A stretch of 64,000 nt of DNA from Mobula hypostoma (lineage: Eukaryota): contig NC_086129.1 of the NCBI RefSeq assembly GCF_963921235.1, positions 23,808,001-23,872,000 on the forward strand, read 5' to 3'. Shown one piece after another: positions 1-64,000 of the stretch. The notes under the pieces are model-generated. The model was not told the origin of the DNA. It saw only the letters and a program-made list of their open reading frames with translations, and made no database searches. How positions within the stretch are numbered: the first letter of the stretch is position 1; each line of letters opens with the position of its first letter. The translations under genes were made by a program, and so were the position numbers.

Positions 1-48
1 GGATTTTCAGAAGGCCTTGACAAGGTGCCACATATCAGGCTGCTTCGC

Positions 49-763
49 TGCCTTACCTTCTTTATAACTACATCAATATGTTGGGACCAGGTTAGATCCT
101 CAGAGATCTTGACACACATTAACTTGAAACTGCTCACTCTTTCCACTTCTGATCCCTCTATGAGGATTGGTCCATGTTACCTTGCCTTACTCTTCCTGAA
201 GTCTACAATCAGCTCTTGGTTCTTACTGACATTGAATGTAAGGTTGTTGCTGCTGGTATAGCCCTCTGCAAGTTGTACCTGGTTTTCTTGCACAGACTTG
301 GGTTACCAGACTCAAATGCCACAGACCTAGCCCTCAGCAGAAGGTTAACCTTGTAGTTCATCCACAGCTTTTGATTTGGGAAAGTACAACAAGTTTTCAT
401 GGGCACACACTCAACCACACCGGTTTTAGTGATGTTGCTAAGAACTATGGCATACTTATCCAGATTGGAAGATGAATGCCAGTCCACTGATTCAAAGCAG
501 TGTTATAAGTGCTCCTGTGCTTCCCTTGTCCCTACCTTCTTGGTCCTCACTACTGGTGCTGCAGTCTTCAGTCTTTGCCTATACTCAGGGAATAGAAGCA
601 CAGCCAGGTGATCAGACTTATCAGTCTTTCTGAAGTGTGGGCGTGGGATAGCGCGATAAACACTATTGATAGTGGTGTAACAGTGGTCCAGTGTGTTGGT
701 TCCTCTGCTACTACAAGTGATTTATTGATGATAATTATTTAGTGACTTTATCAAGGTGGAAAG
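49..763 (-). mobile_element. Rex1/Babar LINE remnant with internal deletions (copy 0/1 junction)
   Basis: Matches ~26920-27126, 28127-28143 and 28903-29391. Confidence 0.75.
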
Positions 764-1535
764 TTACAGGAAAGATACTAGCATGGACGGATGATTGAGT
801 GACTGGCAGGAGGCGAAGAACGGGAGTAAAGGGGGCCTTTTCTGGTTAGCTGCCAGTGACTAGTGGTGTTCTGTAACGTTCGGTTTTGGGACCTCTGCTT
901 TTCACGTAATATGGCATCGTTTTGTATGATGGAATTGATGGGTTTATCACTAAGTTTGTGGACAATACGAAGATAGGTGGAGGTGCAGATATTATTGAGG
1001 AAGCAGGGAGTCTGCAGAAGGACCTGGGCAGATTGGGAGAATGGGCAAAGTGGCACATGGAATATAGCGCAGGGAGATATATGGTCATGCAGTTTGGCGG
1101 AAGAAGTAAAGGCATAGACTATTGTCTAAACGAGGAAGAAATTCAAAACTGACAGGTGCAAAGAGACTTTGCAGTCCTTGTGTAGAATTCCTTGAAGGTT
1201 AACTTGCAGGATGAGTCATTGGTAAGGAAGGCAAATGTAATGTTAACATTCATTTCAAGAGGACTAGAATGTAAGAGCAAGGATATGATGCTGATGCTTT
1301 ATAAGGCATTGGTCAAACCACACTTGGAGTATTTGAGCCCCCATCTAATCAAAGATGTGCTGGCCTTGAAGAGGTCCAGAGGAAGTTCACGAGAATTATT
1401 TTGTAATAGAGGGACGCCCATTTAGAACAGAAATGAGGTGGAATTTCTTTAGCCAGAGGATGGTGAATCTGTGGAATTCATTGCCATGGAAGGCTGTGGA
1501 AGTCATTGAGCATATTTAAAGCAGAGATTGATAGG

Positions 1536-1910
1536 TTCAAAGTTCAAAGTAAATTTATTATCAAAGTAGATATATGTCACCATATACAATCCTGAGATTC
1601 ATTTTCCTGTGGGCATATTCAGTAAATCCATAATAGAATAATAACTATAATAGAATCAATGAAAGATTGCACCAGCCTGGGTGTTCAACCAGCATGAAAA
1701 AGACAACAAGCTGTGCAGATACAAAAAGAAAGAAATAATAATAACTAAATAAATAAACAATAAATATTGAGAACATGAGATGAAGAGTCCTTGAAGTTGA
1801 GTCCATAGGCTATGGGAACATTTCAATAATGGGGCAAATGAAGTTGAGTGAAGTTATCCCCTTTGGTTCAAGAGCCTGATGGTTAAGGGGTAATGACTGT
1901 TCCTGAACAT
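1536..1910 (-). mobile_element. LINE 3' UTR fragment, Rex1/Babar-like (also ~30164-30538 and ~52091-52465)
   Basis: TTCAAAGTTCAAAGTAAATTTATTATC tail, similar to the reverse complement of the Rex1 tail at ~59250-59283. Confidence 0.5.
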
Positions 1911-2309
1911 TTCTTGTTGCAGGAAACATACAATTTCCCTGATTGAGGAAACATATAATTAGGCAAGAGGAAAGTTTAGGTAGGGCGTGATTGGCAAAGG
2001 CCCTTTCTGAGATGATGTTAAGGTGCTTTGGATGGTGAAATTCTTACCTCTCGTCTTGAGCTGATGAGCCAGTCAAGGTGCTGCATTGTCAGGTTGGTGC
2101 TGTAAAAGCTTAGAATGGTGATTCTAGATACTATATAATCCAAGATGGCACCAAGCTGTGAACTCTGTTGAGTTGTGGCTCAGATTTGTTTTTTAAAGTT
2201 TGTAAGGATGGTGTTGGGGACAGAGAGTGGATTTACGGATCAGCTTAGGGTTTTTATTTTAATGTTACAGCACAGTACAGGCCCCTCGGCTCACAATGTT
2301 GCTCCAAAG

Positions 2310-2990
2310 GGCTTGTACTGTTTAGGGACAGGAATGAGGAATTAGAGATCAGGCCAGTCTAAGTCTCTGCTTCGCGTTCAAAGGCGAGTAATGTAGAGGT
2401 GATCGAATGTCAGATGCCGGGTTAGCAGAGAGTGGACAAGGGTCATACCCCTTCCCCCACCCCTTGTCAGCAGGTTCTGGAGTCGGATTTCCGTGCGGGC
2501 ATGAGGAACAAGTTCCAATGACCAACAGTGTACGCAAGTTGAAGTGGCCGTAGTTCAAGGTCTAGTGTTCAGAGTCCCGTCATCAGTGAGTCCGGAGTTC
2601 AAGGCCCTGTGGTTGATGATTGGTGTGTCCTGGAATCGATGCCAAAGATCGAGGCCCAAGGGTGAACTGGAAGTCCAGAAGTCATGGCCCATTGGCCTGA
2701 GCTGAGTTTACAAATCTCTACGAGTCCACTGGAGGCTGGAGACCTTTTCTGTGGTTAAAGGACTGTGTATGTGCATGGGTGGGAGGGAGACCTGGCTTGT
2801 TTTGCTTGCTGTGTTCTGTGTTGTTCTGCCAGGCATTGTCGGCATGCTATGTTGGTGCTGGAATGTGTGGTGTCATTCGCGGGCTGTCCCAGCACACCCT
2901 CGGACGTGTTGGTTGTTATCGCAAACAACGTATGTATGTATGCTTCGATGTACACATGATAAATAAATTTTAATCTTCAATCTTGAATCT
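2310..2990 (+). repeat. Unclassified interspersed repeat (also ~30937-31617 and ~52864-53544)
   Basis: GC-richer segment ending AATAAA followed by an (AATCTTG)-like tandem tail; boundaries approximate. Confidence 0.4.
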
Positions 2991-4389
2991 TGGTGGTGTG
3001 ATGATTCTGTTATGTTTTCCTTGTAACAACCACAGTTGTATACTTCTGTTGCAGATAGGACTACTTTAAAACATGCCTGGGATATCTTGGTGTGCAAAGG
3101 ATGTTGCCAGGTTAGGAAGTCAGAGAACCAGTCAATGCAAATTACTTTGGTGGCAACAGAGTCTACTAGTCTACCGTGAGATCTGCCGTAGCCTACTGGG
3201 ATTGCCAGTTCAGCTGCCTTAACTCTGCCTCTGCGTCCGAAATATCGCAGCTTGCTTTTGCACTCTGGCTTCCCCACTCTGCTTAGCAGGACTTCACAAG
3301 CAGATGAATTCCCCTCTCCTTGGGAAGAGAGCATCCATGATGTGACGTGTGCTTTGATGTGTGACAAAGCATGACATGTGGTCTGAAGTGATCGCGAAGC
3401 TACACCTACTGTTCTCTGCAAGTTGACCTGTCCAGACAGGGGAAGGTGGCATGAGCTTTAGCTGCAATAAGTGAAAGTTCTGGATGGATTTCTTATCAAG
3501 AGGAGACACAAGCGACAGTAGGTACTGGAATCTGAAACTTAGCATATCAAGCAGTGGAGGAAAATGGTTTTGGGTGGAACCAACTCTCGGAGAAATATTA
3601 TGGAAAGCTTCTATCAAAGATCTTGCACCTTTCGTTAGTTTCCTCTGACCTTCTTCTCAGCTACTGACTTTTGTTTAAGTCTTTCAGCCCACTGACTAAA
3701 GTTTGCTCATCTATTCAATTCCCAACAAACATACAAAGGATTGATTATTTTCTGAACTAGCTGTGGTTCAGGATGTACAGTACCTGTGGATAAGACAATT
3801 GCCCACGAGACATCAACAATTGTTAACTGTCGTACACTCAAGTAATTCAGCTTTATAAGCCATCCACCATTTGGGCATCAAAGGTGGATTGGCATCACCA
3901 GTGCGAATTCACCGCATTCAGTGTGTAGCTTTGTCATGTATACTGAGGGTTGACAAAGGTGTCTTTGGATGTGACATCGTGTTTGTGAAAGAGAAAATAA
4001 TAATCCTGTATGATTTTAATACAGGTCTCCATATTTCTCTTTGATCTTCCCTGAAAAAGGTTGATCATTAAGCTAAAAATTATACATTGGCCAGGATACA
4101 TACAGAAACATCAGCAGCACCTGTATACACTCTTTCAAGTTACATATTGCCATTTCTTCATTGCCTCTAGTGTTAGGGCGTACTCTGGAGTTGGGGTATA
4201 TAGCAAATATTAATTTCACCAGCAAGCAATTTTCAGACATGAACATGGATTGTAAATTGAATTTAAAATGCAGCCCTGACCAATAGTTTTCCTGGAGCTG
4301 CAGACTGGAGTTGATTGCAAACCAGACAATGCTGACTAACATTCATTTTGGGTGTCTGGAGTCTGCGTGCAAAGAAGGAGGTGTTTGAA

Positions 4390-4595
4390 AACCATATGTA
4401 ATTCTAATGAAGTATTGTAGATACATGATAACTATAGAATTGTCCTGCTGTTATCTTTGATCTTTAACATATAAAAATGTCATGGAATATTGGGTCGGGA
4501 GGTCTCTTTCTCCAAGCGTGTCTCAATATGATGCGTGCTGCTTGTTTTTGTGAATAAAAGACTTCTGTATCCACTACTTTCAGTGTCTCTCTGAA
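4390..4595 (+). repeat. Possible solo-LTR remnant (also ~33017-33222)
   Basis: TATAAAA at 4470-4476 followed by AATAAA at 4553-4558, an LTR-like spacing; ends and TSD not established. Confidence 0.25.
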
Positions 4596-5804
4596 ATGGT
4601 AGAAGGTAAAATGGTGGATATGCCGGTGAAGATCAACTCCCCCAAAAAATAAATTACTGAAAAAAATCTAGTCTGAATGGCTGCCAAACATCTTTTCTCT
4701 GTCAGCCAAAATCGATTTCCGTTTATTTATAAGTACAGTCTCATTTGACATGGTGGGATATCTAGCCCATTGATCAGCCAATATATCCTTGCCAATATAT
4801 GCTGCAATCCCTGTGGGTTTGTCGCTATTTACACCTAGAGGTATGAATGTCGTAATTAAGCAGTCATATTTTAACACAACTCTAAAGCAAGATTAAAGGG
4901 CTTGCTATGCACAGTGAATGAGAAGTTGGCATTTTTTTTACTGAAAATTGAACTTGCAGTACGCTGAAGTGGTATATATTCAGGGATTATTAACGTGCTG
5001 AAAGCATACTTCATTGATGTATGTAGGAGAATCATTAATTGCAATATATAATCATAGAATTGTTGTCCGATAGAGCAAAGAAAGTAGATATCAAGCCTGT
5101 GCTTGCTCTTTGAAAGAGTTGGCCAATATTTCAACTTGATCCATTTCCTTGCTGTTTCTTCGTTGTGCTGTAATTGCTTCCTCCCCACGTCTATCCAAAT
5201 CCCGAATGATAGTTGGCATTAAGTGTATCTGCCACATGCATTCCAGATAACAATGAAAATAAATTCTTTCCACGTTGCCTCTAACTCATTTGACAAATAC
5301 CTTAAGTGAGCATGCAGTCAGTTTATTTACCAAGTCTTGATTTAATAGCTGTTTTGCAATGAGAACTTCAGGTGAGATGCTTTTCTTTAAACATTTGCAA
5401 GCCATCATACTTGCATAGAGTGCAAATATTTGCCTTGTATTTAAAAGATGCATTTTAAAATTAATTTTTGCTGAGTTTCACAGACAATGATTGAAAATAA
5501 AAAAAACACTGCAGAAGCTGAAAATGTGAATTAATAACAGAAAATGCAGGAATCAGTCAGCGGGTCAGGCAGCATCAGTGGAATGGGAAATGGAGTCAAT
5601 AGTTCATGTCAAAAACCCTTCACCGGGACTGGAAATGTGAGAAAACATAGTTTGAAGTTGCAGCGAGGATTGGGAGGAATAGGTAGCACAAAGGGAATAT
5701 CTGTGGCACCAAATACACTCATCTTGGGCTTCCAGCCACGTACAAGAAGCTCACGAAGAGTTTATTTGTCGTATACGCCAGGAAGGCATTAGATCTTATT
5801 TCAT

Positions 5805-6290
5805 CTGTGGCACCATTTTGTCAGTTGCTTCATATTCACCACATCTGCTCCCAGGATGAGGCTTTCCTTTCCAGGACAAATCAGAGATGTCCTCCTTCTT
5901 CAAAGAGCAGGGTTTCCCTTCCTCCACTATTGATGCTGCCCTCACCCACATGAGGGAACACTTCACCTGCAAATCGGTTTGGATCGTCTACTGCAGGGGT
6001 TCCAAACCTGGGGTCCATGAACCCCTTGCTTAATGGTAGGGGTCCTTGGCATTAAAGAAGTCTACTGTATCCGTGCTTCTGAAATGGTATCCTCTATATT
6101 GGTGAGGCCCAACATAGATTGGGGGCACCGCTTTCTTGAGCACCTTCATTCCACCTGCAACAAGCAGGGTTTCCCCGTGGCCAACCGTTCTGACATGTCT
6201 GTCCGCGGGATCCTGTACTGTCATGATGAGGCCCGTTATCAGGTTTGAGGAGCAACACTTCATATTTTGTCTGGGTAGTCCGCAACCTAC
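5805..6290 (+). mobile_element. Penelope-like element fragment, decayed RT C-terminus and GIY-YIG endonuclease (also ~34432-34917)
   Basis: Frameshifted HFTC..VYCIR..LYIGE..RFLEHL..PVA..DMSVRGILYC..RFEEQHFIFCLG..QP motifs. Confidence 0.65.
5994..6059. mobile_element. Small hAT-like MITE remnant inside the Penelope fragment
   Basis: Begins CAGGGGTTCC; 8-bp direct repeat GTCTACTG at 5986-5993/6060-6067; right terminal repeat not visible. Confidence 0.45.
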
Positions 6291-6677
6291 TCACTGTGCT
6301 CACTCTACTCACTCTACACCTATGACTGTGAGGCTCAGTACGACTCCAAACCATATACAGGTTTGCTGATGATACCACTGTTGTGGGCTGTATCTAAGGG
6401 GGTGATGAATCAACACACAGGATTGAAAATTTGTCTGAGTGGTGTAATAACAACAACCTCTCAGTCAATGTCGATAAGACCAAGGAACTGATTGTACACT
6501 TCAGGAAAGGGAAACCAGAGGCCCATGAGCCAGTAGTCATCTGAGGATCAGAGGAGGAGAGGGTCAGTAACTCTAAGTTCCTGGGTGTCACAATCTCGGC
6601 GGACCTGTCCTAGACTTATCATGTAAATGTTATTGTAAAGCAATCAGGACAGCACCCCTACTTCCTCAGGAGTTTGT
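6290..6677 (+). mobile_element. Rex1/Babar LINE RT fragment (also ~34917-35304; longer at ~58358-59283 with 3' tail)
   Basis: Decayed RFADDTTVVGCI, WCNNNNLSVNVDKTKELIV.FRK and KFLGV motifs. Confidence 0.7.
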
Positions 6678-6997
6678 TTTACGATGAATGATACTATCCA
6701 ATCATATGTCGTTTGCCCGAAAAGGTAAATTAACCATGTTGTAACAATCATGATCTTCCCTCCCTCCTGGTCTTTGGTGAACTGACAGCCTGTTTACTTG
6801 CACACACCTTAAGCAGGTCTTGAGTTCATTGTGATGTTTGCTGACATCATGAAGTGTAACAATGGCATAGCATCATCAGATGTAACCTCTACAGGACTCC
6901 TTTGGGTACTGTATCAATAGCAGCCTAAATGTACGTAATAACCTGGTGGTTGTTATACCTATCAATAGTTTGGTACCTCATCTGCGGATCGGAAGAC

Positions 6998-7510
6998 ATG
7001 AGCAGCACAACCACCTTCCGAGGCCTGGACTCCAAGGCTCGCCGCAGTTGCAGGGTGTTGCAGCCTCCAGGTGGTAAATCCAGTATCTCATTGGGGGTGG
7101 AGGAAAATGTCAAACCAGTGCATTCCCGTCCAAGCAAAACTGCATCCAATACCTTCGGGCCACCATTGCAAAATCAACCTGTGACTAGAAGAAGGAACCC
7201 GCCAGATGGAAAAAGTAGTGGTATCTTTCAGGCAGCTACCACTGAAACACCTGATCTAAAGCAACAGAGAAATCCTCCTGCTGGCAAGACAAGTGGCATC
7301 TGTGACGTTGTGGAAATACCTCCCAAAACTCCGGATATCGCAACTGGGGAAGGTGAAAATAGCCCAGGTTCCTCCGAAACTGAAAACCAAATGGAAGCCC
7401 AGGGAAAGAAAGGAGAATGTGTGCCTGGGCCAGTACAGTCTGCTCAAACTGAACCAGTAAGGCGCAAGAGAGTCCCACCTGGTGGATGGTCTACCATTGT
7501 GCTGGGGTAA
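6998..7510 (+). CDS. JPT1: Intronless Jupiter microtubule-associated homolog (JPT1/HN1-like; four PPGG-type repeats as in JPT2/HN1L), probable retrogene, copy 1, 170 aa
   Basis: MSSTTTFRG..RVLQPPGGKSSISLG, ASNTFG, NPPDGKSSGIF, NPPAGKTSGI and PPGGWSTIVLG* match the HN1/Jupiter family. Uninterrupted ORF with AATAAA at 7547-7552. An in-frame upstream ATG at 6929 could add 23 aa. JPT1 versus JPT2 assignment is uncertain. Confidence 0.85.
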   Translation: MSSTTTFRGLDSKARRSCRVLQPPGGKSSISLGVEENVKPVHSRPSKTASNTFGPPLQNQPVTRRRNPPDGKSSGIFQAATTETPDLKQQRNPPAGKTSGICDVVEIPPKTPDIATGEGENSPGSSETENQMEAQGKKGECVPGPVQSAQTEPVRRKRVPPGGWSTIVLG

Positions 7511-7546
7511 ATCCACTGTTCACCTCAGTGTATCAGCTGCAGACTG

Positions 7547-7552
7547 AATAAA
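7547..7552 (+). terminator. Polyadenylation signal of the JPT gene (also 36174-36179 and 61802-61807)
   Basis: AATAAA 36 nt after the stop codon followed by T/GT-rich sequence, in all three copies. Confidence 0.6.
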
Positions 7553-8467
7553 CATTGATTTTATTGTGACCTTAAAATTTGAGCGTCACCATTTTGTATT
7601 GGCATTTTATATTTGAATGGTCCATAGGTGCTCAAAACATGAGGCCTGCTGGAAAAGGCACGCGTCATTTATTCCCTGTGATGTGAAGTACTGAGTGTTT
7701 GTTTTTCTTGTGACTTCAGACTTAATTCTGGCATTTTTGACTTGGTATTTGGATGTGATTTGTGATTGGAAAAAAAAATTGGCATGCTCTGGGCTTTGAT
7801 GATGCTGGACTTGTTGATTTTCTGTATTATTGGATGTTGGAATTCCCCAACATACTTTTAATACTCTTTTTTAAAATCTTACCCAGTATTATAAAAACTT
7901 TTCCAATGAATTTGTTAAACTTAAAGTTGCAAAATAAAGTTTAAAGAGAGTTGAAGGGAGTGTGGAAACCAAGGATTTGTCAAGTTGGAAGGAGCATGAC
8001 AAACAACTCTTGTGATGCCAAATCATTGAGGTTTCCACATAATTGGATGATGGATTACCGGAACTTTACTCTAATTTCAGTATCATGGCAAACTCATGTG
8101 TATCCCCAGCCCATTAAATACCGAATACAGAACTCTGAGCAACGCTCCCTTTGCAAAGTTTAAATCTTTAATGGTTCGGTCAAGGGATGAAAGTTCCTCA
8201 TGCTCATGCTAGGAACATGGGACTGTGAATGGAGCTCAGTTGCAAACTGAGTGACCTCAAAGTCAGGAGAAATTGTCTCTCTTCCTGTTTACCACACCAG
8301 ATTAATTTCTGTTTGAGCAGAGTAAAGAATGGCCTCTTGGAGAATTAGAATTAGATATTGCCACCATTTTGATGTGCTCCTTTTTGGTCCATTCTGATTT
8401 AGTCCTTCTTCACTTAAACCTAGGACCCGATAGCCAGCTGCTTCTGACAGGAAATATCCTTTCTTGT

Positions 8468-8745
8468 CTTGTAGCACTGTGGTTTGCGCGAAGCTTCTAT
8501 AGCTTAGGGTGTCAGAGTTTGGAGTTTAATTCTGACACCATTTGTAATGAGTTTGTACGTTCTCCCCGTGACCGCGTAGGTTTTGTCTGGGTGCTCTGGT
8601 TTACTCCCACAGTCCAAAGACCTACTGGTGAGTAGGTTAATTTGTCATTATAAATTGTCCTGTAATTAGGCTACTGTTAAATAGTTGGGTTGCTGGGTTG
8701 GGCTGCAAGGGCCTGTTCTGCGTTGTGTCTCTAAGACAAATAAAC
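8468..8745 (+). mobile_element. V-SINE (HE1-like) (also ~37101-37378 and ~62732-63009)
   Basis: V-domain-like GAGTTTGTACGTTCTCCCCGTGACCGCG..CTCCCACAGTCCAAAGAC and CR1-type tail AAGGGCCTGTTCTG. Confidence 0.65.
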
Positions 8746-8769
8746 TATAGAAATTTCCATAATTTTCCT

Positions 8770-8905
8770 GAGACGCAGGGGTCTGCAGGTGCTGGAAACT
8801 GGAGCAACACACACAAAAGCCAAAGGAACTCAGCAGGTCAGGGAGCACCAATGGAGGGAAGTGGACAGTCAATGTTTTGGGTTGAGAGCCTTTATCTGGA
8901 CTGAT
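8770..8905 (-). repeat. Degenerate Penelope-associated short repeat (also ~37403-37538 and ~63034-63169)
   Basis: GGAACTCAGCAGGTCAGG motif; stem I CAGTC/GACTG retained, catalytic core decayed. Confidence 0.55.
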
Positions 8906-9356
8906 AGTTTTCTCCTATTATGATAGAGCAAGGAGAATCTTATACTACCCTTTGCACACAGAATCATTTCTTAACATCTCTCACGATAATGTGTCCAATT
9001 GTTACACTGTATCCATCCCAGACTTACAAATGTTAGCTATCGTTTCTCCCTATCTACTATGCCTGTTTTCCTAAGTATGTCAAATTAAGTGCCTGATCTT
9101 CTGGAAGTCCTGTTCACGTAATTGATCTGTATAACTCAACTGTTGATCTGAGTACAAAGACATCTCACTCTGTGGAGGAGAAGTGAGCCAGAGGAGATTT
9201 AGATGTGCCTTACTATTTCCGAGCTATAGTGACATGATTATACAAATAATTTATTCAGTGTATAAGTCAAAGAACCTGAAAATTGGAAATAATTTTCATT
9301 ACAATTGTTTGTGAAGATTGGAAGCCTATGTTTTGCAATTTCCCTACCCTTAGATG

Positions 9357-9921
9357 GGTGTGTATGGGGTGTCAGGGAGGGGGAGCACCTCTGGTGGGGG
9401 AACATGTCGTGTCCTTTTCCAGGTGGTTAGCCCAGCTTTGGTCCCCACCTGGCACTCAGCTCACACCTGTGGCTCCCCGTATCTGTTTGCATACGACAGC
9501 GGCCACACTCCGGGCAACGGCTTCAACAAGCCGGCTAAACCAGGTGAGGGTAGCTGACGGGTCTCAAACCCTCGGTGAGATAGGGAGTTGTCTATCCCAC
9601 AATGTGAAGACAGACTCCGGCGGATTGAGCGGACGAGACCAATGGAAGGTCCAATGGTCGAGAAGGCCGTCTCTGCAAGCGTTGTGGAACGCGTAGAGCA
9701 CGACAAGACACAGAAGACGTCCTGGTCATCCACCGCGCCTAGTCCCATCTCCAGCTGTCTCGACTCTGTCTTGACACTGGATCCAGATGGGAAGTGGGAA
9801 GAGAGAGTGAGGCTGACGCTGCGCAACTCTCCCTCACTTAAATCCAAATCATGCACTAGTCTTGGCACCATCAATGGTGTCGAGGTCATCATCGACGACG
9901 ACGATGGACGAACATGGATGG
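9357..9921 (+). mobile_element. Non-autonomous retroelement (probably RTE-related) with 5' HDV-like ribozyme
   Basis: GC-rich island flanked by an 11-bp direct repeat ACCCTTAGATG 9346-9356/ACCCTTAAATG 9922-9932; 3' GAC/GAT/GATG simple-repeat tail; no RT ORF. The RTE link is inference. Confidence 0.65.
9366..9546 (+). ncRNA. HDV-like self-cleaving ribozyme (predicted), copy 1
   Basis: P1 GGGGUGU 9366-9372/ACACUCC 9505-9511; P2 CACCUG 9464-9469/CAGGUG 9541-9546; P3 GGC 9471-9473/GCC 9502-9504; L3 begins UCCCCGU; GGGCAAC 9512-9518; P4 GGCUU/AAGCC; J4/2 GG-C(9535)-UAA. Confidence 0.72.
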
Positions 9922-10296
9922 ACCCTTAAATGAATTTTAAATACCTGCCTGAAGAAACTTGTTAGAATTAGGGGCAGTGAACTTGGACTTCTTGTCCCAT
10001 CACTGCTGAACATCACCGGCTGCTTTGATTATCTCGGCCCTCCCACCCTTTAGAATTAACTCAGTCCAAATCAGAGCTAACTGCAGCCCAAAGAGGGTGC
10101 ATTGCTCCACTCACTCTTGATTGTAATTAGGAAATTTTGTGATAAATGAACAAGTAATAAGCTTCCTTCCAAACAGGTGCTAAGCCTTAGCCAAGTTTAT
10201 GCAGGATATTTCAGAGTTCAAAGAATGCAGCCAATGCCTGGTAGATAACATATAATATTTTTTAAATGAAATTCTTTAATTGTTTAAAGAATTAAA

Positions 10297-11115
10297 TTAA
10301 ATAAGTGGAATGTCAATAAATCCATCATCCTGTATGTGGCCTTCCCACTGACGATCATCTTCTTCACCCTCCATTTGGTCTGGTGATCTTCCTTTAGGTT
10401 TCACCTTCTGCTTCAACTGATCTAATTCACTTCTGAACTTTTTCTTCAGCCCTGTACTCCAAGTCTCTAACCTATTGATCAGTTTCAATCGAGACCTCCC
10501 ATTGGATAGCTGCTGTAAAGATTCTGCATTTAGTTGCTTCAGGGCCCCAGGTTCTGACTGAGGGTCCCACAGGATGGGCCAAAGGGACAGATCCTGATCA
10601 ATAGGAAGGGTAGGACTGCCACTGGCTGCAGACAGGGAGTCATTGTCTCTCCTTAAACTGAGCGGGCCACTAAAATGATCTGCCTTTCGACAGATCAGAA
10701 TGATTGGCTCAGCTGCTCTCTCAGTGCTTGCATCCATCCTGCAGATCTGTGCTTGAGTGCTGCCATTTTTTGTTGCAATTGTAAAATCTTCAGTCTCACC
10801 ACCATTTAATCCCACCACCACTTCCTTCTGATAAGTACACGTCACTGAGTACTTCCTCATTTCATTTACCTTTACATTCTTGTGACTTGTTATCACCTTC
10901 TTGTCTTGTCCTATTTGCTGTCCATATACCTGCAATCCATTTTCAGCAACTGTGTGTTCCTTGATGTTATAAAATCTCACAGTGTTTGGTGATACAATGG
11001 ATGTAAAGCTGCTCAAATCCTCTCTCTTTTGGGGCACCAACAAGCCTTTCTCAGGGGCACCTATAGGTTCTTGGTCTGAATTCAGTTGATACTGTTTATT
11101 CCATTGTTCTACCAT
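10297..11115 (-). CDS. Uncharacterised 272-aa protein (single exon or terminal coding exon), copy 1
   Basis: 819-nt ORF outside any recognisable repeat; strong Kozak context (AAGATGG); ATTAAA on - at 10275-10280 just after the stop; no family recognised. Confidence 0.6.
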   Translation of the reverse strand: MVEQWNKQYQLNSDQEPIGAPEKGLLVPQKREDLSSFTSIVSPNTVRFYNIKEHTVAENGLQVYGQQIGQDKKVITSHKNVKVNEMRKYSVTCTYQKEVVVGLNGGETEDFTIATKNGSTQAQICRMDASTERAAEPIILICRKADHFSGPLSLRRDNDSLSAASGSPTLPIDQDLSLWPILWDPQSEPGALKQLNAESLQQLSNGRSRLKLINRLETWSTGLKKKFRSELDQLKQKVKPKGRSPDQMEGEEDDRQWEGHIQDDGFIDIPLI

Positions 11116-11617
11116 CTTAATGCATTGAACTCATAACAAGTTATTTCTTCTTATCTATTGTCAGCTATTCAAGCGCCATCAAAACTTTAAATGCAGTGTA
11201 TCGTAATTTTAACAGGCTGTCTGCCAGTTGCAGAGATGAAGTAATTTTTGGGCTTTGTGATGTTGGGTATCAGTGTAACAGGTTGCAAGTTGGTGTAACA
11301 GAGTAGTCCAACATCACTCATCACATGCAGTCTGGTCAGGATTGAACACTTACAGTACTTACCTGAAGTCTGTATTTCAGGAAAAGAAAACTCGCGCTTT
11401 TCTTCACTTCAAAGCTGTCAGCAAAGTGGGAGAGAATGTTGTGTGTTCAAGACCTGGTTCAATGATTTGATCACAAAATCCATATTAGTAGTTCATCGCA
11501 GAGTGGAGGGAGTGTTGCAGTGTCGGAGATGCCATCCTTTGTATGAGGCAGTAAGCTGTGGTTCAATCACTGTTTTATGATGGGTATCAGACATTTCATG
11601 ACACTACTTAGAAGCAC

Positions 11618-11742
11618 AAAGGGTTTTGGCCCGAAACGTCGACTGTACTTTTTTGCATAGATGCTGCCTGGCCTGCTGAGTTCCTCCAGCATTTTGTGTG
11701 TGTTGCTCAGATTTCCAGCATCTGCAGACTTTTTCTTGTTTG
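11618..11742 (+). repeat. Penelope-associated short repeat, truncated hammerhead (also 40251-40375)
   Basis: AAGGGTTTTGGCCCGAAACGTCGACTG...GATGCTGCCTGGCCTGCTGAGTTCCTCCAGC; CUGANGA is missing. Confidence 0.6.
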
Positions 11743-13544
11743 ATTACAGACATCATGTTGTCCAAGATAATATTTAAATATTATCAATAAAGTATTATAC
11801 AATTGGTTTCGTTTTGTGGAATCTTGATATGTGAAAATGTGCTGTGTGTTCCCTACAATCGTGGTCACAAAGAAGTACTTAGTTGGCTGCAAGCATTTTG
11901 AGATCCTCTGAGTAAAAACAATAAAATTTGCTTTCTGAAGTAAAACTCACTACCGAGGATGAACACTTACATTATATATTAAAGATATGGGTTTATTTAC
12001 AGGTTTTCTTGTGTGGAAAATGTGGAAATATGGAAAGGATGTATTTCTGTTGTTAATTTACATGATGCAGCCAACAATGGAAGGGCAACATTTCTTACCC
12101 AGCCCTGATAACCCAAGAGAACACGGCACTGTGCATCATGCTGGAACAGCTGCAGTCCTTTTGATGAAGATACTCCCACAGTGCCACCCTGTAAACAATT
12201 CTAGGATTTGACCCCGTGATGATGGACTTGCAGTATATTTCCAAGTCAGGATAGTGTGTGAATTATCCCCATGCAGCAGCTTCCTTTGCCCTTCTTGTTG
12301 GGAAATATGGATCTGGACAAACGTGTGGTGTGGCTTGGGCTAATATAGATCCTAAACCCCACAATCAAAGTATGCCAATAGTGGAGGGAGAGAATGATTG
12401 CAGTTGTGGATAGTGTCAGGTTTCCTTGACTTTAGATGTAGTGCAGATAAAGTGATCTTGTTTACAGAGGGAGAAAGTGACAAACTAGTCAGTCTGATAC
12501 CTATAGTGTCAAATTGTTGAGAAATGTTCTGAGGGGCAGCATAAAGAGAGATACATTATTCACGATCGGTCAGCATGGAATTGTAAAGTGCAGCTGTGTC
12601 TGATCAAGAATTGAATTTCTAGTGGATGCTCATGAGGACAGAGCAGTTCTATAGTACATGGTTTTTAACAAAGCACTTGACAAAGCCACAATGGCAGATT
12701 GATCATGCAGGCAAAAGCCAGGTAAGACTGTAGTCGGTTGGAATCCAGTGGTAAGTACAGTACTTCACCCGCTGGCAGCAAATATCTCACTTAGAAAGAT
12801 GACTGTTAATGTTGGAAGTCAGTTATCCTACGCCTGGTAAAATTCAATAGAGCAGTATCCTAAACCCAGAAAATATACACCAGGTTTATCAGTGGCCTCG
12901 CCTTCTAACATTTGACTTGGCGATGTTCACTGATGATTCAACTCAGTTCCATTGAAAAGTCTCAGCAAATGTTGTATTCATGCCTGCGTATAACATTCTG
13001 ATGGTGTTCTTTTCTTGTATAAACTCCAATTTTTCTAGCATGTTTATATTGTTCAATATTTCAAGCATTTGGAAGGGATTCTTTCAAGAAAACATGACTT
13101 GGAAAATAGGAGAGCAGAATCCAGGCCATATGCATAGTCTCCATTTTGATAGGAACTCAACTGGTTGATATTCATTGTTATTGAATAGCAAGTCTATCTG
13201 GGACTATAGAGCAATGCTGAAATTATCTCCAGGAGATGTGTCAGTGGACTGAACAAGCAGCAATATGGGATCTCTCTATCTCTTTCCACTTGTAAGCATC
13301 TTGTTGAAGATGTTATTAACAAAAAACCGAACCTCAGATGGAGGCAAAGCTGGTGAAACACATGGTTAATTTAAGAGAGTCTTATTTTGGGGATTGCTGC
13401 TATAATCTTCTGATGCCACAGCTGAAATGAGATGAAACACGTTACAACATGGCCAGATTTTTCCTTGTGCAGTTTTAGAGCCATAGAGTACTACAGCACA
13501 GAAACAGGCCCTTCGGCCTATCTAGTCCATGCTGACCTGATCTT

Positions 13545-15357
13545 TTTAAAAGAAGGATGTTGGCAAAAGACGGGGAACTATAGGCTAGTTACTTAACACC
13601 TGTAGTCGGGAAAATACTTGAAGCTGTTAAGGAAGAAATAGCGAAACATTTAGAAAGGAGTGGTTCCATTAGACAGACACAGCATGGAATCAGAAAGGGC
13701 AGGTCCTGTTTGACAAACTTACTGGAGTTCTTTGAGGATATAATGAGTGCAGTGGATAGAGGGGAACGGGTGGATGTTGTATGCCTGGATTTCCAGAAGG
13801 CATTCGATATGGTGCCGCACAAGAGACTTATAGATAAGATACGGATGCATGGAGTCGGAAGAAGTGTATTGGCATGGATAGTGGATTGGTTAACCAATAG
13901 AAGGCAGAGAGTTGGTACAAATGGGTGTTTCTTTGGTTGGCAGTCAGTGGTGAGTGGGGTGCCGCAGGGGTCGGTGCTGGGCCCGCAGCTGTTTACCATT
14001 TATATTGATGATTTGGAAGAGGGGACTGAGTGTAGCGTAGCAAAATTTGCTGATGACACTAAACTGAGTGGAAAAGTACAGAGGATGTGGAGAGTCTGCA
14101 GAGGGATATAGATAGGTTAAGTGAGTGGGCCAAGGTCTGGCAGATGGAAGACAACGTTGGTAAGTTTGAGATCATCTACTTTGGAAGAATAATAGAAGAG
14201 CAGATTATTATTTAAACGGTGAAAAATTGCAGCATGCTGTTGTGAAGAGGGACTTGGGAGTGCTTATGCATGAATTGCGAAAAGTTGGCTTACAGGTGCA
14301 ACAGGTTATTAAGAAGGCACTGGTGAGGCCGCACCTGGAGTACTGTGTGCAGTTCTGGTCTCCATACTTGAGGAAGGATATATTGGCTTTGGAGGCAGTG
14401 TAGAGGACGTTCACCAGGTTGATTCCAGAGATGAAGGGGTTAATCTATGAGGAGAGATTGAGTCACCTGGGACTATACTCTCTGGAATTCAGAAGAATGA
14501 GAGGGGATCTTATAGAAACATACAGAATTTTGAAAGGGATAGATAAGATACAAGTAGGAAAGTTGCTTCCACTTTAGAAGAATTAATAAAGGCATAGATT
14601 ATTTTCTAAACCAGGAGAAAATTAAAATATCTGAGGTGCAAAGGGACTTGGGAGTCCTCGTGTAGGACTCTCTAAAGGTTAACTTGCAGGTTGGTTCAGC
14701 GGTAAGGAAGGAAAAATGCAATGTTAGCATTCATTTCAAGAGGACTAGAATATAAAAGCAAGGATGTGATGCTGAGGCTTTGCAAGGCATTGGTCTGACT
14801 GCACTTGGAGTATCGTGAGCAGTTCAGGGTCCCTTATCTCAAAAAACATGTACTGGCATTCGAGAGGATCCAGAGGACATTCATTAGAATGATCCTTGGA
14901 AAGAAGGGGTTAACATATGAGGAGTGTTTCATGGCTCTGAACCTGTACTCTCTGAAGTCTATAAGCCTGGGGGATCTCAGAGAAACCAACTGAATATTGA
15001 AAGGCTAAGATAGAGTGGATTTTGGAGAGGATGTTTCCTACAGCAGGGAATCTAGGACCAGAGGCCACAGCTTGGAATACAAAGACGTCCCTTTAGAACA
15101 GAGATGAGGAGGAATTTATTTAGCCAGAGGGTGGTGAACCTGTGGAATTTATTGCCCAGATGGCTGTGGAGGCCAGGTCATCGAGTATATTTAAGGTGGA
15201 GGTTGACAGGTTCTTGATTAGTCAGGGCATCAAAGGTTTCAGGGAGAAGGCAAGAGAATGGGGTTGAGAGGGATAGTAAATCAGCCATGAGTGAATGGCC
15301 AAGTAGACTCAATGGGCCAAATAGCCTAATCCTGCTCCTGTACCTTATGGTCTTATG
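13545..15357 (+). mobile_element. Two adjacent CR1 fragments (also ~42178-43990)
   Basis: [29 protein letters not shown]; second fragment from ~14570 ends in a CTTATGGTCTTATGG tail. Confidence 0.88.
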
Positions 15358-15739
15358 GACAGTGAACTGTCGGGCACTGAAGAGTGAAGTAGAACAAAGG
15401 GATCTGGGAATACAGATCCTGGATAGTTTATATAGATTTTGGGATTGATTCCCAGATGAAGGAATTGTAGGCAAGAGATGCTCAACTTGTCACTGGTTTG
15501 CATTATCATCAACTATTTACCCATCTGACAATATTACATAATACCCTTACCACTGGATATGACAGCAGAATCTGAAAACAAGAAGGAAATCATTGAATTA
15601 GTTACTTGCAGCAAACTAATATTACAAAAGGATTCCATCTGTGTCAAATTGAAAAGCATTTAGAATGTGTTCTTTGATGACCCATCAAACTTAATGACAT
15701 CTTCTGGAATTTCCCGATCTAACTTTATATGGAGAGGTA

Positions 15740-17290
15740 CATAGAACATAGAACAGTACAATACAGGAACAGGCCTTTCAGCCCTCAATATTGTGTGGAA
15801 TTTAATTACCAATTTAATGGCCAACTAAACTAATCCCTACTGCCTACACAATGTCTTTCTCCTTCCATTACTCTCTCATTTATGTGCCTATCTAATTGTC
15901 TGTTAATAATCCCTAATGATTCTGCCTCTACATCCACCCCAGGCACCAACCACTCTTTGCACTCTCTCCGAAGTTTCAACGTGCTTCCATTAATGGGACG
16001 AACAGAACTGTATGTAATACTCCGTATGAGGCCAAACGAGACATTTATAAAGCTGCAACATACCTTCCTGGGTTTTGAAATCAATGCCTCAACTAATAAA
16101 TACAAGCCTATGTAGTCAATTTCAGGGAGCTATGAACTTGGACCCCAAGATCGCTCTGTTCACCAATACTTTTGAGGGTCCCTTAACAGTTACATTTGAC
16201 CTATTAAGGTGCAAAATTTCACATTTGGCTGGGTTAAACTCCATTTGCCATTTATCCGCCCAAATCCACGGCACCACCAATCTTCGTATCATCTGCAAAT
16301 TTATCAACCCACCCATCTATATTTTCATCCAGCTCATTTCTATACATGACAAACACCAGGTTCTAGTATAGATCCCAGCGGAACAGCATTAATCACAGAC
16401 CTCCAGGCAGAATAAGTCCCTTCAACCACAACCCTCTGTCTTCTATGAGCAAGACAGTTCCACATCCAAAAGGCCAATTCACCACTGATCCCATGCATCT
16501 TAACCTTCTGGAAGAGCCTCCCATTAGGGAGCTTGTCAAATGCTTCACTAAAGTCCATGTAGATAACATCAACATCTTCATCAATCACCCTCGTCATCTC
16601 ATCAAAAAACTCAAACAAGTTAGTAAGACAATGCTGGTACTCTCTAATTAGGCCATGGTTTTCCAAATGGTCATAAATCCTATCCTGAAGAATTTTCTCC
16701 AGTAACTTCCCTGCCACTGATGTAAGACTCATCAGTCTATAGTTTCCAGGATTATCCCTGGTTGGACATGCAGTCAAACAGTCTCATCGCTTGCCTCTCT
16801 CAATAACCTGGGCTACATCCCATCAGGTCCTGCAGATTTATCCAATGCAATTCCCTTTAAGAGATCTAATACTACCACCTCCCTTACCTCGAAATGCTCC
16901 TGGCATATTAATACTCTCAACACTGACCTCCCTATCCTCCACTCATTAATGACCTCACCCACGTCCGCCACATCTAAGAATAAAGATCCTTAAGAATCCT
17001 ACCCTCTCTATAGTTAACTCCTTGCATTTGATGTAGGTGTAGAATGCCTTGGGATTCTCTTTAATCCTACTTGCCGAAGTCATTTCATGGCACTTCCTGG
17101 TTTTCCTAATTCCCCTCTAAGAGTTTTTTTCCTGGCTTCTTTATATTCCTTAAGGGCTCTGTTTGATTCTAGCTTCCTAAGCATTACTTACTTTCCCTTT
17201 TCTTTCTTGAATAAATTCATTATCTCCCTCAACATCCGAGGTTCTCTTACCTTGCCATCCTTGTCCTTCCTTCTGACTGGAACATATGTG
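15740..17290 (-). mobile_element. Decayed CR1 (also ~44373-45923)
   Basis: NPGNYRLMSLTSVAGKLLE, CLTNLFEFF, WADKWQMEFN; CATAGAACATAGAAC tail. Confidence 0.82.
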
Positions 17291-17894
17291 TACTCTACTC
17301 TTGACAGGTATATTTATATCCATCAAATTCTTTCTTATCTGAAGTCCTTTAAATACCAGTGTTGCAAAGACTCAAAACTGAGCTTCTGTTGCCTTTGCCT
17401 TTAACTATCTTGCAACCGTAACTGCACAGCTTTCTCGCCAGGATATAAGGAGGTAATCATTGACAATATATCATAAATCTCAATGATAATCCTGAATGTC
17501 AGAATGAACCTAACGTTGGTCCTTGTGAACTCAAACGCTGCTTTACTTTTTCACTAAACTGTCAAATGCAAATTTCATTCAAAGACATACGAACAGCACA
17601 AAATTACAGTTTCTAAGCTCTTTTTGTCAAGAATAGCTTTTTCTTAAACAATTGTCTACTGCCAAACTAACACTGATGTAATAAATAGATGCTATATTAT
17701 AAAGTCATAAAGCACTGTCTATGCTGACCATCAACAATCCATTTTACGTGAATCCCATTTTTTATTCACTTGATTCTCTCACCAACTCCCCCCACCCTCA
17801 CAGATCCTACCACTCAACTACACACGTTATCCCACCAACCTGTATGTGTTTGGTATGCAGGAGGAAACCAGATCACCATGAGGAGACTATTTAA

Positions 17895-19086
17895 ACCATA
17901 TGACCATAAGACACAGGAGCAGAAGGAGGCAGCTTGGTATATCGAGTCTGCTCTGCTATTCAGTCAAGGCTGATCCTTTTTTACCCCTCCTCAGCCCCAC
18001 TCCCCAGCCTTCTCCCCGTAGCCTTTGATGCCATGGCCAATGAAGAACCTATCAATCTCTGCCTTAAATACACCCAACGACCTGGCCTCCACAGCTGCCT
18101 GTGATAACAAATTCCACAAATTCACCACCCTCTGACTAAAAAAATTTCTCTGCATCTCCGTTTTAAATGGATGCCCCTCTATCCTGAGGCGGTGCCCTCT
18201 TGTCCTAGACTCCACCACCATGGGAAACATCTTTTCCACATCTACTCTGTCTAGGCCTTTCAACATTCAAAAGGTTTCGATGAGAACCCCCCTCGTCCCT
18301 CTAATTTCCAGCGAGTACAGGCCCAGAGTCATCAAATATTCCTCAAATGATAACCTTTTCATTTCCAGAATCATCCTTGTGAACCTCCTCTGCATCCTCT
18401 CTAATGCTAGAACATCTTTTCTTAGATAAGCAGCCCAAAACTATTCACAATACTCAAGGCGAGGTTTCACCAGTGCCTTATAAAGCCTCAGCATCACATC
18501 TCTGCTCTTATATTCAAGACCTCTTGAAATGAGTGCTAACTTGGCATTTGCTTTCCTCACCACTGACTCAATTTGCAAGTTAACCTTTAGGGTGTTCTGC
18601 ACAAGGACTTTCAAGTCCCTCTGCATCTCAGATTTTTGAATTTTCTCCCTGTTTAAAAAATAGTCTGCACATTTATTTCTTCTACTAAAGTGTATGACCA
18701 TACATTTTCCAGCATTGCATTTCATTTGCCACTTTCTTGCCCATTTTCCTAATCTGCCTAAGTCCTTCTGCAGCCTTCCTGTTTCGTCAAAAACTACCTG
18801 CCCCTCCACCAATCTTCATATCATCTGCAAACTTGGCAACAAAGCCATCTATTCCATCATCTATATCATTTATATACAGCATAAGAAGAAGCGGTCCCAA
18901 CAGCGACCCCTGCGGAACACCACCAGTCACTGGCAGCCAACCAGAAAAACATCCTTTTATTCCCAGTCGCTGCCTCCTACCAATCAGGCAATGCTCTAAC
19001 CATGTTAGTAACTTTCCTGTAATACCAATGGCTCTTAACTTGGTAAGCAGCCTCATGTGTGGCACCTTGTCAAAGGCCTTCTGAAA
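17895..19086 (-). mobile_element. CR1 RT and 3' end (also ~46530-47724)
   Basis: DFQKAFDKVPH, GVPQGSLLGP, KFADDMKIGG, RNFFSQRVVNLWN. Confidence 0.88.
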
Positions 19087-19900
19087 GTCTGGGCCCATTG
19101 TTGTTTGTCATCTGGATGATAATGTGGTAAATTGGATCAGCAAATTTGTGGATGACATTAAGATCAGGGCGTAATGGACAGCGAAGAAGGCTAACAAAGT
19201 TTGCAATGGGATCTGGACAACACGAAAAATGGGCTGAAAAATGGCAGGTACAATTTAATGCAGACAAGCCTTGATGTGTTGCACTAAGGATTGTGGTAGA
19301 ACAGAAGGATATGGGAATACAGATTCATAATTCCTTGTAAGTGGTGTCACAGGCAGATAAGGTCACAAAGAGAGCTTTTGGTACATAGACCTTTAAAGTC
19401 AAAGTATTGAGGACAAGAGTTGGGATGTTGTGTTGAAATTAGAGAAGACATTGGCGAGGCCAAAGTGGAGTTATAGTCACCTACTGTACCTACAGGAAAG
19501 ATCCAAAAGATTGAAAAAGTACAGGGAAAATTTAAAGGATATTGCCGGAACTTGAGGACCTGAGTTATAGGAACAGATTAAACAGGTTAGGACTTTGTTC
19601 CCTGGAGTTAGGAAAATGAGGGGTATAGATAGGTTGAGACTAGATCTAAAGGTTAAGGGTGAAAAGTGAAAAGTTTAAGGGAACATGAGGGGAAACTTCT
19701 TCACTCAGAAGGTGGTGTGAGTGTGGAAGAAGTTGCCAGCAGAGACACTGGTCAGAACATTTAAGAGAAATTTGGATAAATACGTGGATGGGAGTGGCAT
19801 GGATGGCTATGGTCCAGGTGAGAGTTGATGGGACTAGGCAAGATCACAGTTGGGCACAGACTAAATGGGCCGAAAGGCTTGTTTCTGTGATTAGTCCTCT
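19087..19900 (+). mobile_element. Decayed CR1 fragment (also ~47725-48535)
   Basis: CR1-like RT end and 3' UTR (ATGGGCCGAAAGGCTTGTTTCTGTG). Confidence 0.7.
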
Positions 19901-20469
19901 ATCACTGAGTCTAAGATGACTCCCCAGACTCTGCAGCGGTAGTGTGAACTCCTTTAACCAATGACAAAGCAGGCCTTAACCTTCGAACTGATGACACCAG
20001 CACCCATGAATGTTTAATGCAAGGTGGAAGTAAAAGACCATTGTATGCTGCTTGGTATTACTAAACATAATCTGTAGTCTTCATGTTCCAACGGCTCTTA
20101 CACTTAATATGACAATTAGAAGTTTGCCTTCAAGTCATTAAAGTCACATTGCATGGTATTCCAGGAAAACAGAGACTGGATATTACATATCTGTCTGTCT
20201 TTCAGAGTCAAGCATGTGGAACAGCTTGGCGAACTGGTACTTGGGAGTAATATTCCTGATTAAACCTATTATACTTGCAGATAGTTGATAGCTCCTCAGT
20301 GCATACAATATTATCTCTGGGTTATCACTACAAATTTCACAGCTTCATTTTAAATCATTACCTTGTGATAAGGCATTGTTTGAGGAACAGATGGAAACTG
20401 CAAACAGAAGGAAATTATTAAGGAGAGCACCAATGGTGAGTTAAAACTAGTGACCAGGAATGATTCCAA

Positions 20470-21035
20470 TTTTTGGCTAAGTATCATGAACACAATCCCT
20501 GCTTATCTGTTGAAATGATTGAGACATCGAGGTGAATGCCAAATGCGAGCGAGAGTTTACCGCCAACCGCCTTCCTTTTGATTGCTGCTGAGAAGGTGTA
20601 TGCGACTGGCCTGTCGCTGTATGGTTCACTGCCGCTGGTGGGTAGGGCTTTGTGTTTGAGTGGTTTCTCTCTCTTTGTTGACAAAGGAAGATGTTACTGT
20701 GGTTCTGTGTTATGGATTGGACTATTGTGTTTATGGACTGAGGACTTTCTCAGTAATATGGTTTTCATATTCTGTGTTTTTCGCCCATTTCTTTTCATAT
20801 TTTTGTGTGAATGAAAAGGGTGTGGGGGGTCGATATTAGTGTTCCGTTTTGTGTGGGGGAAGGGGAGTTTGGGGGCTGATAGTGTTCCTTTTTGTGCGGG
20901 TGTGGGTTTTGATGTTTCTCTTTGAATGACTTTCCTGTTGTTTGTTTCGTGGCTATCTGGAGAAGATAAAACTCAGAGTTGTGTATAGACACATGCTTTG
21001 ATAATAAATGAACCTTCGACCTTTGACCTTTGAAA
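20470..21035 (+). repeat. Unclassified interspersed repeat with LINE-type tail (also ~49107-49661)
   Basis: Ends CTCAGAGTTGTG..GATAATAAATGAACCTTCGACCTTTGACCTTTGAA, similar to the Rex1 tail at ~59215-59283. Confidence 0.5.
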
Positions 21036-21559
21036 CTGTAACTATTATCATCTTACAAGTTATTTAATTTTAATGCTAATAAGCCCTCAGAATATTACCT
21101 GGCCTTAAAATAGTAATTTACCTGCAAATTTCTCAATTAACTGACCTGTTACTCAATCATTATAAATTACCTTGATCTTTTCCATACTTCCAATTACAAT
21201 TGCTGCATTACATCTGGTCAGATGATATATTGTGTACTTTCTGTTCTCTTGTGGTTGCCACAATGTAAAGGAGTGTGTGAATAAACCATTAATCTGCAGT
21301 GTAAAGATTGGAGATTGTGTATTTAAACTTTAGAAATGAGGTAGAATAGTATTGAGAAAAGAGAACGAATACGAAGGAAGTGAAAATTGGGAAAATGTGT
21401 AATGGACATGTAGATCAGAATACACCATATTGTGACCTCAGAGCTTACCCTTACAATATAAACACGTCCAGGGCTTCACTTCCACTATCTTACGCCAGCT
21501 GAACCACAAAGTAAATAAAATGCAGATAGCTGGGTTACGTTCCTAGCTTGGTATGAGAT

Positions 21560-22693
21560 AAATGTTCAAAGGTCAGAGGGGTTAATTCGGAAGGCACAAG
21601 ATAGATAGGTCCCAAAGGTGAAGAAGTATTCTAAAGGGAGTATAGGGCAATGGTGGATAACTGGAGAAATCAAAGACAGCATAAAATCAAAAGAAAGGAC
21701 GTATAATACAGCAAAAATCTGTGGAAAGCAAGATGATTGGGAGGCTTTTAAAAACACGAGGGCAACTAAAAAAAAGCCATAAAGAGAGAAAAGATGGAAT
21801 ATGAAGGTAAGCTAGCCAATAATATAAAAGAGGATATCAAAAGTTTTTTTCAGATATACAGTATAAAGAGTAAAAGAGAGGTGAGAATGGATATCGTACC
21901 ACTGGAAAATGCCGCTCGAGGTAGTAATGGGGGAACAAAAAATGGCAGATGAGCTGAATAATTAGTTTGCAACAGTGTTCACTGTGGCAGACACAAGCTG
22001 TATGCCAGAAATTCGAGTGTCGGGGCAGAAGTGAGTGCAGTTGCAATTACTAGGGTGAAGTTATGTGGGAAGCTGAAATGTCTGAAGGTCACTGGTCATC
22101 TGGACCAAATGGTGTACACCCCAGGGTCCTGAAAGAGGTGGCTGAACAGATTCTGGGGGCATTAGCAATGATCTTTCAAGAATCACTAGATTCTAGAATG
22201 GTTGCAGAGGATTGGAAAATTGCAAATGTCACTCCACTCTTTAAGAAGGGAGGGAGACAGAAGAAAGGAAATGATAAACCAGTTGACCTGACTTCAATGG
22301 TTGGGAAGATGTTGGAATCCATTATTAAGGATGAAGTTTTGGGGTACTTGGAGGTACTTGATAAAATGAGCCCAAGACAGAATGGTTTCCTCAATGGGAA
22401 ATCTTGCCTGACAAATCTGTTGGAATTCTTTAAGGAAGTAACAGGCAGGAAAGACAAAGGACAGTCAGTGAATGTTAACAACAGGAATTCTGCAGATGCT
22501 GGAAATTCAAGCAACACACATCAAAGTTGCTGGTGAACGCAGCAGGCCAAGCAGCATCTGTTGGAGGAGGTGCAGTCGACGTTTCAGGCCGAGACCCTTC
22601 GTCAGTGAATGTTGTTTACTTGGATTTTCAGAAGGCCTTGACAAGGTGCCACATATCAGGCTGCTTCGCAAAATGAGAGCCCATGGTATTACA
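21560..22693 (+). mobile_element. CR1 LINE, 5' portion (continues at 29392)
   Basis: [46 protein letters not shown]. Confidence 0.85.
22477..22605 (-). mobile_element. Short Penelope-terminal-repeat-derived insertion with hammerhead core, inside a CR1
   Basis: Closely similar to 50651-50744; 13-bp direct repeat GTCAGTGAATGTT at 22464-22476/22601-22613; core CUGACGA..GAAACGUC present but the 5' strand of stem I is lost. Confidence 0.7.
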
Positions 22694-23058
22694 ATCAGAA
22701 TCAGAATCAGAATCATGTTTAATATCACCATCATATGTTGTGAAATTTGTTAGCTTAGCAGCAGCAGTACATGATAGTATAGAAAAAAATCTGTGAATTA
22801 CAGGAACTCTCTATATACAAATAGTTAAATTAAAATAATGCAAAAACAGAAATAATATAAAAAAGTGAGGTAGTGTTCATGGGTTCAGTGTTCATTTAGG
22901 AATCGGTTGGCAGAAGGGAAGAAGCTGTTCCTGAACCGCTGAGTGTGTGCCTTCAGGCCTCTGTAACTCCTTCTTGATGGTAACAGTGAGAAGAGGGCAT
23001 GTCCTGGTTGATGGTGGTCTTTGTCAATGCACGCTGCCTTTCTGAGGCAACACTGCTT

Positions 23059-26000
23059 TTTTTTTAATAATATAATTTTTATTGAGTTTTCAAAAAGAAT
23101 ACATGAAAGATAAAATCTACCCTCCCCCCTCCCCTTAACCCTCCCCCCCCCATATATAGTCCTACCTAAAAGGAAGAAGAGAAAATAAAAGAAGAGCCGC
23201 CTGGGTATTGGAAGGTTTCCACATGCTCCATGGGATTCAAAATAAATTTGGTATAATTATTCGTTACTTTCCCCAAGGGACCAAGATCTTTTTCGGAGCA
23301 CTTAAATATGACATCCTATCTTTTGTAAATAAGGGCACCAAATATTCAAAAATGTTACATATTTATCTCTTAAATTATAAGTAATTTTTTCGAGTGGAAT
23401 AGAACTAGCCATTTCATTATTCCAACGATCCATACTTAAATACGAATCAGATTTCCAAGTAACTGCTATAGTCGTCTTAGCTACTGCCAATGCAATTTTT
23501 ATAAATTCTTTCTGATATTTATTCAATTTAAGTTTTGGTTTTATCCCTTCAATATCACCTAATAGAAATAATACCGGGTTATGTGGAAGTTGAATTCCAG
23601 TAATTTGTTCCAATAAGACTCTTAGATTTATCCAAAAGGGTTGAATTTTAAAACAAGACCAAGTAGAATGTAAAAAAGTACCAATTTCTTGATTACACCG
23701 AAAGCATTTATCGGATAGATTTGAATTTAATCTATTTATTTTTTGTGGTGTAATATATTGTCATACTGTCAAGACAAAGTCTTGACCAATTTGTTTCATC
23801 AATATTAATATTCAGATCTGTTTCCCATTTTTGCTTTGACTTATGGATTCCTTGTTTAATTGTCTGTTCTTGAATCAAATTATACATACAAGAAATACAT
23901 TTTTTAATTTTCCCTTTTTGAATTAAAATTTCAATTTCATTAGGTTTTGGCAAAAACATTGTTTGACCCAGCTTACCTTTTAAGTAAGCCCTTAATTGAA
24001 GGTAATAAAAGAAAGTATTATTTGATATTTTATATTTATCCTTTAATTGTTCAAATGACATCAATATACCTCGTTCATAACAATCTCCAATAAATTTAAT
24101 CCCTTTTTGGTACCAATTATATAAAAGTTGATTGTCCATTGTAAAAGGAATAAGTCTATTTTGGAACAAAGGTTTCCTTGCTAATAAAGATTTCTGTGTT
24201 TCATTATCAACATTTATCTTATTCCATAGATCAATCAAATGTTTTAATATAGGAGATTCTTTCTTTTCCCGTATCCATTTAGATTCCCATTTATATATAA
24301 AGTCTTCAGGTCTATTTTCTCCTATCTTGTCTAATTCTATTTTAATCCATGCTGGTTTTCGATCATCGAAGAAAGATGCAATAAATCTAAGTTGATTTGC
24401 TTTATAATAATTTTTAAGGTTTGGAAGTTGTAACCCTCCTAACCCAAATTTACATGTCAATTTTTCCAATGATATTCTTGACATTTTACCTTTCCAAAGA
24501 AATTTTCTCACACATTTATTTAACTCTTGAAAAAATTTCTGTGGCAGTTGTATTGGTAATGTTTGAAACAAATACTGTAATCTAGGAAATATATTCATTT
24601 TTACAACATTGACTCTACCTACTAATGTTATTGGTAGTATCATCCATTTGTCAAAATCTTCTTGAATTTTTTTCAATAGTGGTAAATAATTAAATTTATA
24701 TAAATTCTTTACATCATTATCAAGTCTTAGACCTAAATACTTTATACCATTTACCAGCCATCTAAATTGGGTTACTAATCGACATTGACTATAGTCTCCT
24801 TTAGTAAGAGGTAAAGTTTCACTTTTATCCCAATTTATTTTGTAACCTGATACCTTCCCATATTCATCCAATCTAAAAGATAATTTATGTAACGAATGTT
24901 GTGGGTTTGTTAAGTAGATCAAAACATCATCGGCAAAAAGATTAATTTTATATTCCTCCTGATTAACTCTAAAACCCATGATATCTGGATCAGTTCTGAT
25001 TAGTTCTGCTAATGGCTCTATCGCCAGTACAAATAAAGCAGGTGATAGTGGACAACCTTGTCTAGTTGACCTTTTTAACTGGAATGGTGTTGAAATTTGA
25101 GAGTTTGTCACTACTTTGGCCTTAGGATTAGAATTTAAAGTTTTAATCCAATTTATAAAAGATGTTCCTAACCCATATTTTGCTAATACTTTAAATAAAA
25201 AATCCCATTCTAATCTATCAAATGCTTTTTCTGCATCCAAGGCTACTACTATACTCTTCTCGTCCCTTTTTTGTGCCAAATGAATTATACTGAGTAGCCG
25301 GGTTACATTATCTGCCAATTGTCTATTTTTAATAAATCCTGTTTGATCCATATGTATTAATTTTGGTAAATATTTAGATAATCTATTCGATAAAATTTTT
25401 GTTATTATTTTATAATCCGTATTCAATAGAGAAATAGGCCTGTATGATGTTGGTTTCATAGGGTCTCTGTCTTTTTTTTGGCAATACTATTACAATCGCT
25501 GTTGAAAAAGATTCTGGGAGTTTATGTGTTTTTTCTGCTTGACGTATTAGTTCCATAAAGAGAGGAAATAATAAATCTTTAAATTTTTTATAAAATTCAG
25601 GTGGAAAACCATCTTCTCCTGGAGATTTATTACTTTGGAGTGATCCTAAAGCTTCTTCAACTTCTTTTAATGTAAAAGGCATATCTAATCCCTTCTGTTC
25701 TTCCAAATTCAATTTTGGAAGAGATACTTGTGATAAAAACCTTTCTATCTCATTAACATCATTTTGTGATTCTGATTGATTTAATTCAGAATAGAAACTT
25801 TTAAAGGTTTCATTTATTTCAAGAGGTTTATAAGCTATTTTATTTGCCCTTGTTCTAGTTGCATTTATTGTTTTGGAAGCTTGTTCTGTTTTCAACTGCC
25901 AGGCAAGAATTTTATGTGTTCTCTCACCTAACTCATAATACCTTTGTTTAGTTCTTATAATTGCTTTTTCCATTCTATATGTCTGAAGCGTATTATATTG

Positions 26001-26693
26001 TAACTTCTTATTGACAAGTTGCCTTCATTTTTCTTCTGACATATATCTTTGAGATTCTTTTTCTAATTTTGTAATCTCTTTTTCCAATCGATCTAGTTCT
26101 GCCATATATTCTTTCTTAATTTTAGATGTATAACTTATTATCTGGCCCCTAAGATATGCTTTCATCGCATCCCATAATATAAATTTATCATCCACTGAAT
26201 GAAAATTTGTATCCAAAAAAAATTGAATCTGCTTTTTCATAAAATCACAAAAATCTTGACGTTTTAATAATGTTGAATTAAATCTCCATCTATAACCCAC
26301 TTCTTCCTTATCAGCCATTATTATTGTCATTAATAAAGGAGAATGATCTGATAATATTCTTGCTTTATATTCCATATTTTTCACTCTGTGTTGAATATGC
26401 ATTGATAATAGAAAAAAATCTATCCTTGAGTAAGTTTTACGTCTATGAGAATAGAACGAATAGTCTCTTTCTTTAGGATTGATTCTTCTCCATATATCAA
26501 TCAAATTTAAATCTTTCATCAATGATAAAGTTAGATTTACTACCTTCGATTTTATAACATCCTTGGTTGATCTATCTAAGACTGGGTCTAAGCAAAAATT
26601 AAAGTCTTCTCCAATTAATATTTTTTCATGTGCATCCGCCAAATTCAAAAAAGCTTCTTGTATGAATTTTGCATCATTTTCGTTTGGTGCATA
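23059..26693 (-). mobile_element. 5'-truncated L1-clade LINE; ORF2 (endonuclease-RT-C-terminal) broken by a few frameshifts; present only in copy 1
   Basis: ORFs 26025-26648 (GEDFN, SRIDFF, SDH), 25410-25973, 23732-25459 (YRPISLLN, RQGCPLSP, LFADD) and 23302-23613; poly(T) at the left end; TSD AAC(A/G)CTGCTT 23049-23058/26694-26703. Confidence 0.93.
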
Positions 26694-28143
26694 AACGCTG
26701 CTTGAAGATGTCTTGGATACTGCAAAGGCTTGTACCCAAGATGGAGGTGACTAATTTTACAACTTTCTGTAGCTTCTTTCGGTCTTCTGCAGTAGCTCCA
26801 ACCCCCATACCGGACAGTGATGCAGCCTGTCAGAATGCTCTCCATGGTACATCTATAGAAGTTTCTGAGTGTTCTAATTGACAAATCAAATCTCTTCAAA
26901 CTCCTAATGAAGTATAGCTGCTGAATTGCCTTCTTTATGACTACATCGCTATGTTGGGACCAGGTTAGATCCTCAGAGATCTTGACACACATTAACTTGA
27001 AACTGCTCACTCTTTCCACTTCTGATCCCTCTATGAGGATTGGTCCGTGTTACCTTGCCTTACTCTTCCTGAAGTCTACAATCAGCTCTTGGTTCTTACT
27101 GACATTGAATGTAAGGTTGTTGCTGCAATACCACTCTACTCGCTGGTTTATCTCACTCCTGTACGCCCTCTCATTTCCATCTGAGATTCTGCCAACAATG
27201 GCTGTATCATCAGCAAATTTATAGATGGCATTTGAGCTATGCCTAGCCACACAGCCATGGGTATAGAGAGAGTAGAGCAGTGGGATAAGCACATATTTCT
27301 GAGGTGCAGCAGTGTTGATCGTCAGTGGGTAGGAGATATTATTGCCAACCTGCACAAATTCTCGTCTTCCGGTTAGGAAGTCGAGGATCCAATTGCATAG
27401 GGAGGTACCGAGGCCCAGGTTCTGTAGCTTATCGATCAGGACTGTGGAAATGACGGTGTTAAATGCTGAGCTCTAGTCAACAAACAGCATCCTGACATAG
27501 TATTGTCCAGGTGATCTAGGGCCGTGTGAAGAGCCATTGAGATTGTGTCTGCCGTAGACCTATTGTGGCAATAGGCACATTGCAGTGGGTCCAGGTCCTT
27601 GCTGAGGCAGGAGTTGATGTTAGTTATGACCAATCTCTCAAAGCATTTCATCACCGTAGATGTGAGTGCTACTGGGCGATAGTCATTAAGGCAGCTCACA
27701 CTACTGTTCTTGGGCACAGCTATAATTGTTGCCCTTTTAAAGCAGGTGGGAACTTTCAGCCATTGCAGTGAGAGGTTGAAAATGTCCTTGAACACTCCTA
27801 CCAGTTGGTTGCCACAAGTATTCAGAGCCTTACCAGGTACTGCACCGGGGTCTGCTGCCTTGTGAAAGACAGCCTGACATCGGCCTCTGAGACAGAGATC
27901 ACAGGGTCACCGGATGCAGCAGGGAGCTTCACAGCTCTAGTTATATTCTCCCTTTCAAAGCAAACATTGAAGGCATTGAGCTCGTCTGGTAGTGAGGCCT
28001 AGCTGCCATTCATGCTGTTTATTGGGTTTTGCTTTGTAGGAATTAACGTCCCGCAAACCCCACCAGAGTTGACGTGCATCCGATGTTCCCTCCAACCTCA
28101 CTCAGAATTGTTTCTTCGCTCTTGAAATAGCCCTCTGCAAGTT

Positions 28144-28896
28144 ATAACCATATATAACCATATAACAATTACAGCACGGAAACAGGCCCTCTCGGCCCTT
28201 CTAGTCCGTGCCGAATTCTTACTCTCACCTAGTCGCACCGACCTGCACTCAGCCCTCCATTCCTTTCCTGTCCATATACCTATCCAATTTAACTATAAAC
28301 GACTACATCGAACCCGCCTCAACCACTTCTGCTGGAAGCTCGTTCCACACAGCTACCACTCTCTGAGTAAAGAAGTTGCCCGTCTTGTTAACTCTAAACT
28401 TTTTCCCTTTAACTCTCAACTGATGTCCTCTTGTTTGAATCTCCCCCACTCTCAATGGAAAAAGCCTATCCATGTCAACTCTATCTATCCCCCTCATAAT
28501 TTTAATACCTCTATAAAGTCCCCCCACAACCTTCTACGCTCCAAAGAATAAAGACCCAACTTGTTCAATCTTTCTCTGTAACTTAGGTGATGAAACCCAA
28601 GTATCATTCTAGTAAATCTTCTCTGTACTCTCTCTATTTTGTTGACATCTTTCATATAATTCGGTGACCAAAACTGTACACAATACTCCAAATTTGGCCT
28701 TACCAATGCCTTGTACAATTTCAACGTTACATCTCAACTCCTATACTCAATACTCTGATTTATAAAGGCCAGCATACCAAAAGCTTTCTTCACCACCTTA
28801 TCCACATGAGATTCCACTTTCAGGGAACTATGCACCATTATTCCTAGATCCTTCTGTTCTACTGCATTCTTCAATGCCCTACCATTTACCATTTAT
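28144..28896 (-). mobile_element. 5'-truncated CR1 LINE
   Basis: [19 protein letters not shown] and NFFTQRVV..WNELP motifs; (ATAACCAT)-like tail; CAAGTT TSD 28138-28143/28897-28902. Confidence 0.88.
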
Positions 28897-29391
28897 CAAG
28901 TTGTACCTGGTTTTCTTGCACAGACTTGGGTTACCAGACTCAAATGCCACAGACCTAGCCCTCAGCAGAAGGTTAACCTTGTAGTTCATCCACAGCTTTT
29001 GATTTGGGAAAGTACAACAAGTTTTCATGGGCACACACTCAACCACACCGGTTTTAGTGATGTTGCTAAGAACTATGGCATACTTATCCAGATTGGAAGA
29101 TGAATGCCAGTCCACTGATTCAAAGCAGTGTTATAAGTGCTCCTGTGCTTCCCTTGTCCCTACCTTCTTGGTCCTCACTACTGGTGCTGCAGTCTTCAGT
29201 CTTTGCCTATACTCAGGGAATAGAAGCACAGCCAGGTGATCAGACTTATCAGTCTTTCTGAAGTGTGGGCGTGGGATAGCGCGATAAACACTATTGATAG
29301 TGGTGTAACAGTGGTCCAGTGTGTTGGTTCCTCTGCTACTACAAGTGATTTATTGATGATAATTATTTAGTGGCTTTATCAAGGTGGAAAG

Positions 29392-30165
29392 TTACAGGAA
29401 AGATACTAGCATGGACGGAAGATTGAGTGACTGGCAGGAGGCAAAGTACGGGAGTAAAGGGGGCCTTTTCTGGTTAGCTGCCAGTGACTAGTGGTGTTCC
29501 GTTACATTCAGTTTTGGGACCTCTTCTTTTCATGTAATATGACATCGTTTTGAATGATGGAATTGATGGGTTTATCACTAAGTTTGTGGACAATACGAAG
29601 ATAGGTGGAGGTGCAGATATTATTGAGGAAGCAGGGAGTCTGCAGAAGGACCTGGGCAGATTGGGAGAATGGGCAAAGTGGCACATGGAATATAGCGCAG
29701 GGAGATATATGGTCATGCAGTTTGGCGGAAAAAATAAAGGCATAGACTATTGTCTAAACGAGGAAGAAATTCAAAACGGACAGGTGCAAAGAGACTTTGC
29801 AGTCCTTGTGCAGAATTCCTTGAAGGTTAACTTGCAGGATGAGTCATTGGTAAGGAAGGCAAATGTAATGTTAACATTCATTTCAAGAGGACTAGAATGT
29901 AAGAGCAAGGATATGATGCTGATGCTTTATAAGGCATTGGTCAAACCACACTTGGAGTATTTGAGCCCCCATCTAATCAAAGATGTGCTGGCCTTGAAGA
30001 GGTCCAGAGGAAGTTCACGAGAATTATTTTGTAATAGAGGGACGCCCATTTAGAACAGAAATGAGGTGGAATTTCTTTAGCCAGAGGATGGTGAATCTGT
30101 GGAATTCATTGCCATGGAAGGCTGTGGAAGTCATTGAGCATATTTAAAGCAGAGATTGATAGGTT
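29392..30165 (+). mobile_element. CR1 LINE, 3' portion (also 764-1537 and 51319-52092)
   Basis: KFVDNTKIGG, LQKDLGRLGEWA, LYKALVKPHLEY; continues the CR1 split at 22693. Confidence 0.85.
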
Positions 30166-33100
30166 CAAAGTTCAAAGTAAATTTATTATCAAAGTAGATA
30201 TATGTCACCATATACAATCCTGAGATTCATTTTCCTGTGGGCATATTCAGTAAATCCATAATAGAATAATAACTATAATAGAATCAATGAAAGATTGCAC
30301 CAGCCTGGGTGTTCAACCAGCATGAAAAAGACAACAAGCTGTGCAGATACAAAAAGAAAGAAATAATAATAACTAAATAAATAAACAATAAATATTGAGA
30401 ACATGAGATGAAGAGTCCTTGAAGTTGAGTCCATAGGCTATGGGAACATTTCAATAATGGGGCAAATGAAGTTGAGTGAAGTTATCCCCTTTGGTTCAAG
30501 AGCCTGATGGTTAAGGGGTAATGACTGTTCCTGAACATTTCTTGTTGCAGGAAACATACAATTTCCCTGATTGAGGAAACATATAATTAGGCAAGAGGAA
30601 AGTTTAGGTAGGGCGTGATTGGCAAAGGCCCTTTCTGAGATGATGTTAAGGTGCTTTGGATGGTGAAATTCTTACCTCTCGTCTGAGCTGATGAGCCAGT
30701 CAAGGTGCTGCATTGTCAGGTTGGTGCTGTAAAAGCTTAGAATGGTGATTCTAGATACTATATAATCCAAGATGGCACCAAGCTGTGAACTCTGTTGAGT
30801 TGTGGCTCAGATTTGTTTTTTAAAGTTTGTAAGGATGGTGTTGGGGACAGAGAGTGGATTTACGGATCAGCTTAGGGTTTTTATTTTAATGTTACAGCAC
30901 AGTACAGGCCCCTCGGCTCACAATGTTGCTCCAAAGGGCTTGTACTGTTTAGGGACAGGAATGAGGAATTAGAGATCAGGCCAGTCTAAGTCTCTGCTTC
31001 GCGTTCAAAGGCGAGTAATGTAGAGGTGATCGAATGTCAGATGCCGGGTTAGCAGAGAGTGGACAAGGGTCATACCCCTTCCCCCACCCCTTGTCAGCAG
31101 GTTCTGGAGTCGGATTTCCGTGCGGGCATGAGGAACAAGTTCCAATGACCAACAGTGTACGCAAGTTGAAGTGGCCGTAGTTCAAGGTCTAGTGTTCAGA
31201 GTCCCGTCATCAGTGAGTCCGGAGTTCAAGGCCCTGTGGTTGATGATTGGTGTGTCCTGGAATCGATGCCAAAGATCGAGGCCCAAGGGTGAACTGGAAG
31301 TCCAGAAGTCATGGCCCATTGGCCTGAGCTGAGTTTACAAATCTCTACGAGTCCACTGGAGGCTGGAGACCTTTTCTGTGGTTAAAGGACTGTGTATGTG
31401 CATGGGTGGGAGGGAGACCTGGCTTGTTTTGCTTGCTGTGTTCTGTGTTGTTCTGCCAGGCATTGTCGGCATGCTATGTTGGTGCTGGAATGTGTGGTGT
31501 CATTCGCGGGCTGTCCCAGCACACCCTCGGACGTGTTGGTTGTTATCGCAAACAACGTATGTATGTATGCTTCGATGTACACATGATAAATAAATTTTAA
31601 TCTTCAATCTTGAATCTTGGTGGTGTGATGATTCTGTTATGTTTTCCTTGTAACAACCACAGTTGTATACTTCTGTTGCAGATAGGACTACTTTAAAACA
31701 TGCCTGGGATATCTTGGTGTGCAAAGGATGTTGCCAGGTTAGGAAGTCAGAGAACCAGTCAATGCAAATTACTTTGGTGGCAACAGAGTCTACTAGTCTA
31801 CCGTGAGATCTGCCGTAGCCTACTGGGATTGCCAGTTCAGCTGCCTTAACTCTGCCTCTGCGTCCGAAATATCGCAGCTTGCTTTTGCACTCTGGCTTCC
31901 CCACTCTGCTTAGCAGGACTTCACAAGCAGATGAATTCCCCTCTCCTTGGGAAGAGAGCATCCATGATGTGACGTGTGCTTTGATGTGTGACAAAGCATG
32001 ACATGTGGTCTGAAGTGATCGCGAAGCTACACCTACTGTTCTCTGCAAGTTGACCTGTCCAGACAGGGGAAGGTGGCATGAGCTTTAGCTGCAATAAGTG
32101 AAAGTTCTGGATGGATTTCTTATCAAGAGGAGACACAAGCGACAGTAGGTACTGGAATCTGAAACTTAGCATATCAAGCAGTGGAGGAAAATGGTTTTGG
32201 GTGGAACCAACTCTCGGAGAAATATTATGGAAAGCTTCTATCAAAGATCTTGCACCTTTCGTTAGTTTCCTCTGACCTTCTTCTCAGCTACTGACTTTTG
32301 TTTAAGTCTTTCAGCCCACTGACTAAAGTTTGCTCATCTATTCAATTCCCAACAAACATACAAAGGATTGATTATTTTCTGAACTAGCTGTGGTTCAGGA
32401 TGTACAGTACCTGTGGATAAGACAATTGCCCACGAGACATCAACAATTGTTAACTGTCGTACACTCAAGTAATTCAGCTTTATAAGCCATCCACCATTTG
32501 GGCATCAAAGGTGGATTGGCATCACCAGTGCGAATTCACCGCATTCAGTGTGTAGCTTTGTCATGTATACTGAGGGTTGACAAAGGTGTCTTTGGATGTG
32601 ACATCGTGTTTGTGAAAGAGAAAATAATAATCCTGTATGATTTTAATACAGGTCTCCATATTTCTCTTTGATCTTCCCTGAAAAAGGTTGATCATTAAGC
32701 TAAAAATTATACATTGGCCAGGATACATACAGAAACATCAGCAGCACCTGTATACACTCTTTCAAGTTACATATTGCCATTTCTTCATTGCCTCTAGTGT
32801 TAGGGCGTACTCTGGAGTTGGGGTATATAGCAAATATTAATTTCACCAGCAAGCAATTTTCAGACATGAACATGGATTGTAAATTGAATTTAAAATGCAG
32901 CCCTGACCAATAGTTTTCCTGGAGCTGCAGACTGGAGTTGATTGCAAACCAGACAATGCTGACTAACATTCATTTTGGGTGTCTGGAGTCTGCGTGCAAA
33001 GAAGGAGGTGTTTGAAAACCATATGTAATTCTAATGAAGTATTGTAGATACATGATAACTATAGAATTGTCCTGCTGTTATCTTTGATCTTTAACATATA

Positions 33101-35624
33101 AAAATGTCATGGAATATTGGGTCGGGAGGTCTCTTTCTCCAAGCGTGTCTCAATATGATGCGTGCTGCTTGTTTTTGTGAATAAAAGACTTCTGTATCCA
33201 CTACTTTCAGTGTCTCTCTGAAATGGTAGAAGGTAAAATGGTGGATATGCCGGTGAAGATCAACTCCCCCAAAAAATAAATTACTGAAAAAAATCTAGTC
33301 TGAATGGCTGCCAAACATCTTTTCTCTGTCAGCCAAAATCGATTTCCGTTTATTTATAAGTACAGTCTCATTTGACATGGTGGGATATCTAGCCCATTGA
33401 TCAGCCAATATATCCTTGCCAATATATGCTGCAATCCCTGTGGGTTTGTCGCTATTTACACCTAGAGGTATGAATGTCGTAATTAAGCAGTCATATTTTA
33501 ACACAACTCTAAAGCAAGATTAAAGGGCTTGCTATGCACAGTGAATGAGAAGTTGGCATTTTTTTTACTGAAAATTGAACTTGCAGTACGCTGAAGTGGT
33601 ATATATTCAGGGATTATTAACGTGCTGAAAGCATACTTCATTGATGTATGTAGGAGAATCATTAATTGCAATATATAATCATAGAATTGTTGTCCGATAG
33701 AGCAAAGAAAGTAGATATCAAGCCTGTGCTTGCTCTTTGAAAGAGTTGGCCAATATTTCAACTTGATCCATTTCCTTGCTGTTTCTTCGTTGTGCTGTAA
33801 TTGCTTCCTCCCCACGTCTATCCAAATCCCGAATGATAGTTGGCATTAAGTGTATCTGCCACATGCATTCCAGATAACAATGAAAATAAATTCTTTCCAC
33901 GTTGCCTCTAACTCATTTGACAAATACCTTAAGTGAGCATGCAGTCAGTTTATTTACCAAGTCTTGATTTAATAGCTGTTTTGCAATGAGAACTTCAGGT
34001 GAGATGCTTTTCTTTAAACATTTGCAAGCCATCATACTTGCATAGAGTGCAAATATTTGCCTTGTATTTAAAAGATGCATTTTAAAATTAATTTTTGCTG
34101 AGTTTCACAGACAATGATTGAAAATAAAAAAAACACTGCAGAAGCTGAAAATGTGAATTAATAACAGAAAATGCAGGAATCAGTCAGCGGGTCAGGCAGC
34201 ATCAGTGGAATGGGAAATGGAGTCAATAGTTCATGTCAAAAACCCTTCACCGGGACTGGAAATGTGAGAAAACATAGTTTGAAGTTGCAGCGAGGATTGG
34301 GAGGAATAGGTAGCACAAAGGGAATATCTGTGGCACCAAATACACTCATCTTGGGCTTCCAGCCACGTACAAGAAGCTCACGAAGAGTTTATTTGTCGTA
34401 TACGCCAGGAAGGCATTAGATCTTATTTCATCTGTGGCACCATTTTGTCAGTTGCTTCATATTCACCACATCTGCTCCCAGGATGAGGCTTTCCTTTCCA
34501 GGACAAATCATAGATGTCCTCCTTCTTCAAAGAGCAGGGTTTCCCTTCCTCCACTATTGATGCTGCCCTCACCCACATGAGGGAACACTTCACCTGCAAA
34601 TCGGTTTGGATCGTCTGCTGCAGGGGTTCCAAACCTGGGGTCCATGAACCCCTTGCTTAATGGTAGGGGTCCTTGGCATTAAAGAAGTCTACTGTATCCG
34701 TGCTTCTGAAATGGTATCCTCTATATTGGTGAGGCCCAACATAGATTGGGGGCACCGCTTTCTTGAGCACCTTCATTCCACCTGCAACAAGCAGGGTTTC
34801 CCCGTGGCCAACCGTTCTGACATGTCTGTCCGCGGGATCCTGTACTGTCATGATGAGGCCCGTTATCAGGTTTGAGGAGCAACACTTCATATTTTGTCTG
34901 GGTAGTCCGCAACCTACTCACTGTGCTCACTCTACTCACTCTACACCTATGACTGTGAGGCTCAGTACGACTCCAAACCATATACAGGTTTGCTGATGAT
35001 ACCACTGTTGTGGGCTGTATCTAAGGGGGTGATGAATCAACACACAGGATTGAAAATTTGTCTGAGTGGTGTAATAACAACAACCTCTCAGTCAATGTCG
35101 ATAAGACCAAGGAACTGATTGTACACTTCAGGAAAGGGAAACCAGAGGCCCATGAGCCAGTAGTCATCTGAGGATTAGAGGAGGAGAGGGTCAGTAACTC
35201 TAAGTTCCTGGGTGTCACAATCTCGGCGGACCTGTCCTAGACTTATCATGTAAATGTTATTGTAAAGCAATCAGGACAGCACCCCTACTTCCTCAGGAGT
35301 TTGTTTTACGATGAATGATACTATCCAATCATATGTCGTTTGCCCGAAAAGGTAAATTAACCATGTTGTAACAATCATGATCTTCCCTCCCTCCTGGTCT
35401 TTGGTGAACTGACAGCCTGTTTACTTGCACACACCTTAAGCAGGTCTTGAGTTCATTGTGATGTTTGCTGACATCATGAAGTGTAACAATGGCATAGCAT
35501 CATCAGATGTAACCTCTACAGGACTCCTTTGGGTACTGTATCAATAGCAGCCTAAATGTACGTAATAACCTGGTGGTTGTTATACCTATCAATAGTTTGG
35601 TACCTCATCTGCGGATCGGAAGAC

Positions 35625-36137
35625 ATGAGCAGCACAACCACCTTCCGAGGCCTGGACTCCAAGGCTCGCCGCAGTTGCAGGGTGTTGCAGCCTCCAGGTG
35701 GTAAATCCAGTATCTCATTGGGGGTGGAGGAAAATGTCAAACCAGTGCATTCCCGTCCAAGCAAAACTGCATCCAATACCTTCGGGCCACCATTGCAAAA
35801 TCAACCTGTGACTAGAAGAAGGAACCCGCCAGATGGAAAAAGTAGTGGTATCTTTCCGGCAGCTACCACTGAAACACCTGATCTAAAGCAACAGAGAAAT
35901 CCTCCTGCTGGCAAGACAAGTGGCATCTGTGACGTTGTGGAAATACCTCCCAAAACTCCGGATATCGCAACTGGGGAAGGTGAAAATAGCCCAGGTTCCT
36001 CCGAAACTGAAAACCAAATGGAAGCCCAGGGAAAGAAAGGAGAATGTGTGCCTGGGCCAGTACAGTCTGCTCAAACTGAACCAGTAAGGCGCAAGAGAGT
36101 CCCACCTGGTGGATGGTCTACCATTGTGCTGGGGTAA
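35625..36137 (+). CDS. JPT1: Intronless Jupiter-family (JPT1/HN1-like) gene, copy 2, 170 aa
   Basis: Same as copy 1 apart from one CAG>CCG (Q>P) change seen; AATAAA 36174-36179; upstream in-frame ATG at 35556. Confidence 0.85.
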   Translation: MSSTTTFRGLDSKARRSCRVLQPPGGKSSISLGVEENVKPVHSRPSKTASNTFGPPLQNQPVTRRRNPPDGKSSGIFPAATTETPDLKQQRNPPAGKTSGICDVVEIPPKTPDIATGEGENSPGSSETENQMEAQGKKGECVPGPVQSAQTEPVRRKRVPPGGWSTIVLG

Positions 36138-37989
36138 ATCCACTGTTCACCTCAGTGTATCAGCTGCAGACTGAATAAACATTGATTTTATTGTGACCTT
36201 AAAATTTGAGCGTCACCATTTTGTATTGGCATTTTATATTTGAATGGTCCATAGGTGCTCAAAACATGAGGCCTGCTGGAAAAGGCACGCGTCATTTATT
36301 CCCTGTGATGTGAAGTACTGAGTGTTTGTTTTTCTTGTGACTTCAGACTTAATTCTGGCATTTTTGACTTGGTATTTGGATGTGATTTGTGATTGAAAAA
36401 AAAATTGGCATGCTCTGGGCTTTGATGATGCTGGACTTGTTGATTTTCTGTATTATTGGATGTTGGAATTCCCCAACATACTTTTAATACTCTTTTTTAA
36501 AATCTTACCCAGTATTATAAAAACTTTTCCAATGAATTTGTTAAACTTAAAGTTGCAAAATAAAGTTTAAAGAGAGTTGAAGGGAGTGTGGAAACCAAGG
36601 ATTTGTCAAGTTGGAAGGAGCATGACAAACAACTCTTGTGATGCCAAATCATTGAGGTTTCCACATAATTGGATGATGGATTACCGGAACTTTACTCTAA
36701 TTTCAGTATCATGGCAAACTCATGTGTATCCCCAGCCCATTAAATACCGAATACAGAACTCTGAGCAACGCTCCCTTTGCAAAGTTTAAATCTTTAATGG
36801 TTCGGTCAAGGGATGAAAGTTCCTCATGCTCATGCTAGGAACATGGGACTGTGAACGGAGCTCAGTTGCAAACTGAGTGACCTCAAAGTCAGGAGAAATT
36901 GTCTCTCTTCCTGTTTACCACACCAGATTAATTTCTGTTTGAGCAGAGTAAAGAATGGCCTCTTGGAGAATTAGAATTAGATATTGCCACCATTTTGATG
37001 TGCTCCTTTTTGGTCCATTCTGATGACCCCATCAGTCCTTCTTCACTTAAACCTAGGACCCGATAGCCAGCTGCTTCTGACAGGAAATATCCTTTCTTGT
37101 CTTGTAGCACTGTGGTTTGCGCGAAGCTTCTATAGCTTAGGGTGTCAGAGTTTGGAGTTTAATTCTGACACCATTTGTAATGAGTTTGTACGTTCTCCCC
37201 GTGACCGCGTAGGTTTTGTCTGGGTGCTCTGGTTTACTCCCACAGTCCAAAGACCTACTGGTGAGTAGGTTAATTTGTCATTATAAATTGTCCTGTAATT
37301 AGGCTACTGTTAAATAGTTGGGTTGCTGGGTTGGGCTGCAAGGGCCTGTTCTGCGTTGTGTCTCTAAGACAAATAAACTATAGAAATTTCCATAATTTTC
37401 CTGAGACGCAGGGGTCTGCAGGTGCTGGAAACTGGAGCAACACACACAAAAGCCAAAGGAACTCAGCAGGTCAGGGAGCACCAATGGAGGGAAGTGGACA
37501 GTCAATGTTTTGGGTTGAGAGCCTTTATCTGGACTGATAGTTTTCTCCTATTATGATAGAGCAAGGAGAATCTTATACTACCCTTTGCACACAGAATCAT
37601 TTCTTAACATCTCTCACGATAATGTGTCCAATTGTTACACTGTATCCATCCCAGACTTACAAATGTTAGCTATCGTTTCTCCCTATCTACTATGCCTGTT
37701 TTCCTAAGTATGTCAAATTAAGTGCCTGATCTTCTGGAAGTCCTGTTCACGTAATTGATCTGTATAACTCAACTGTTGATCTGAGTACAAAGACATCTCA
37801 CTCTGTGGAGGAGAAGTGAGCCAGAGGAGATTTAGATGTGCCTTACTATTTCCGAGCTATAGTGACATGATTATACAAATAATTTATTCAGTGTATAAGT
37901 CAAAGAACCTGAAAATTGGAAATAATTTTCATTACAATTGTTTGTGAAGATTGGAAGCCTATGTTTTGCAATTTCCCTACCCTTAGATG

Positions 37990-38554
37990 GGTGTGTATGG
38001 GGTGTCAGGGAGGGGGAGCACCTCTGGTGGGGGAACATGTCGTGTCCTTTTCCAGGTGGTTAGCCCAGCTTTGGTCCCCACCTGGCACTCAGCTCACACC
38101 TGTGGCTCCCCGTATCTGTTTGCATACGACAGCGGCCACACTCCGGGCAACGGCTTCAACAAGCCGGCTAAACCAGGTGAGGGTAGCTGACGGGTCTCAA
38201 ACCCTCGGTGAGATAGGGAGTTGTCTATCCCACAATGTGAAGACAGACTCCGGCGGATTGAGCGGACGAGACCAATGGAAGGTCCAATGGTCGAGAAGGC
38301 CGTCTCTGCAAGCGTTGTGGAACGCGTAGAGCACGACAAGACACAGAAGACGTCCTGGTCATCCACCGCGCCTAGTCCCATCTCCAGCTGTCTCGACTCT
38401 GTCTTGACACTGGATCCAGATGGGAAGTGGGAAGAGAGAGTGAGGCTGACGCTGCGCAACTCTCCCTCACTTAAATCCAAATCATGCACTAGTCTTGGCA
38501 CCATCAATGGTGTCGAGGTCATCATCGACGACGACGATGGACGAACATGGATGG
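37990..38554 (+). mobile_element. Same non-autonomous retroelement, copy 2
   Basis: Duplicate of 9357-9921 with the same TSD. Confidence 0.65.
37999..38179 (+). ncRNA. HDV-like ribozyme (predicted), copy 2
   Basis: Same sequence as 9366-9546; catalytic C retained at 38168. Confidence 0.72.
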
Positions 38555-38929
38555 ACCCTTAAATGAATTTTAAATACCTGCCTGAAGAAACTTGTTAGAA
38601 TTAGGGGCAGTGAACTTGGACTTCTTGTCCCATCACTGCTGAACATCACCGGCTGCTTTGATTATCTCGGCCCTCCCACCCTTTAGAATTAACTCAGTCC
38701 AAATCAGAGCTAACTGCAGCCCAAAGAGGGTGCATTGCTCCACTCACTCTTGATTGTAATTAGGAAATTTTGTGATAAATGAACAAGTAATAAGCTTCCT
38801 TCCAAACAGGTGCTAAGCCTTAGCCAAGTTTATGCAGGATATTTCAGAGTTCAAAGAATGCAGCGAATGCCTGGTAGATAACATATAATATTTTTAAAAT
38901 GAAATTCTTTAATTGTTTAAAGAATTAAA

Positions 38930-39748
38930 TTAAATAAGTGGAATGTCAATAAATCCATCATCCTGTATGTGGCCTTCCCACTGACGATCATCTTCTTCAC
39001 CCTCCATTTGGTCTGGTGATCTTCCTTTAGGTTTCACCTTCTGCTTCAACTGATCTAATTCACTTCTGAACTTTTTCTTCAGCCCTGTACTCCAAGTCTC
39101 TAACCTATTGATCAGTTTCAATCGAGACCTCCCATTGGATAGCTGCTGTAAAGATTCTGCATTTAGTTGCTTCAGGGCCCCAGGTTCTGACTGAGGGTCC
39201 CACAGGATGGGCCAAAGGGACAGATCCTGATCAATAGGAAGGGTAGGACTGCCACTGGCTGCAGACAGGGAGTCATTGTCTCTCCTTAAACTGAGCGGGC
39301 CACTAAAATGATCTGCCTTTCGACAGATCAGAATGATTGGCTCAGCTGCTCTCTCAGTGCTTGCATCCATCCTGCAGATCTGTGCTTGAGTGCTGCCATT
39401 TTTTGTTGCAATTGTAAAATCTTCAGTCTCACCACCATTTAATCCCACCACCACTTCCTTCTGATAAGTACACGTCACTGAGTACTTCCTCATTTCATTT
39501 ACCTTTACATTCTTGTGACTTGTTATCACCTTCTTGTCTTGTCCTATTTGCTGTCCATATACCTGCAATCCATTTTCAGCAACTGTGTGTTCCTTGATGT
39601 TATAAAATCTCACAGTGTTTGGTGATACAATGGATGTAAAGCTGCTCAAATCCTCTCTCTTTTGGGGCACCAACAAGCCTTTCTCAGGGGCACCTATAGG
39701 TTCTTGGTCTGAATTCAGTTGATACTGTTTATTCCATTGTTCTACCAT
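38930..39748 (-). CDS. Uncharacterised 272-aa protein, copy 2
   Basis: Translation identical to 10297-11115. Confidence 0.6.
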   Translation of the reverse strand: MVEQWNKQYQLNSDQEPIGAPEKGLLVPQKREDLSSFTSIVSPNTVRFYNIKEHTVAENGLQVYGQQIGQDKKVITSHKNVKVNEMRKYSVTCTYQKEVVVGLNGGETEDFTIATKNGSTQAQICRMDASTERAAEPIILICRKADHFSGPLSLRRDNDSLSAASGSPTLPIDQDLSLWPILWDPQSEPGALKQLNAESLQQLSNGRSRLKLINRLETWSTGLKKKFRSELDQLKQKVKPKGRSPDQMEGEEDDRQWEGHIQDDGFIDIPLI

Positions 39749-42700
39749 CTTAATGCATTGAACTCATAACAAGTTATTTCTTCTTATCTATTGTCAGCTA
39801 TTCAAGCGCCATCAAAACTTTAAATGCAGTGTATCGTAATTTTAACAGGCTGTCTGCCAGTTGCAGAGATGAAGTAATTTTTGGGCTTTGTGATGTTGGG
39901 TATCAGTGTAACAGGTTGCAAGTTGGTGTAACAGAGTAGTCCAACATCACTCATCACATGCAGTCTGGTCAGGATTGAACACTTACAGTACTTACCTGAA
40001 GTCTGTATTTCAGGAAAAGAAAACTCGCGCTTTTCTTCACTTCAAAGCTGTCAGCAAAGTGGGAGAGAATGTTGTGTGTTCAAGACCTGGTTCAATGATT
40101 TGATCACAAAATCCATATTAGTAGTTCATCGCAGAGTGGAGGGAGTGTTGCAGTGTCGGAGATGCCATCCTTTGTATGAGGCAGTAAGCTGTGGTTCAAT
40201 CACTGTTTTATGATGGGTATCAGACATTTCATGACACTACTTAGAAGCACAAAGGGTTTTGGCCCGAAACGTCGACTGTACTTTTTTGCATAGATGCTGC
40301 CTGGCCTGCTGAGTTCCTCCAGCATTTTGTGTGTGTTGCTCAGATTTCCAGCATCTGCAGACTTTTTCTTGTTTGATTACAGACATCATGTTGTCCAAGA
40401 TAATATTTAAATATTATCAATAAAGTATTATACAATTGGTTTCGTTTTGTGGAATCTTGATATGTGAAAATGTGCTGTGTGTTCCCTACAATCGTGGTCA
40501 CAAAGAAGTACTTAGTTGGCTGCAAGCATTTTGAGATCCTCTGAGTAAAAACAATAAAATTTGCTTTCTGAAGTAAAACTCACTACCGAGGATGAACACT
40601 TACATTATATATTAAAGATATGGGTTTATTTACAGGTTTTCTTGTGTGGAAAATGTGGAAATATGGAAAGGATGTATTTCTGTTGTTAATTTACATGATG
40701 CAGCCAACAATGGAAGGGCAACATTTCTTACCCAGCCCTGATAACCCAAGAGAACACGGCACTGTGCATCATGCTGGAACAGCTGCAGTCCTTTTGATGA
40801 AGATACTCCCACAGTGCCACCCTGTAAACAATTCTAGGATTTGACCCCGTGATGATGGACTTGCAGTATATTTCCAAGTCAGGATAGTGTGTGAATTATC
40901 CCCATGCAGCAGCTTCCTTTGCCCTTCTTGTTGGGAAATATGGATCTGGACAAACGTGTGGTGTGGCTTGGGCTAATATAGATCCTAAACCCCACAATCA
41001 AAGTATGCCAATAGTGGAGGGAGAGAATGATTGCAGTTGTGGATAGTGTCAGGTTTCCTTGACTTTAGATGTAGTGCAGATAAAGTGATCTTGTTTACAG
41101 AGGGAGAAAGTGACAAACTAGTCAGTCTGATACCTATAGTGTCAAATTGTTGAGAAATGTTCTGAGGGGCAGCATAAAGAGAGATACATTATTCACGATC
41201 GGTCAGCATGGAATTGTAAAGTGCAGCTGTGTCTGATCAAGAATTGAATTTCTAGTGGATGCTCATGAGGACAGAGCAGTTCTATAGTACATGGTTTTTA
41301 ACAAAGCACTTGACAAAGCCACAATGGCAGATTGATCATGCAGGCAAAAGCCAGGTAAGACTGTAGTCGGTTGGAATCCAGTGGTAAGTACAGTACTTCA
41401 CCCGCTGGCAGCAAATATCTCACTTAGAAAGATGACTGTTAATGTTGGAAGTCAGTTATCCTACGCCTGGTAAAATTCAATAGAGCAGTATCCTAAACCC
41501 AGAAAATATACACCAGGTTTATCAGTGGCCTCGCCTTCTAACATTTGACTTGGCGATGTTCACTGATGATTCAACTCAGTTCCATTGAAAAGTCTCAGCA
41601 AATGTTGTATTCATGCCTGCGTATAACATTCTGATGGTGTTCTTTTCTTGTATAAACTCCAATTTTTCTAGCATGTTTATATTGTTCAATATTTCAAGCA
41701 TTTGGAAGGGATTCTTTCAAGAAAACATGACTTGGAAAATAGGAGAGCAGAATCCAGGCCATATGCATAGTCTCCATTTTGATAGGAACTCAACTGGTTG
41801 ATATTCATTGTTATTGAATAGCAAGTCTATCTGGGACTATAGAGCAATGCTGAAATTATCTCCAGGAGATGTGTCAGTGGACTGAACAAGCAGCAATATG
41901 GGATCTCTCTATCTCTTTCCACTTGTAAGCATCTTGTTGAAGATGTTATTAACAAAAAACCGAACCTCAGATGGAGGCAAAGCTGGTGAAACACATGGTT
42001 AATTTAAGAGAGTCTTATTTTGGGGATTGCTGCTATAATCTTCTGATGCCACAGCTGAAATGAGATGAAACACGTTACAACATGGCCAGATTTTTCCTTG
42101 TGCAGTTTTAGAGCCATAGAGTACTACAGCACAGAAACAGGCCCTTCGGCCTATCTAGTCCATGCTGACCTGATCTTTTTAAAAGAAGGATGTTGGCAAA
42201 AGACGGGGAACTATAGGCTAGTTACTTAACACCTGTAGTCGGGAAAATACTTGAAGCTGTTAAGGAAGAAATAGCGAAACATTTAGAAAGGAGTGGTTCC
42301 ATTAGACAGACACAGCATGGAATCAGAAAGGGCAGGTCCTGTTTGACAAACTTACTGGAGTTCTTTGAGGATATAATGAGTGCAGTGGATAGAGGGGAAC
42401 GGGTGGATGTTGTATGCCTGGATTTCCAGAAGGCATTCGATATGGTGCCGCACAAGAGACTTATAGATAAGATACGGATGCATGGAGTCGGAAGAAGTGT
42501 ATTGGCATGGATAGTGGATTGGTTAACCAATAGAAGGCAGAGAGTTGGTACAAATGGGTGTTTCTTTGGTTGGCAGTCAGTGGTGAGTGGGGTGCCGCAG
42601 GGGTCGGTGCTGGGCCCGCAGCTGTTTACCATTTATATTGATGATTTGGAAGAGGGGACTGAGTGTAGCGTAGCAAAATTTGCTGATGACACTAAACTGA

Positions 42701-45700
42701 GTGGAAAAGTACAGAGGATGTGGAGAGTCTGCAGAGGGATATAGATAGGTTAAGTGAGTGGGCCAAGGTCTGGCAGATGGAAGACAACGTTGGTAAGTGT
42801 GAGATCATCTACTTTGGAAGAATAATAGAAGAGCAGATTATTATTTAAACGGTGAAAAATTGCAGCATGCTGTTGTGAAGAGGGACTTGGGAGTGCTTAT
42901 GCATGAATTGCGAAAAGTTGGCTTACAGGTGCAACAGGTTATTAAGAAGGCACTGGTGAGGCCGCACCTGGAGTACTGTGTGCAGTTCTGGTCTCCATAC
43001 TTGAGGAAGGATATATTGGCTTTGGAGGCAGTGTAGAGGACGTTCACCAGGTTGATTCCAGAGATGAAGGGGTTAATCTATGAGGAGAGATTGAGTCACC
43101 TGGGACTATACTCTCTGGAATTCAGAAGAATGAGAGGGGATCTTATAGAAACATACAGAATTTTGAAAGGGATAGATAAGATACAAGTAGGAAAGTTGCT
43201 TCCACTTTAGAAGAATTAATAAAGGCATAGATTATTTTCTAAACCAGGAGAAAATTAAAATATCTGAGGTGCAAAGGGACTTGGGAGTCCTCGTGTAGGA
43301 CTCTCTAAAGGTTAACTTGCAGGTTGGTTCAGCGGTAAGGAAGGAAAAATGCAATGTTAGCATTCATTTCAAGAGGACTAGAATATAAAAGCAAGGATGT
43401 GATGCTGAGGCTTTGCAAGGCATTGGTCTGACTGCACTTGGAGTATCGTGAGCAGTTCAGGGTCCCTTATCTCAAAAAACATGTACTGGCATTCGAGAGG
43501 ATCCAGAGGACATTCATTAGAATGATCCTTGGAAAGAAGGGGTTAACATATGAGGAGTGTTTCATGGCTCTGAACCTGTACTCTCTGAAGTCTATAAGCC
43601 TGGGGGATCTCAGAGAAACCAACTGAATATTGAAAGGCTAAGATAGAGTGGATTTTGGAGAGGATGTTTCCTACAGCAGGGAATCTAGGACCAGAGGCCA
43701 CAGCTTGGAATACAAAGACGTCCCTTTAGAACAGAGATGAGGAGGAATTTATTTAGCCAGAGGGTGGTGAACCTGTGGAATTTATTGCCCAGATGGCTGT
43801 GGAGGCCAGGTCATCGAGTATATTTAAGGTGGAGGTTGACAGGTTCTTGATTAGTCAGGGCATCAAAGGTTTCAGGGAGAAGGCAAGAGAATGGGGTTGA
43901 GAGGGATAGTAAATCAGCCATGAGTGAATGGCCAAGTAGACTCAATGGGCCAAATAGCCTAATCCTGCTCCTGTACCTTATGGTCTTATGGACAGTGAAC
44001 TGTCGGGCACTGAAGAGTGAAGTAGAACAAAGGGATCTGGGAATACAGATCCTGGATAGTTTATATAGATTTTGGGATTGATTCCCAGATGAAGGAATTG
44101 TAGGCAAGAGATGCTCAACTTGTCACTGGTTTGCATTATCATCAACTATTTACCCATCTGACAATATTACATAATACCCTTACCACTGGATATGACAGCA
44201 GAATCTGAAAACAAGAAGGAAATCATTGAATTAGTTACTTGCAGCAAACTAATATTACAAAAGGATTCCATCTGTGTCAAATTGAAAAGCATTTAGAATG
44301 TGTTCTTTGATGACCCATCAAACTTAATGACATCTTCTGGAATTTCCCGATCTAACTTTATATGGAGAGGTACATAGAACATAGAACAGTACAATACAGG
44401 AACAGGCCTTTCAGCCCTCAATATTGTGTGGAATTTAATTACCAATTTAATGGCCAACTAAACTAATCCCTACTGCCTACACAATGTCTTTCTCCTTCCA
44501 TTACTCTCTCATTTATGTGCCTATCTAATTGTCTGTTAATAATCCCTAATGATTCTGCCTCTACATCCACCCCAGGCACCAACCACTCTTTGCACTCTCT
44601 CCGAAGTTTCAACGTGCTTCCATTAATGGGACGAACAGAACTGTATGTAATACTCCGTATGAGGCCAAACGAGACATTTATAAAGCTGCAACATACCTTC
44701 CTGGGTTTTGAAATCAATGCCTCAACTAATAAATACAAGCCTATGTAGTCAATTTCAGGGAGCTATGAACTTGGACCCCAAGATCGCTCTGTTCACCAAT
44801 ACTTTTGAGGGTCCCTTAACAGTTACATTTGACCTATTAAGGTGCAAAATTTCACATTTGGCTGGGTTAAACTCCATTTGCCATTTATCCGCCCAAATCC
44901 ACGGCACCACCAATCTTCGTATCATCTGCAAATTTATCAACCCACCCATCTATATTTTCATCCAGCTCATTTCTATACATGACAAACACCAGGTTCTAGT
45001 ATAGATCCCAGCGGAACAGCATTAATCACAGACCTCCAGGCAGAATAAGTCCCTTCAACCACAACCCTCTGTCTTCTATGAGCAAGACAGTTCCACATCC
45101 AAAAGGCCAATTCACCACTGATCCCATGCATCTTAACCTTCTGGAAGAGCCTCCCATTAGGGAGCTTGTCAAATGCTTCACTAAAGTCCATGTAGATAAC
45201 ATCAACATCTTCATCAATCACCCTCGTCATCTCATCAAAAAACTCAAACAAGTTAGTAAGACAATGCTGGTACTCTCTAATTAGGCCATGGTTTTCCAAA
45301 TGGTCATAAATCCTATCCTGAAGTATTTTCTCCAGTAACTTCCCTGCCACTGATGTAAGACTCATCAGTCTATAGTTTCCAGGATTATCCCTGGTTGGAC
45401 ATGCAGTCAAACAGTCTCATCGCTTGCCTCTCTCAATAACCTGGGCTACATCCCATCAGGTCCTGCAGATTTATCCAATGCAATTCCCTTTAAGAGATCT
45501 AATACTACCACCTCCCTTACCTCGAAATGCTCCTGGCATATTAATACTCTCAACACTGACCTCCCTATCCTCCACTCATTAATGACCTCACCCACGTCCG
45601 CCACATCTAAGAATAAAGATCCTTAAGAATCCTACCCTCTCTATAGTTAACTCCTTGCATTTGATGTAGGTGTAGAATGCCTTGGGATTCTCTTTAATCC

Positions 45701-48700
45701 TACTTGCCGAAGTCATTTCATGGCACTTCCTGGTTTTCCTAATTCCCCTCTAAGAGTTTTTTTCCTGGCTTCTTTATATTCCTTAAGGGCTCTGTTTGAT
45801 TCTAGCTTCCTAAGCATTACTTACTTTCCCTTTTCTTTCTTGAATAAATTCATTATCTCCCTCAACATCCGAGGTTCTCTTACCTTGCCGTCCTTGTCCT
45901 TCCTTCTGACTGGAACATATGTGTACTCTACTCTTGACAGGTATATTTATATCCATCAAATTCTTTCTTATCTGAAGTCCTTTAAATACCAGTGTTGCAA
46001 AGACTCAAAACTGAGCTTCTGTTGCCTTTGCCTTTAACTATCTTGCAACCGTAACTGCACAGCTTTCTCGCCAGGATATAAGGAGGTAATCATTGACAAT
46101 ATATCATAAATCTCAATGATAATCCTGAATGTCAGAATGAACCTAACGTTGGTCCTTGTGAACTCAAACGCTGCTTTACTTTTTCACTAAACTGTCAAAT
46201 GCAAATTTCATTCAAAGACATACGAACAGCACAAAATAACAGTTTCTAAGCTCTTTTTGTCAAGAATAGCTTTTTCTTAAACAATTGTCTATTGCCAAAC
46301 TAACACTGATGTAATAAAAAGGAGATGCTATATTATAAAGTCATAAAGCACTGTCTATGCTGACCATCAACAATCCATTTTACGTGAATCCCATTTTTAT
46401 TCACTTGATTCTCTCACCAACTCCCCCCACCCTCACAGATCCTACCACTCAACTACACACGTTATCCCACCAACCTGCATCTGTTTGGTATGCAGGAGGA
46501 AACCAGATCACCATGAGGAGACTATTTAAACCATAAGACCATAAGACACAGGAGAAGAAGGAGGCAGCTTGGTATATCGAGTCTGTTCTGCCATTCAGTC
46601 AAGGCTGATCCTTTTTTTCCCCTCCTCAGCCCCACTCCCCAGCCTTCTCCCCGTAGCCTTTGATGCCATGGCCAATCAAGAACCTATCAATCTCTGCCTT
46701 AAATGCACCCAATGACCTGGGCTCCACAGTTGCCTGTGGTAACAAATTCCACAAATTCACCACCCTCTGGCTAAAAGAATTTCTCTGCATCTCCGTTTTA
46801 AATGGATGTTCTTCTATCCTGAGGCTGTGCCCTCTTGTCCTAGACTCCACCACCATGGGAAACATCTTTTCCACATCTACTCTGTCTAGGCCTTTCAACA
46901 TTCAAAAGGTTTCGATGAGAACCCCCCTCATCCTTCTAAATTCCAGCGAGTACAGGCCCAGAGTCATCAAATATTCCTCAAATGATAACCTTTTCGTTTC
47001 CAGAATCATCTTTGTGAACCTCCTCTGCATCCTCTCTAATGCTAGAACATCTTTTCTTAGATAAGCAGCCCAAAACTATTCACAATACTCAAGGCGAGGC
47101 TTCACCAGTGCCTTATAAAGCCTCAGCATCACATCTCTGCTCTTATATTCAAGACCTCTTGAAATGAGTGCTAACTTGGCATTTGCTTTCCTCACCACTC
47201 ACTCAACTTGCAAGTTAACCTTTAGGGTGTTCTGCACAAGGACTTTCAAGTCCCTCTGCATCTCAGATTTTTGAATTTTCTCCCTGTTTAAAAAATAGTC
47301 TGCACATTTATTTCTTCTACTAAAGTGTATGACCATACATTTTCCAGCATTGCATTTCATTTGCCACTTTCTTGCCCATTTTCCTAATCTGCCTAAGTCC
47401 TTCTGCAGCTTTCCTGTTTCGTCAAAAACTACCTGCCCCTCCACCAATCTTCATATCATCTGCAAACTTGGCAACAAAGCCATCTATTCCATCATCTATA
47501 TCATTTATATACAGCATAAGAAGATGCGGTCCCAACACCGACCCCTGCGGAACACCACCAGTAACTGGCAGCCAATCAGAAAAACATTCTTTTATTCCCA
47601 GTCGCTGCCTCCTCCCAATCAGGCAATGCTCTAACCATGTTAGTAACTTTCCTGTAATACCAATGGCTCTTAACTTGGTAAGCAGCCTCATGTGTGGCAC
47701 CTTGTCAAAAAGGCCTTCTGAAAGTCTGGGCCCATTGTTGTTTGTCATCTGGATGATAATGTGGTAAATTGGATCAGTAAATTTGTGGATGACATCAAGA
47801 TTAGGGAGTAATGGACAGCGAAGATGCCTAACAAAGTTTGCAATGGGATCTGGACAGCTGGAAAAATGGGCTGAAAAATGGCAGGTACAATTTAATGCAG
47901 ACAAGCATTGATGTGTTGCACTCAGGAGTGTGGTAGAACAGAAGGATATGGGAATACAGATTCATAATTCCTTGTAAGTGGTGTCACAGGCAGATAGGGT
48001 CACAAAGAGAGCTTTTGACACATTCACCTTTAAGTCAAAGTATTGAGGACAAGAGTTGGGGTGTTGTGTTGAAATTAGAGAAAGACATTGGCGAGGCCAA
48101 AGTGGAGTTATAGTCACCTACTGTACCTACAGGTAAGATCCAAAAGATTGAAAAAGTACAGGGAAAATTTAAAGGACATTGGCAGAACTTGAGGACCTGA
48201 GTTATAGGAACAGATTAAACTGGTTAGGACTTTGTTCCCTGGAGTTAGAAAAATGAGGGGTATAGATAGGTTGAGACTAGATTTAAAGGTTAAGGGTGAA
48301 AAGTGAAAAGTTTAAGGGAACATGAGGGGAAACTTCTTCACTCAGAAGGTGGTGTGAGTGTGGAAGAAGTTGCCAGCAGAGACGCTGGTCAGAACATTTA
48401 AGAGAAATTTGGATAAATACGTGGATGGGAGTGGCATGGATGGCTATGGTCCAGGTGAGAGTTGATGGGACTAGGCAAGATCACAGTTGGGCACAGACTA
48501 AATGGGCCGAAAGGCTTGTTTCTGTGATTAGTCCTCTATCACTGAGTCTAAGATGACTCCCCAGACTCTGCAGCGGTAGTGTGAACTCCTTTAACCAATG
48601 ACAAAGCAGGCCTTAACCTTCGAACTGATGACACCAGCACCCATGAATGTTTAATGCAAGGTGGAAGTAAAAGACCATTGTATGCTGCTTGGTATTACTA

Positions 48701-50650
48701 AACATAATCTGTAGTCTTCATGTTCCAACGGCTCTTACACTTAATATGACAATTAGAAGTTTGCCTTCAAGTCATTAAAGTCACATTGCATGGTATTCCA
48801 GGAAAACAGAGACTGGATATTACATATCTGTCTGTCTTTCAGAGTCAAGCATGTGGAACAGCTTGGCGAACTGGTACTTGGGAGTAATATTCCTGATTAA
48901 ACCTATTATACTTGCAGATGGTTGATAGCTCCTCAGTGCATACAAAATTATCTCTGGGTTATCACTACAAATTTCACAGCTTCATTTTAAATCATTACCT
49001 TGTGATAAGGCATTGTTTGAGGAACAGATGGAATCTGCAAACAGAAGGAAATTATTAAGGAGAGCACCAATGGTGAGTTAAAACTAGTGACCAGGAATGA
49101 TTCCAATTTTTGGCTAAGTATCATGAACACAATCCTTGCTTATCTGTTGAAATGATTGAGACATCGAGGCGAATGCCATAGGCGAGCGAGAGTTTAGCGC
49201 CAACTGCCTTCCTTTTGATTGCTGCTGAGAAGGTGTCTGTGACTGGCCTGTCGCTGTATGGTTCACCGCGGCTGGGGGGTAGGCCTTTGTGTTTGAATGG
49301 TGTCTCTCTCTTTGTTGACAAAGGAAGATGTTACTGTGGTTCTGTGTTATGGATTGGACTATTGTGTTTATGGACTGAGGACTTTCTCAGTAATATGGTT
49401 TTCATATTCTGTGTTTTTCGCTCATTTCTTTCCATATTTTTGTGTGAAGGAAAAGGGTGTCGGGGGGTCGATATTCTTGTCCGTTTTGTGTGGGGGAAGG
49501 GGAACTTGCGGTCTGATTGTGTTCCTTTTTGTGCGGGTTTTGATGTTTCTCTCTGAATCACTTTCCTGTTGTTTCATGGCTATCTGGAGAAGATAAAACT
49601 CAGAGTTGTGTATGGACATATGCTTTGATAATAAATGAACCTTCGACCTTTGACCTTTGAAGCCGCTGCCTTACCTTCTTTATAGCTGCATCAATATGTT
49701 GGGACCAGGTTAGATCCTCAGAGATCTTGACACACATTAACTTGAAACTGCGCACTCTTTCCACTTCTGATCCCTCTATGAGGATTTGTCTGTGTTACCT
49801 TGCTGCCATTCATGCTATTTATTGTGTTTTGCTTTGTAGGAATTAACATCCTGCAAACCCCACCAGAGTTGACGTGCATCCGATGTTCCCTCCAACCTCA
49901 CTCAGAATTGTTTCTTCGCTCTTGAAATAGCCCTCTGCAAGTTATAACCACATATAACCATATAACATTTACAGCACGGAAACAGGCTATCTCGGCCCTT
50001 CTAGTCTGTGCCGAATTCTTACTCTCACCTAGTCGCACCGACCTGCACTCAGCCCGTAACCCTCCATTCCTTTCCTGTCCATATAGCTGTCCAATTTAAC
50101 TATAAACGACTACATCGAACCCGCCTCAACCACTTCTGCTGGAAGCTCGTTCCACACAGCTACCACTCTCTGAGTAAAGAAGTTCCCCCTCATGTTACCC
50201 CTAAACTTTTGCCCTTTAACTCTCAACTCATGTCCTCTTGTTTGAATCTCCCCCACTCTCAATGGAAAAAGCCTATCCACGTCAGCTCTATTTATCCCCC
50301 TCATAATTTTAATACCTCTATAAAGTCCCCCCACAACCTTCTACGCTCCAAAGAATAAAGACCCAACTTGTTCAATCTTTCTCTGTAACTTAGGTGATGA
50401 AACCCAAGTAACATTCTAGTAAACCTCTGTACTCTCTCTATTTTGTTGACATCTTTCATATAATTCGGTGACCAAAACTGTACACAATACTCCAAATTTG
50501 GCCTCACCAATGCCTTGTACAATTTCAACATTACATCCCAACTCCTATACTCAATGCTCTGATTTATAAAGGCCAGCATACCAAAAGCTTTCTTCACCAC
50601 CCTATCCACATGAGATTCCACTTTCAGGGAACTATGCACCATTATTCCTA

Positions 50651-50769
50651 CAACATACATCAAAGTTGCTGGTGAACGCAGCAGGCCAGGCAGCATCTAT
50701 AGGAAGAAGCGCAGTCGACGTTTCAGGCCGAGACCCTTCGTCAGGACTAACTGAAGGAAGAGTGAGTAA
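50651..50769 (-). mobile_element. Short Penelope-terminal-repeat-derived insertion inside a CR1
   Basis: Flanked by CCTA at 50647-50650 and 50770-50773; the paralogous site in copy 1 is empty (single CCTA at 28843-28846). Confidence 0.75.
50712..50749 (-). ncRNA. Minimal type-I hammerhead ribozyme motif (Penelope-like element type)
   Basis: Minus strand UAGUC-CUGACGA-AGG(GUCUCGG)CCU-GAAACGUC-GACUG: intact CUGANGA/GAAA core, 5-bp stem I, 3-bp stem II, loop-less palindromic stem III. Confidence 0.65.
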
Positions 50770-53700
50770 CCTAGATCCTTCTGTTCTACTGCATTCTTCA
50801 ATGCCCTACCATTTACCATTTATCAAGTTGTACCTGGTTTTCTTGCACAGACTTGGGTTACCAGACTCAAATGCCACAGACCTAGCCCTCAGCAGAAGGT
50901 TAACCTTGTAGTTCATCCACAGCTTTTGATTTGGGAAAGTACAACAAGTTTTCATGGGCACACACTCAACCACACCGGTTTTAGTGATGTTGCTAAGAAC
51001 TATGGCATACTTATCCAGATTGGAAGATGAATGCCAGTCCACTGATTCAAAGCAGTGTTATAAGTGCTCCTGTGCTTCCCTTGTCCCTACCTTCTTGGTC
51101 CTCACTACTGGTGCTGCAGTCTTCAGTCTTTGCCTATACTCAGGGAATAGAAGCACAGCCAGGTGATCAGACTTATCAGTCTTTCTGAAGTGTGGGCGTG
51201 GGATAGCGCGATAAACACTATTGATAGTGGTGTAACAGTGGTCCAGTGTGTTGGTTCCTCTGCTACTACAAGTGATTTATTGATGATAATTATTTAGTGG
51301 CTTTATCAAGGTGGAAAGTTACAGGAAAGATACTAGCATGGACGGAAGATTGAGTGACTGGCAGGAGGCAAAGTACGGGAGTAAAGGGGGCCTTTTCTGG
51401 TTAGCTGCCAGTGACTAGTGGTGTTCTGTTACATTCAGTTTTGGGACCTCTTCTTTTCATGTAATATGACATCGTTTTGAATGATGGAATTGATGGGTTT
51501 ATCACTAAGTTTGTGGACAATACGAAGATAGGTGGAGGTGCAGATATTATTGAGGAAGCAGGGAGTCTGCAGAAGGACCTGGGCAGATTGGGAGAATGGG
51601 CAAAGTGGCACATGGAATATAGCGCAGGGAGATATATGGTCATGCAGTTTGGCGGAAAAAATAAAGGCATAGACTATTGTCTAAACGAGGAAGAAATTCA
51701 AAACGGACAGGTGCAAAGAGACTTTGCAGTCCTTGTGCAGAATTCCTTGAAGGTTAACTTGCAGGATGAGTCATTGGTAAGGAAGGCAAATGTAATGTTA
51801 ACATTCATTTCAAGAGGACTAGAATGTAAGAGCAAGGATATGATGCTGATGCTTTATAAGGCATTGGTCAAACCACACTTGGAGTATTTGAGCCCCCATC
51901 TAATCAAAGATGTGCTGGCCTTGAAGAGGTCCAGAGGAAGTTCACGAGAATTATTTTGTAATAGAGGGACGCCCATTTAGAACAGAAATGAGGTGGAATT
52001 TCTTTAGCCAGAGGATGGTGAATCTGTGGAATTCATTGCCATGGAAGGCTGTGGAAGTCATTGAGCATATTTAAAGCAGAGATTGATAGGTTCAAAGTTC
52101 AAAGTAAATTTATTATCAAAGTAGATATATGTCACCATATACAATCCTGAGATTCATTTTCCTGTGGGCATATTCAGTAAATCCATAATAGAATAATAAC
52201 TATAATAGAATCAATGAAAGATTGCACCAGCCTGGGTGTTCAACCAGCATGAAAAAGACAACAAGCTGTGCAGATACAAAAAGAAAGAAATAATAATAAC
52301 TAAATAAATAAACAATAAATATTGAGAACATGAGATGAAGAGTCCTTGAAGTTGAGTCCATAGGCTATGGGAACATTTCAATAATGGGGCAAATGAAGTT
52401 GAGTGAAGTTATCCCCTTTGGTTCAAGAGCCTGATGGTTAAGGGGTAATGACTGTTCCTGAACATTTCTTGTTGCAGGAAACATACAATTTCCCTGATTG
52501 AGGAAACATATAATTAGGCAAGAGGAAAGTTTAGGTAGGGCGTGATTGGCAAAGGCCCTTTCTGAGATGATGTTAAGGTGCTTTGGATGGTGAAATTCTT
52601 ACCTCTCGTCTGAGCTGATGAGCCAGTCAAGGTGCTGCATTGTCAGGTTGGTGCTGTAAAAGCTTAGAATGGTGATTCTAGATACTATATAATCCAAGAT
52701 GGCACCAAGCTGTGAACTCTGTTGAGTTGTGGCTCAGATTTGTTTTTTAAAGTTTGTAAGGATGGTGTTGGGGACAGAGAGTGGATTTACGGATCAGCTT
52801 AGGGTTTTTATTTTAATGTTACAGCACAGTACAGGCCCCTCGGCTCACAATGTTGCTCCAAAGGGCTTGTACTGTTTAGGGACAGGAATGAGGAATTAGA
52901 GATCAGGCCAGTCTAAGTCTCTGCTTCGCGTTCAAAGGCGAGTAATGTAGAGGTGATCGAATGTCAGATGCCGGGTTAGCAGAGAGTGGACAAGGGTCAT
53001 ACCCCTTCCCCCACCCCTTGTCAGCAGGTTCTGGAGTCGGATTTCCGTGCGGGCATGAGGAACAAGTTCCAATGACCAACAGTGTACGCAAGTTGAAGTG
53101 GCCGTAGTTCAAGGTCTAGTGTTCAGAGTCCCGTCATCAGTGAGTCCGGAGTTCAAGGCCCTGTGGTTGATGATTGGTGTGTCCTGGAATCGATGCCAAA
53201 GATCGAGGCCCAAGGGTGAACTGGAAGTCCAGAAGTCATGGCCCATTGGCCTGAGCTGAGTTTACAAATCTCTACGAGTCCACTGGAGGCTGGAGACCTT
53301 TTCTGTGGTTAAAGGACTGTGTATGTGCATGGGTGGGAGGGAGACCTGGCTTGTTTTGCTTGCTGTGTTCTGTGTTGTTCTGCCAGGCATTGTCGGCATG
53401 CTATGTTGGTGCTGGAATGTGTGGTGTCATTCGCGGGCTGTCCCAGCACACCCTCGGACGTGTTGGTTGTTATCGCAAACAACGTATGTATGTATGCTTC
53501 GATGTACACATGATAAATAAATTTTAATCTTCAATCTTGAATCTTGGTGGTGTGATGATTCTGTTATGTTTTCCTTGTAACAACCACAGTTGTATACTTC
53601 TGTTGCAGATAGGACTACTTTAAAACATGCCTGGGATATCTTGGTGTGCAAAGGATGTTGCCAGGTTAGGAAGTCAGAGAACCAGTCAATGCAAATTACT

Positions 53701-53970
53701 TTGGTGGCAACAGAGTCTACTAGTCTACCGTGAGATCTGCCGTAGCCTACTGGGATTGCCAGTTCAGCTGCCTTAACTCTGCCTCTGCGTCCGAAATATC
53801 GCAGCTTGCTTTTGCACTCTGGCTTCCCCACTCTGCTTAGCAGGACTTCACAAGCAGATGAATTCCCCTCTCCTTGGGAAGAGAGCATCCATGATGTGAC
53901 GTGTGCTTTGATGTGTGACAAAGCATGACATGTGGTCTGAAGTGATCGCGAAGCTACACTTACTGTTCTC

Positions 53971-54383
53971 AGCATAGTTTGAGAAAACTAATGAAATGTG
54001 GTCGGAGGATTAATCTCTTTCCAGTTCAGCAAAATGGATCTTCCAGCCATTAAAGTAAGAAATGCAATCATCTGACGAGCTGAAGAGGTTAAGTGATTTG
54101 ATTCTATCATTGGTCACCCAAAAATGGCAGTAATTGGGTGAGGTAAGTCTATATTCAAAACCATTGAAATAATATTAAAAATATCTTTCCAATATATTTT
54201 CAACAAAGGGCATGACCAAAACATGTGAGTTAAAGAAGCTATCTCGGAATGACATCTTTCTCATATAGGATTTATATAAGAGCAATAACGAGATAGTTTA
54301 TCTTTGAACATATGAACCCTGTGCACTACTTTAAATTGTATCAATGCATGATTAGCACATATAGAGGATGAGTTAACTAATTG
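53971..54383 (-). mobile_element. L1 ORF2 C-terminal fragment (remainder at 57109-57139)
   Basis: Minus strand reads SSSICANHALIQFKVVHRVH and ASLTHMFWSCP..YWKDIF. Confidence 0.65.
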
Positions 54384-57108
54384 GTTAGAGGGGGTGGGGT
54401 GGCTCTGTTGGTGAGGAATGATATTCAGTCCTTGCAAGGGGAGACATAGAATCAGGAGACATAGAGTCAGTATGGATAGAACTGAGAAATTCTAAGGGCA
54501 GAAAGACCCTAATGGAAGTTATCTAACGGCCCCCAAACAGTAGTCTGGATGTAGGGTGTAAGTTGAATCAAGAGTTAAAATTGGCATGTCGCAAAGGTAA
54601 TGCTACAGTTGTTATGGGGGACTTCAACATGCAGGTAGACTGGAGGAATCAGGTCGGTACTGGACCCCGAGAAAGGGAGTTTGTGGAGTCCCTCCGAGAT
54701 GGATTCTTAGAACAGCTTGTACTGGAGCCTACCAGAGAGAACACAATTCTAGATTTAGTGTTGTGTAATGAACCGGATTTGATAAGGGACCTCGAGATAA
54801 AGGAGCCATTAGGAGGTAGTGACCATAATATGATAAGTTTTAATCTATAATTTGAGAGGGAGAAGGGAAACTCGGAAGTGTGAGTATTACAGTTGAACAA
54901 AGGGAACTATGGTGCTATGAGGGAGGAGCTGGCCAAAGTTCAATGGAACAATACCCTAGCAGGGATGACGGTGGAAAAGCAATGGCAAGTGTTTCTGGGA
55001 ATAATGCGGAAGGTGCAGGATCAGTTTGTTCCAAAGAGGAAGAAAGATCCCAAGGAGAGTAAGGGGAGGCCGTGGCTGACAAGGGAAGTAATGGACAGTA
55101 TAAAAATAAAAGAGAAGAAGTATAACATAGCAAAGACGAGTGGGAAGCCAGAGGATTGGGAAACTTTTAAAGAGCGACAGAAGGTAACTAAAAAGGCAAT
55201 ACGCGGAGAAAAAATGAGGTACGAAGGTAAACTAGCCAAGAATATCAAGGAGGATAGTAAAAGCTTCTTTAGGTATGTGAAAAGGAAAAAAATAGTTAAG
55301 ACCAAAATTGGGCCCTTGAAGACAGAAGCGGGTGAATTTATTATGGAGAACAAGGAAATGGCAGGCGAGTTGAACAGGTACTTTGGATCTGTCTTCACTA
55401 GGGAAGACACAAACAATCTCCCAGATGTAATAGTGGCCAAAGGACCTAGGGTAATGGATGAATTGAAGAAAATTTATATTAGGCAGGAAATGGTGTTGAA
55501 TAGGCTGTTGGGTCTGAAGGCTGATAAGTCCCCGGGACCTGATGGTCTGCATCCCAGGGTACTTAAGGAGGTGGCTTTAGAAATGGTGGATGCATTGGTA
55601 ATCATTTTCCAATGTTCTATAGATTCAGGATCAGTTCTTGTGGATTGGAGGGTGGCTAATGTTGTCCCTCTCTTCAAGAAGGGAGGAAGAGAGAAAACAG
55701 GGAATTATAGACCGGTTAGCCTGACGTCGGTGGTGGGAAAGATGCTGGAGTCAATTATAAAAGATGAAATTATGACACATCTGGATATTAGTAACAGGAT
55801 TGGTCCGAGTCAGCATGGATTTACGAAGGGGAAATCGTGTTTGACTAATCTTCCGGAATTTTTTGAGGATGTAACTATGAAAATGGACAAGGGAGAGCCA
55901 GTGGATGTAGTGTACCTGGACTTTCAGAAAGCCTTTGATATAAATCCCACATAGGAGATTAGTGGGCAAAATTAGGGCACATGGTATTGGGGGCAGAGTA
56001 CTGACGTGGATTGAAAATTGGGTGGCTGACAGAAAACAAAGAGTAGCGATTAACAAGTCCCTTTCGGAATGGCAGGCGGTGACCAGTGGGGTACCATAGG
56101 GTTCAGTGCTGGGACTGCAGCTGTTTACAATATATATTAATGATTTAGATGAGGGAATTAAAAGTAACATTAGCAAATTTGCCGATGACACAAAGCTGGG
56201 TGGCAGTGTGAAATGTGAGGAGGATGTTATGAGAATGCAGGCTGACTTGGACAGGCTGGGTGAGTGGGCAGATGCATGGCAGATGCAGTCTAATGTGGAT
56301 AAATGTGAGGTTATCCACTTTGGTGGTAAGAACGGGAAGGCAGATTATTATCTAAATGGAGTCAAGTTAGGAAAAGGGGAAGCACAACACGATCTAGGTG
56401 TTCTTGTACATCAGTCACTAAAAGCAAGCATGCAAGTACAGCAGGCAGTGAAGAAAGCTGATGGCATGCTGGCCTTCATAACAAGGGGAATTGAGTATAA
56501 GAGCAAAGAGGTCCTTCTGCAGCTGTACAGGGCCCTGGTGAGACCCCACCTGGAGTACTGTGTGCATTTTTGGTCTCCAAATTTGAGGAAGGACATTCTT
56601 GCTATTGAGGGAGTGCAGCGTAGGTTCACAAGGTCAATTCCCGGGATGGCTGGACTGTCATATGTCGAAAGATTGGAGCGACTGGGCTTGTATACTCTGG
56701 AATTTAGAAGGCTGAGAGGGGATCTTATTGAAACATATAAGATTATTAAGGGATTGGACACCCTGGAGGCAGGAAGCATGTTCCTGCTGATGGGTGAGTC
56801 CAGAACCAGAGGCCACAGTTTAAGAATAAGGGGTAGGCCATTTAGTACGGAGTTGAGGAAAAACTTTTTCACACAGAGGGTTGTGGTTCTGTGAATGCTC
56901 TGCCTTAGAAAGCAGTGGAGGCCAATCCTCTGGATTCTTTCAAGAAAGAGTTAGATAGAGCTCTTAAAGATAGCGGAGTGAAGGGATATGGGGAGAAGGC
57001 AGGAAAAGGGTACTGATTGTGGATGATCAGCCATGATCACAGTGAATGGTGGTGCTGGCTCGAAGGGCCACATGGCCTACTCCTGCACCTATTGTCTATT
57101 GTCTATTG
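54384..57108 (+). mobile_element. Relatively young 5'-truncated CR1 (endonuclease end, RT, 3' UTR), only in copy 3
   Basis: ORFs 54563-54850 (VMGDFN, GSDH), 54893-55954 and 56106-56894 with few disruptions; (CTATTGT)n tail; splits an L1 fragment at ATTG. Confidence 0.93.
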
Positions 57109-57872
57109 AAGAATTTTTTTCCCATTTTTCAATGGGTACAGAGCAAAGAAAGTAGATATCAAGCCTGTGCTCGCTCTTTGAAAGAGTTGGCCAATATTTC
57201 AACTTGATCCATTTCCTTGCTGTTTCTTCATTGTGCTGTAATTGCTTCCTCCCCATGTCTATCCAAATCCCTATTGATAGTTGGCATTAAGTGTATCTGC
57301 CACATGCATTCCAGATAACATTGAAAATAAATTCTTTTCACGTTGCCTCTAACTCATTTGACAAATACCTTAAGTGAGCATGCAGTCAGTTTATTTACCA
57401 AGTCTTGATTTAATAGCTGTTTTGCAATGAGAACTTCAGGTGAGATGCTTTTCTTTAAACATTTGCAAACCATCATACTTGCATAGAGTGCAAATATTTG
57501 CCTTGCATTTAAAAGATGCATTTTAAAATTAATTTTTGCTGAGTTTCACAGACAATGATTGAAAATTAAAAAAAACACTGCAGAAGCTGAAAATGTGAAT
57601 TAATAACTGAAAATGCAGGAATCAGTCAGCAGGTCAGGCAGCATCAGTGGAATGGGAAATGGAGTCAATAGTTCATGTCAAAAACCCTTCACCGGGACTG
57701 GAAATGTGAGAAAACATAGTTTGAAGTTGCAGCGAGGATTGGGAGGAATAGGTAGGACAAAGGGAATATCTGTGACACTGAATAAACTATTCTTGGGCTT
57801 CCAGCCACGTACAAGAAGCCCACGAAGAGTTTATTTGTCGTATATGCCAGGAAAGCATTAGATCTTTTTTCA

Positions 57873-59720
57873 TTTGTGGCACCATTTTGTCGGTTGCTTC
57901 ATATTCACCACATCTGCTCCCAGGATGAGGCTTTCCTTTCCAGGACATCAGAGATGTCCTCCTTCTTCAAAGAGCAGGGTTTCCCTTCCTCCACTATTGA
58001 TGCTGCCCTCACCCACATGAGGGAACACTTCACCTGCAAATCGGTTTGGATCGTCTACTGCAGGGGTTCCAAACCTGGGGTCCATGAACCCCTTGGTTAA
58101 TGGTAGGGGTCCTGGGCATTAAAGAAGTCTACTGTATCCGTGCTTCTGAAATGGTATCCTCTATATTGGTGAGACCCAACATAGATTGGGGGCACCGCTT
58201 TCTTGAGCACCTTCATTCCACCTGCAACAAGCAGGGTTTCCCCGTGGCCAACCGTTCTGACATGTCTGTCCGCGGGATCCTGTACTGTCATGATGAGGCC
58301 CGTTATCAGGTTTGAGGAGCAACACTTCATATTTTGTCTGGGTAGTCCGCAACCTACTCACTGTGCTCACTCTACTCACTCTACACCTATGACTGTGAGG
58401 CTCAGTACGACTCCAAACCATATACAGGTTTGCTGATGATACCACTGTTGTGGGCTGTATCTAAGGGGGTGATGAATCAACACACAGGATTGAAAATTTG
58501 TCTGAGTGGTGTAATAACAACAACCTCTCAGTCAATGTCAATAAGACCAAGGAACTGATTGTAGACTTCAGGAAAGGGAAACCAGAGGCCGATGAGCCAG
58601 TAATCATCTGAGGATTAGAGGAGGAGAGGGTCAGTAACTCTAAGTTCCTGGGTGTCACTATCTCGGAGGACCTGTCCTAGACTCATCATATAAATGTTAT
58701 TGTAAAGCAAGCACGACAGCACCCCTACTTCCTCAGGAGTTTGTGGAGGTTTGGCATGTCGTCAAAAACATTGGCAAACTTCTATAGATGTGTGGTGGAA
58801 AGTGTGCTGACTGGCTGTATTACAGCCTGGTATGGGAACATGAATGCCTTTAATTTGGCCCAGTATATCTTGAGTAAAACCCTCCCAACCATTGAACACA
58901 TCTGCCATGAAACATTGCCGTAGAAAAGCAGCGTCTATTATCAAAGGTCCTTACTTCCTGCCATCAGGAGGGAAATACAGATTCCTCAGGACTTACACCT
59001 CCAGATTCAAGAACGGTTACTACCTCTCAACCATCAGGCTCTTGTACAAAAGGGGTATCTATATTCACTTAAATACTGATTTACGTTGTTATTTCATGCT
59101 CATTAATTATTGCTATTTATTTATATCTGCATTTGCACAGTTTGTTGTCCATTGATCCTGTTTTTACAGTTACTGTTTTATAGATTTGCTAAGTCTGCCC
59201 ACAGAAAAAAATAATCTTAGAGTTGTATGTGGTGACATGTATGTACTCCGATAATAAATTTTACTATGACCTTTTCAACTTTGAACCTGATGGCATGAAA
59301 ATAGGTTTCTCCAACATTCGGTAATTTTTCCCCTCCCTCTTCCCTCTCCCTTAATTCCCCACTCTTCCCCCAACCCCTTACCTTTTCTCTTCCCATGACC
59401 TCCCTATCATCTCCCCCTGGTGCCCTCCTTCCCTTTCTCCCATGTTCCTCTCTGCATTCCTATCAGACTCTCCTATCTCCATCTTCTCCAGACCCTTACC
59501 TTATCTACCTGTCACCTCCCAGCTACTTACTTCATAGCCCTCCCCCTCCCACCTGGTTTCACCTATGATCTTCTAGCCTTTTCTCATTCTCCTCCACTCC
59601 ACTTTCTTATTCTGGCTTCTTCTCCCTCCCTTTCCAGTCCCAATGAAGGGTCTCGGCCCAAAATGTCGGCTGTTTATTCATGTCCATAGATGCTGCCTGA
59701 CCTGCTGAGTTCCTCCAGCA
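57873..59720 (+). mobile_element. Penelope-like element in copy 3, interrupted by Rex1/Babar (~58358-59283), retaining a pyrimidine-rich 3' part and a degenerate hammerhead (~59635-59672)
   Basis: GIY-YIG motifs at 58020-58357; resumes with AACCTGATGGCATGAA at ~59284; CAGTC-CCAATGA-AGGGTCTCGGCCC-AAAATGTC-GGCTG. Confidence 0.6.
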
Positions 59721-61252
59721 TGAGTATCTAATCCATTTCTTCCTAACTTTGCTGAATTCAATTTCAAAACATGCCTCAGTGTATTGTGGACTTGAGCAGT
59801 TCCTCCCTGATTGCTTTACTCTGTCCTTTAAAGCTCACTAATATGGAGTTGGTGCACTTGCCAATTTGTTGGATTTTAGTGCCAGATTCTCTCAGTATAG
59901 TGGTTTCCATTTCATTTCATTCCTTGCTTTAGACTGAGTAAAGATTGCATACTTGGTGTGTTGTTTATAGTCTGTCATAAGCCCCGTCTTAATAAGATAA
60001 TCAAAATTCAGTTAAAAACCTGAAAGAGTATAGAATAATACAAATACATTCTCAGACTAAAAGTATAACTGATCATTCTTGCCTTTTCTGAAGGATGCGA
60101 ATCTGCCTGATGTTTGTTTTACGATGAATGATACTATCCAATCATACGTCATTTGCCCGAAAAGGTAAATTAACTATGTTGTAACAGTCATGATCTTCCC
60201 TCCCTCCTGGTCTTTGGTGAACTGACAGCCTTGTTCTTCTTCTTTTTTAGTTTAGTGGCGGTTGGCAACCAGTTTTCAGTGCATTACCGCCACCTGCTAG
60301 ACTTGGGGTGTTCCAACCAAGTATGTCCTGGAGTTCTCTACTTTAGACAATCTAGTTTAGCCTGCAGTTCTCTGTCAGCTTCACTCTGTAGTTGCAATTC
60401 CTCGTGACTGTTTAATGCGCTCATTAGATAATGCCGCAAACTGCTATTCTTCCCTAATTATGTCACGTTTTCGTGTAGTTGCATTACCTCAATTACATTG
60501 ATTTCATCTACATCACTTGTAAGACTAAAATCATCTTGTTAAAGAATAGTAATTATCGCACGTTATACTTTTAAACTTCTTGTTTTTCCAAGTCTATCTG
60601 CTTTTTCAGGTTTTCCTTTTCTTGGATCATAGCCTGCAGTTGTTTACTGAGACCTTGGAGTTCTTCTTCATTTGCTTCCATGTTTTCATTTTATAATCTG
60701 AATGTGGATAGTTCACTTTGCAACAAATTCCTTTTCTTTTTGTATCCTTGTAATAATTTGCTCCATTTTCCAATCTCTTTTCCAACTCACAGTTGTTCTT
60801 GTCGGGTGCATCTATTTGTTGTTGGAGTTCTGCACATTTAACCTGGGCTTCAACCATAAAATCTGAGGATTTTCCTTAAGTTCTGAAACATATTTCTTTC
60901 ATTCTTGACCATTTGCGATAAATATGTTGCCATTAAGATTCCATCTCCCCTGCCTGTGAACTGCTGGATTCTCCATTCAGCGTTTCTTTGACTTCCTTCC
61001 ACCTAATTCCTTTAATACCAAGATACTTTTCTGCAGACCGGACGATAATTTTAATCACACACCTTAAGCAGGTCTTGAGTTCATTGTGATGTTTGCTGAC
61101 ATCATGAAGTGTAACAATGGCATAGCATCATCAGATGTAACCTCTACAGGACTCCTTTGGGTACTGTATCAATAGCAGCCTAAATGTACGTAATAACCTG
61201 GTGGTTATTATACCTATCAATAGTTTGGTATCTCATCTGCGGATCGGAAGAC

Positions 61253-61765
61253 ATGAGCAAGACAACCACCAACCAAGACCTGGACTCCAAGGATCGCAGC
61301 AGTTCCAGGGTGATGCAGCCTCCAGGTGGTGAATCCAGTATCTCATTGGGGCTGGAGGAAAATGCCAAACCAGTGCATTCCCGTCCAAGCAAAACTGCAT
61401 CCAATATCTTTGGGCCACCATTGCAAAATCAACCTGTGGCTAGAAGAAGGAACCCGCCAGGTGGAAAAAGTAGTGGTATCTTTCAGGCAGCTACCACTGA
61501 AACACCTGATCTAAAGCAACGGAGAAATCCTCCTGCTGGCAAGACAAGTGGCATCTGTGACATTGTGGAAATACCTCCCAAAACTCCGGATATCGCAACT
61601 GGGGAAGGTGAAAATAGCCCAGGTTCCTCCGAAACTGAAAACCAAATGGAAGCCCAGGGAAAGAGAGGAGAGTGTGTGCCTGGGCCAGTAGAGTCTGCTC
61701 AAACTGAACCAGTAAGGCGCAAGAGAGTCCCACCTGGTGGATGGTCTACCATTGTGCTGGGGTAA
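61253..61765 (+). CDS. JPT1: Intronless Jupiter-family (JPT1/HN1-like) gene, copy 3, 170 aa, divergent
   Basis: Intact ORF with SSSRVMQPPGG, ASNIFG, NPPGGKSSGIF and PPGGWSTIVLG*; 18 aa differ from copy 1; AATAAA 61802-61807; upstream in-frame ATG at 61184. Confidence 0.85.
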   Translation: MSKTTTNQDLDSKDRSSSRVMQPPGGESSISLGLEENAKPVHSRPSKTASNIFGPPLQNQPVARRRNPPGGKSSGIFQAATTETPDLKQRRNPPAGKTSGICDIVEIPPKTPDIATGEGENSPGSSETENQMEAQGKRGECVPGPVESAQTEPVRRKRVPPGGWSTIVLG

Positions 61766-63620
61766 ATCCACTGTTCACCTCAGTGTATCAGCTGCAGACT
61801 GAATAAACATTGATTTTATTGTAACCTTAAAATTTGAGCGTCACCATTTTGTATTGGCACTTTACATTTGAATGGTCCATAGGTGCTCAAAACATGAGGC
61901 CTGCTGGAAAAGGCACGCGTCATTTATTCCCTGTGATGTGAAGTACTGAGTGTTTGTTTTTCTTGTGACTTCAGACTTAATTCTGGCATTTTTGACTTGG
62001 TATTTGGATGTGATTTGTGATTGGAAAAAAAAATTGGCATGCTCTGGGCTTTGATGATGCTGGACTTGTTGATTTTCTGTATTATTGGATGTTGGAATTC
62101 CCCAACATACTTTTAATACTCTTTTTTAAAATCTTACCCAGTATTATAAAAACTTTTCCAATGAATTTGTTAAACTTAAAGTTGCAGGAAATAAAGTTTA
62201 AAGAGAGTTGAAGGGAGTGTGGAAACCAAGGATTTGTCAAGTTGGAAGGAGCATGACAAACAACTCTGGTGATGCCAAATCATTGAGGTTTCCACATAAT
62301 TGGATGATGGATTACCGGAACTTTACTCTAATTTCAGTATCATGGCAAACTCATGTGTATCCCCAGCCCATTAAATACCGAATACAGAACTCTGAGCAAC
62401 ACTCCCTTTGCAAAGTTTAAATCTTTAATGGTTCGGTCAAGGGATGAAAGTTCCTCATGTTCATGCGAGGAACATGGGACTGTGAATGGAGCTCAGTTGC
62501 AAACTGAGTGACCTCAAAGTCAGGAGGAATTGTCTCTCTTCCTGTTTACCACACCAGATTAATTTCTGTTTGAGCAGCGTAAAGAATGGCCTCTTGGAGA
62601 ATTAGAATTAGATATTGCCACCATTTTGATGTGCTCCTTTTTGGTCCATTCTGATGACCCCATCAGTCCTTCTTCACTTAAACCTAGGACCCGATAGCCA
62701 GCTGCTTCTGACAGGAAATATCCTTTCTTGTCTTGTAGCACTGTGGTTTGCGCGAAGCTTCTACAGCTTAGGGTGTCAGAGTTTGGAGTTTAATTCCGAC
62801 ACCATTTGTAATGAGTTTGTACGTTCTCCCCGTGACCGCGTAGGTTTTGTCTGGGTGCTCTGGTTTACTCCCACAGTCCAAAGACCTACTGGTGAGTAGG
62901 TTAATTTGTCATTATAAATTGTCCTGTAATTAGGCTACTGTTAAATAGTTGGGTTGCTGGGTTGGGCTGCAAGGGCCTGTTCTGCGTTGTGTCTCTAAGA
63001 CAAATAAACTATAGAAATTTCCATAATTTTCCTGAGATGCAGGGGTCTGCAGGTGCTGGAAACTGGAGCAACACACACAAAAGCCAAAGGAACTCAGCAG
63101 GTCAGGGAGCACCAATGGAGGGAAGTGGACAGTCAATGTTTTGGGTTGAGAGCCTTTATCTGGACTGATAGTTTTCTCCTATTATGATAGAGCAAGGAGA
63201 ATCTTATACTACCCTTTGCACACAGAATCATTTCTTAACATCTCTCACGATAATGTGTCCAATTGTTACACTGTATCCATCCCAGACTTACAAATGTTAG
63301 CTATCGTTTCTCCCTATCTACTATGCCTGTTTTCCTAAGTATGTCAAATTAAGTGCCTGATCTTCTGGAAGTCCTGTTCACGTAATTGATCTGTGTAACT
63401 CAACTGTTGATCTGAGTACAAAGACATCTCACTCTGTGGAGGAGAAGTGAGCCAGAGGAGATTTAGATGTGCCTTACTATTTCCGAGCTATAGTGACATG
63501 ATTATACAAATAATTTATTCAGTGTATAAGTCAAAGAACCTGAAAATTGGAAATAATTTTCATCACAATTGTTTGTGTAGATTGGAAGCCTATGTTTTGC
63601 AATTTCCCTACCCTTAGATG

Positions 63621-64000
63621 GGTGTGTATGGGGTGTCAGGGAGGGGGAGCACCTCTGGTGGGGGAACATGTCGTGTCCTTTTCCAGGTGGTTAGCCCAGC
63701 TTTGGTCCCCACCTGGCACTCAGCTCACACCTGTGGCTCCCCGTATCTGTTTGCATACGACAGCGGCCACACTCCGGGCAACGGCTTCAACAAGCCGGTT
63801 AAACCAGGTGAGGGTAGCTGACGGGTCTCAAACCCTCGGTGAGATAGGGAGTTGTCTATCCCAGCATGTGAAGACAGACTCCGGCCAATTGAGCGGACGA
63901 GACCAATAGAAGGTCCAATGGTCGAGAAGGCCGTCTCTGCAAGTGTCGTGGAACGTGTAGAGCACGACAAGACACAGAAGCCGTCCTGGTCATCCACCGC
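63621..64000 (+). mobile_element. Same non-autonomous retroelement, copy 3 (cut by window end)
   Basis: Duplicate of 9357-9736 with several substitutions. Confidence 0.65.
63630..63810 (+). ncRNA. HDV-like ribozyme, copy 3, predicted inactive (C75U-equivalent)
   Basis: Same fold, but CCGGCTAAAC reads CCGGTTAAAC (T at 63799). Confidence 0.65.

What the first reader, a model, noticed from the sequence alone, without database searches (positions are those of the whole stretch)
61253..61765. JPT paralogs show a strong excess of amino-acid-changing substitutions
Seen (manual codon comparison, copy 1 versus copy 3, 170 codons): 22 nucleotide differences, 20 non-synonymous (18 residues) and 2 synonymous. 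Thirteen fall in the first 38 codons (11 residues, none synonymous). Immediate flanks differ at only about 2/197 nt upstream and about 3/400 nt downstream. The one copy 1/2 difference is also non-synonymous. Changes shift N-terminal charge (R8, R16, K27 versus D9, D14, E27), and copies 1/2 break one PPGG repeat (PPDG). No stops or frameshifts in any copy. Inference: positive selection on a normally conserved microtubule-associated protein, reminiscent of ampliconic germline or conflict genes.
Basis: partly seen in the sequence, partly recalled or inferred. Interest (0 to 1): 0.85.

Follow-up and report, generated by a model that had tools for sequence, protein, structure and literature searches.

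The report
Fast-evolving amplified JPT retrogenes in Mobula
Three intact, intron-less copies of a microtubule-protein gene (JPT1b) in a devil-ray chromosome differ almost only by amino-acid changes. The cluster at the protein's start is a patch of older ancestry shuffled between copies, and the case for adaptive evolution is suggestive (p about 0.02), not proven.

Summary
The counts are correct: copy 3 (61253-61765) differs from copy 1 (6998-7510) at 22 nt, 20 non-synonymous and 2 synonymous. Thirteen fall in codons 1-38, none synonymous. All three ORFs are intact.

The genes are processed retrocopies of JPT1b in Mobula hypostoma. They belong to a family of at least 9 distinct 170-aa proteins there and 3 in M. 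birostris. The scan also noted an intact triplet 3.3 Mb upstream (s1-142455).

Pairwise codon ML gives omega about 4.2 (p about 0.02) and a spectrum-preserving permutation gives p = 0.03. The signal lies wholly in the N-terminus; the rest is not significant.

The contrast between clean flanks and a divergent CDS is not a valid neutral yardstick. The array units are mosaics, with 0.07-2.4% divergence by block and non-coding clusters of 11-15 substitutions. The family fails the four-gamete test at 74 of 351 site pairs. Copies 1/2 keep parental residues where most other copies in both species are derived (all at 14, 21, 27, 38), so the N-terminal tract is older than its flanks.

Conversion explains the clustering but not the 13:0 ratio. 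The N-terminus, the most conserved part in shark and ray orthologues, is the most variable part here.

Verdict: a real, lineage-specific retrogene family. Positive selection is plausible (about 0.5) but not separated from relaxed constraint.

The parts
61253..61765 (+). Copy 3: intact intron-less 170-codon JPT1b-like ORF, carrying the common family N-terminal type (K3 N7 D9 D14 M21 E27 L34 A38)
   Evidence: Its protein equals P0023. It is 78% identical over full length to Hypanus sabinus JPT1b isoform X3, E = 1e-72.
6998..7510 (+). Copy 1: intact 170-codon ORF with a divergent N-terminal type (F7 R8 G9 A14 R16 C18 L21 K27 V34 V38) and PPDG at codon 70
   Evidence: Its protein equals P0032.
35625..36137 (+). 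Copy 2: differs from copy 1 by one non-synonymous change (Q78P)
   Evidence: Its protein equals P0002.
61237..62034 (+). Body of the processed retrocopy: the part collinear with the spliced parental JPT1b mRNA (short 5' leader, CDS, 269-nt 3'UTR)
   Evidence: An 889-nt contig of a probable RNA run (X15, depth 75) lies on 61237-62034 with 58 differences. The contig ends at the A-run.
62026..62034 (+). A9 run, a poly(A)-tail remnant at the 3' end of the retrocopy
   Evidence: sequence. The parental mRNA contig ends here.
61627..61628 (+). Position of a parental exon-exon junction (after codon 125), with no intron in the window copies
   Evidence: The X15 contig carries a 26-nt cassette here that reads ...NSPGSFRAGN*. 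Hypanus isoform X4 diverges from X3 at the same residue, and the S. canicula short isoform ends ...DSFRTGQ. The X21 contig starts at 61631.
61260..61365 (+). N-terminal hypervariable tract: 13 differences between copies 1 and 3 in 106 nt, all non-synonymous (5 transitions, 8 transversions). Its possible limits are 61232-61406.
61535..61537 (+). Codon 95 GCT: the third PPGG repeat is broken (PPAG) in copies 1, 2, 3, P0001 and P0027
   Evidence: Alignments. Repeat function is taken from PMC12773733.
7205..7207 (+). Codon 70 GAT in copy 1 (the same in copy 2): the second PPGGK repeat is broken (PPDG)
58745..61055 (.). Sequence specific to unit 3, directly upstream of the retrocopy. Two inserted blocks (58745-60111 and 60232-61055) flank a 120-nt piece shared with units 1 and 2. 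Copy 3 therefore has a different upstream context beyond 197 nt.
269..21034 (.). Segmental-duplication unit 1. It matches unit 2 (28897-49661) at 99.27% over 20.8 kb. Unit 3 (50770-64000) matches in blocks only.
51300..51738 (.). Non-coding control tract (unit-3 coordinates). At 15 sites units 2 and 3 agree against unit 1, while the rest of this 3.1-kb block is almost identical in all three units. This is a conversion-like patch outside any JPT sequence.
57769..57875 (.). Non-coding control cluster: 11 substitutions in 106 nt between unit 3 and units 1/2

Best explanation
The three ORFs belong to a Mobula-specific, amplified family of processed retrogenes. They were copied from the long-isoform mRNA of the multi-exon JPT1b gene and then multiplied by tandem (about 1.5-1.9 kb) and segmental (about 26-28 kb) duplication along one chromosome.

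The copies exchange sequence by gene conversion or unequal recombination, so each copy is a mosaic. The 13-difference N-terminal cluster between copies 1/2 and copy 3 is a tract of about 110-175 bp of deeper ancestry. It sits in younger, homogenised flanks. Copy 3 carries the common family N-terminus. Copies 1/2 carry a rare older lineage that keeps parental residues and has added its own changes.

Within the family the ancestral constraint on the N-terminus is gone, and replacements there have accumulated faster than silent changes. The most likely reading is diversifying or positive selection on the N-terminal 38 residues. Those residues lie outside the three PPGGK*S repeats that dock JPT proteins in the microtubule lumen. 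The charge of the N-terminus swings from +3 to -2, while the ORF is kept open.

Shown: retrocopy origin, family size, mosaicism, the N:S counts and the inverted constraint profile. Inferred: that selection rather than drift drove the replacements, and that the proteins are made.
For: Retrogene origin:
- The 513-nt ORFs are uninterrupted.
- A spliced parental mRNA contig is collinear from 61237 to the A-run at 62034. It carries a 26-nt cassette exactly at the residue where the Hypanus and Scyliorhinus isoforms diverge.

Family:
- There are 9 distinct 170-aa proteins in M. hypostoma and 3 in M. birostris.
- Neighbouring copies lie at 1464/1912-bp spacing.

Mosaicism:
- 74 of 351 informative site pairs fail the four-gamete test.
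- Unit genealogy switches between blocks, and block divergence ranges from 0.07% to 2.4%.
- Non-coding clusters of 11-15 substitutions exist.
- Copies 1/2 share the parental letters at 61271, 61272, 61278, 61313 and 61352, but not the parental markers at 61276, 61345 and 61348.

Selection:
- N:S is 20:2, omega 4.2-4.3, LRT p about 0.02.
- Permutation gives p = 0.03; the N-terminus is 13:0, p = 0.019.
- Variable sites number 13/38 in the N-terminus vs 20/132 elsewhere in Mobula copies, against 3/38 vs 65/132 in 10 shark/ray orthologues (p = 2e-5).
- All three window ORFs and every annotated neighbour are exactly 170 codons, while non-coding flanks carry 6 indel events per 83 substitutions.
- Both N-terminal haplotypes appear as separate contigs in a DNA run, so they are not assembly errors.
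Against: - Significance is marginal (p about 0.02-0.03), and the finding was picked because it looked extreme.
- The N-terminal region was chosen after seeing the data.
- Codons 39-170 give omega about 1.6-1.8, not significant, and 2.26% divergence. That matches the 2.37% of a neighbouring non-coding block.
- Without copies 1/2, amino-acid variation is spread evenly (7/38 vs 19/132), as relaxed constraint predicts.
- Two of the three microtubule-docking repeats are broken in copies 1/2 and one in copy 3.
- One M. birostris copy has ATG changed to ACG and survives only in a 91-kb chimeric gene model.
- The only retrocopy-type RNA trace is a 173-nt contig at depth 3, against 75 for the parent.
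- Annotated proteins are a biased sample, because pseudogenes are not listed.
Confidence: 0.5

Rival explanations
1. Young retro-pseudogenes are drifting neutrally. The copies lost JPT function on retroposition, and replacements accumulate at the neutral rate. The 20:2 ratio is a chance extreme in a small sample. The ORFs are still open only because the copies are young and keep being overwritten by conversion from intact copies. The N-terminal cluster is simply a conversion patch from an older copy.
For: - Amino-acid changes are spread evenly once copies 1/2 are set aside.
- Residues invariant across sharks and rays are hit freely, including the PPGG glycines.
- Omega outside the N-terminus is not different from 1.
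- Divergence of the rest of the CDS equals that of non-coding block B.
- One M. birostris copy has lost its start codon.
- The retrocopy-type RNA signal is about 4% of the parent's.
- Comparable substitution clusters occur in non-coding DNA.
Against: - Omega = 1 is rejected at p about 0.02-0.03.
- N:S of 13:0 in the N-terminus is unlikely even for an old neutral tract.
- Variable sites are enriched in codons 1-38 against a uniform spread (p = 0.02).
- From the rates I estimate that three of three window ORFs staying intact has a probability of roughly 0.07 under neutrality.
- All 12 known proteins keep exactly 170 aligned residues with no indel.
Confidence: 0.38
2. Patchy conversion by the parental JPT1b gene. 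In this reading the ancestral-looking N-terminus of copies 1/2 was copied recently from the multi-exon parent gene or its cDNA, so the cluster merely imports parent-versus-retrocopy divergence.
For: Copies 1/2 match the parental mRNA at 61271, 61272, 61278, 61313 and 61352, giving F7, G9, L21 and V34.
Against: - Interleaved parental markers are absent from copies 1/2: 61276 (silent), 61345 (silent) and 61348 (F32).
- Five to six of the differences (R8, A14, R16, C18, K27) occur neither in the parent-like outgroups nor in any other copy.
- A parental tract should bring silent differences, and there are none.
Confidence: 0.04
3. The differences are an artefact of assembly or read polishing in a repeated array, for example chimeric or mis-polished copies.
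For: The region is a high-identity segmental duplication, where assemblers can err.
Against: - Both N-terminal haplotypes occur as separate contigs in run X1: records 2 and 3, with 0 and 15 differences, exactly as expected. X1 may, however, be the sample the assembly was made from, so it is not fully independent.
- A related F7/G9/L21-type contig exists in a second organism's DNA run, X5.
- Identical proteins are in the NCBI annotation.
Confidence: 0.02

Closest known systems
JPT1/HN1 and JPT2/HN1L (Jupiter family, Pfam PF17054), specifically elasmobranch JPT1b
   Same: Full-length collinear homology: 78% identity to Hypanus sabinus JPT1b isoform X3. The length is the same (170-171 aa). The four PPGG repeats are laid out in the same way, and the protein has an intrinsically disordered, low-complexity character.
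   Different: The copies are intron-less, multi-copy and restricted to Mobula. The N-terminus, nearly invariant in orthologues (3/38 variable sites), is the most variable part here (13/38). One or two of the three PPGGK*S repeats needed for microtubule-lumen localisation in human JPT2 (PMC12773733) are broken. The Pfam score falls below the curated cut-off for copy 3 (20.8 vs 27 bits), and copies 1/2 give no hit.
Lineage-specific amplified retrogene or ampliconic gene families with rapid protein evolution (general class, from established knowledge of mammalian and Drosophila germline multi-copy genes)
   Same: Origin from a housekeeping parent, tandem and segmental amplification, concerted evolution by gene conversion, intact ORFs, and dN/dS above 1 in part of the protein.
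   Different: Germline expression, sex linkage and palindromic architecture are not shown here. The statistical support for omega above 1 is marginal. The RNA evidence for the copies is very weak.
Processed pseudogene arrays (retrocopy plus flank duplicated as DNA)
   Same: Intron-less body, a poly(A) remnant, LINE reverse-transcriptase fragments in the same units, and loss of ancestral constraint.
   Different: No stop or frameshift occurs in any of the 3 window copies or the 12 known proteins, and replacement changes exceed silent ones instead of matching them.

Membership tests
Jupiter/JPT family (PF17054) | Significant match to the family profile at Pfam's gathering score | tested here: not met
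   Copy 3 scores 20.8 bits against a cut-off of 27. Copies 1/2 have no hit at E <= 0.01. Several bona fide elasmobranch JPT1b proteins also lack a precomputed Pfam hit, so the profile is weak for this clade.
Jupiter/JPT family (PF17054) | Full-length homology to named JPT1/JPT2 orthologues | tested here: met
   E values run from 1e-72 to 1e-40, at 55-78% identity and 100% coverage, against JPT1b of rays, sharks and chimaera.
Jupiter/JPT family (PF17054) | Four PPGG repeats, the last three of the PPGGK*S type | tested here: inconclusive
   Copy 3 reads PPGGESS, PPGGKSS, PPAGKTS, PPGGWS. Copies 1/2 read PPGGKSS, PPDGKSS, PPAGKTS, PPGGWS. The motif definition comes from PMC12773733. The repeats are present but partly broken.
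Processed retrogene | Coding sequence lacks the parent's introns | tested here: met
   The ORF is a continuous 513 nt. A parental exon junction after codon 125 is marked by a 26-nt cassette in the mRNA contig and by the isoform split in Hypanus and Scyliorhinus.
Processed retrogene | Poly(A) remnant at the 3' end of the mRNA-derived part | tested here: met
   An A9 run lies at 62026-62034, exactly where the parental mRNA contig ends.
Processed retrogene | Target-site duplications flanking the insert | tested here: not met
   No direct repeat of 8 nt or more was found between 61101-61260 and 62021-62080. This is expected to fade with age and does not argue against retroposition.
Positively selected gene (omega > 1) | dN/dS significantly above 1 in a codon-model test | tested here: inconclusive
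   The pairwise GY94 LRT gives p about 0.02 and permutation gives p = 0.03. Only one independent pair is available, and recombination is shown. Site models on all copies could not be run because the DNA of the other copies was not retrievable.
Ampliconic germline/conflict gene | Germline-restricted expression | not testable with these tools
   Run and tissue names are coded. Only contigs were available, and there is one weak retrocopy-type contig.
Ampliconic germline/conflict gene | Sex-chromosome linkage or sex-biased copy number | not tested
   No comparison of male and female read depth was possible.
Ampliconic germline/conflict gene | Multi-copy array of near-identical units homogenised by gene conversion | tested here: met
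   Units are 99.3% identical over 20.8 kb, and a 3.1-kb block is nearly identical in all three units.

The most novel reading that the evidence does not exclude
Manta and devil rays have turned a retrocopy of a microtubule-lumen protein into a multi-copy gene family. In this reading the N-terminal 38 residues are under diversifying selection and are kept as distinct, trans-specific types despite homogenisation of everything around them. This would be a new, lineage-specific arms-race or germline-conflict module built on the JPT scaffold. A recruited upstream start might even add a hydrophobic leader.
Probability: 0.2. Interest if true: 0.65.

Novelty: new member of a known kind. Interest (0 to 1): 0.42.

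Why it matters
JPT1/JPT2 are small, disordered proteins that are conserved across animals. Recent work ties them to the microtubule lumen and to NAADP calcium signalling. I found no report of a lineage-specific amplification or of a rapidly evolving JPT paralog.

If selection is confirmed, the family offers a natural mutational scan of the N-terminus, the one conserved JPT region with no assigned role in microtubule docking. It would also be a rare example of an amplified, fast-evolving retrogene family in a cartilaginous fish.

If selection is not confirmed, the locus is still a clean textbook case. It shows how gene-conversion mosaics in segmental duplications can mimic 'clean flanks, divergent gene' signals of selection.

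Tried and rejected
- **DNA of other copies.** I tried to fetch the DNA of the other family copies and of outgroup genes with the look-up of encoding contigs. Mobula records return no DNA because the file is too large. Hypanus and Cetorhinus proteins are not on record. Codeml-style site or branch-site tests on all copies were therefore impossible.
- **Read laying.** The single call returned only 40 of 113 variant rows, and a high-copy repeat at 62790-62900 swamped the contig list. The parental CDS and the M. birostris copies could not be fully reconstructed.
- **Overlapping frame.** This is rejected. Both alternative frames contain stops in all copies.
- **GC-biased gene conversion or CpG decay.** This is rejected as the source of the cluster. 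The polarised changes are mixed and rather A-rich, with 5 transitions and 8 transversions. The transition/transversion ratio does not differ significantly from non-coding DNA (p = 0.14).
- **Flank-based neutral yardstick.** The p = 9e-6 result is rejected as invalid because of the mosaic unit history.
- **Ribozymes and bacterial motifs.** Rfam finds no family at gathering score anywhere in the window, and none of relevance at E <= 1 in 63400-64000. The bacterial promoter/terminator scan is irrelevant to this genome.
- **Literature.** Searches found no paper on JPT retrogenes or on a Mobula JPT expansion.

Full report
**1. What is there**

The stretch 61253-61765 is an uninterrupted 513-nt ORF. 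It has two further copies in the window, at 6998-7510 and 35625-36137, which are 95.7% and 95.5% identical to it. The three lie in a segmental duplication. Units 1 and 2 are 99.27% identical over 20.8 kb. Unit 3 matches them only in blocks at 97.4-99.9% identity.

The proteins are full-length homologues of elasmobranch JPT1b: 78% identity to Hypanus sabinus isoform X3, E = 1e-72. Identical sequences are annotated in Mobula hypostoma on a 49.6-Mb chromosome.

**2. The observation**

- Copy 1 vs copy 3 has 22 differences, 20 non-synonymous and 2 synonymous, changing 18 residues.
- Thirteen differences fall in codons 1-38, changing 11 residues, none silent.
- The upstream flank has 2 differences in 197 nt. 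The first 400 nt downstream have 3.
- The single copy 1/2 difference is Q78P, and copies 1/2 read PPDG.
- No copy has a stop or frameshift.
- Net charge of residues 1-38 is +3 in copy 1 and -2 in copy 3.

**3. The genes are processed retrocopies**

A contig from a probable RNA run of the same organism (X15, 889 nt, depth 75) lies collinearly on 61237-62034 with 58 differences. It ends at an A9 run at 62026-62034.

That contig carries 26 extra nucleotides exactly after codon 125, which read ...NSPGSFRAGN-stop. Hypanus isoform X4 diverges from X3 at the same residue, and the short Scyliorhinus canicula isoform ends ...DSFRTGQ. The contig is therefore the spliced short-isoform mRNA of the true multi-exon parental gene.

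Position 61627/61628 is a parental exon junction that has no intron in the window. The window copies derive from the long-isoform mRNA. The parent carries F7, G9, L21, F32, V34, E58, F102 and P151, the states seen in outgroup species.

**4. The family**

Cluster look-up gives 9 distinct 170-aa proteins in M. hypostoma and 3 in M. birostris.
- Gene ranges are 513 nt, so the genes are intron-less.
- Some copies sit 1464 and 1912 bp apart.
- The scan independently noted an intact triplet 3.3 Mb upstream of this window (s1-142455).
- One M. birostris protein (P0026) has Thr in place of the start Met and belongs to a 91-kb gene model. It is a start-loss copy rescued by a chimeric prediction.

**5. 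Is omega above 1?**

| Test | Region | Result |
|---|---|---|
| Nei-Gojobori | whole CDS | dN 0.0535, dS 0.0165, omega 3.2, Fisher p = 0.07 |
| Pairwise Goldman-Yang ML (kappa about 3.3) | whole CDS | omega 4.2-4.3, LRT 5.2-5.4, p about 0.02 |
| Pairwise Goldman-Yang ML | codons 1-38 | omega at the upper bound, p = 0.005-0.009 |
| Pairwise Goldman-Yang ML | codons 39-170 | omega 1.6-1.8, p about 0.5 |
| Spectrum-preserving permutation | whole CDS | P(2 or fewer silent) = 0.03 |
| Spectrum-preserving permutation | codons 1-38 | P(0 silent) = 0.019 |
| Spectrum-preserving permutation | codons 39-170 | p = 0.48 |

The excess is nominally significant and lies entirely in the N-terminus. It rests on one independent pair, and that pair was picked because it looked extreme.

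**6. The flank contrast does not hold as a neutral yardstick**

Non-coding divergence between units 1 and 3 is 0.54% in block A, 2.37% in block B and 1.15% around the gene.

Three-way site patterns show a switch in genealogy.
- In block A, 15 sites group units 2 and 3 against unit 1. All 15 lie within 51300-51738, and the remaining 2.7 kb or so is nearly identical in all three units.
- In blocks B and C, units 1 and 2 group against unit 3.

Non-coding DNA has its own clusters, for example 11 substitutions in 106 nt at 57769. Patches of foreign ancestry are therefore a general feature of this array.

At the protein level, 74 of 351 informative site pairs fail the four-gamete test. For example, the K3/N7/D9 N-terminus occurs with both the AGKTSGIC and the GGKASGIF middle types.

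**7. Ancestry of the N-terminal tract**

Copies 1/2 keep the parental F7, G9, L21, V34 and V38. At positions 14, 21, 27 and 38 every other copy in both species shows the derived D14, M21, E27 and A38. D9 is shared by all other copies except P0027, which keeps G9 and F7. L34 is confined to M. hypostoma copies.

Copies 1/2 lack the parent-specific markers at 61276, 61345 and 61348. They are therefore an early retrocopy lineage, not a recent conversion from the parent.

Copy 3's N-terminus is identical in protein to five other family members. A second organism's DNA run also contains an F7/G9/L21-type contig alongside an I7-type contig.

The flanks of copies 1 and 3 differ by 1.1%. That is about half of the 2.35% between copy 3 and the second organism over 61841-62821. 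The N-terminal tract is thus older than its flanks.

It does not explain why all 13-15 steps are replacements. Conversion moves differences around but does not change their N:S ratio.

**8. The constraint profile is inverted**

Among 10 shark and ray orthologues, only 3 of 38 N-terminal sites vary, against 65 of 132 elsewhere. Among the 12 Mobula retrocopy proteins the counts are 13/38 and 20/132. The contrast gives p = 2e-5, and enrichment against a uniform spread gives p = 0.02.

Without copies 1/2 the spread is about even (7/38 vs 19/132). An even spread is what plain loss of constraint predicts.

In human JPT2, the last three PPGGK*S repeats mediate microtubule-lumen localisation and the N-terminal repeat does not (PMC12773733).
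- Copies 1/2 have broken repeats 2 and 3 (PPDG, PPAG) and turned repeat 1 into PPGGKSS.
- Copy 3 has broken repeat 3.

This fits either decay or a shift of function.

**9. Expression**

Only contigs were available. Beside the parental mRNA (depth 75), one 173-nt contig with 3 differences from copy 3 lies on 61687-61859 at depth 3. This is weak evidence that some retrocopy is transcribed. Tissue identity is unknown.

**10. Verdict**

Firm conclusions:
- The object is a real, previously undescribed, Mobula-specific amplified JPT1b retrogene family with pervasive gene-conversion mosaicism. No literature on it was found.

Open question:
- Positive or diversifying selection on the N-terminus is the single most likely reading, at about 0.5.
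- Neutral drift of young retrocopies is a close rival, at about 0.38.
- The decisive test needs the DNA of all copies, which these tools could not fetch.
- Conceptually this is a new member of a known kind.

Noticed in passing
window 61184-61252 (also 6929-6997 and 35556-35624): An in-frame upstream ATG extends each ORF by 23 codons (MYVITWWLLYLSIVWYLICGSED), a hydrophobic, signal-anchor-like leader. The peptide is identical in all three copies, and both upstream nucleotide differences (61207, 61231) are silent in this frame. The M. birostris model P0026 reads the same frame (..WYLIYGSED). This could be chance: a 23-codon open stretch has p about 0.3. It could also be a recruited start.
   Followed up: partly
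window 10297-11115 (-) and 38930-39748 (-): A 272-aa ATG-started ORF with no Pfam match is duplicated with units 1 and 2, about 2.8 kb downstream of each JPT copy on the opposite strand. The unit-3 equivalent would lie beyond the window end.
   Followed up: partly
window 62790-62900: A very high-copy repeat. The summed contig depth jumps from about 14 to over 100,000 in both DNA runs. Loose ends read GGTTCAATTCCCGCC, a tRNA-like box, which suggests a tRNA-derived SINE. It swamped the read-laying output.
   Followed up: no
window 63400-64000 and the whole window: Rfam finds no ribozyme (HDV-like, hammerhead or other) at gathering score anywhere in the window. At E <= 1 in 63400-64000 the only match is an irrelevant weak hit. 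Other first-stage notes propose ribozymes at 63630-63810 and 50651-50769.
   Followed up: partly
window 23732-25459 (-), 47422-47904 (-), 54893-56894 (+): LINE-type reverse-transcriptase ORFs and fragments (RVT_1, E = 1e-39 for the 575-aa ORF) lie between and inside the duplication units.
   Followed up: partly
window 28843-32051 vs 50770-53979: Units 2 and 3 differ at only 3 of 3210 nt here (99.9%), while the gene-bearing blocks of the same units differ by 1-2.4%. This is evidence of very recent homogenisation of part of the unit.
   Followed up: yes
M. birostris protein P0026 (not in the window): A family copy with the start codon changed (Met to Thr) is annotated as a 205-aa protein in a gene model spanning 91 kb. 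It is either a chimeric transcript or an annotation rescue of a disabled copy.
   Followed up: partly

What the first reader, a model, noticed from the sequence alone, without database searches (positions are those of the whole stretch)
63630..63810. Natural catalytic-dead ribozyme allele (C75U-equivalent) beside the divergent JPT copy
Seen: the only difference I found within the ribozyme between copy 3 and copies 1/2 is C>T at 63799, exactly the predicted catalytic cytosine (9535, 38168), and it is not a CpG cytosine. Known: C75U abolishes HDV ribozyme cleavage. Inference: array units come in ribozyme-ON and ribozyme-OFF forms linked to different JPT variants. A single substitution could be chance.
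Basis: partly seen in the sequence, partly recalled or inferred. Interest (0 to 1): 0.7.

Follow-up and report, generated by a model that had tools for sequence, protein, structure and literature searches.

The report
Dead ribozyme copy in ray SINE
One of three duplicated copies of a jumping-gene remnant in a devil-ray genome has a single C-to-T change at the letter that most likely powers its self-cutting RNA; this looks like ordinary decay of a passenger sequence, not an ON/OFF switch tied to the neighbouring JPT gene.

Summary
Within the 190-nt stretch, copy 3 differs from copies 1 and 2 at one base only: T at 63799 against C at 9535 and 38168, in a non-CpG context.

The stretch is the 5' head of a ~565-nt non-autonomous retroelement (9357-9921). 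It has a target-site duplication and roughly 10^4 copies in Mobula reads.

No Rfam family matches it, and a relaxed HDV descriptor hits random sequence about as often as it hits the window. The HDV-like fold is still credible. It starts at the element's first base. A LINE relative from a metagenome (L005, 80% identical) keeps the fold with three compensatory base-pair changes, one in P2 and two in P4. The J4/2 cytosine is C in every relative and T only in copy 3.

So copy 3 probably carries a cleavage-dead head, as C-to-U does in HDV and R2 ribozymes. The ON/OFF reading linked to JPT variants is not supported:
- The element inserted once, before the unit was duplicated, and is a passenger.
- The substitution rate in the ribozyme (1 in 190) equals the local neutral rate (5 in 1066).
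- The RNA(?) contigs leave the unique DNA between JPT and the element uncovered.

The finding is ordinary. Earlier notes of this scan describe what looks like the same ribozyme family on other DNA of this genome.

The parts
63799..63799 (+). T in copy 3 at the predicted catalytic cytosine of J4/2. Copies 1 and 2 have C at 9535 and 38168.
   Evidence: The column is C in L005, L004 and L006. Ala (GCC) stands at the matching minus-strand codon in P0001 and P0002, against Thr in copy 3.
63621..63810 (+). Predicted HDV-like ribozyme head of the retroelement in copy 3 (copy 1: 9357-9546; copy 2: 37990-38179).
   Evidence: Descriptor hits at copies 1 and 2 only. Pair counts on A4: 95.3% of cells paired, 3 compensatory pairs.
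63621..63627 (+). First candidate P1 5' strand, at the element's first base. It reads GGTGTGT in all three array copies and GGGGTGT in L005 and apparently in the family, so the array copies have a U.U at pair 3.
   Evidence: Family contigs clip at 63624 with GGG before it (table 7).
63630..63636 (+). It is a 9-nt tandem repeat of the first and forms 7 of 7 pairs with 63769-63775.
63728..63733 (+). P2 5' strand (CACCTG), pairing with 63805-63810 (CAGGTG).
   Evidence: One compensatory C-G to U-A change in L005 (helix 2).
63735..63768 (+). P3 (GGC/GCC) enclosing a 28-nt L3. Its CC at 63739-63740 forms P1.1 with GG at 63776-63777, and it holds an inner hairpin CTGT/ACAG.
   Evidence: Pairs are invariant in all 5 rows (helices 3-5). 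L3 is far longer than the canonical 7-8 nt.
63769..63775 (+). P1 3' strand (ACACTCC; ACACCCC in L005, L004 and L006).
63782..63797 (+). P4 hairpin (CGGC, 8-nt loop, GCCG).
   Evidence: Two compensatory pairs in L005 (CTAC/GTAG) (helix 6). P4 is nearly deleted in L004/L006.
63610..63620 (+). Upstream target-site duplication (ACCCTTAGATG). The downstream partner is seen only for copy 1, at 9922-9932 (ACCCTTAAATG).
   Evidence: The copy 3 partner lies beyond the end of the window.
9357..9921 (+). Complete retroelement in copy 1 (about 565 nt), carrying C at 9535.
   Evidence: TSD. Present only as the three paralogous copies in the window.

Best explanation
The stretch is the 5' head of an old, non-autonomous LINE-derived retroelement. 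It inserted once and was then copied along with the ~28-kb JPT unit. The head most likely encodes an HDV-like self-cleaving ribozyme, with a long J1/2 and a hairpin-expanded L3, which in active family members trims the co-transcript at the element's first base. In copy 3 a neutral C-to-T transition hit the J4/2 cytosine that acts as the general acid. That copy's RNA, if ever made, would not cut itself. The change is passenger decay and has no regulatory link to JPT. Shown here: the substitution, the element and its boundaries, conservation of the C, and compensatory pairs in P2 and P4. Inferred: catalysis, loss of catalysis, and neutrality.
For: The single difference is shown. The element is defined by an 11-nt TSD with one mismatch. 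Contig depth is 7e4-2e5 over the element against 10-25 on unique DNA, with a sharp 5' boundary at about 63621-63624. L005 carries the same head at the 5' end of a LINE with an AP-type endonuclease ORF. On A4, 95.3% of cells are paired against 23-45% with slid partners, and 3 pairs change on both sides against 0 in every slid control. C is ancestral: it stands in L005, L004, L006, P0001, P0002 and in a contig of organism B. The local substitution rate is 5/1066 against 1/190 in the ribozyme. JPT-like RNA contigs stop at 62020, and depth is zero on 62084-62725 and 63261-63581. Literature: C-to-U at the catalytic C eliminates R2 ribozyme cleavage, and dead R2 copies and single natural variants lose activity (PMC3774820). 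HDV-like ribozymes are known in RTEs, LINEs and SINEs (PMC6765202).
Against: No Rfam model matches, even at E<=10. My relaxed descriptor hits Markov-simulated windows 1.26 times on average, so the fold alone is not significant. The MFE fold is a different nested structure with z about -1. All compensatory changes come from a single relative, L005. P1, P3 and P1.1 show no covariation. Cleavage has never been assayed. The RNA runs are small, only guessed to be RNA, and kept as contigs, so low-level read-through cannot be excluded.
Confidence: 0.78

Rival explanations
1. One reading: array units exist as ribozyme-ON and ribozyme-OFF forms that shape the 3' ends or stability of transcripts from different JPT variants, and the C-to-T is a selected switch.
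For: The element lies 1.6-1.9 kb downstream of JPT on the same strand. The only change in 190 nt is at the key base.
Against: There is no RNA contig on the unique DNA between JPT and the element, although JPT-like RNA reaches depth 2000-3000. That RNA has 17-23 differences, so it comes from another paralog or the parent gene, and it ends at the A-run at 62024-62032. An AATAAA lies at 61802-61807. The substitution density is neutral. Linkage is trivial with one divergent unit.
Confidence: 0.05
2. The fold is not a ribozyme. It is a conserved 5' UTR structure or sequence of the LINE family with another role (promoter, protein binding), or a chance fit, so the C-to-T has no catalytic meaning.
For: No Rfam hit. 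Descriptor false-positive rate of about 1.3 per window. A 28-nt L3 is far outside the canonical 7-8 nt. A competing MFE fold exists. The first P1 pair is G-C rather than the G.U of HDV (my recollection).
Against: A chance descriptor hit starting within about 10 nt of a given element's first base on the sense strand has probability of about 2e-4 (derived). There are compensatory changes in the pseudoknot helix P2 and in P4. P3, P1.1 and GCU[A/G]AACC are invariant across relatives of 73-80% identity.
Confidence: 0.13
3. The T at 63799 is an assembly or consensus error in a tandem array.
For: No independent contig bridges the unique flank to 63799.
Against: Copy 3 carries many other private differences nearby, so it is a distinct, well-resolved paralog. 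The row for 63799 in the differences table was not printed, so the reads neither support nor contradict the T.
Confidence: 0.04

Closest known systems
[quoted passage not shown]
   Same: The fold sits at the element's first base. It is a nested double pseudoknot with a 7-bp P1, a 3-bp P3, a 2-bp P1.1 and a C in J4/2. A long J1/2 and a variable P4 occur in R2 too (J1/2 of 23 to over 700 nt, PMC3774820). A non-autonomous derivative shares the head with its parent LINE, as NARTc and R2 SIDEs do.
   Different: L3 is 28 nt with an inner hairpin instead of 7-8 nt. The host is a cartilaginous fish. No Rfam model detects it. Activity is untested.
HDV C75U / R2 C294U catalytic mutants, and naturally inactive R2 ribozyme copies
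   Same: The change is a C-to-U at the J4/2 cytosine. PMC3774820 reports that this substitution eliminates R2 self-cleavage, that a single natural G-to-A junction variant is inactive, and that dead elements lose activity.
   Different: Here the variant is a paralog difference inside a segmental duplication, and its effect is only predicted.
CPEB3 intronic ribozyme SNP (a natural variant affecting cleavage rate; from my own knowledge)
   Same: It is a natural single-base variant in a genomic HDV-like ribozyme.
   Different: The CPEB3 ribozyme is a conserved single-copy element in a transcribed intron. This one is a decaying repeat copy with no evidence of local transcription.

Membership tests
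HDV-like self-cleaving ribozyme | Nested double pseudoknot: P1, P1.1, P2, P3 and P4 in the canonical order | tested here: met
   The structure can be written on copies 1 and 2. On A4, 95.3% of cells are paired against 23-45% for slid partners.
HDV-like self-cleaving ribozyme | Helices supported by compensatory changes | tested here: inconclusive
   There are 3 compensatory pairs (1 in P2, 2 in P4), all from one relative, L005. P1, P3 and P1.1 are invariant or change on one side only. 13 of 500 shuffles reach the observed score.
HDV-like self-cleaving ribozyme | Catalytic cytosine in J4/2 (C-N-R-A context) | tested here: met
   Met in copies 1 and 2 (CTAA), L005 (CTAA) and L004/L006 (CTGA). Not met in copy 3 (TTAA), which is the finding itself.
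HDV-like self-cleaving ribozyme | Short L3 (7-8 nt) closing a 3-bp P3 | tested here: not met
   L3 is 28 nt in Mobula, 29 in L005 and 25 in L004/L006, with a conserved inner stem CTG(T)/(A)CAG. This makes it a variant architecture.
HDV-like self-cleaving ribozyme | Match to a curated covariance model (Rfam HDV, CPEB3 and drz families) | tested here: not met
   No match at gathering threshold on the whole window or at E<=10 on the two local stretches. This is expected if the L3 and J1/2 insertions break the models, but I did not test pruned sequences.
HDV-like self-cleaving ribozyme | Site-specific self-cleavage 5' of the first P1 base | not testable with these tools
   This needs an in vitro transcription and cleavage assay.
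Ribozyme-headed non-LTR retroelement | Ribozyme starts at the element's first base, and a parent LINE shares the head | tested here: met
   The TSD ends at 9356. Family contigs clip at 63624. L005 starts with GGGGTGT right after AT-rich flank and carries an endonuclease ORF.

The most novel reading that the evidence does not exclude
The C-to-T in copy 3 was favoured because cleavage by the element's head would truncate a read-through or antisense-regulating transcript specific to that unit. On this reading, paralogous units of an amplified retrogene array differ in a ribozyme-based RNA-processing switch.
Probability: 0.03. Interest if true: 0.6.

Novelty: new member of a known kind. Interest (0 to 1): 0.15.

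Why it matters
It matters little as biology. Individual copies of ribozyme-headed retroelements are expected to lose key bases, and this has been shown for R2. The practical value is modest but real. Copies 1 and 3 differ by one base in 190 nt, so they form a natural wild-type and catalytic-mutant pair for the first cleavage test of this L3-expanded HDV-like variant. That variant is abundant in rays and invisible to Rfam models. The 9-nt duplicated P1 strand at the 5' end also offers a natural test of cut-site choice, as modelled for R2.

Tried and rejected
- **Exon reading.** The stretch has ag|G...CAG|gtgagg borders and two open frames. I rejected this because of the ~10^4-fold repeat depth, the TSD, and the absence of RNA on the flanks.
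- **Rfam.** Nothing at gathering threshold or at E<=10.
- **Other family copies in the window.** None beyond the three paralogs.
- **JPT copy 3 protein look-up.** It was found only in the source assembly, and no DNA was served. The same happened for P0001.
- **Word search with the element's minus-strand ORF.** It gave only two annotated Mobula proteins.
- **The search for related loci on metagenomes with that ORF.** Nothing.
- **21-mer scan of viral contigs.** Three chance matches in phage-like contigs with no flanking similarity. A gapped pattern on viral contigs found none.
- **Read laying.** The row for 63799 was among 112 rows not printed, and no contig bridges the flank to the site, so the T allele and its frequency among units stay unconfirmed.
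- **MFE folding.** It gives a competing nested fold and no signal.
- **Findings search by sequence.** Blank.

Full report
**Observation.** Copies 1 and 2 have C at 9535 and 38168, and copy 3 has T at 63799. The context is GG[C/T]TAAACC, so it is not a CpG. A blastn difference list for copy 3 against copy 1 shows this is the only difference in 63621-63810. The nearest others are at 63578 and 63864.

**What the stretch is.** My first impression was an exon, because of the ag|G...CAG|gtgagg borders and two open frames. That was wrong.

The stretch heads a ~565-nt element at 9357-9921. It is flanked by an 11-nt target-site duplication with one mismatch: ACCCTTAGATG at 9346-9356 and ACCCTTAAATG at 9922-9932. 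The element occurs once per ~28-kb unit and nowhere else in the window. So it inserted once, before the unit was duplicated.

Earlier notes of this scan name the genome as a Mobula. A look-up places the JPT copy 3 protein in assembly GCA_963921235.1.

I laid Logan contigs of two DNA runs on 60800-64000. Summed depth is 7e4-2e5 over the element and 10-25 on unique DNA. There are 68-69 contigs whose unlike ends begin just before 63624, and those ends finish in GGG. The family therefore has on the order of 10^4 copies and a sharp 5' end at about 63621.

**Is it a ribozyme?** Rfam gives nothing at gathering threshold or at E<=10 locally. The MFE fold is a different nested structure with z about -1.

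I wrote a relaxed HDV descriptor with these terms:
- a 7-bp P1 starting with G
- a 6-bp P2
- a 3-bp P3
- a 2-bp G-C P1.1
- C-N-R-A in J4/2
- L3 up to 30 nt and J1/2 up to 100 nt

It hits only copies 1 and 2 on both strands of the window. Copy 3 fails solely because of the T. However, 283 first-order Markov windows give 1.26 hits on average. The fold alone is therefore no better than chance.

Two independent facts carry the case. The first is position. A chance hit starting within about 10 nt of a given element's first base, on its sense strand, has probability of about 2e-4 (derived). The 5' terminus is where HDV-like ribozymes sit in R2, RTE, Baggins and L1Tc (PMC3774820, PMC6765202).

The second is relatives. 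A gapped pattern scan of metagenome contigs found three:
- L005 is 80% identical over 9356-9611. It begins with GGGGTGT directly after AT-rich flank. It continues into a 461-aa ORF with an AP-type endonuclease domain (PF03372, PF14529). It is thus a LINE with the same head.
- L004 and L006 are one 5'-truncated insertion seen in two assemblies. They are 93% identical to each other including flanks.

On alignment A4 the structure I named gives 95.3% paired cells, against 23-45% when 3' partners are slid. Three pairs change on both sides: C-G to U-A in P2, and G-C to U-A and G-C to A-U in P4. No slid control shows any such pair, and 13 of 500 shuffles reach the observed score. P3, P1.1 and the inner L3 stem never vary.

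This is real but thin support, because all the compensatory changes come from L005. Earlier agents of this scan reached the same reading for what appears to be the same family on other DNA of this genome. I treat those notes as leads only.

**Is 9535 the catalytic C?** In the fold it is the first unpaired C after P4 (CGGC/GCCG) and is followed by TAA. One base later the 3' strand of P2 begins. The column reads GCU[A/G]AACC in copy 1, L005, L004 and L006.

From memory, HDV has GGC75GAA here and GGGCAAC after P1, and this element also has GGGCAAC after P1. That is a recollection, not a test.

C is ancestral. Besides A4, two other Mobula copies annotated as proteins on the minus strand (P0001, P0002) have Ala (GCC) where copy 3 has Thr (ACC). 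A contig of organism B carries AGCCGGCTAAACC (table 5c).

PMC3774820 reports that a U for the catalytic C at position 294 of a silkmoth R2 ribozyme eliminated self-cleavage. It also reports that a single natural G-to-A variant and dead elements are inactive. So copy 3 is most likely cleavage-dead, if the head is active at all.

**Cut site.** The 5' end carries a 9-nt tandem repeat: GG(T/G)GTGTAT followed by GGGGTGTCA. Either 7-mer can pair with 9505-9511.

The element, L005 and the family contigs all start at the first repeat. The cut in active members is therefore probably at 9356/9357, as an earlier agent argued (s1-141828). In all three array copies base 9359 is T where L005 and the clipped family ends have G. 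This gives a U.U in that P1 (pair 5-156).

PMC3774820 discusses just such duplicated P1 strands and notes that U.U mismatches in P1 can depress activity. Copies 1 and 2 may therefore not be fully ON either.

**ON/OFF linked to JPT?** The evidence does not support this, for three reasons.
- Copy 3 is the divergent unit everywhere, so linkage is automatic.
- From 62798 to 63863 copy 3 and copy 1 differ at 5 of 1066 sites (0.47%). One difference in 190 nt of ribozyme is exactly that rate. This shows neither constraint nor acceleration.
- In the two runs guessed to be RNA, a JPT-like transcript covers 61265-62020 at depth 2000-3000. It has 17-23 differences from copy 3, so it comes from another paralog or the parent gene. 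It stops at the A-run at 62024-62032, which looks like the retrocopy's poly(A) remnant, and an AATAAA lies at 61802-61807. Depth is zero on the unique stretches 62084-62725 and 63261-63581.

The RNA contigs on the element itself differ from copy 3 at 4-11 positions per 70-120 nt and come from the family at large.

These runs are small, kept as contigs, and only guessed to be RNA. Rare read-through is therefore not excluded.

**Limits.** The T could not be confirmed from independent reads, because the flank contig ends at 63653 and the row for 63799 was among 112 rows not printed. I have one informative relative for covariation. No cleavage data exist.

**Verdict.** The base change is real and sits on the best candidate for the catalytic C of a credible, non-canonical HDV-like ribozyme. 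It is best read as neutral decay of a passenger retroelement copy. This is a known kind of event and of low interest, apart from offering a ready-made mutant control for a cleavage assay.

Noticed in passing
window 63864-63981 (copy 1: 9600-9717): Nine substitutions between copy 3 and copy 1 cluster in 118 nt of the element body, including two adjacent-pair changes (CA>GC, GG>CA). The preceding 1066 nt hold only 5. This could be a gene-conversion patch from another family member or a patch of older ancestry.
   Followed up: partly
window 9357-9374 / 63621-63638: The P1 5' strand is duplicated as a 9-nt tandem repeat at the element's 5' end. The first copy carries T at 9359 in all three array units where L005 and the family have G. 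This resembles the duplicated-P1 model for R2 cut-site shifts.
   Followed up: partly
window 62726-62939 and 63047-63153: Two stretches upstream of the element belong to another extremely abundant repeat (summed contig depth up to about 1.9e5 in DNA runs and about 1e4 in the RNA(?) runs).
   Followed up: no
window 61265-62032: The only JPT-like RNA contigs (run X22) differ from copy 3 at 17-23 positions and end at the A-run at 62024-62032. The expressed gene is therefore another paralog or the parent, not copy 3.
   Followed up: partly
P0001, P0002 (M. birostris, M. hypostoma): The element's minus-strand ORF is annotated as part of 'uncharacterized proteins' in two other Mobula genomes. One gene model spans about 9.9 kb. 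This suggests exonised or mis-annotated copies of the repeat.
   Followed up: no
L005:1004-3168 (minus): A metagenome contig (Ga0224511_10037724) carries a LINE of unknown host with this ribozyme head, a 5' UTR of about 780 nt and an endonuclease ORF. L004 and L006 hold one 5'-truncated relative in two assemblies.
   Followed up: partly
window 63699 (9435, 38068): All three array copies have G where nearly all family contigs read C (103232 of 103374 depth in X1). This is a private change of this insertion, in J1/2.
   Followed up: no
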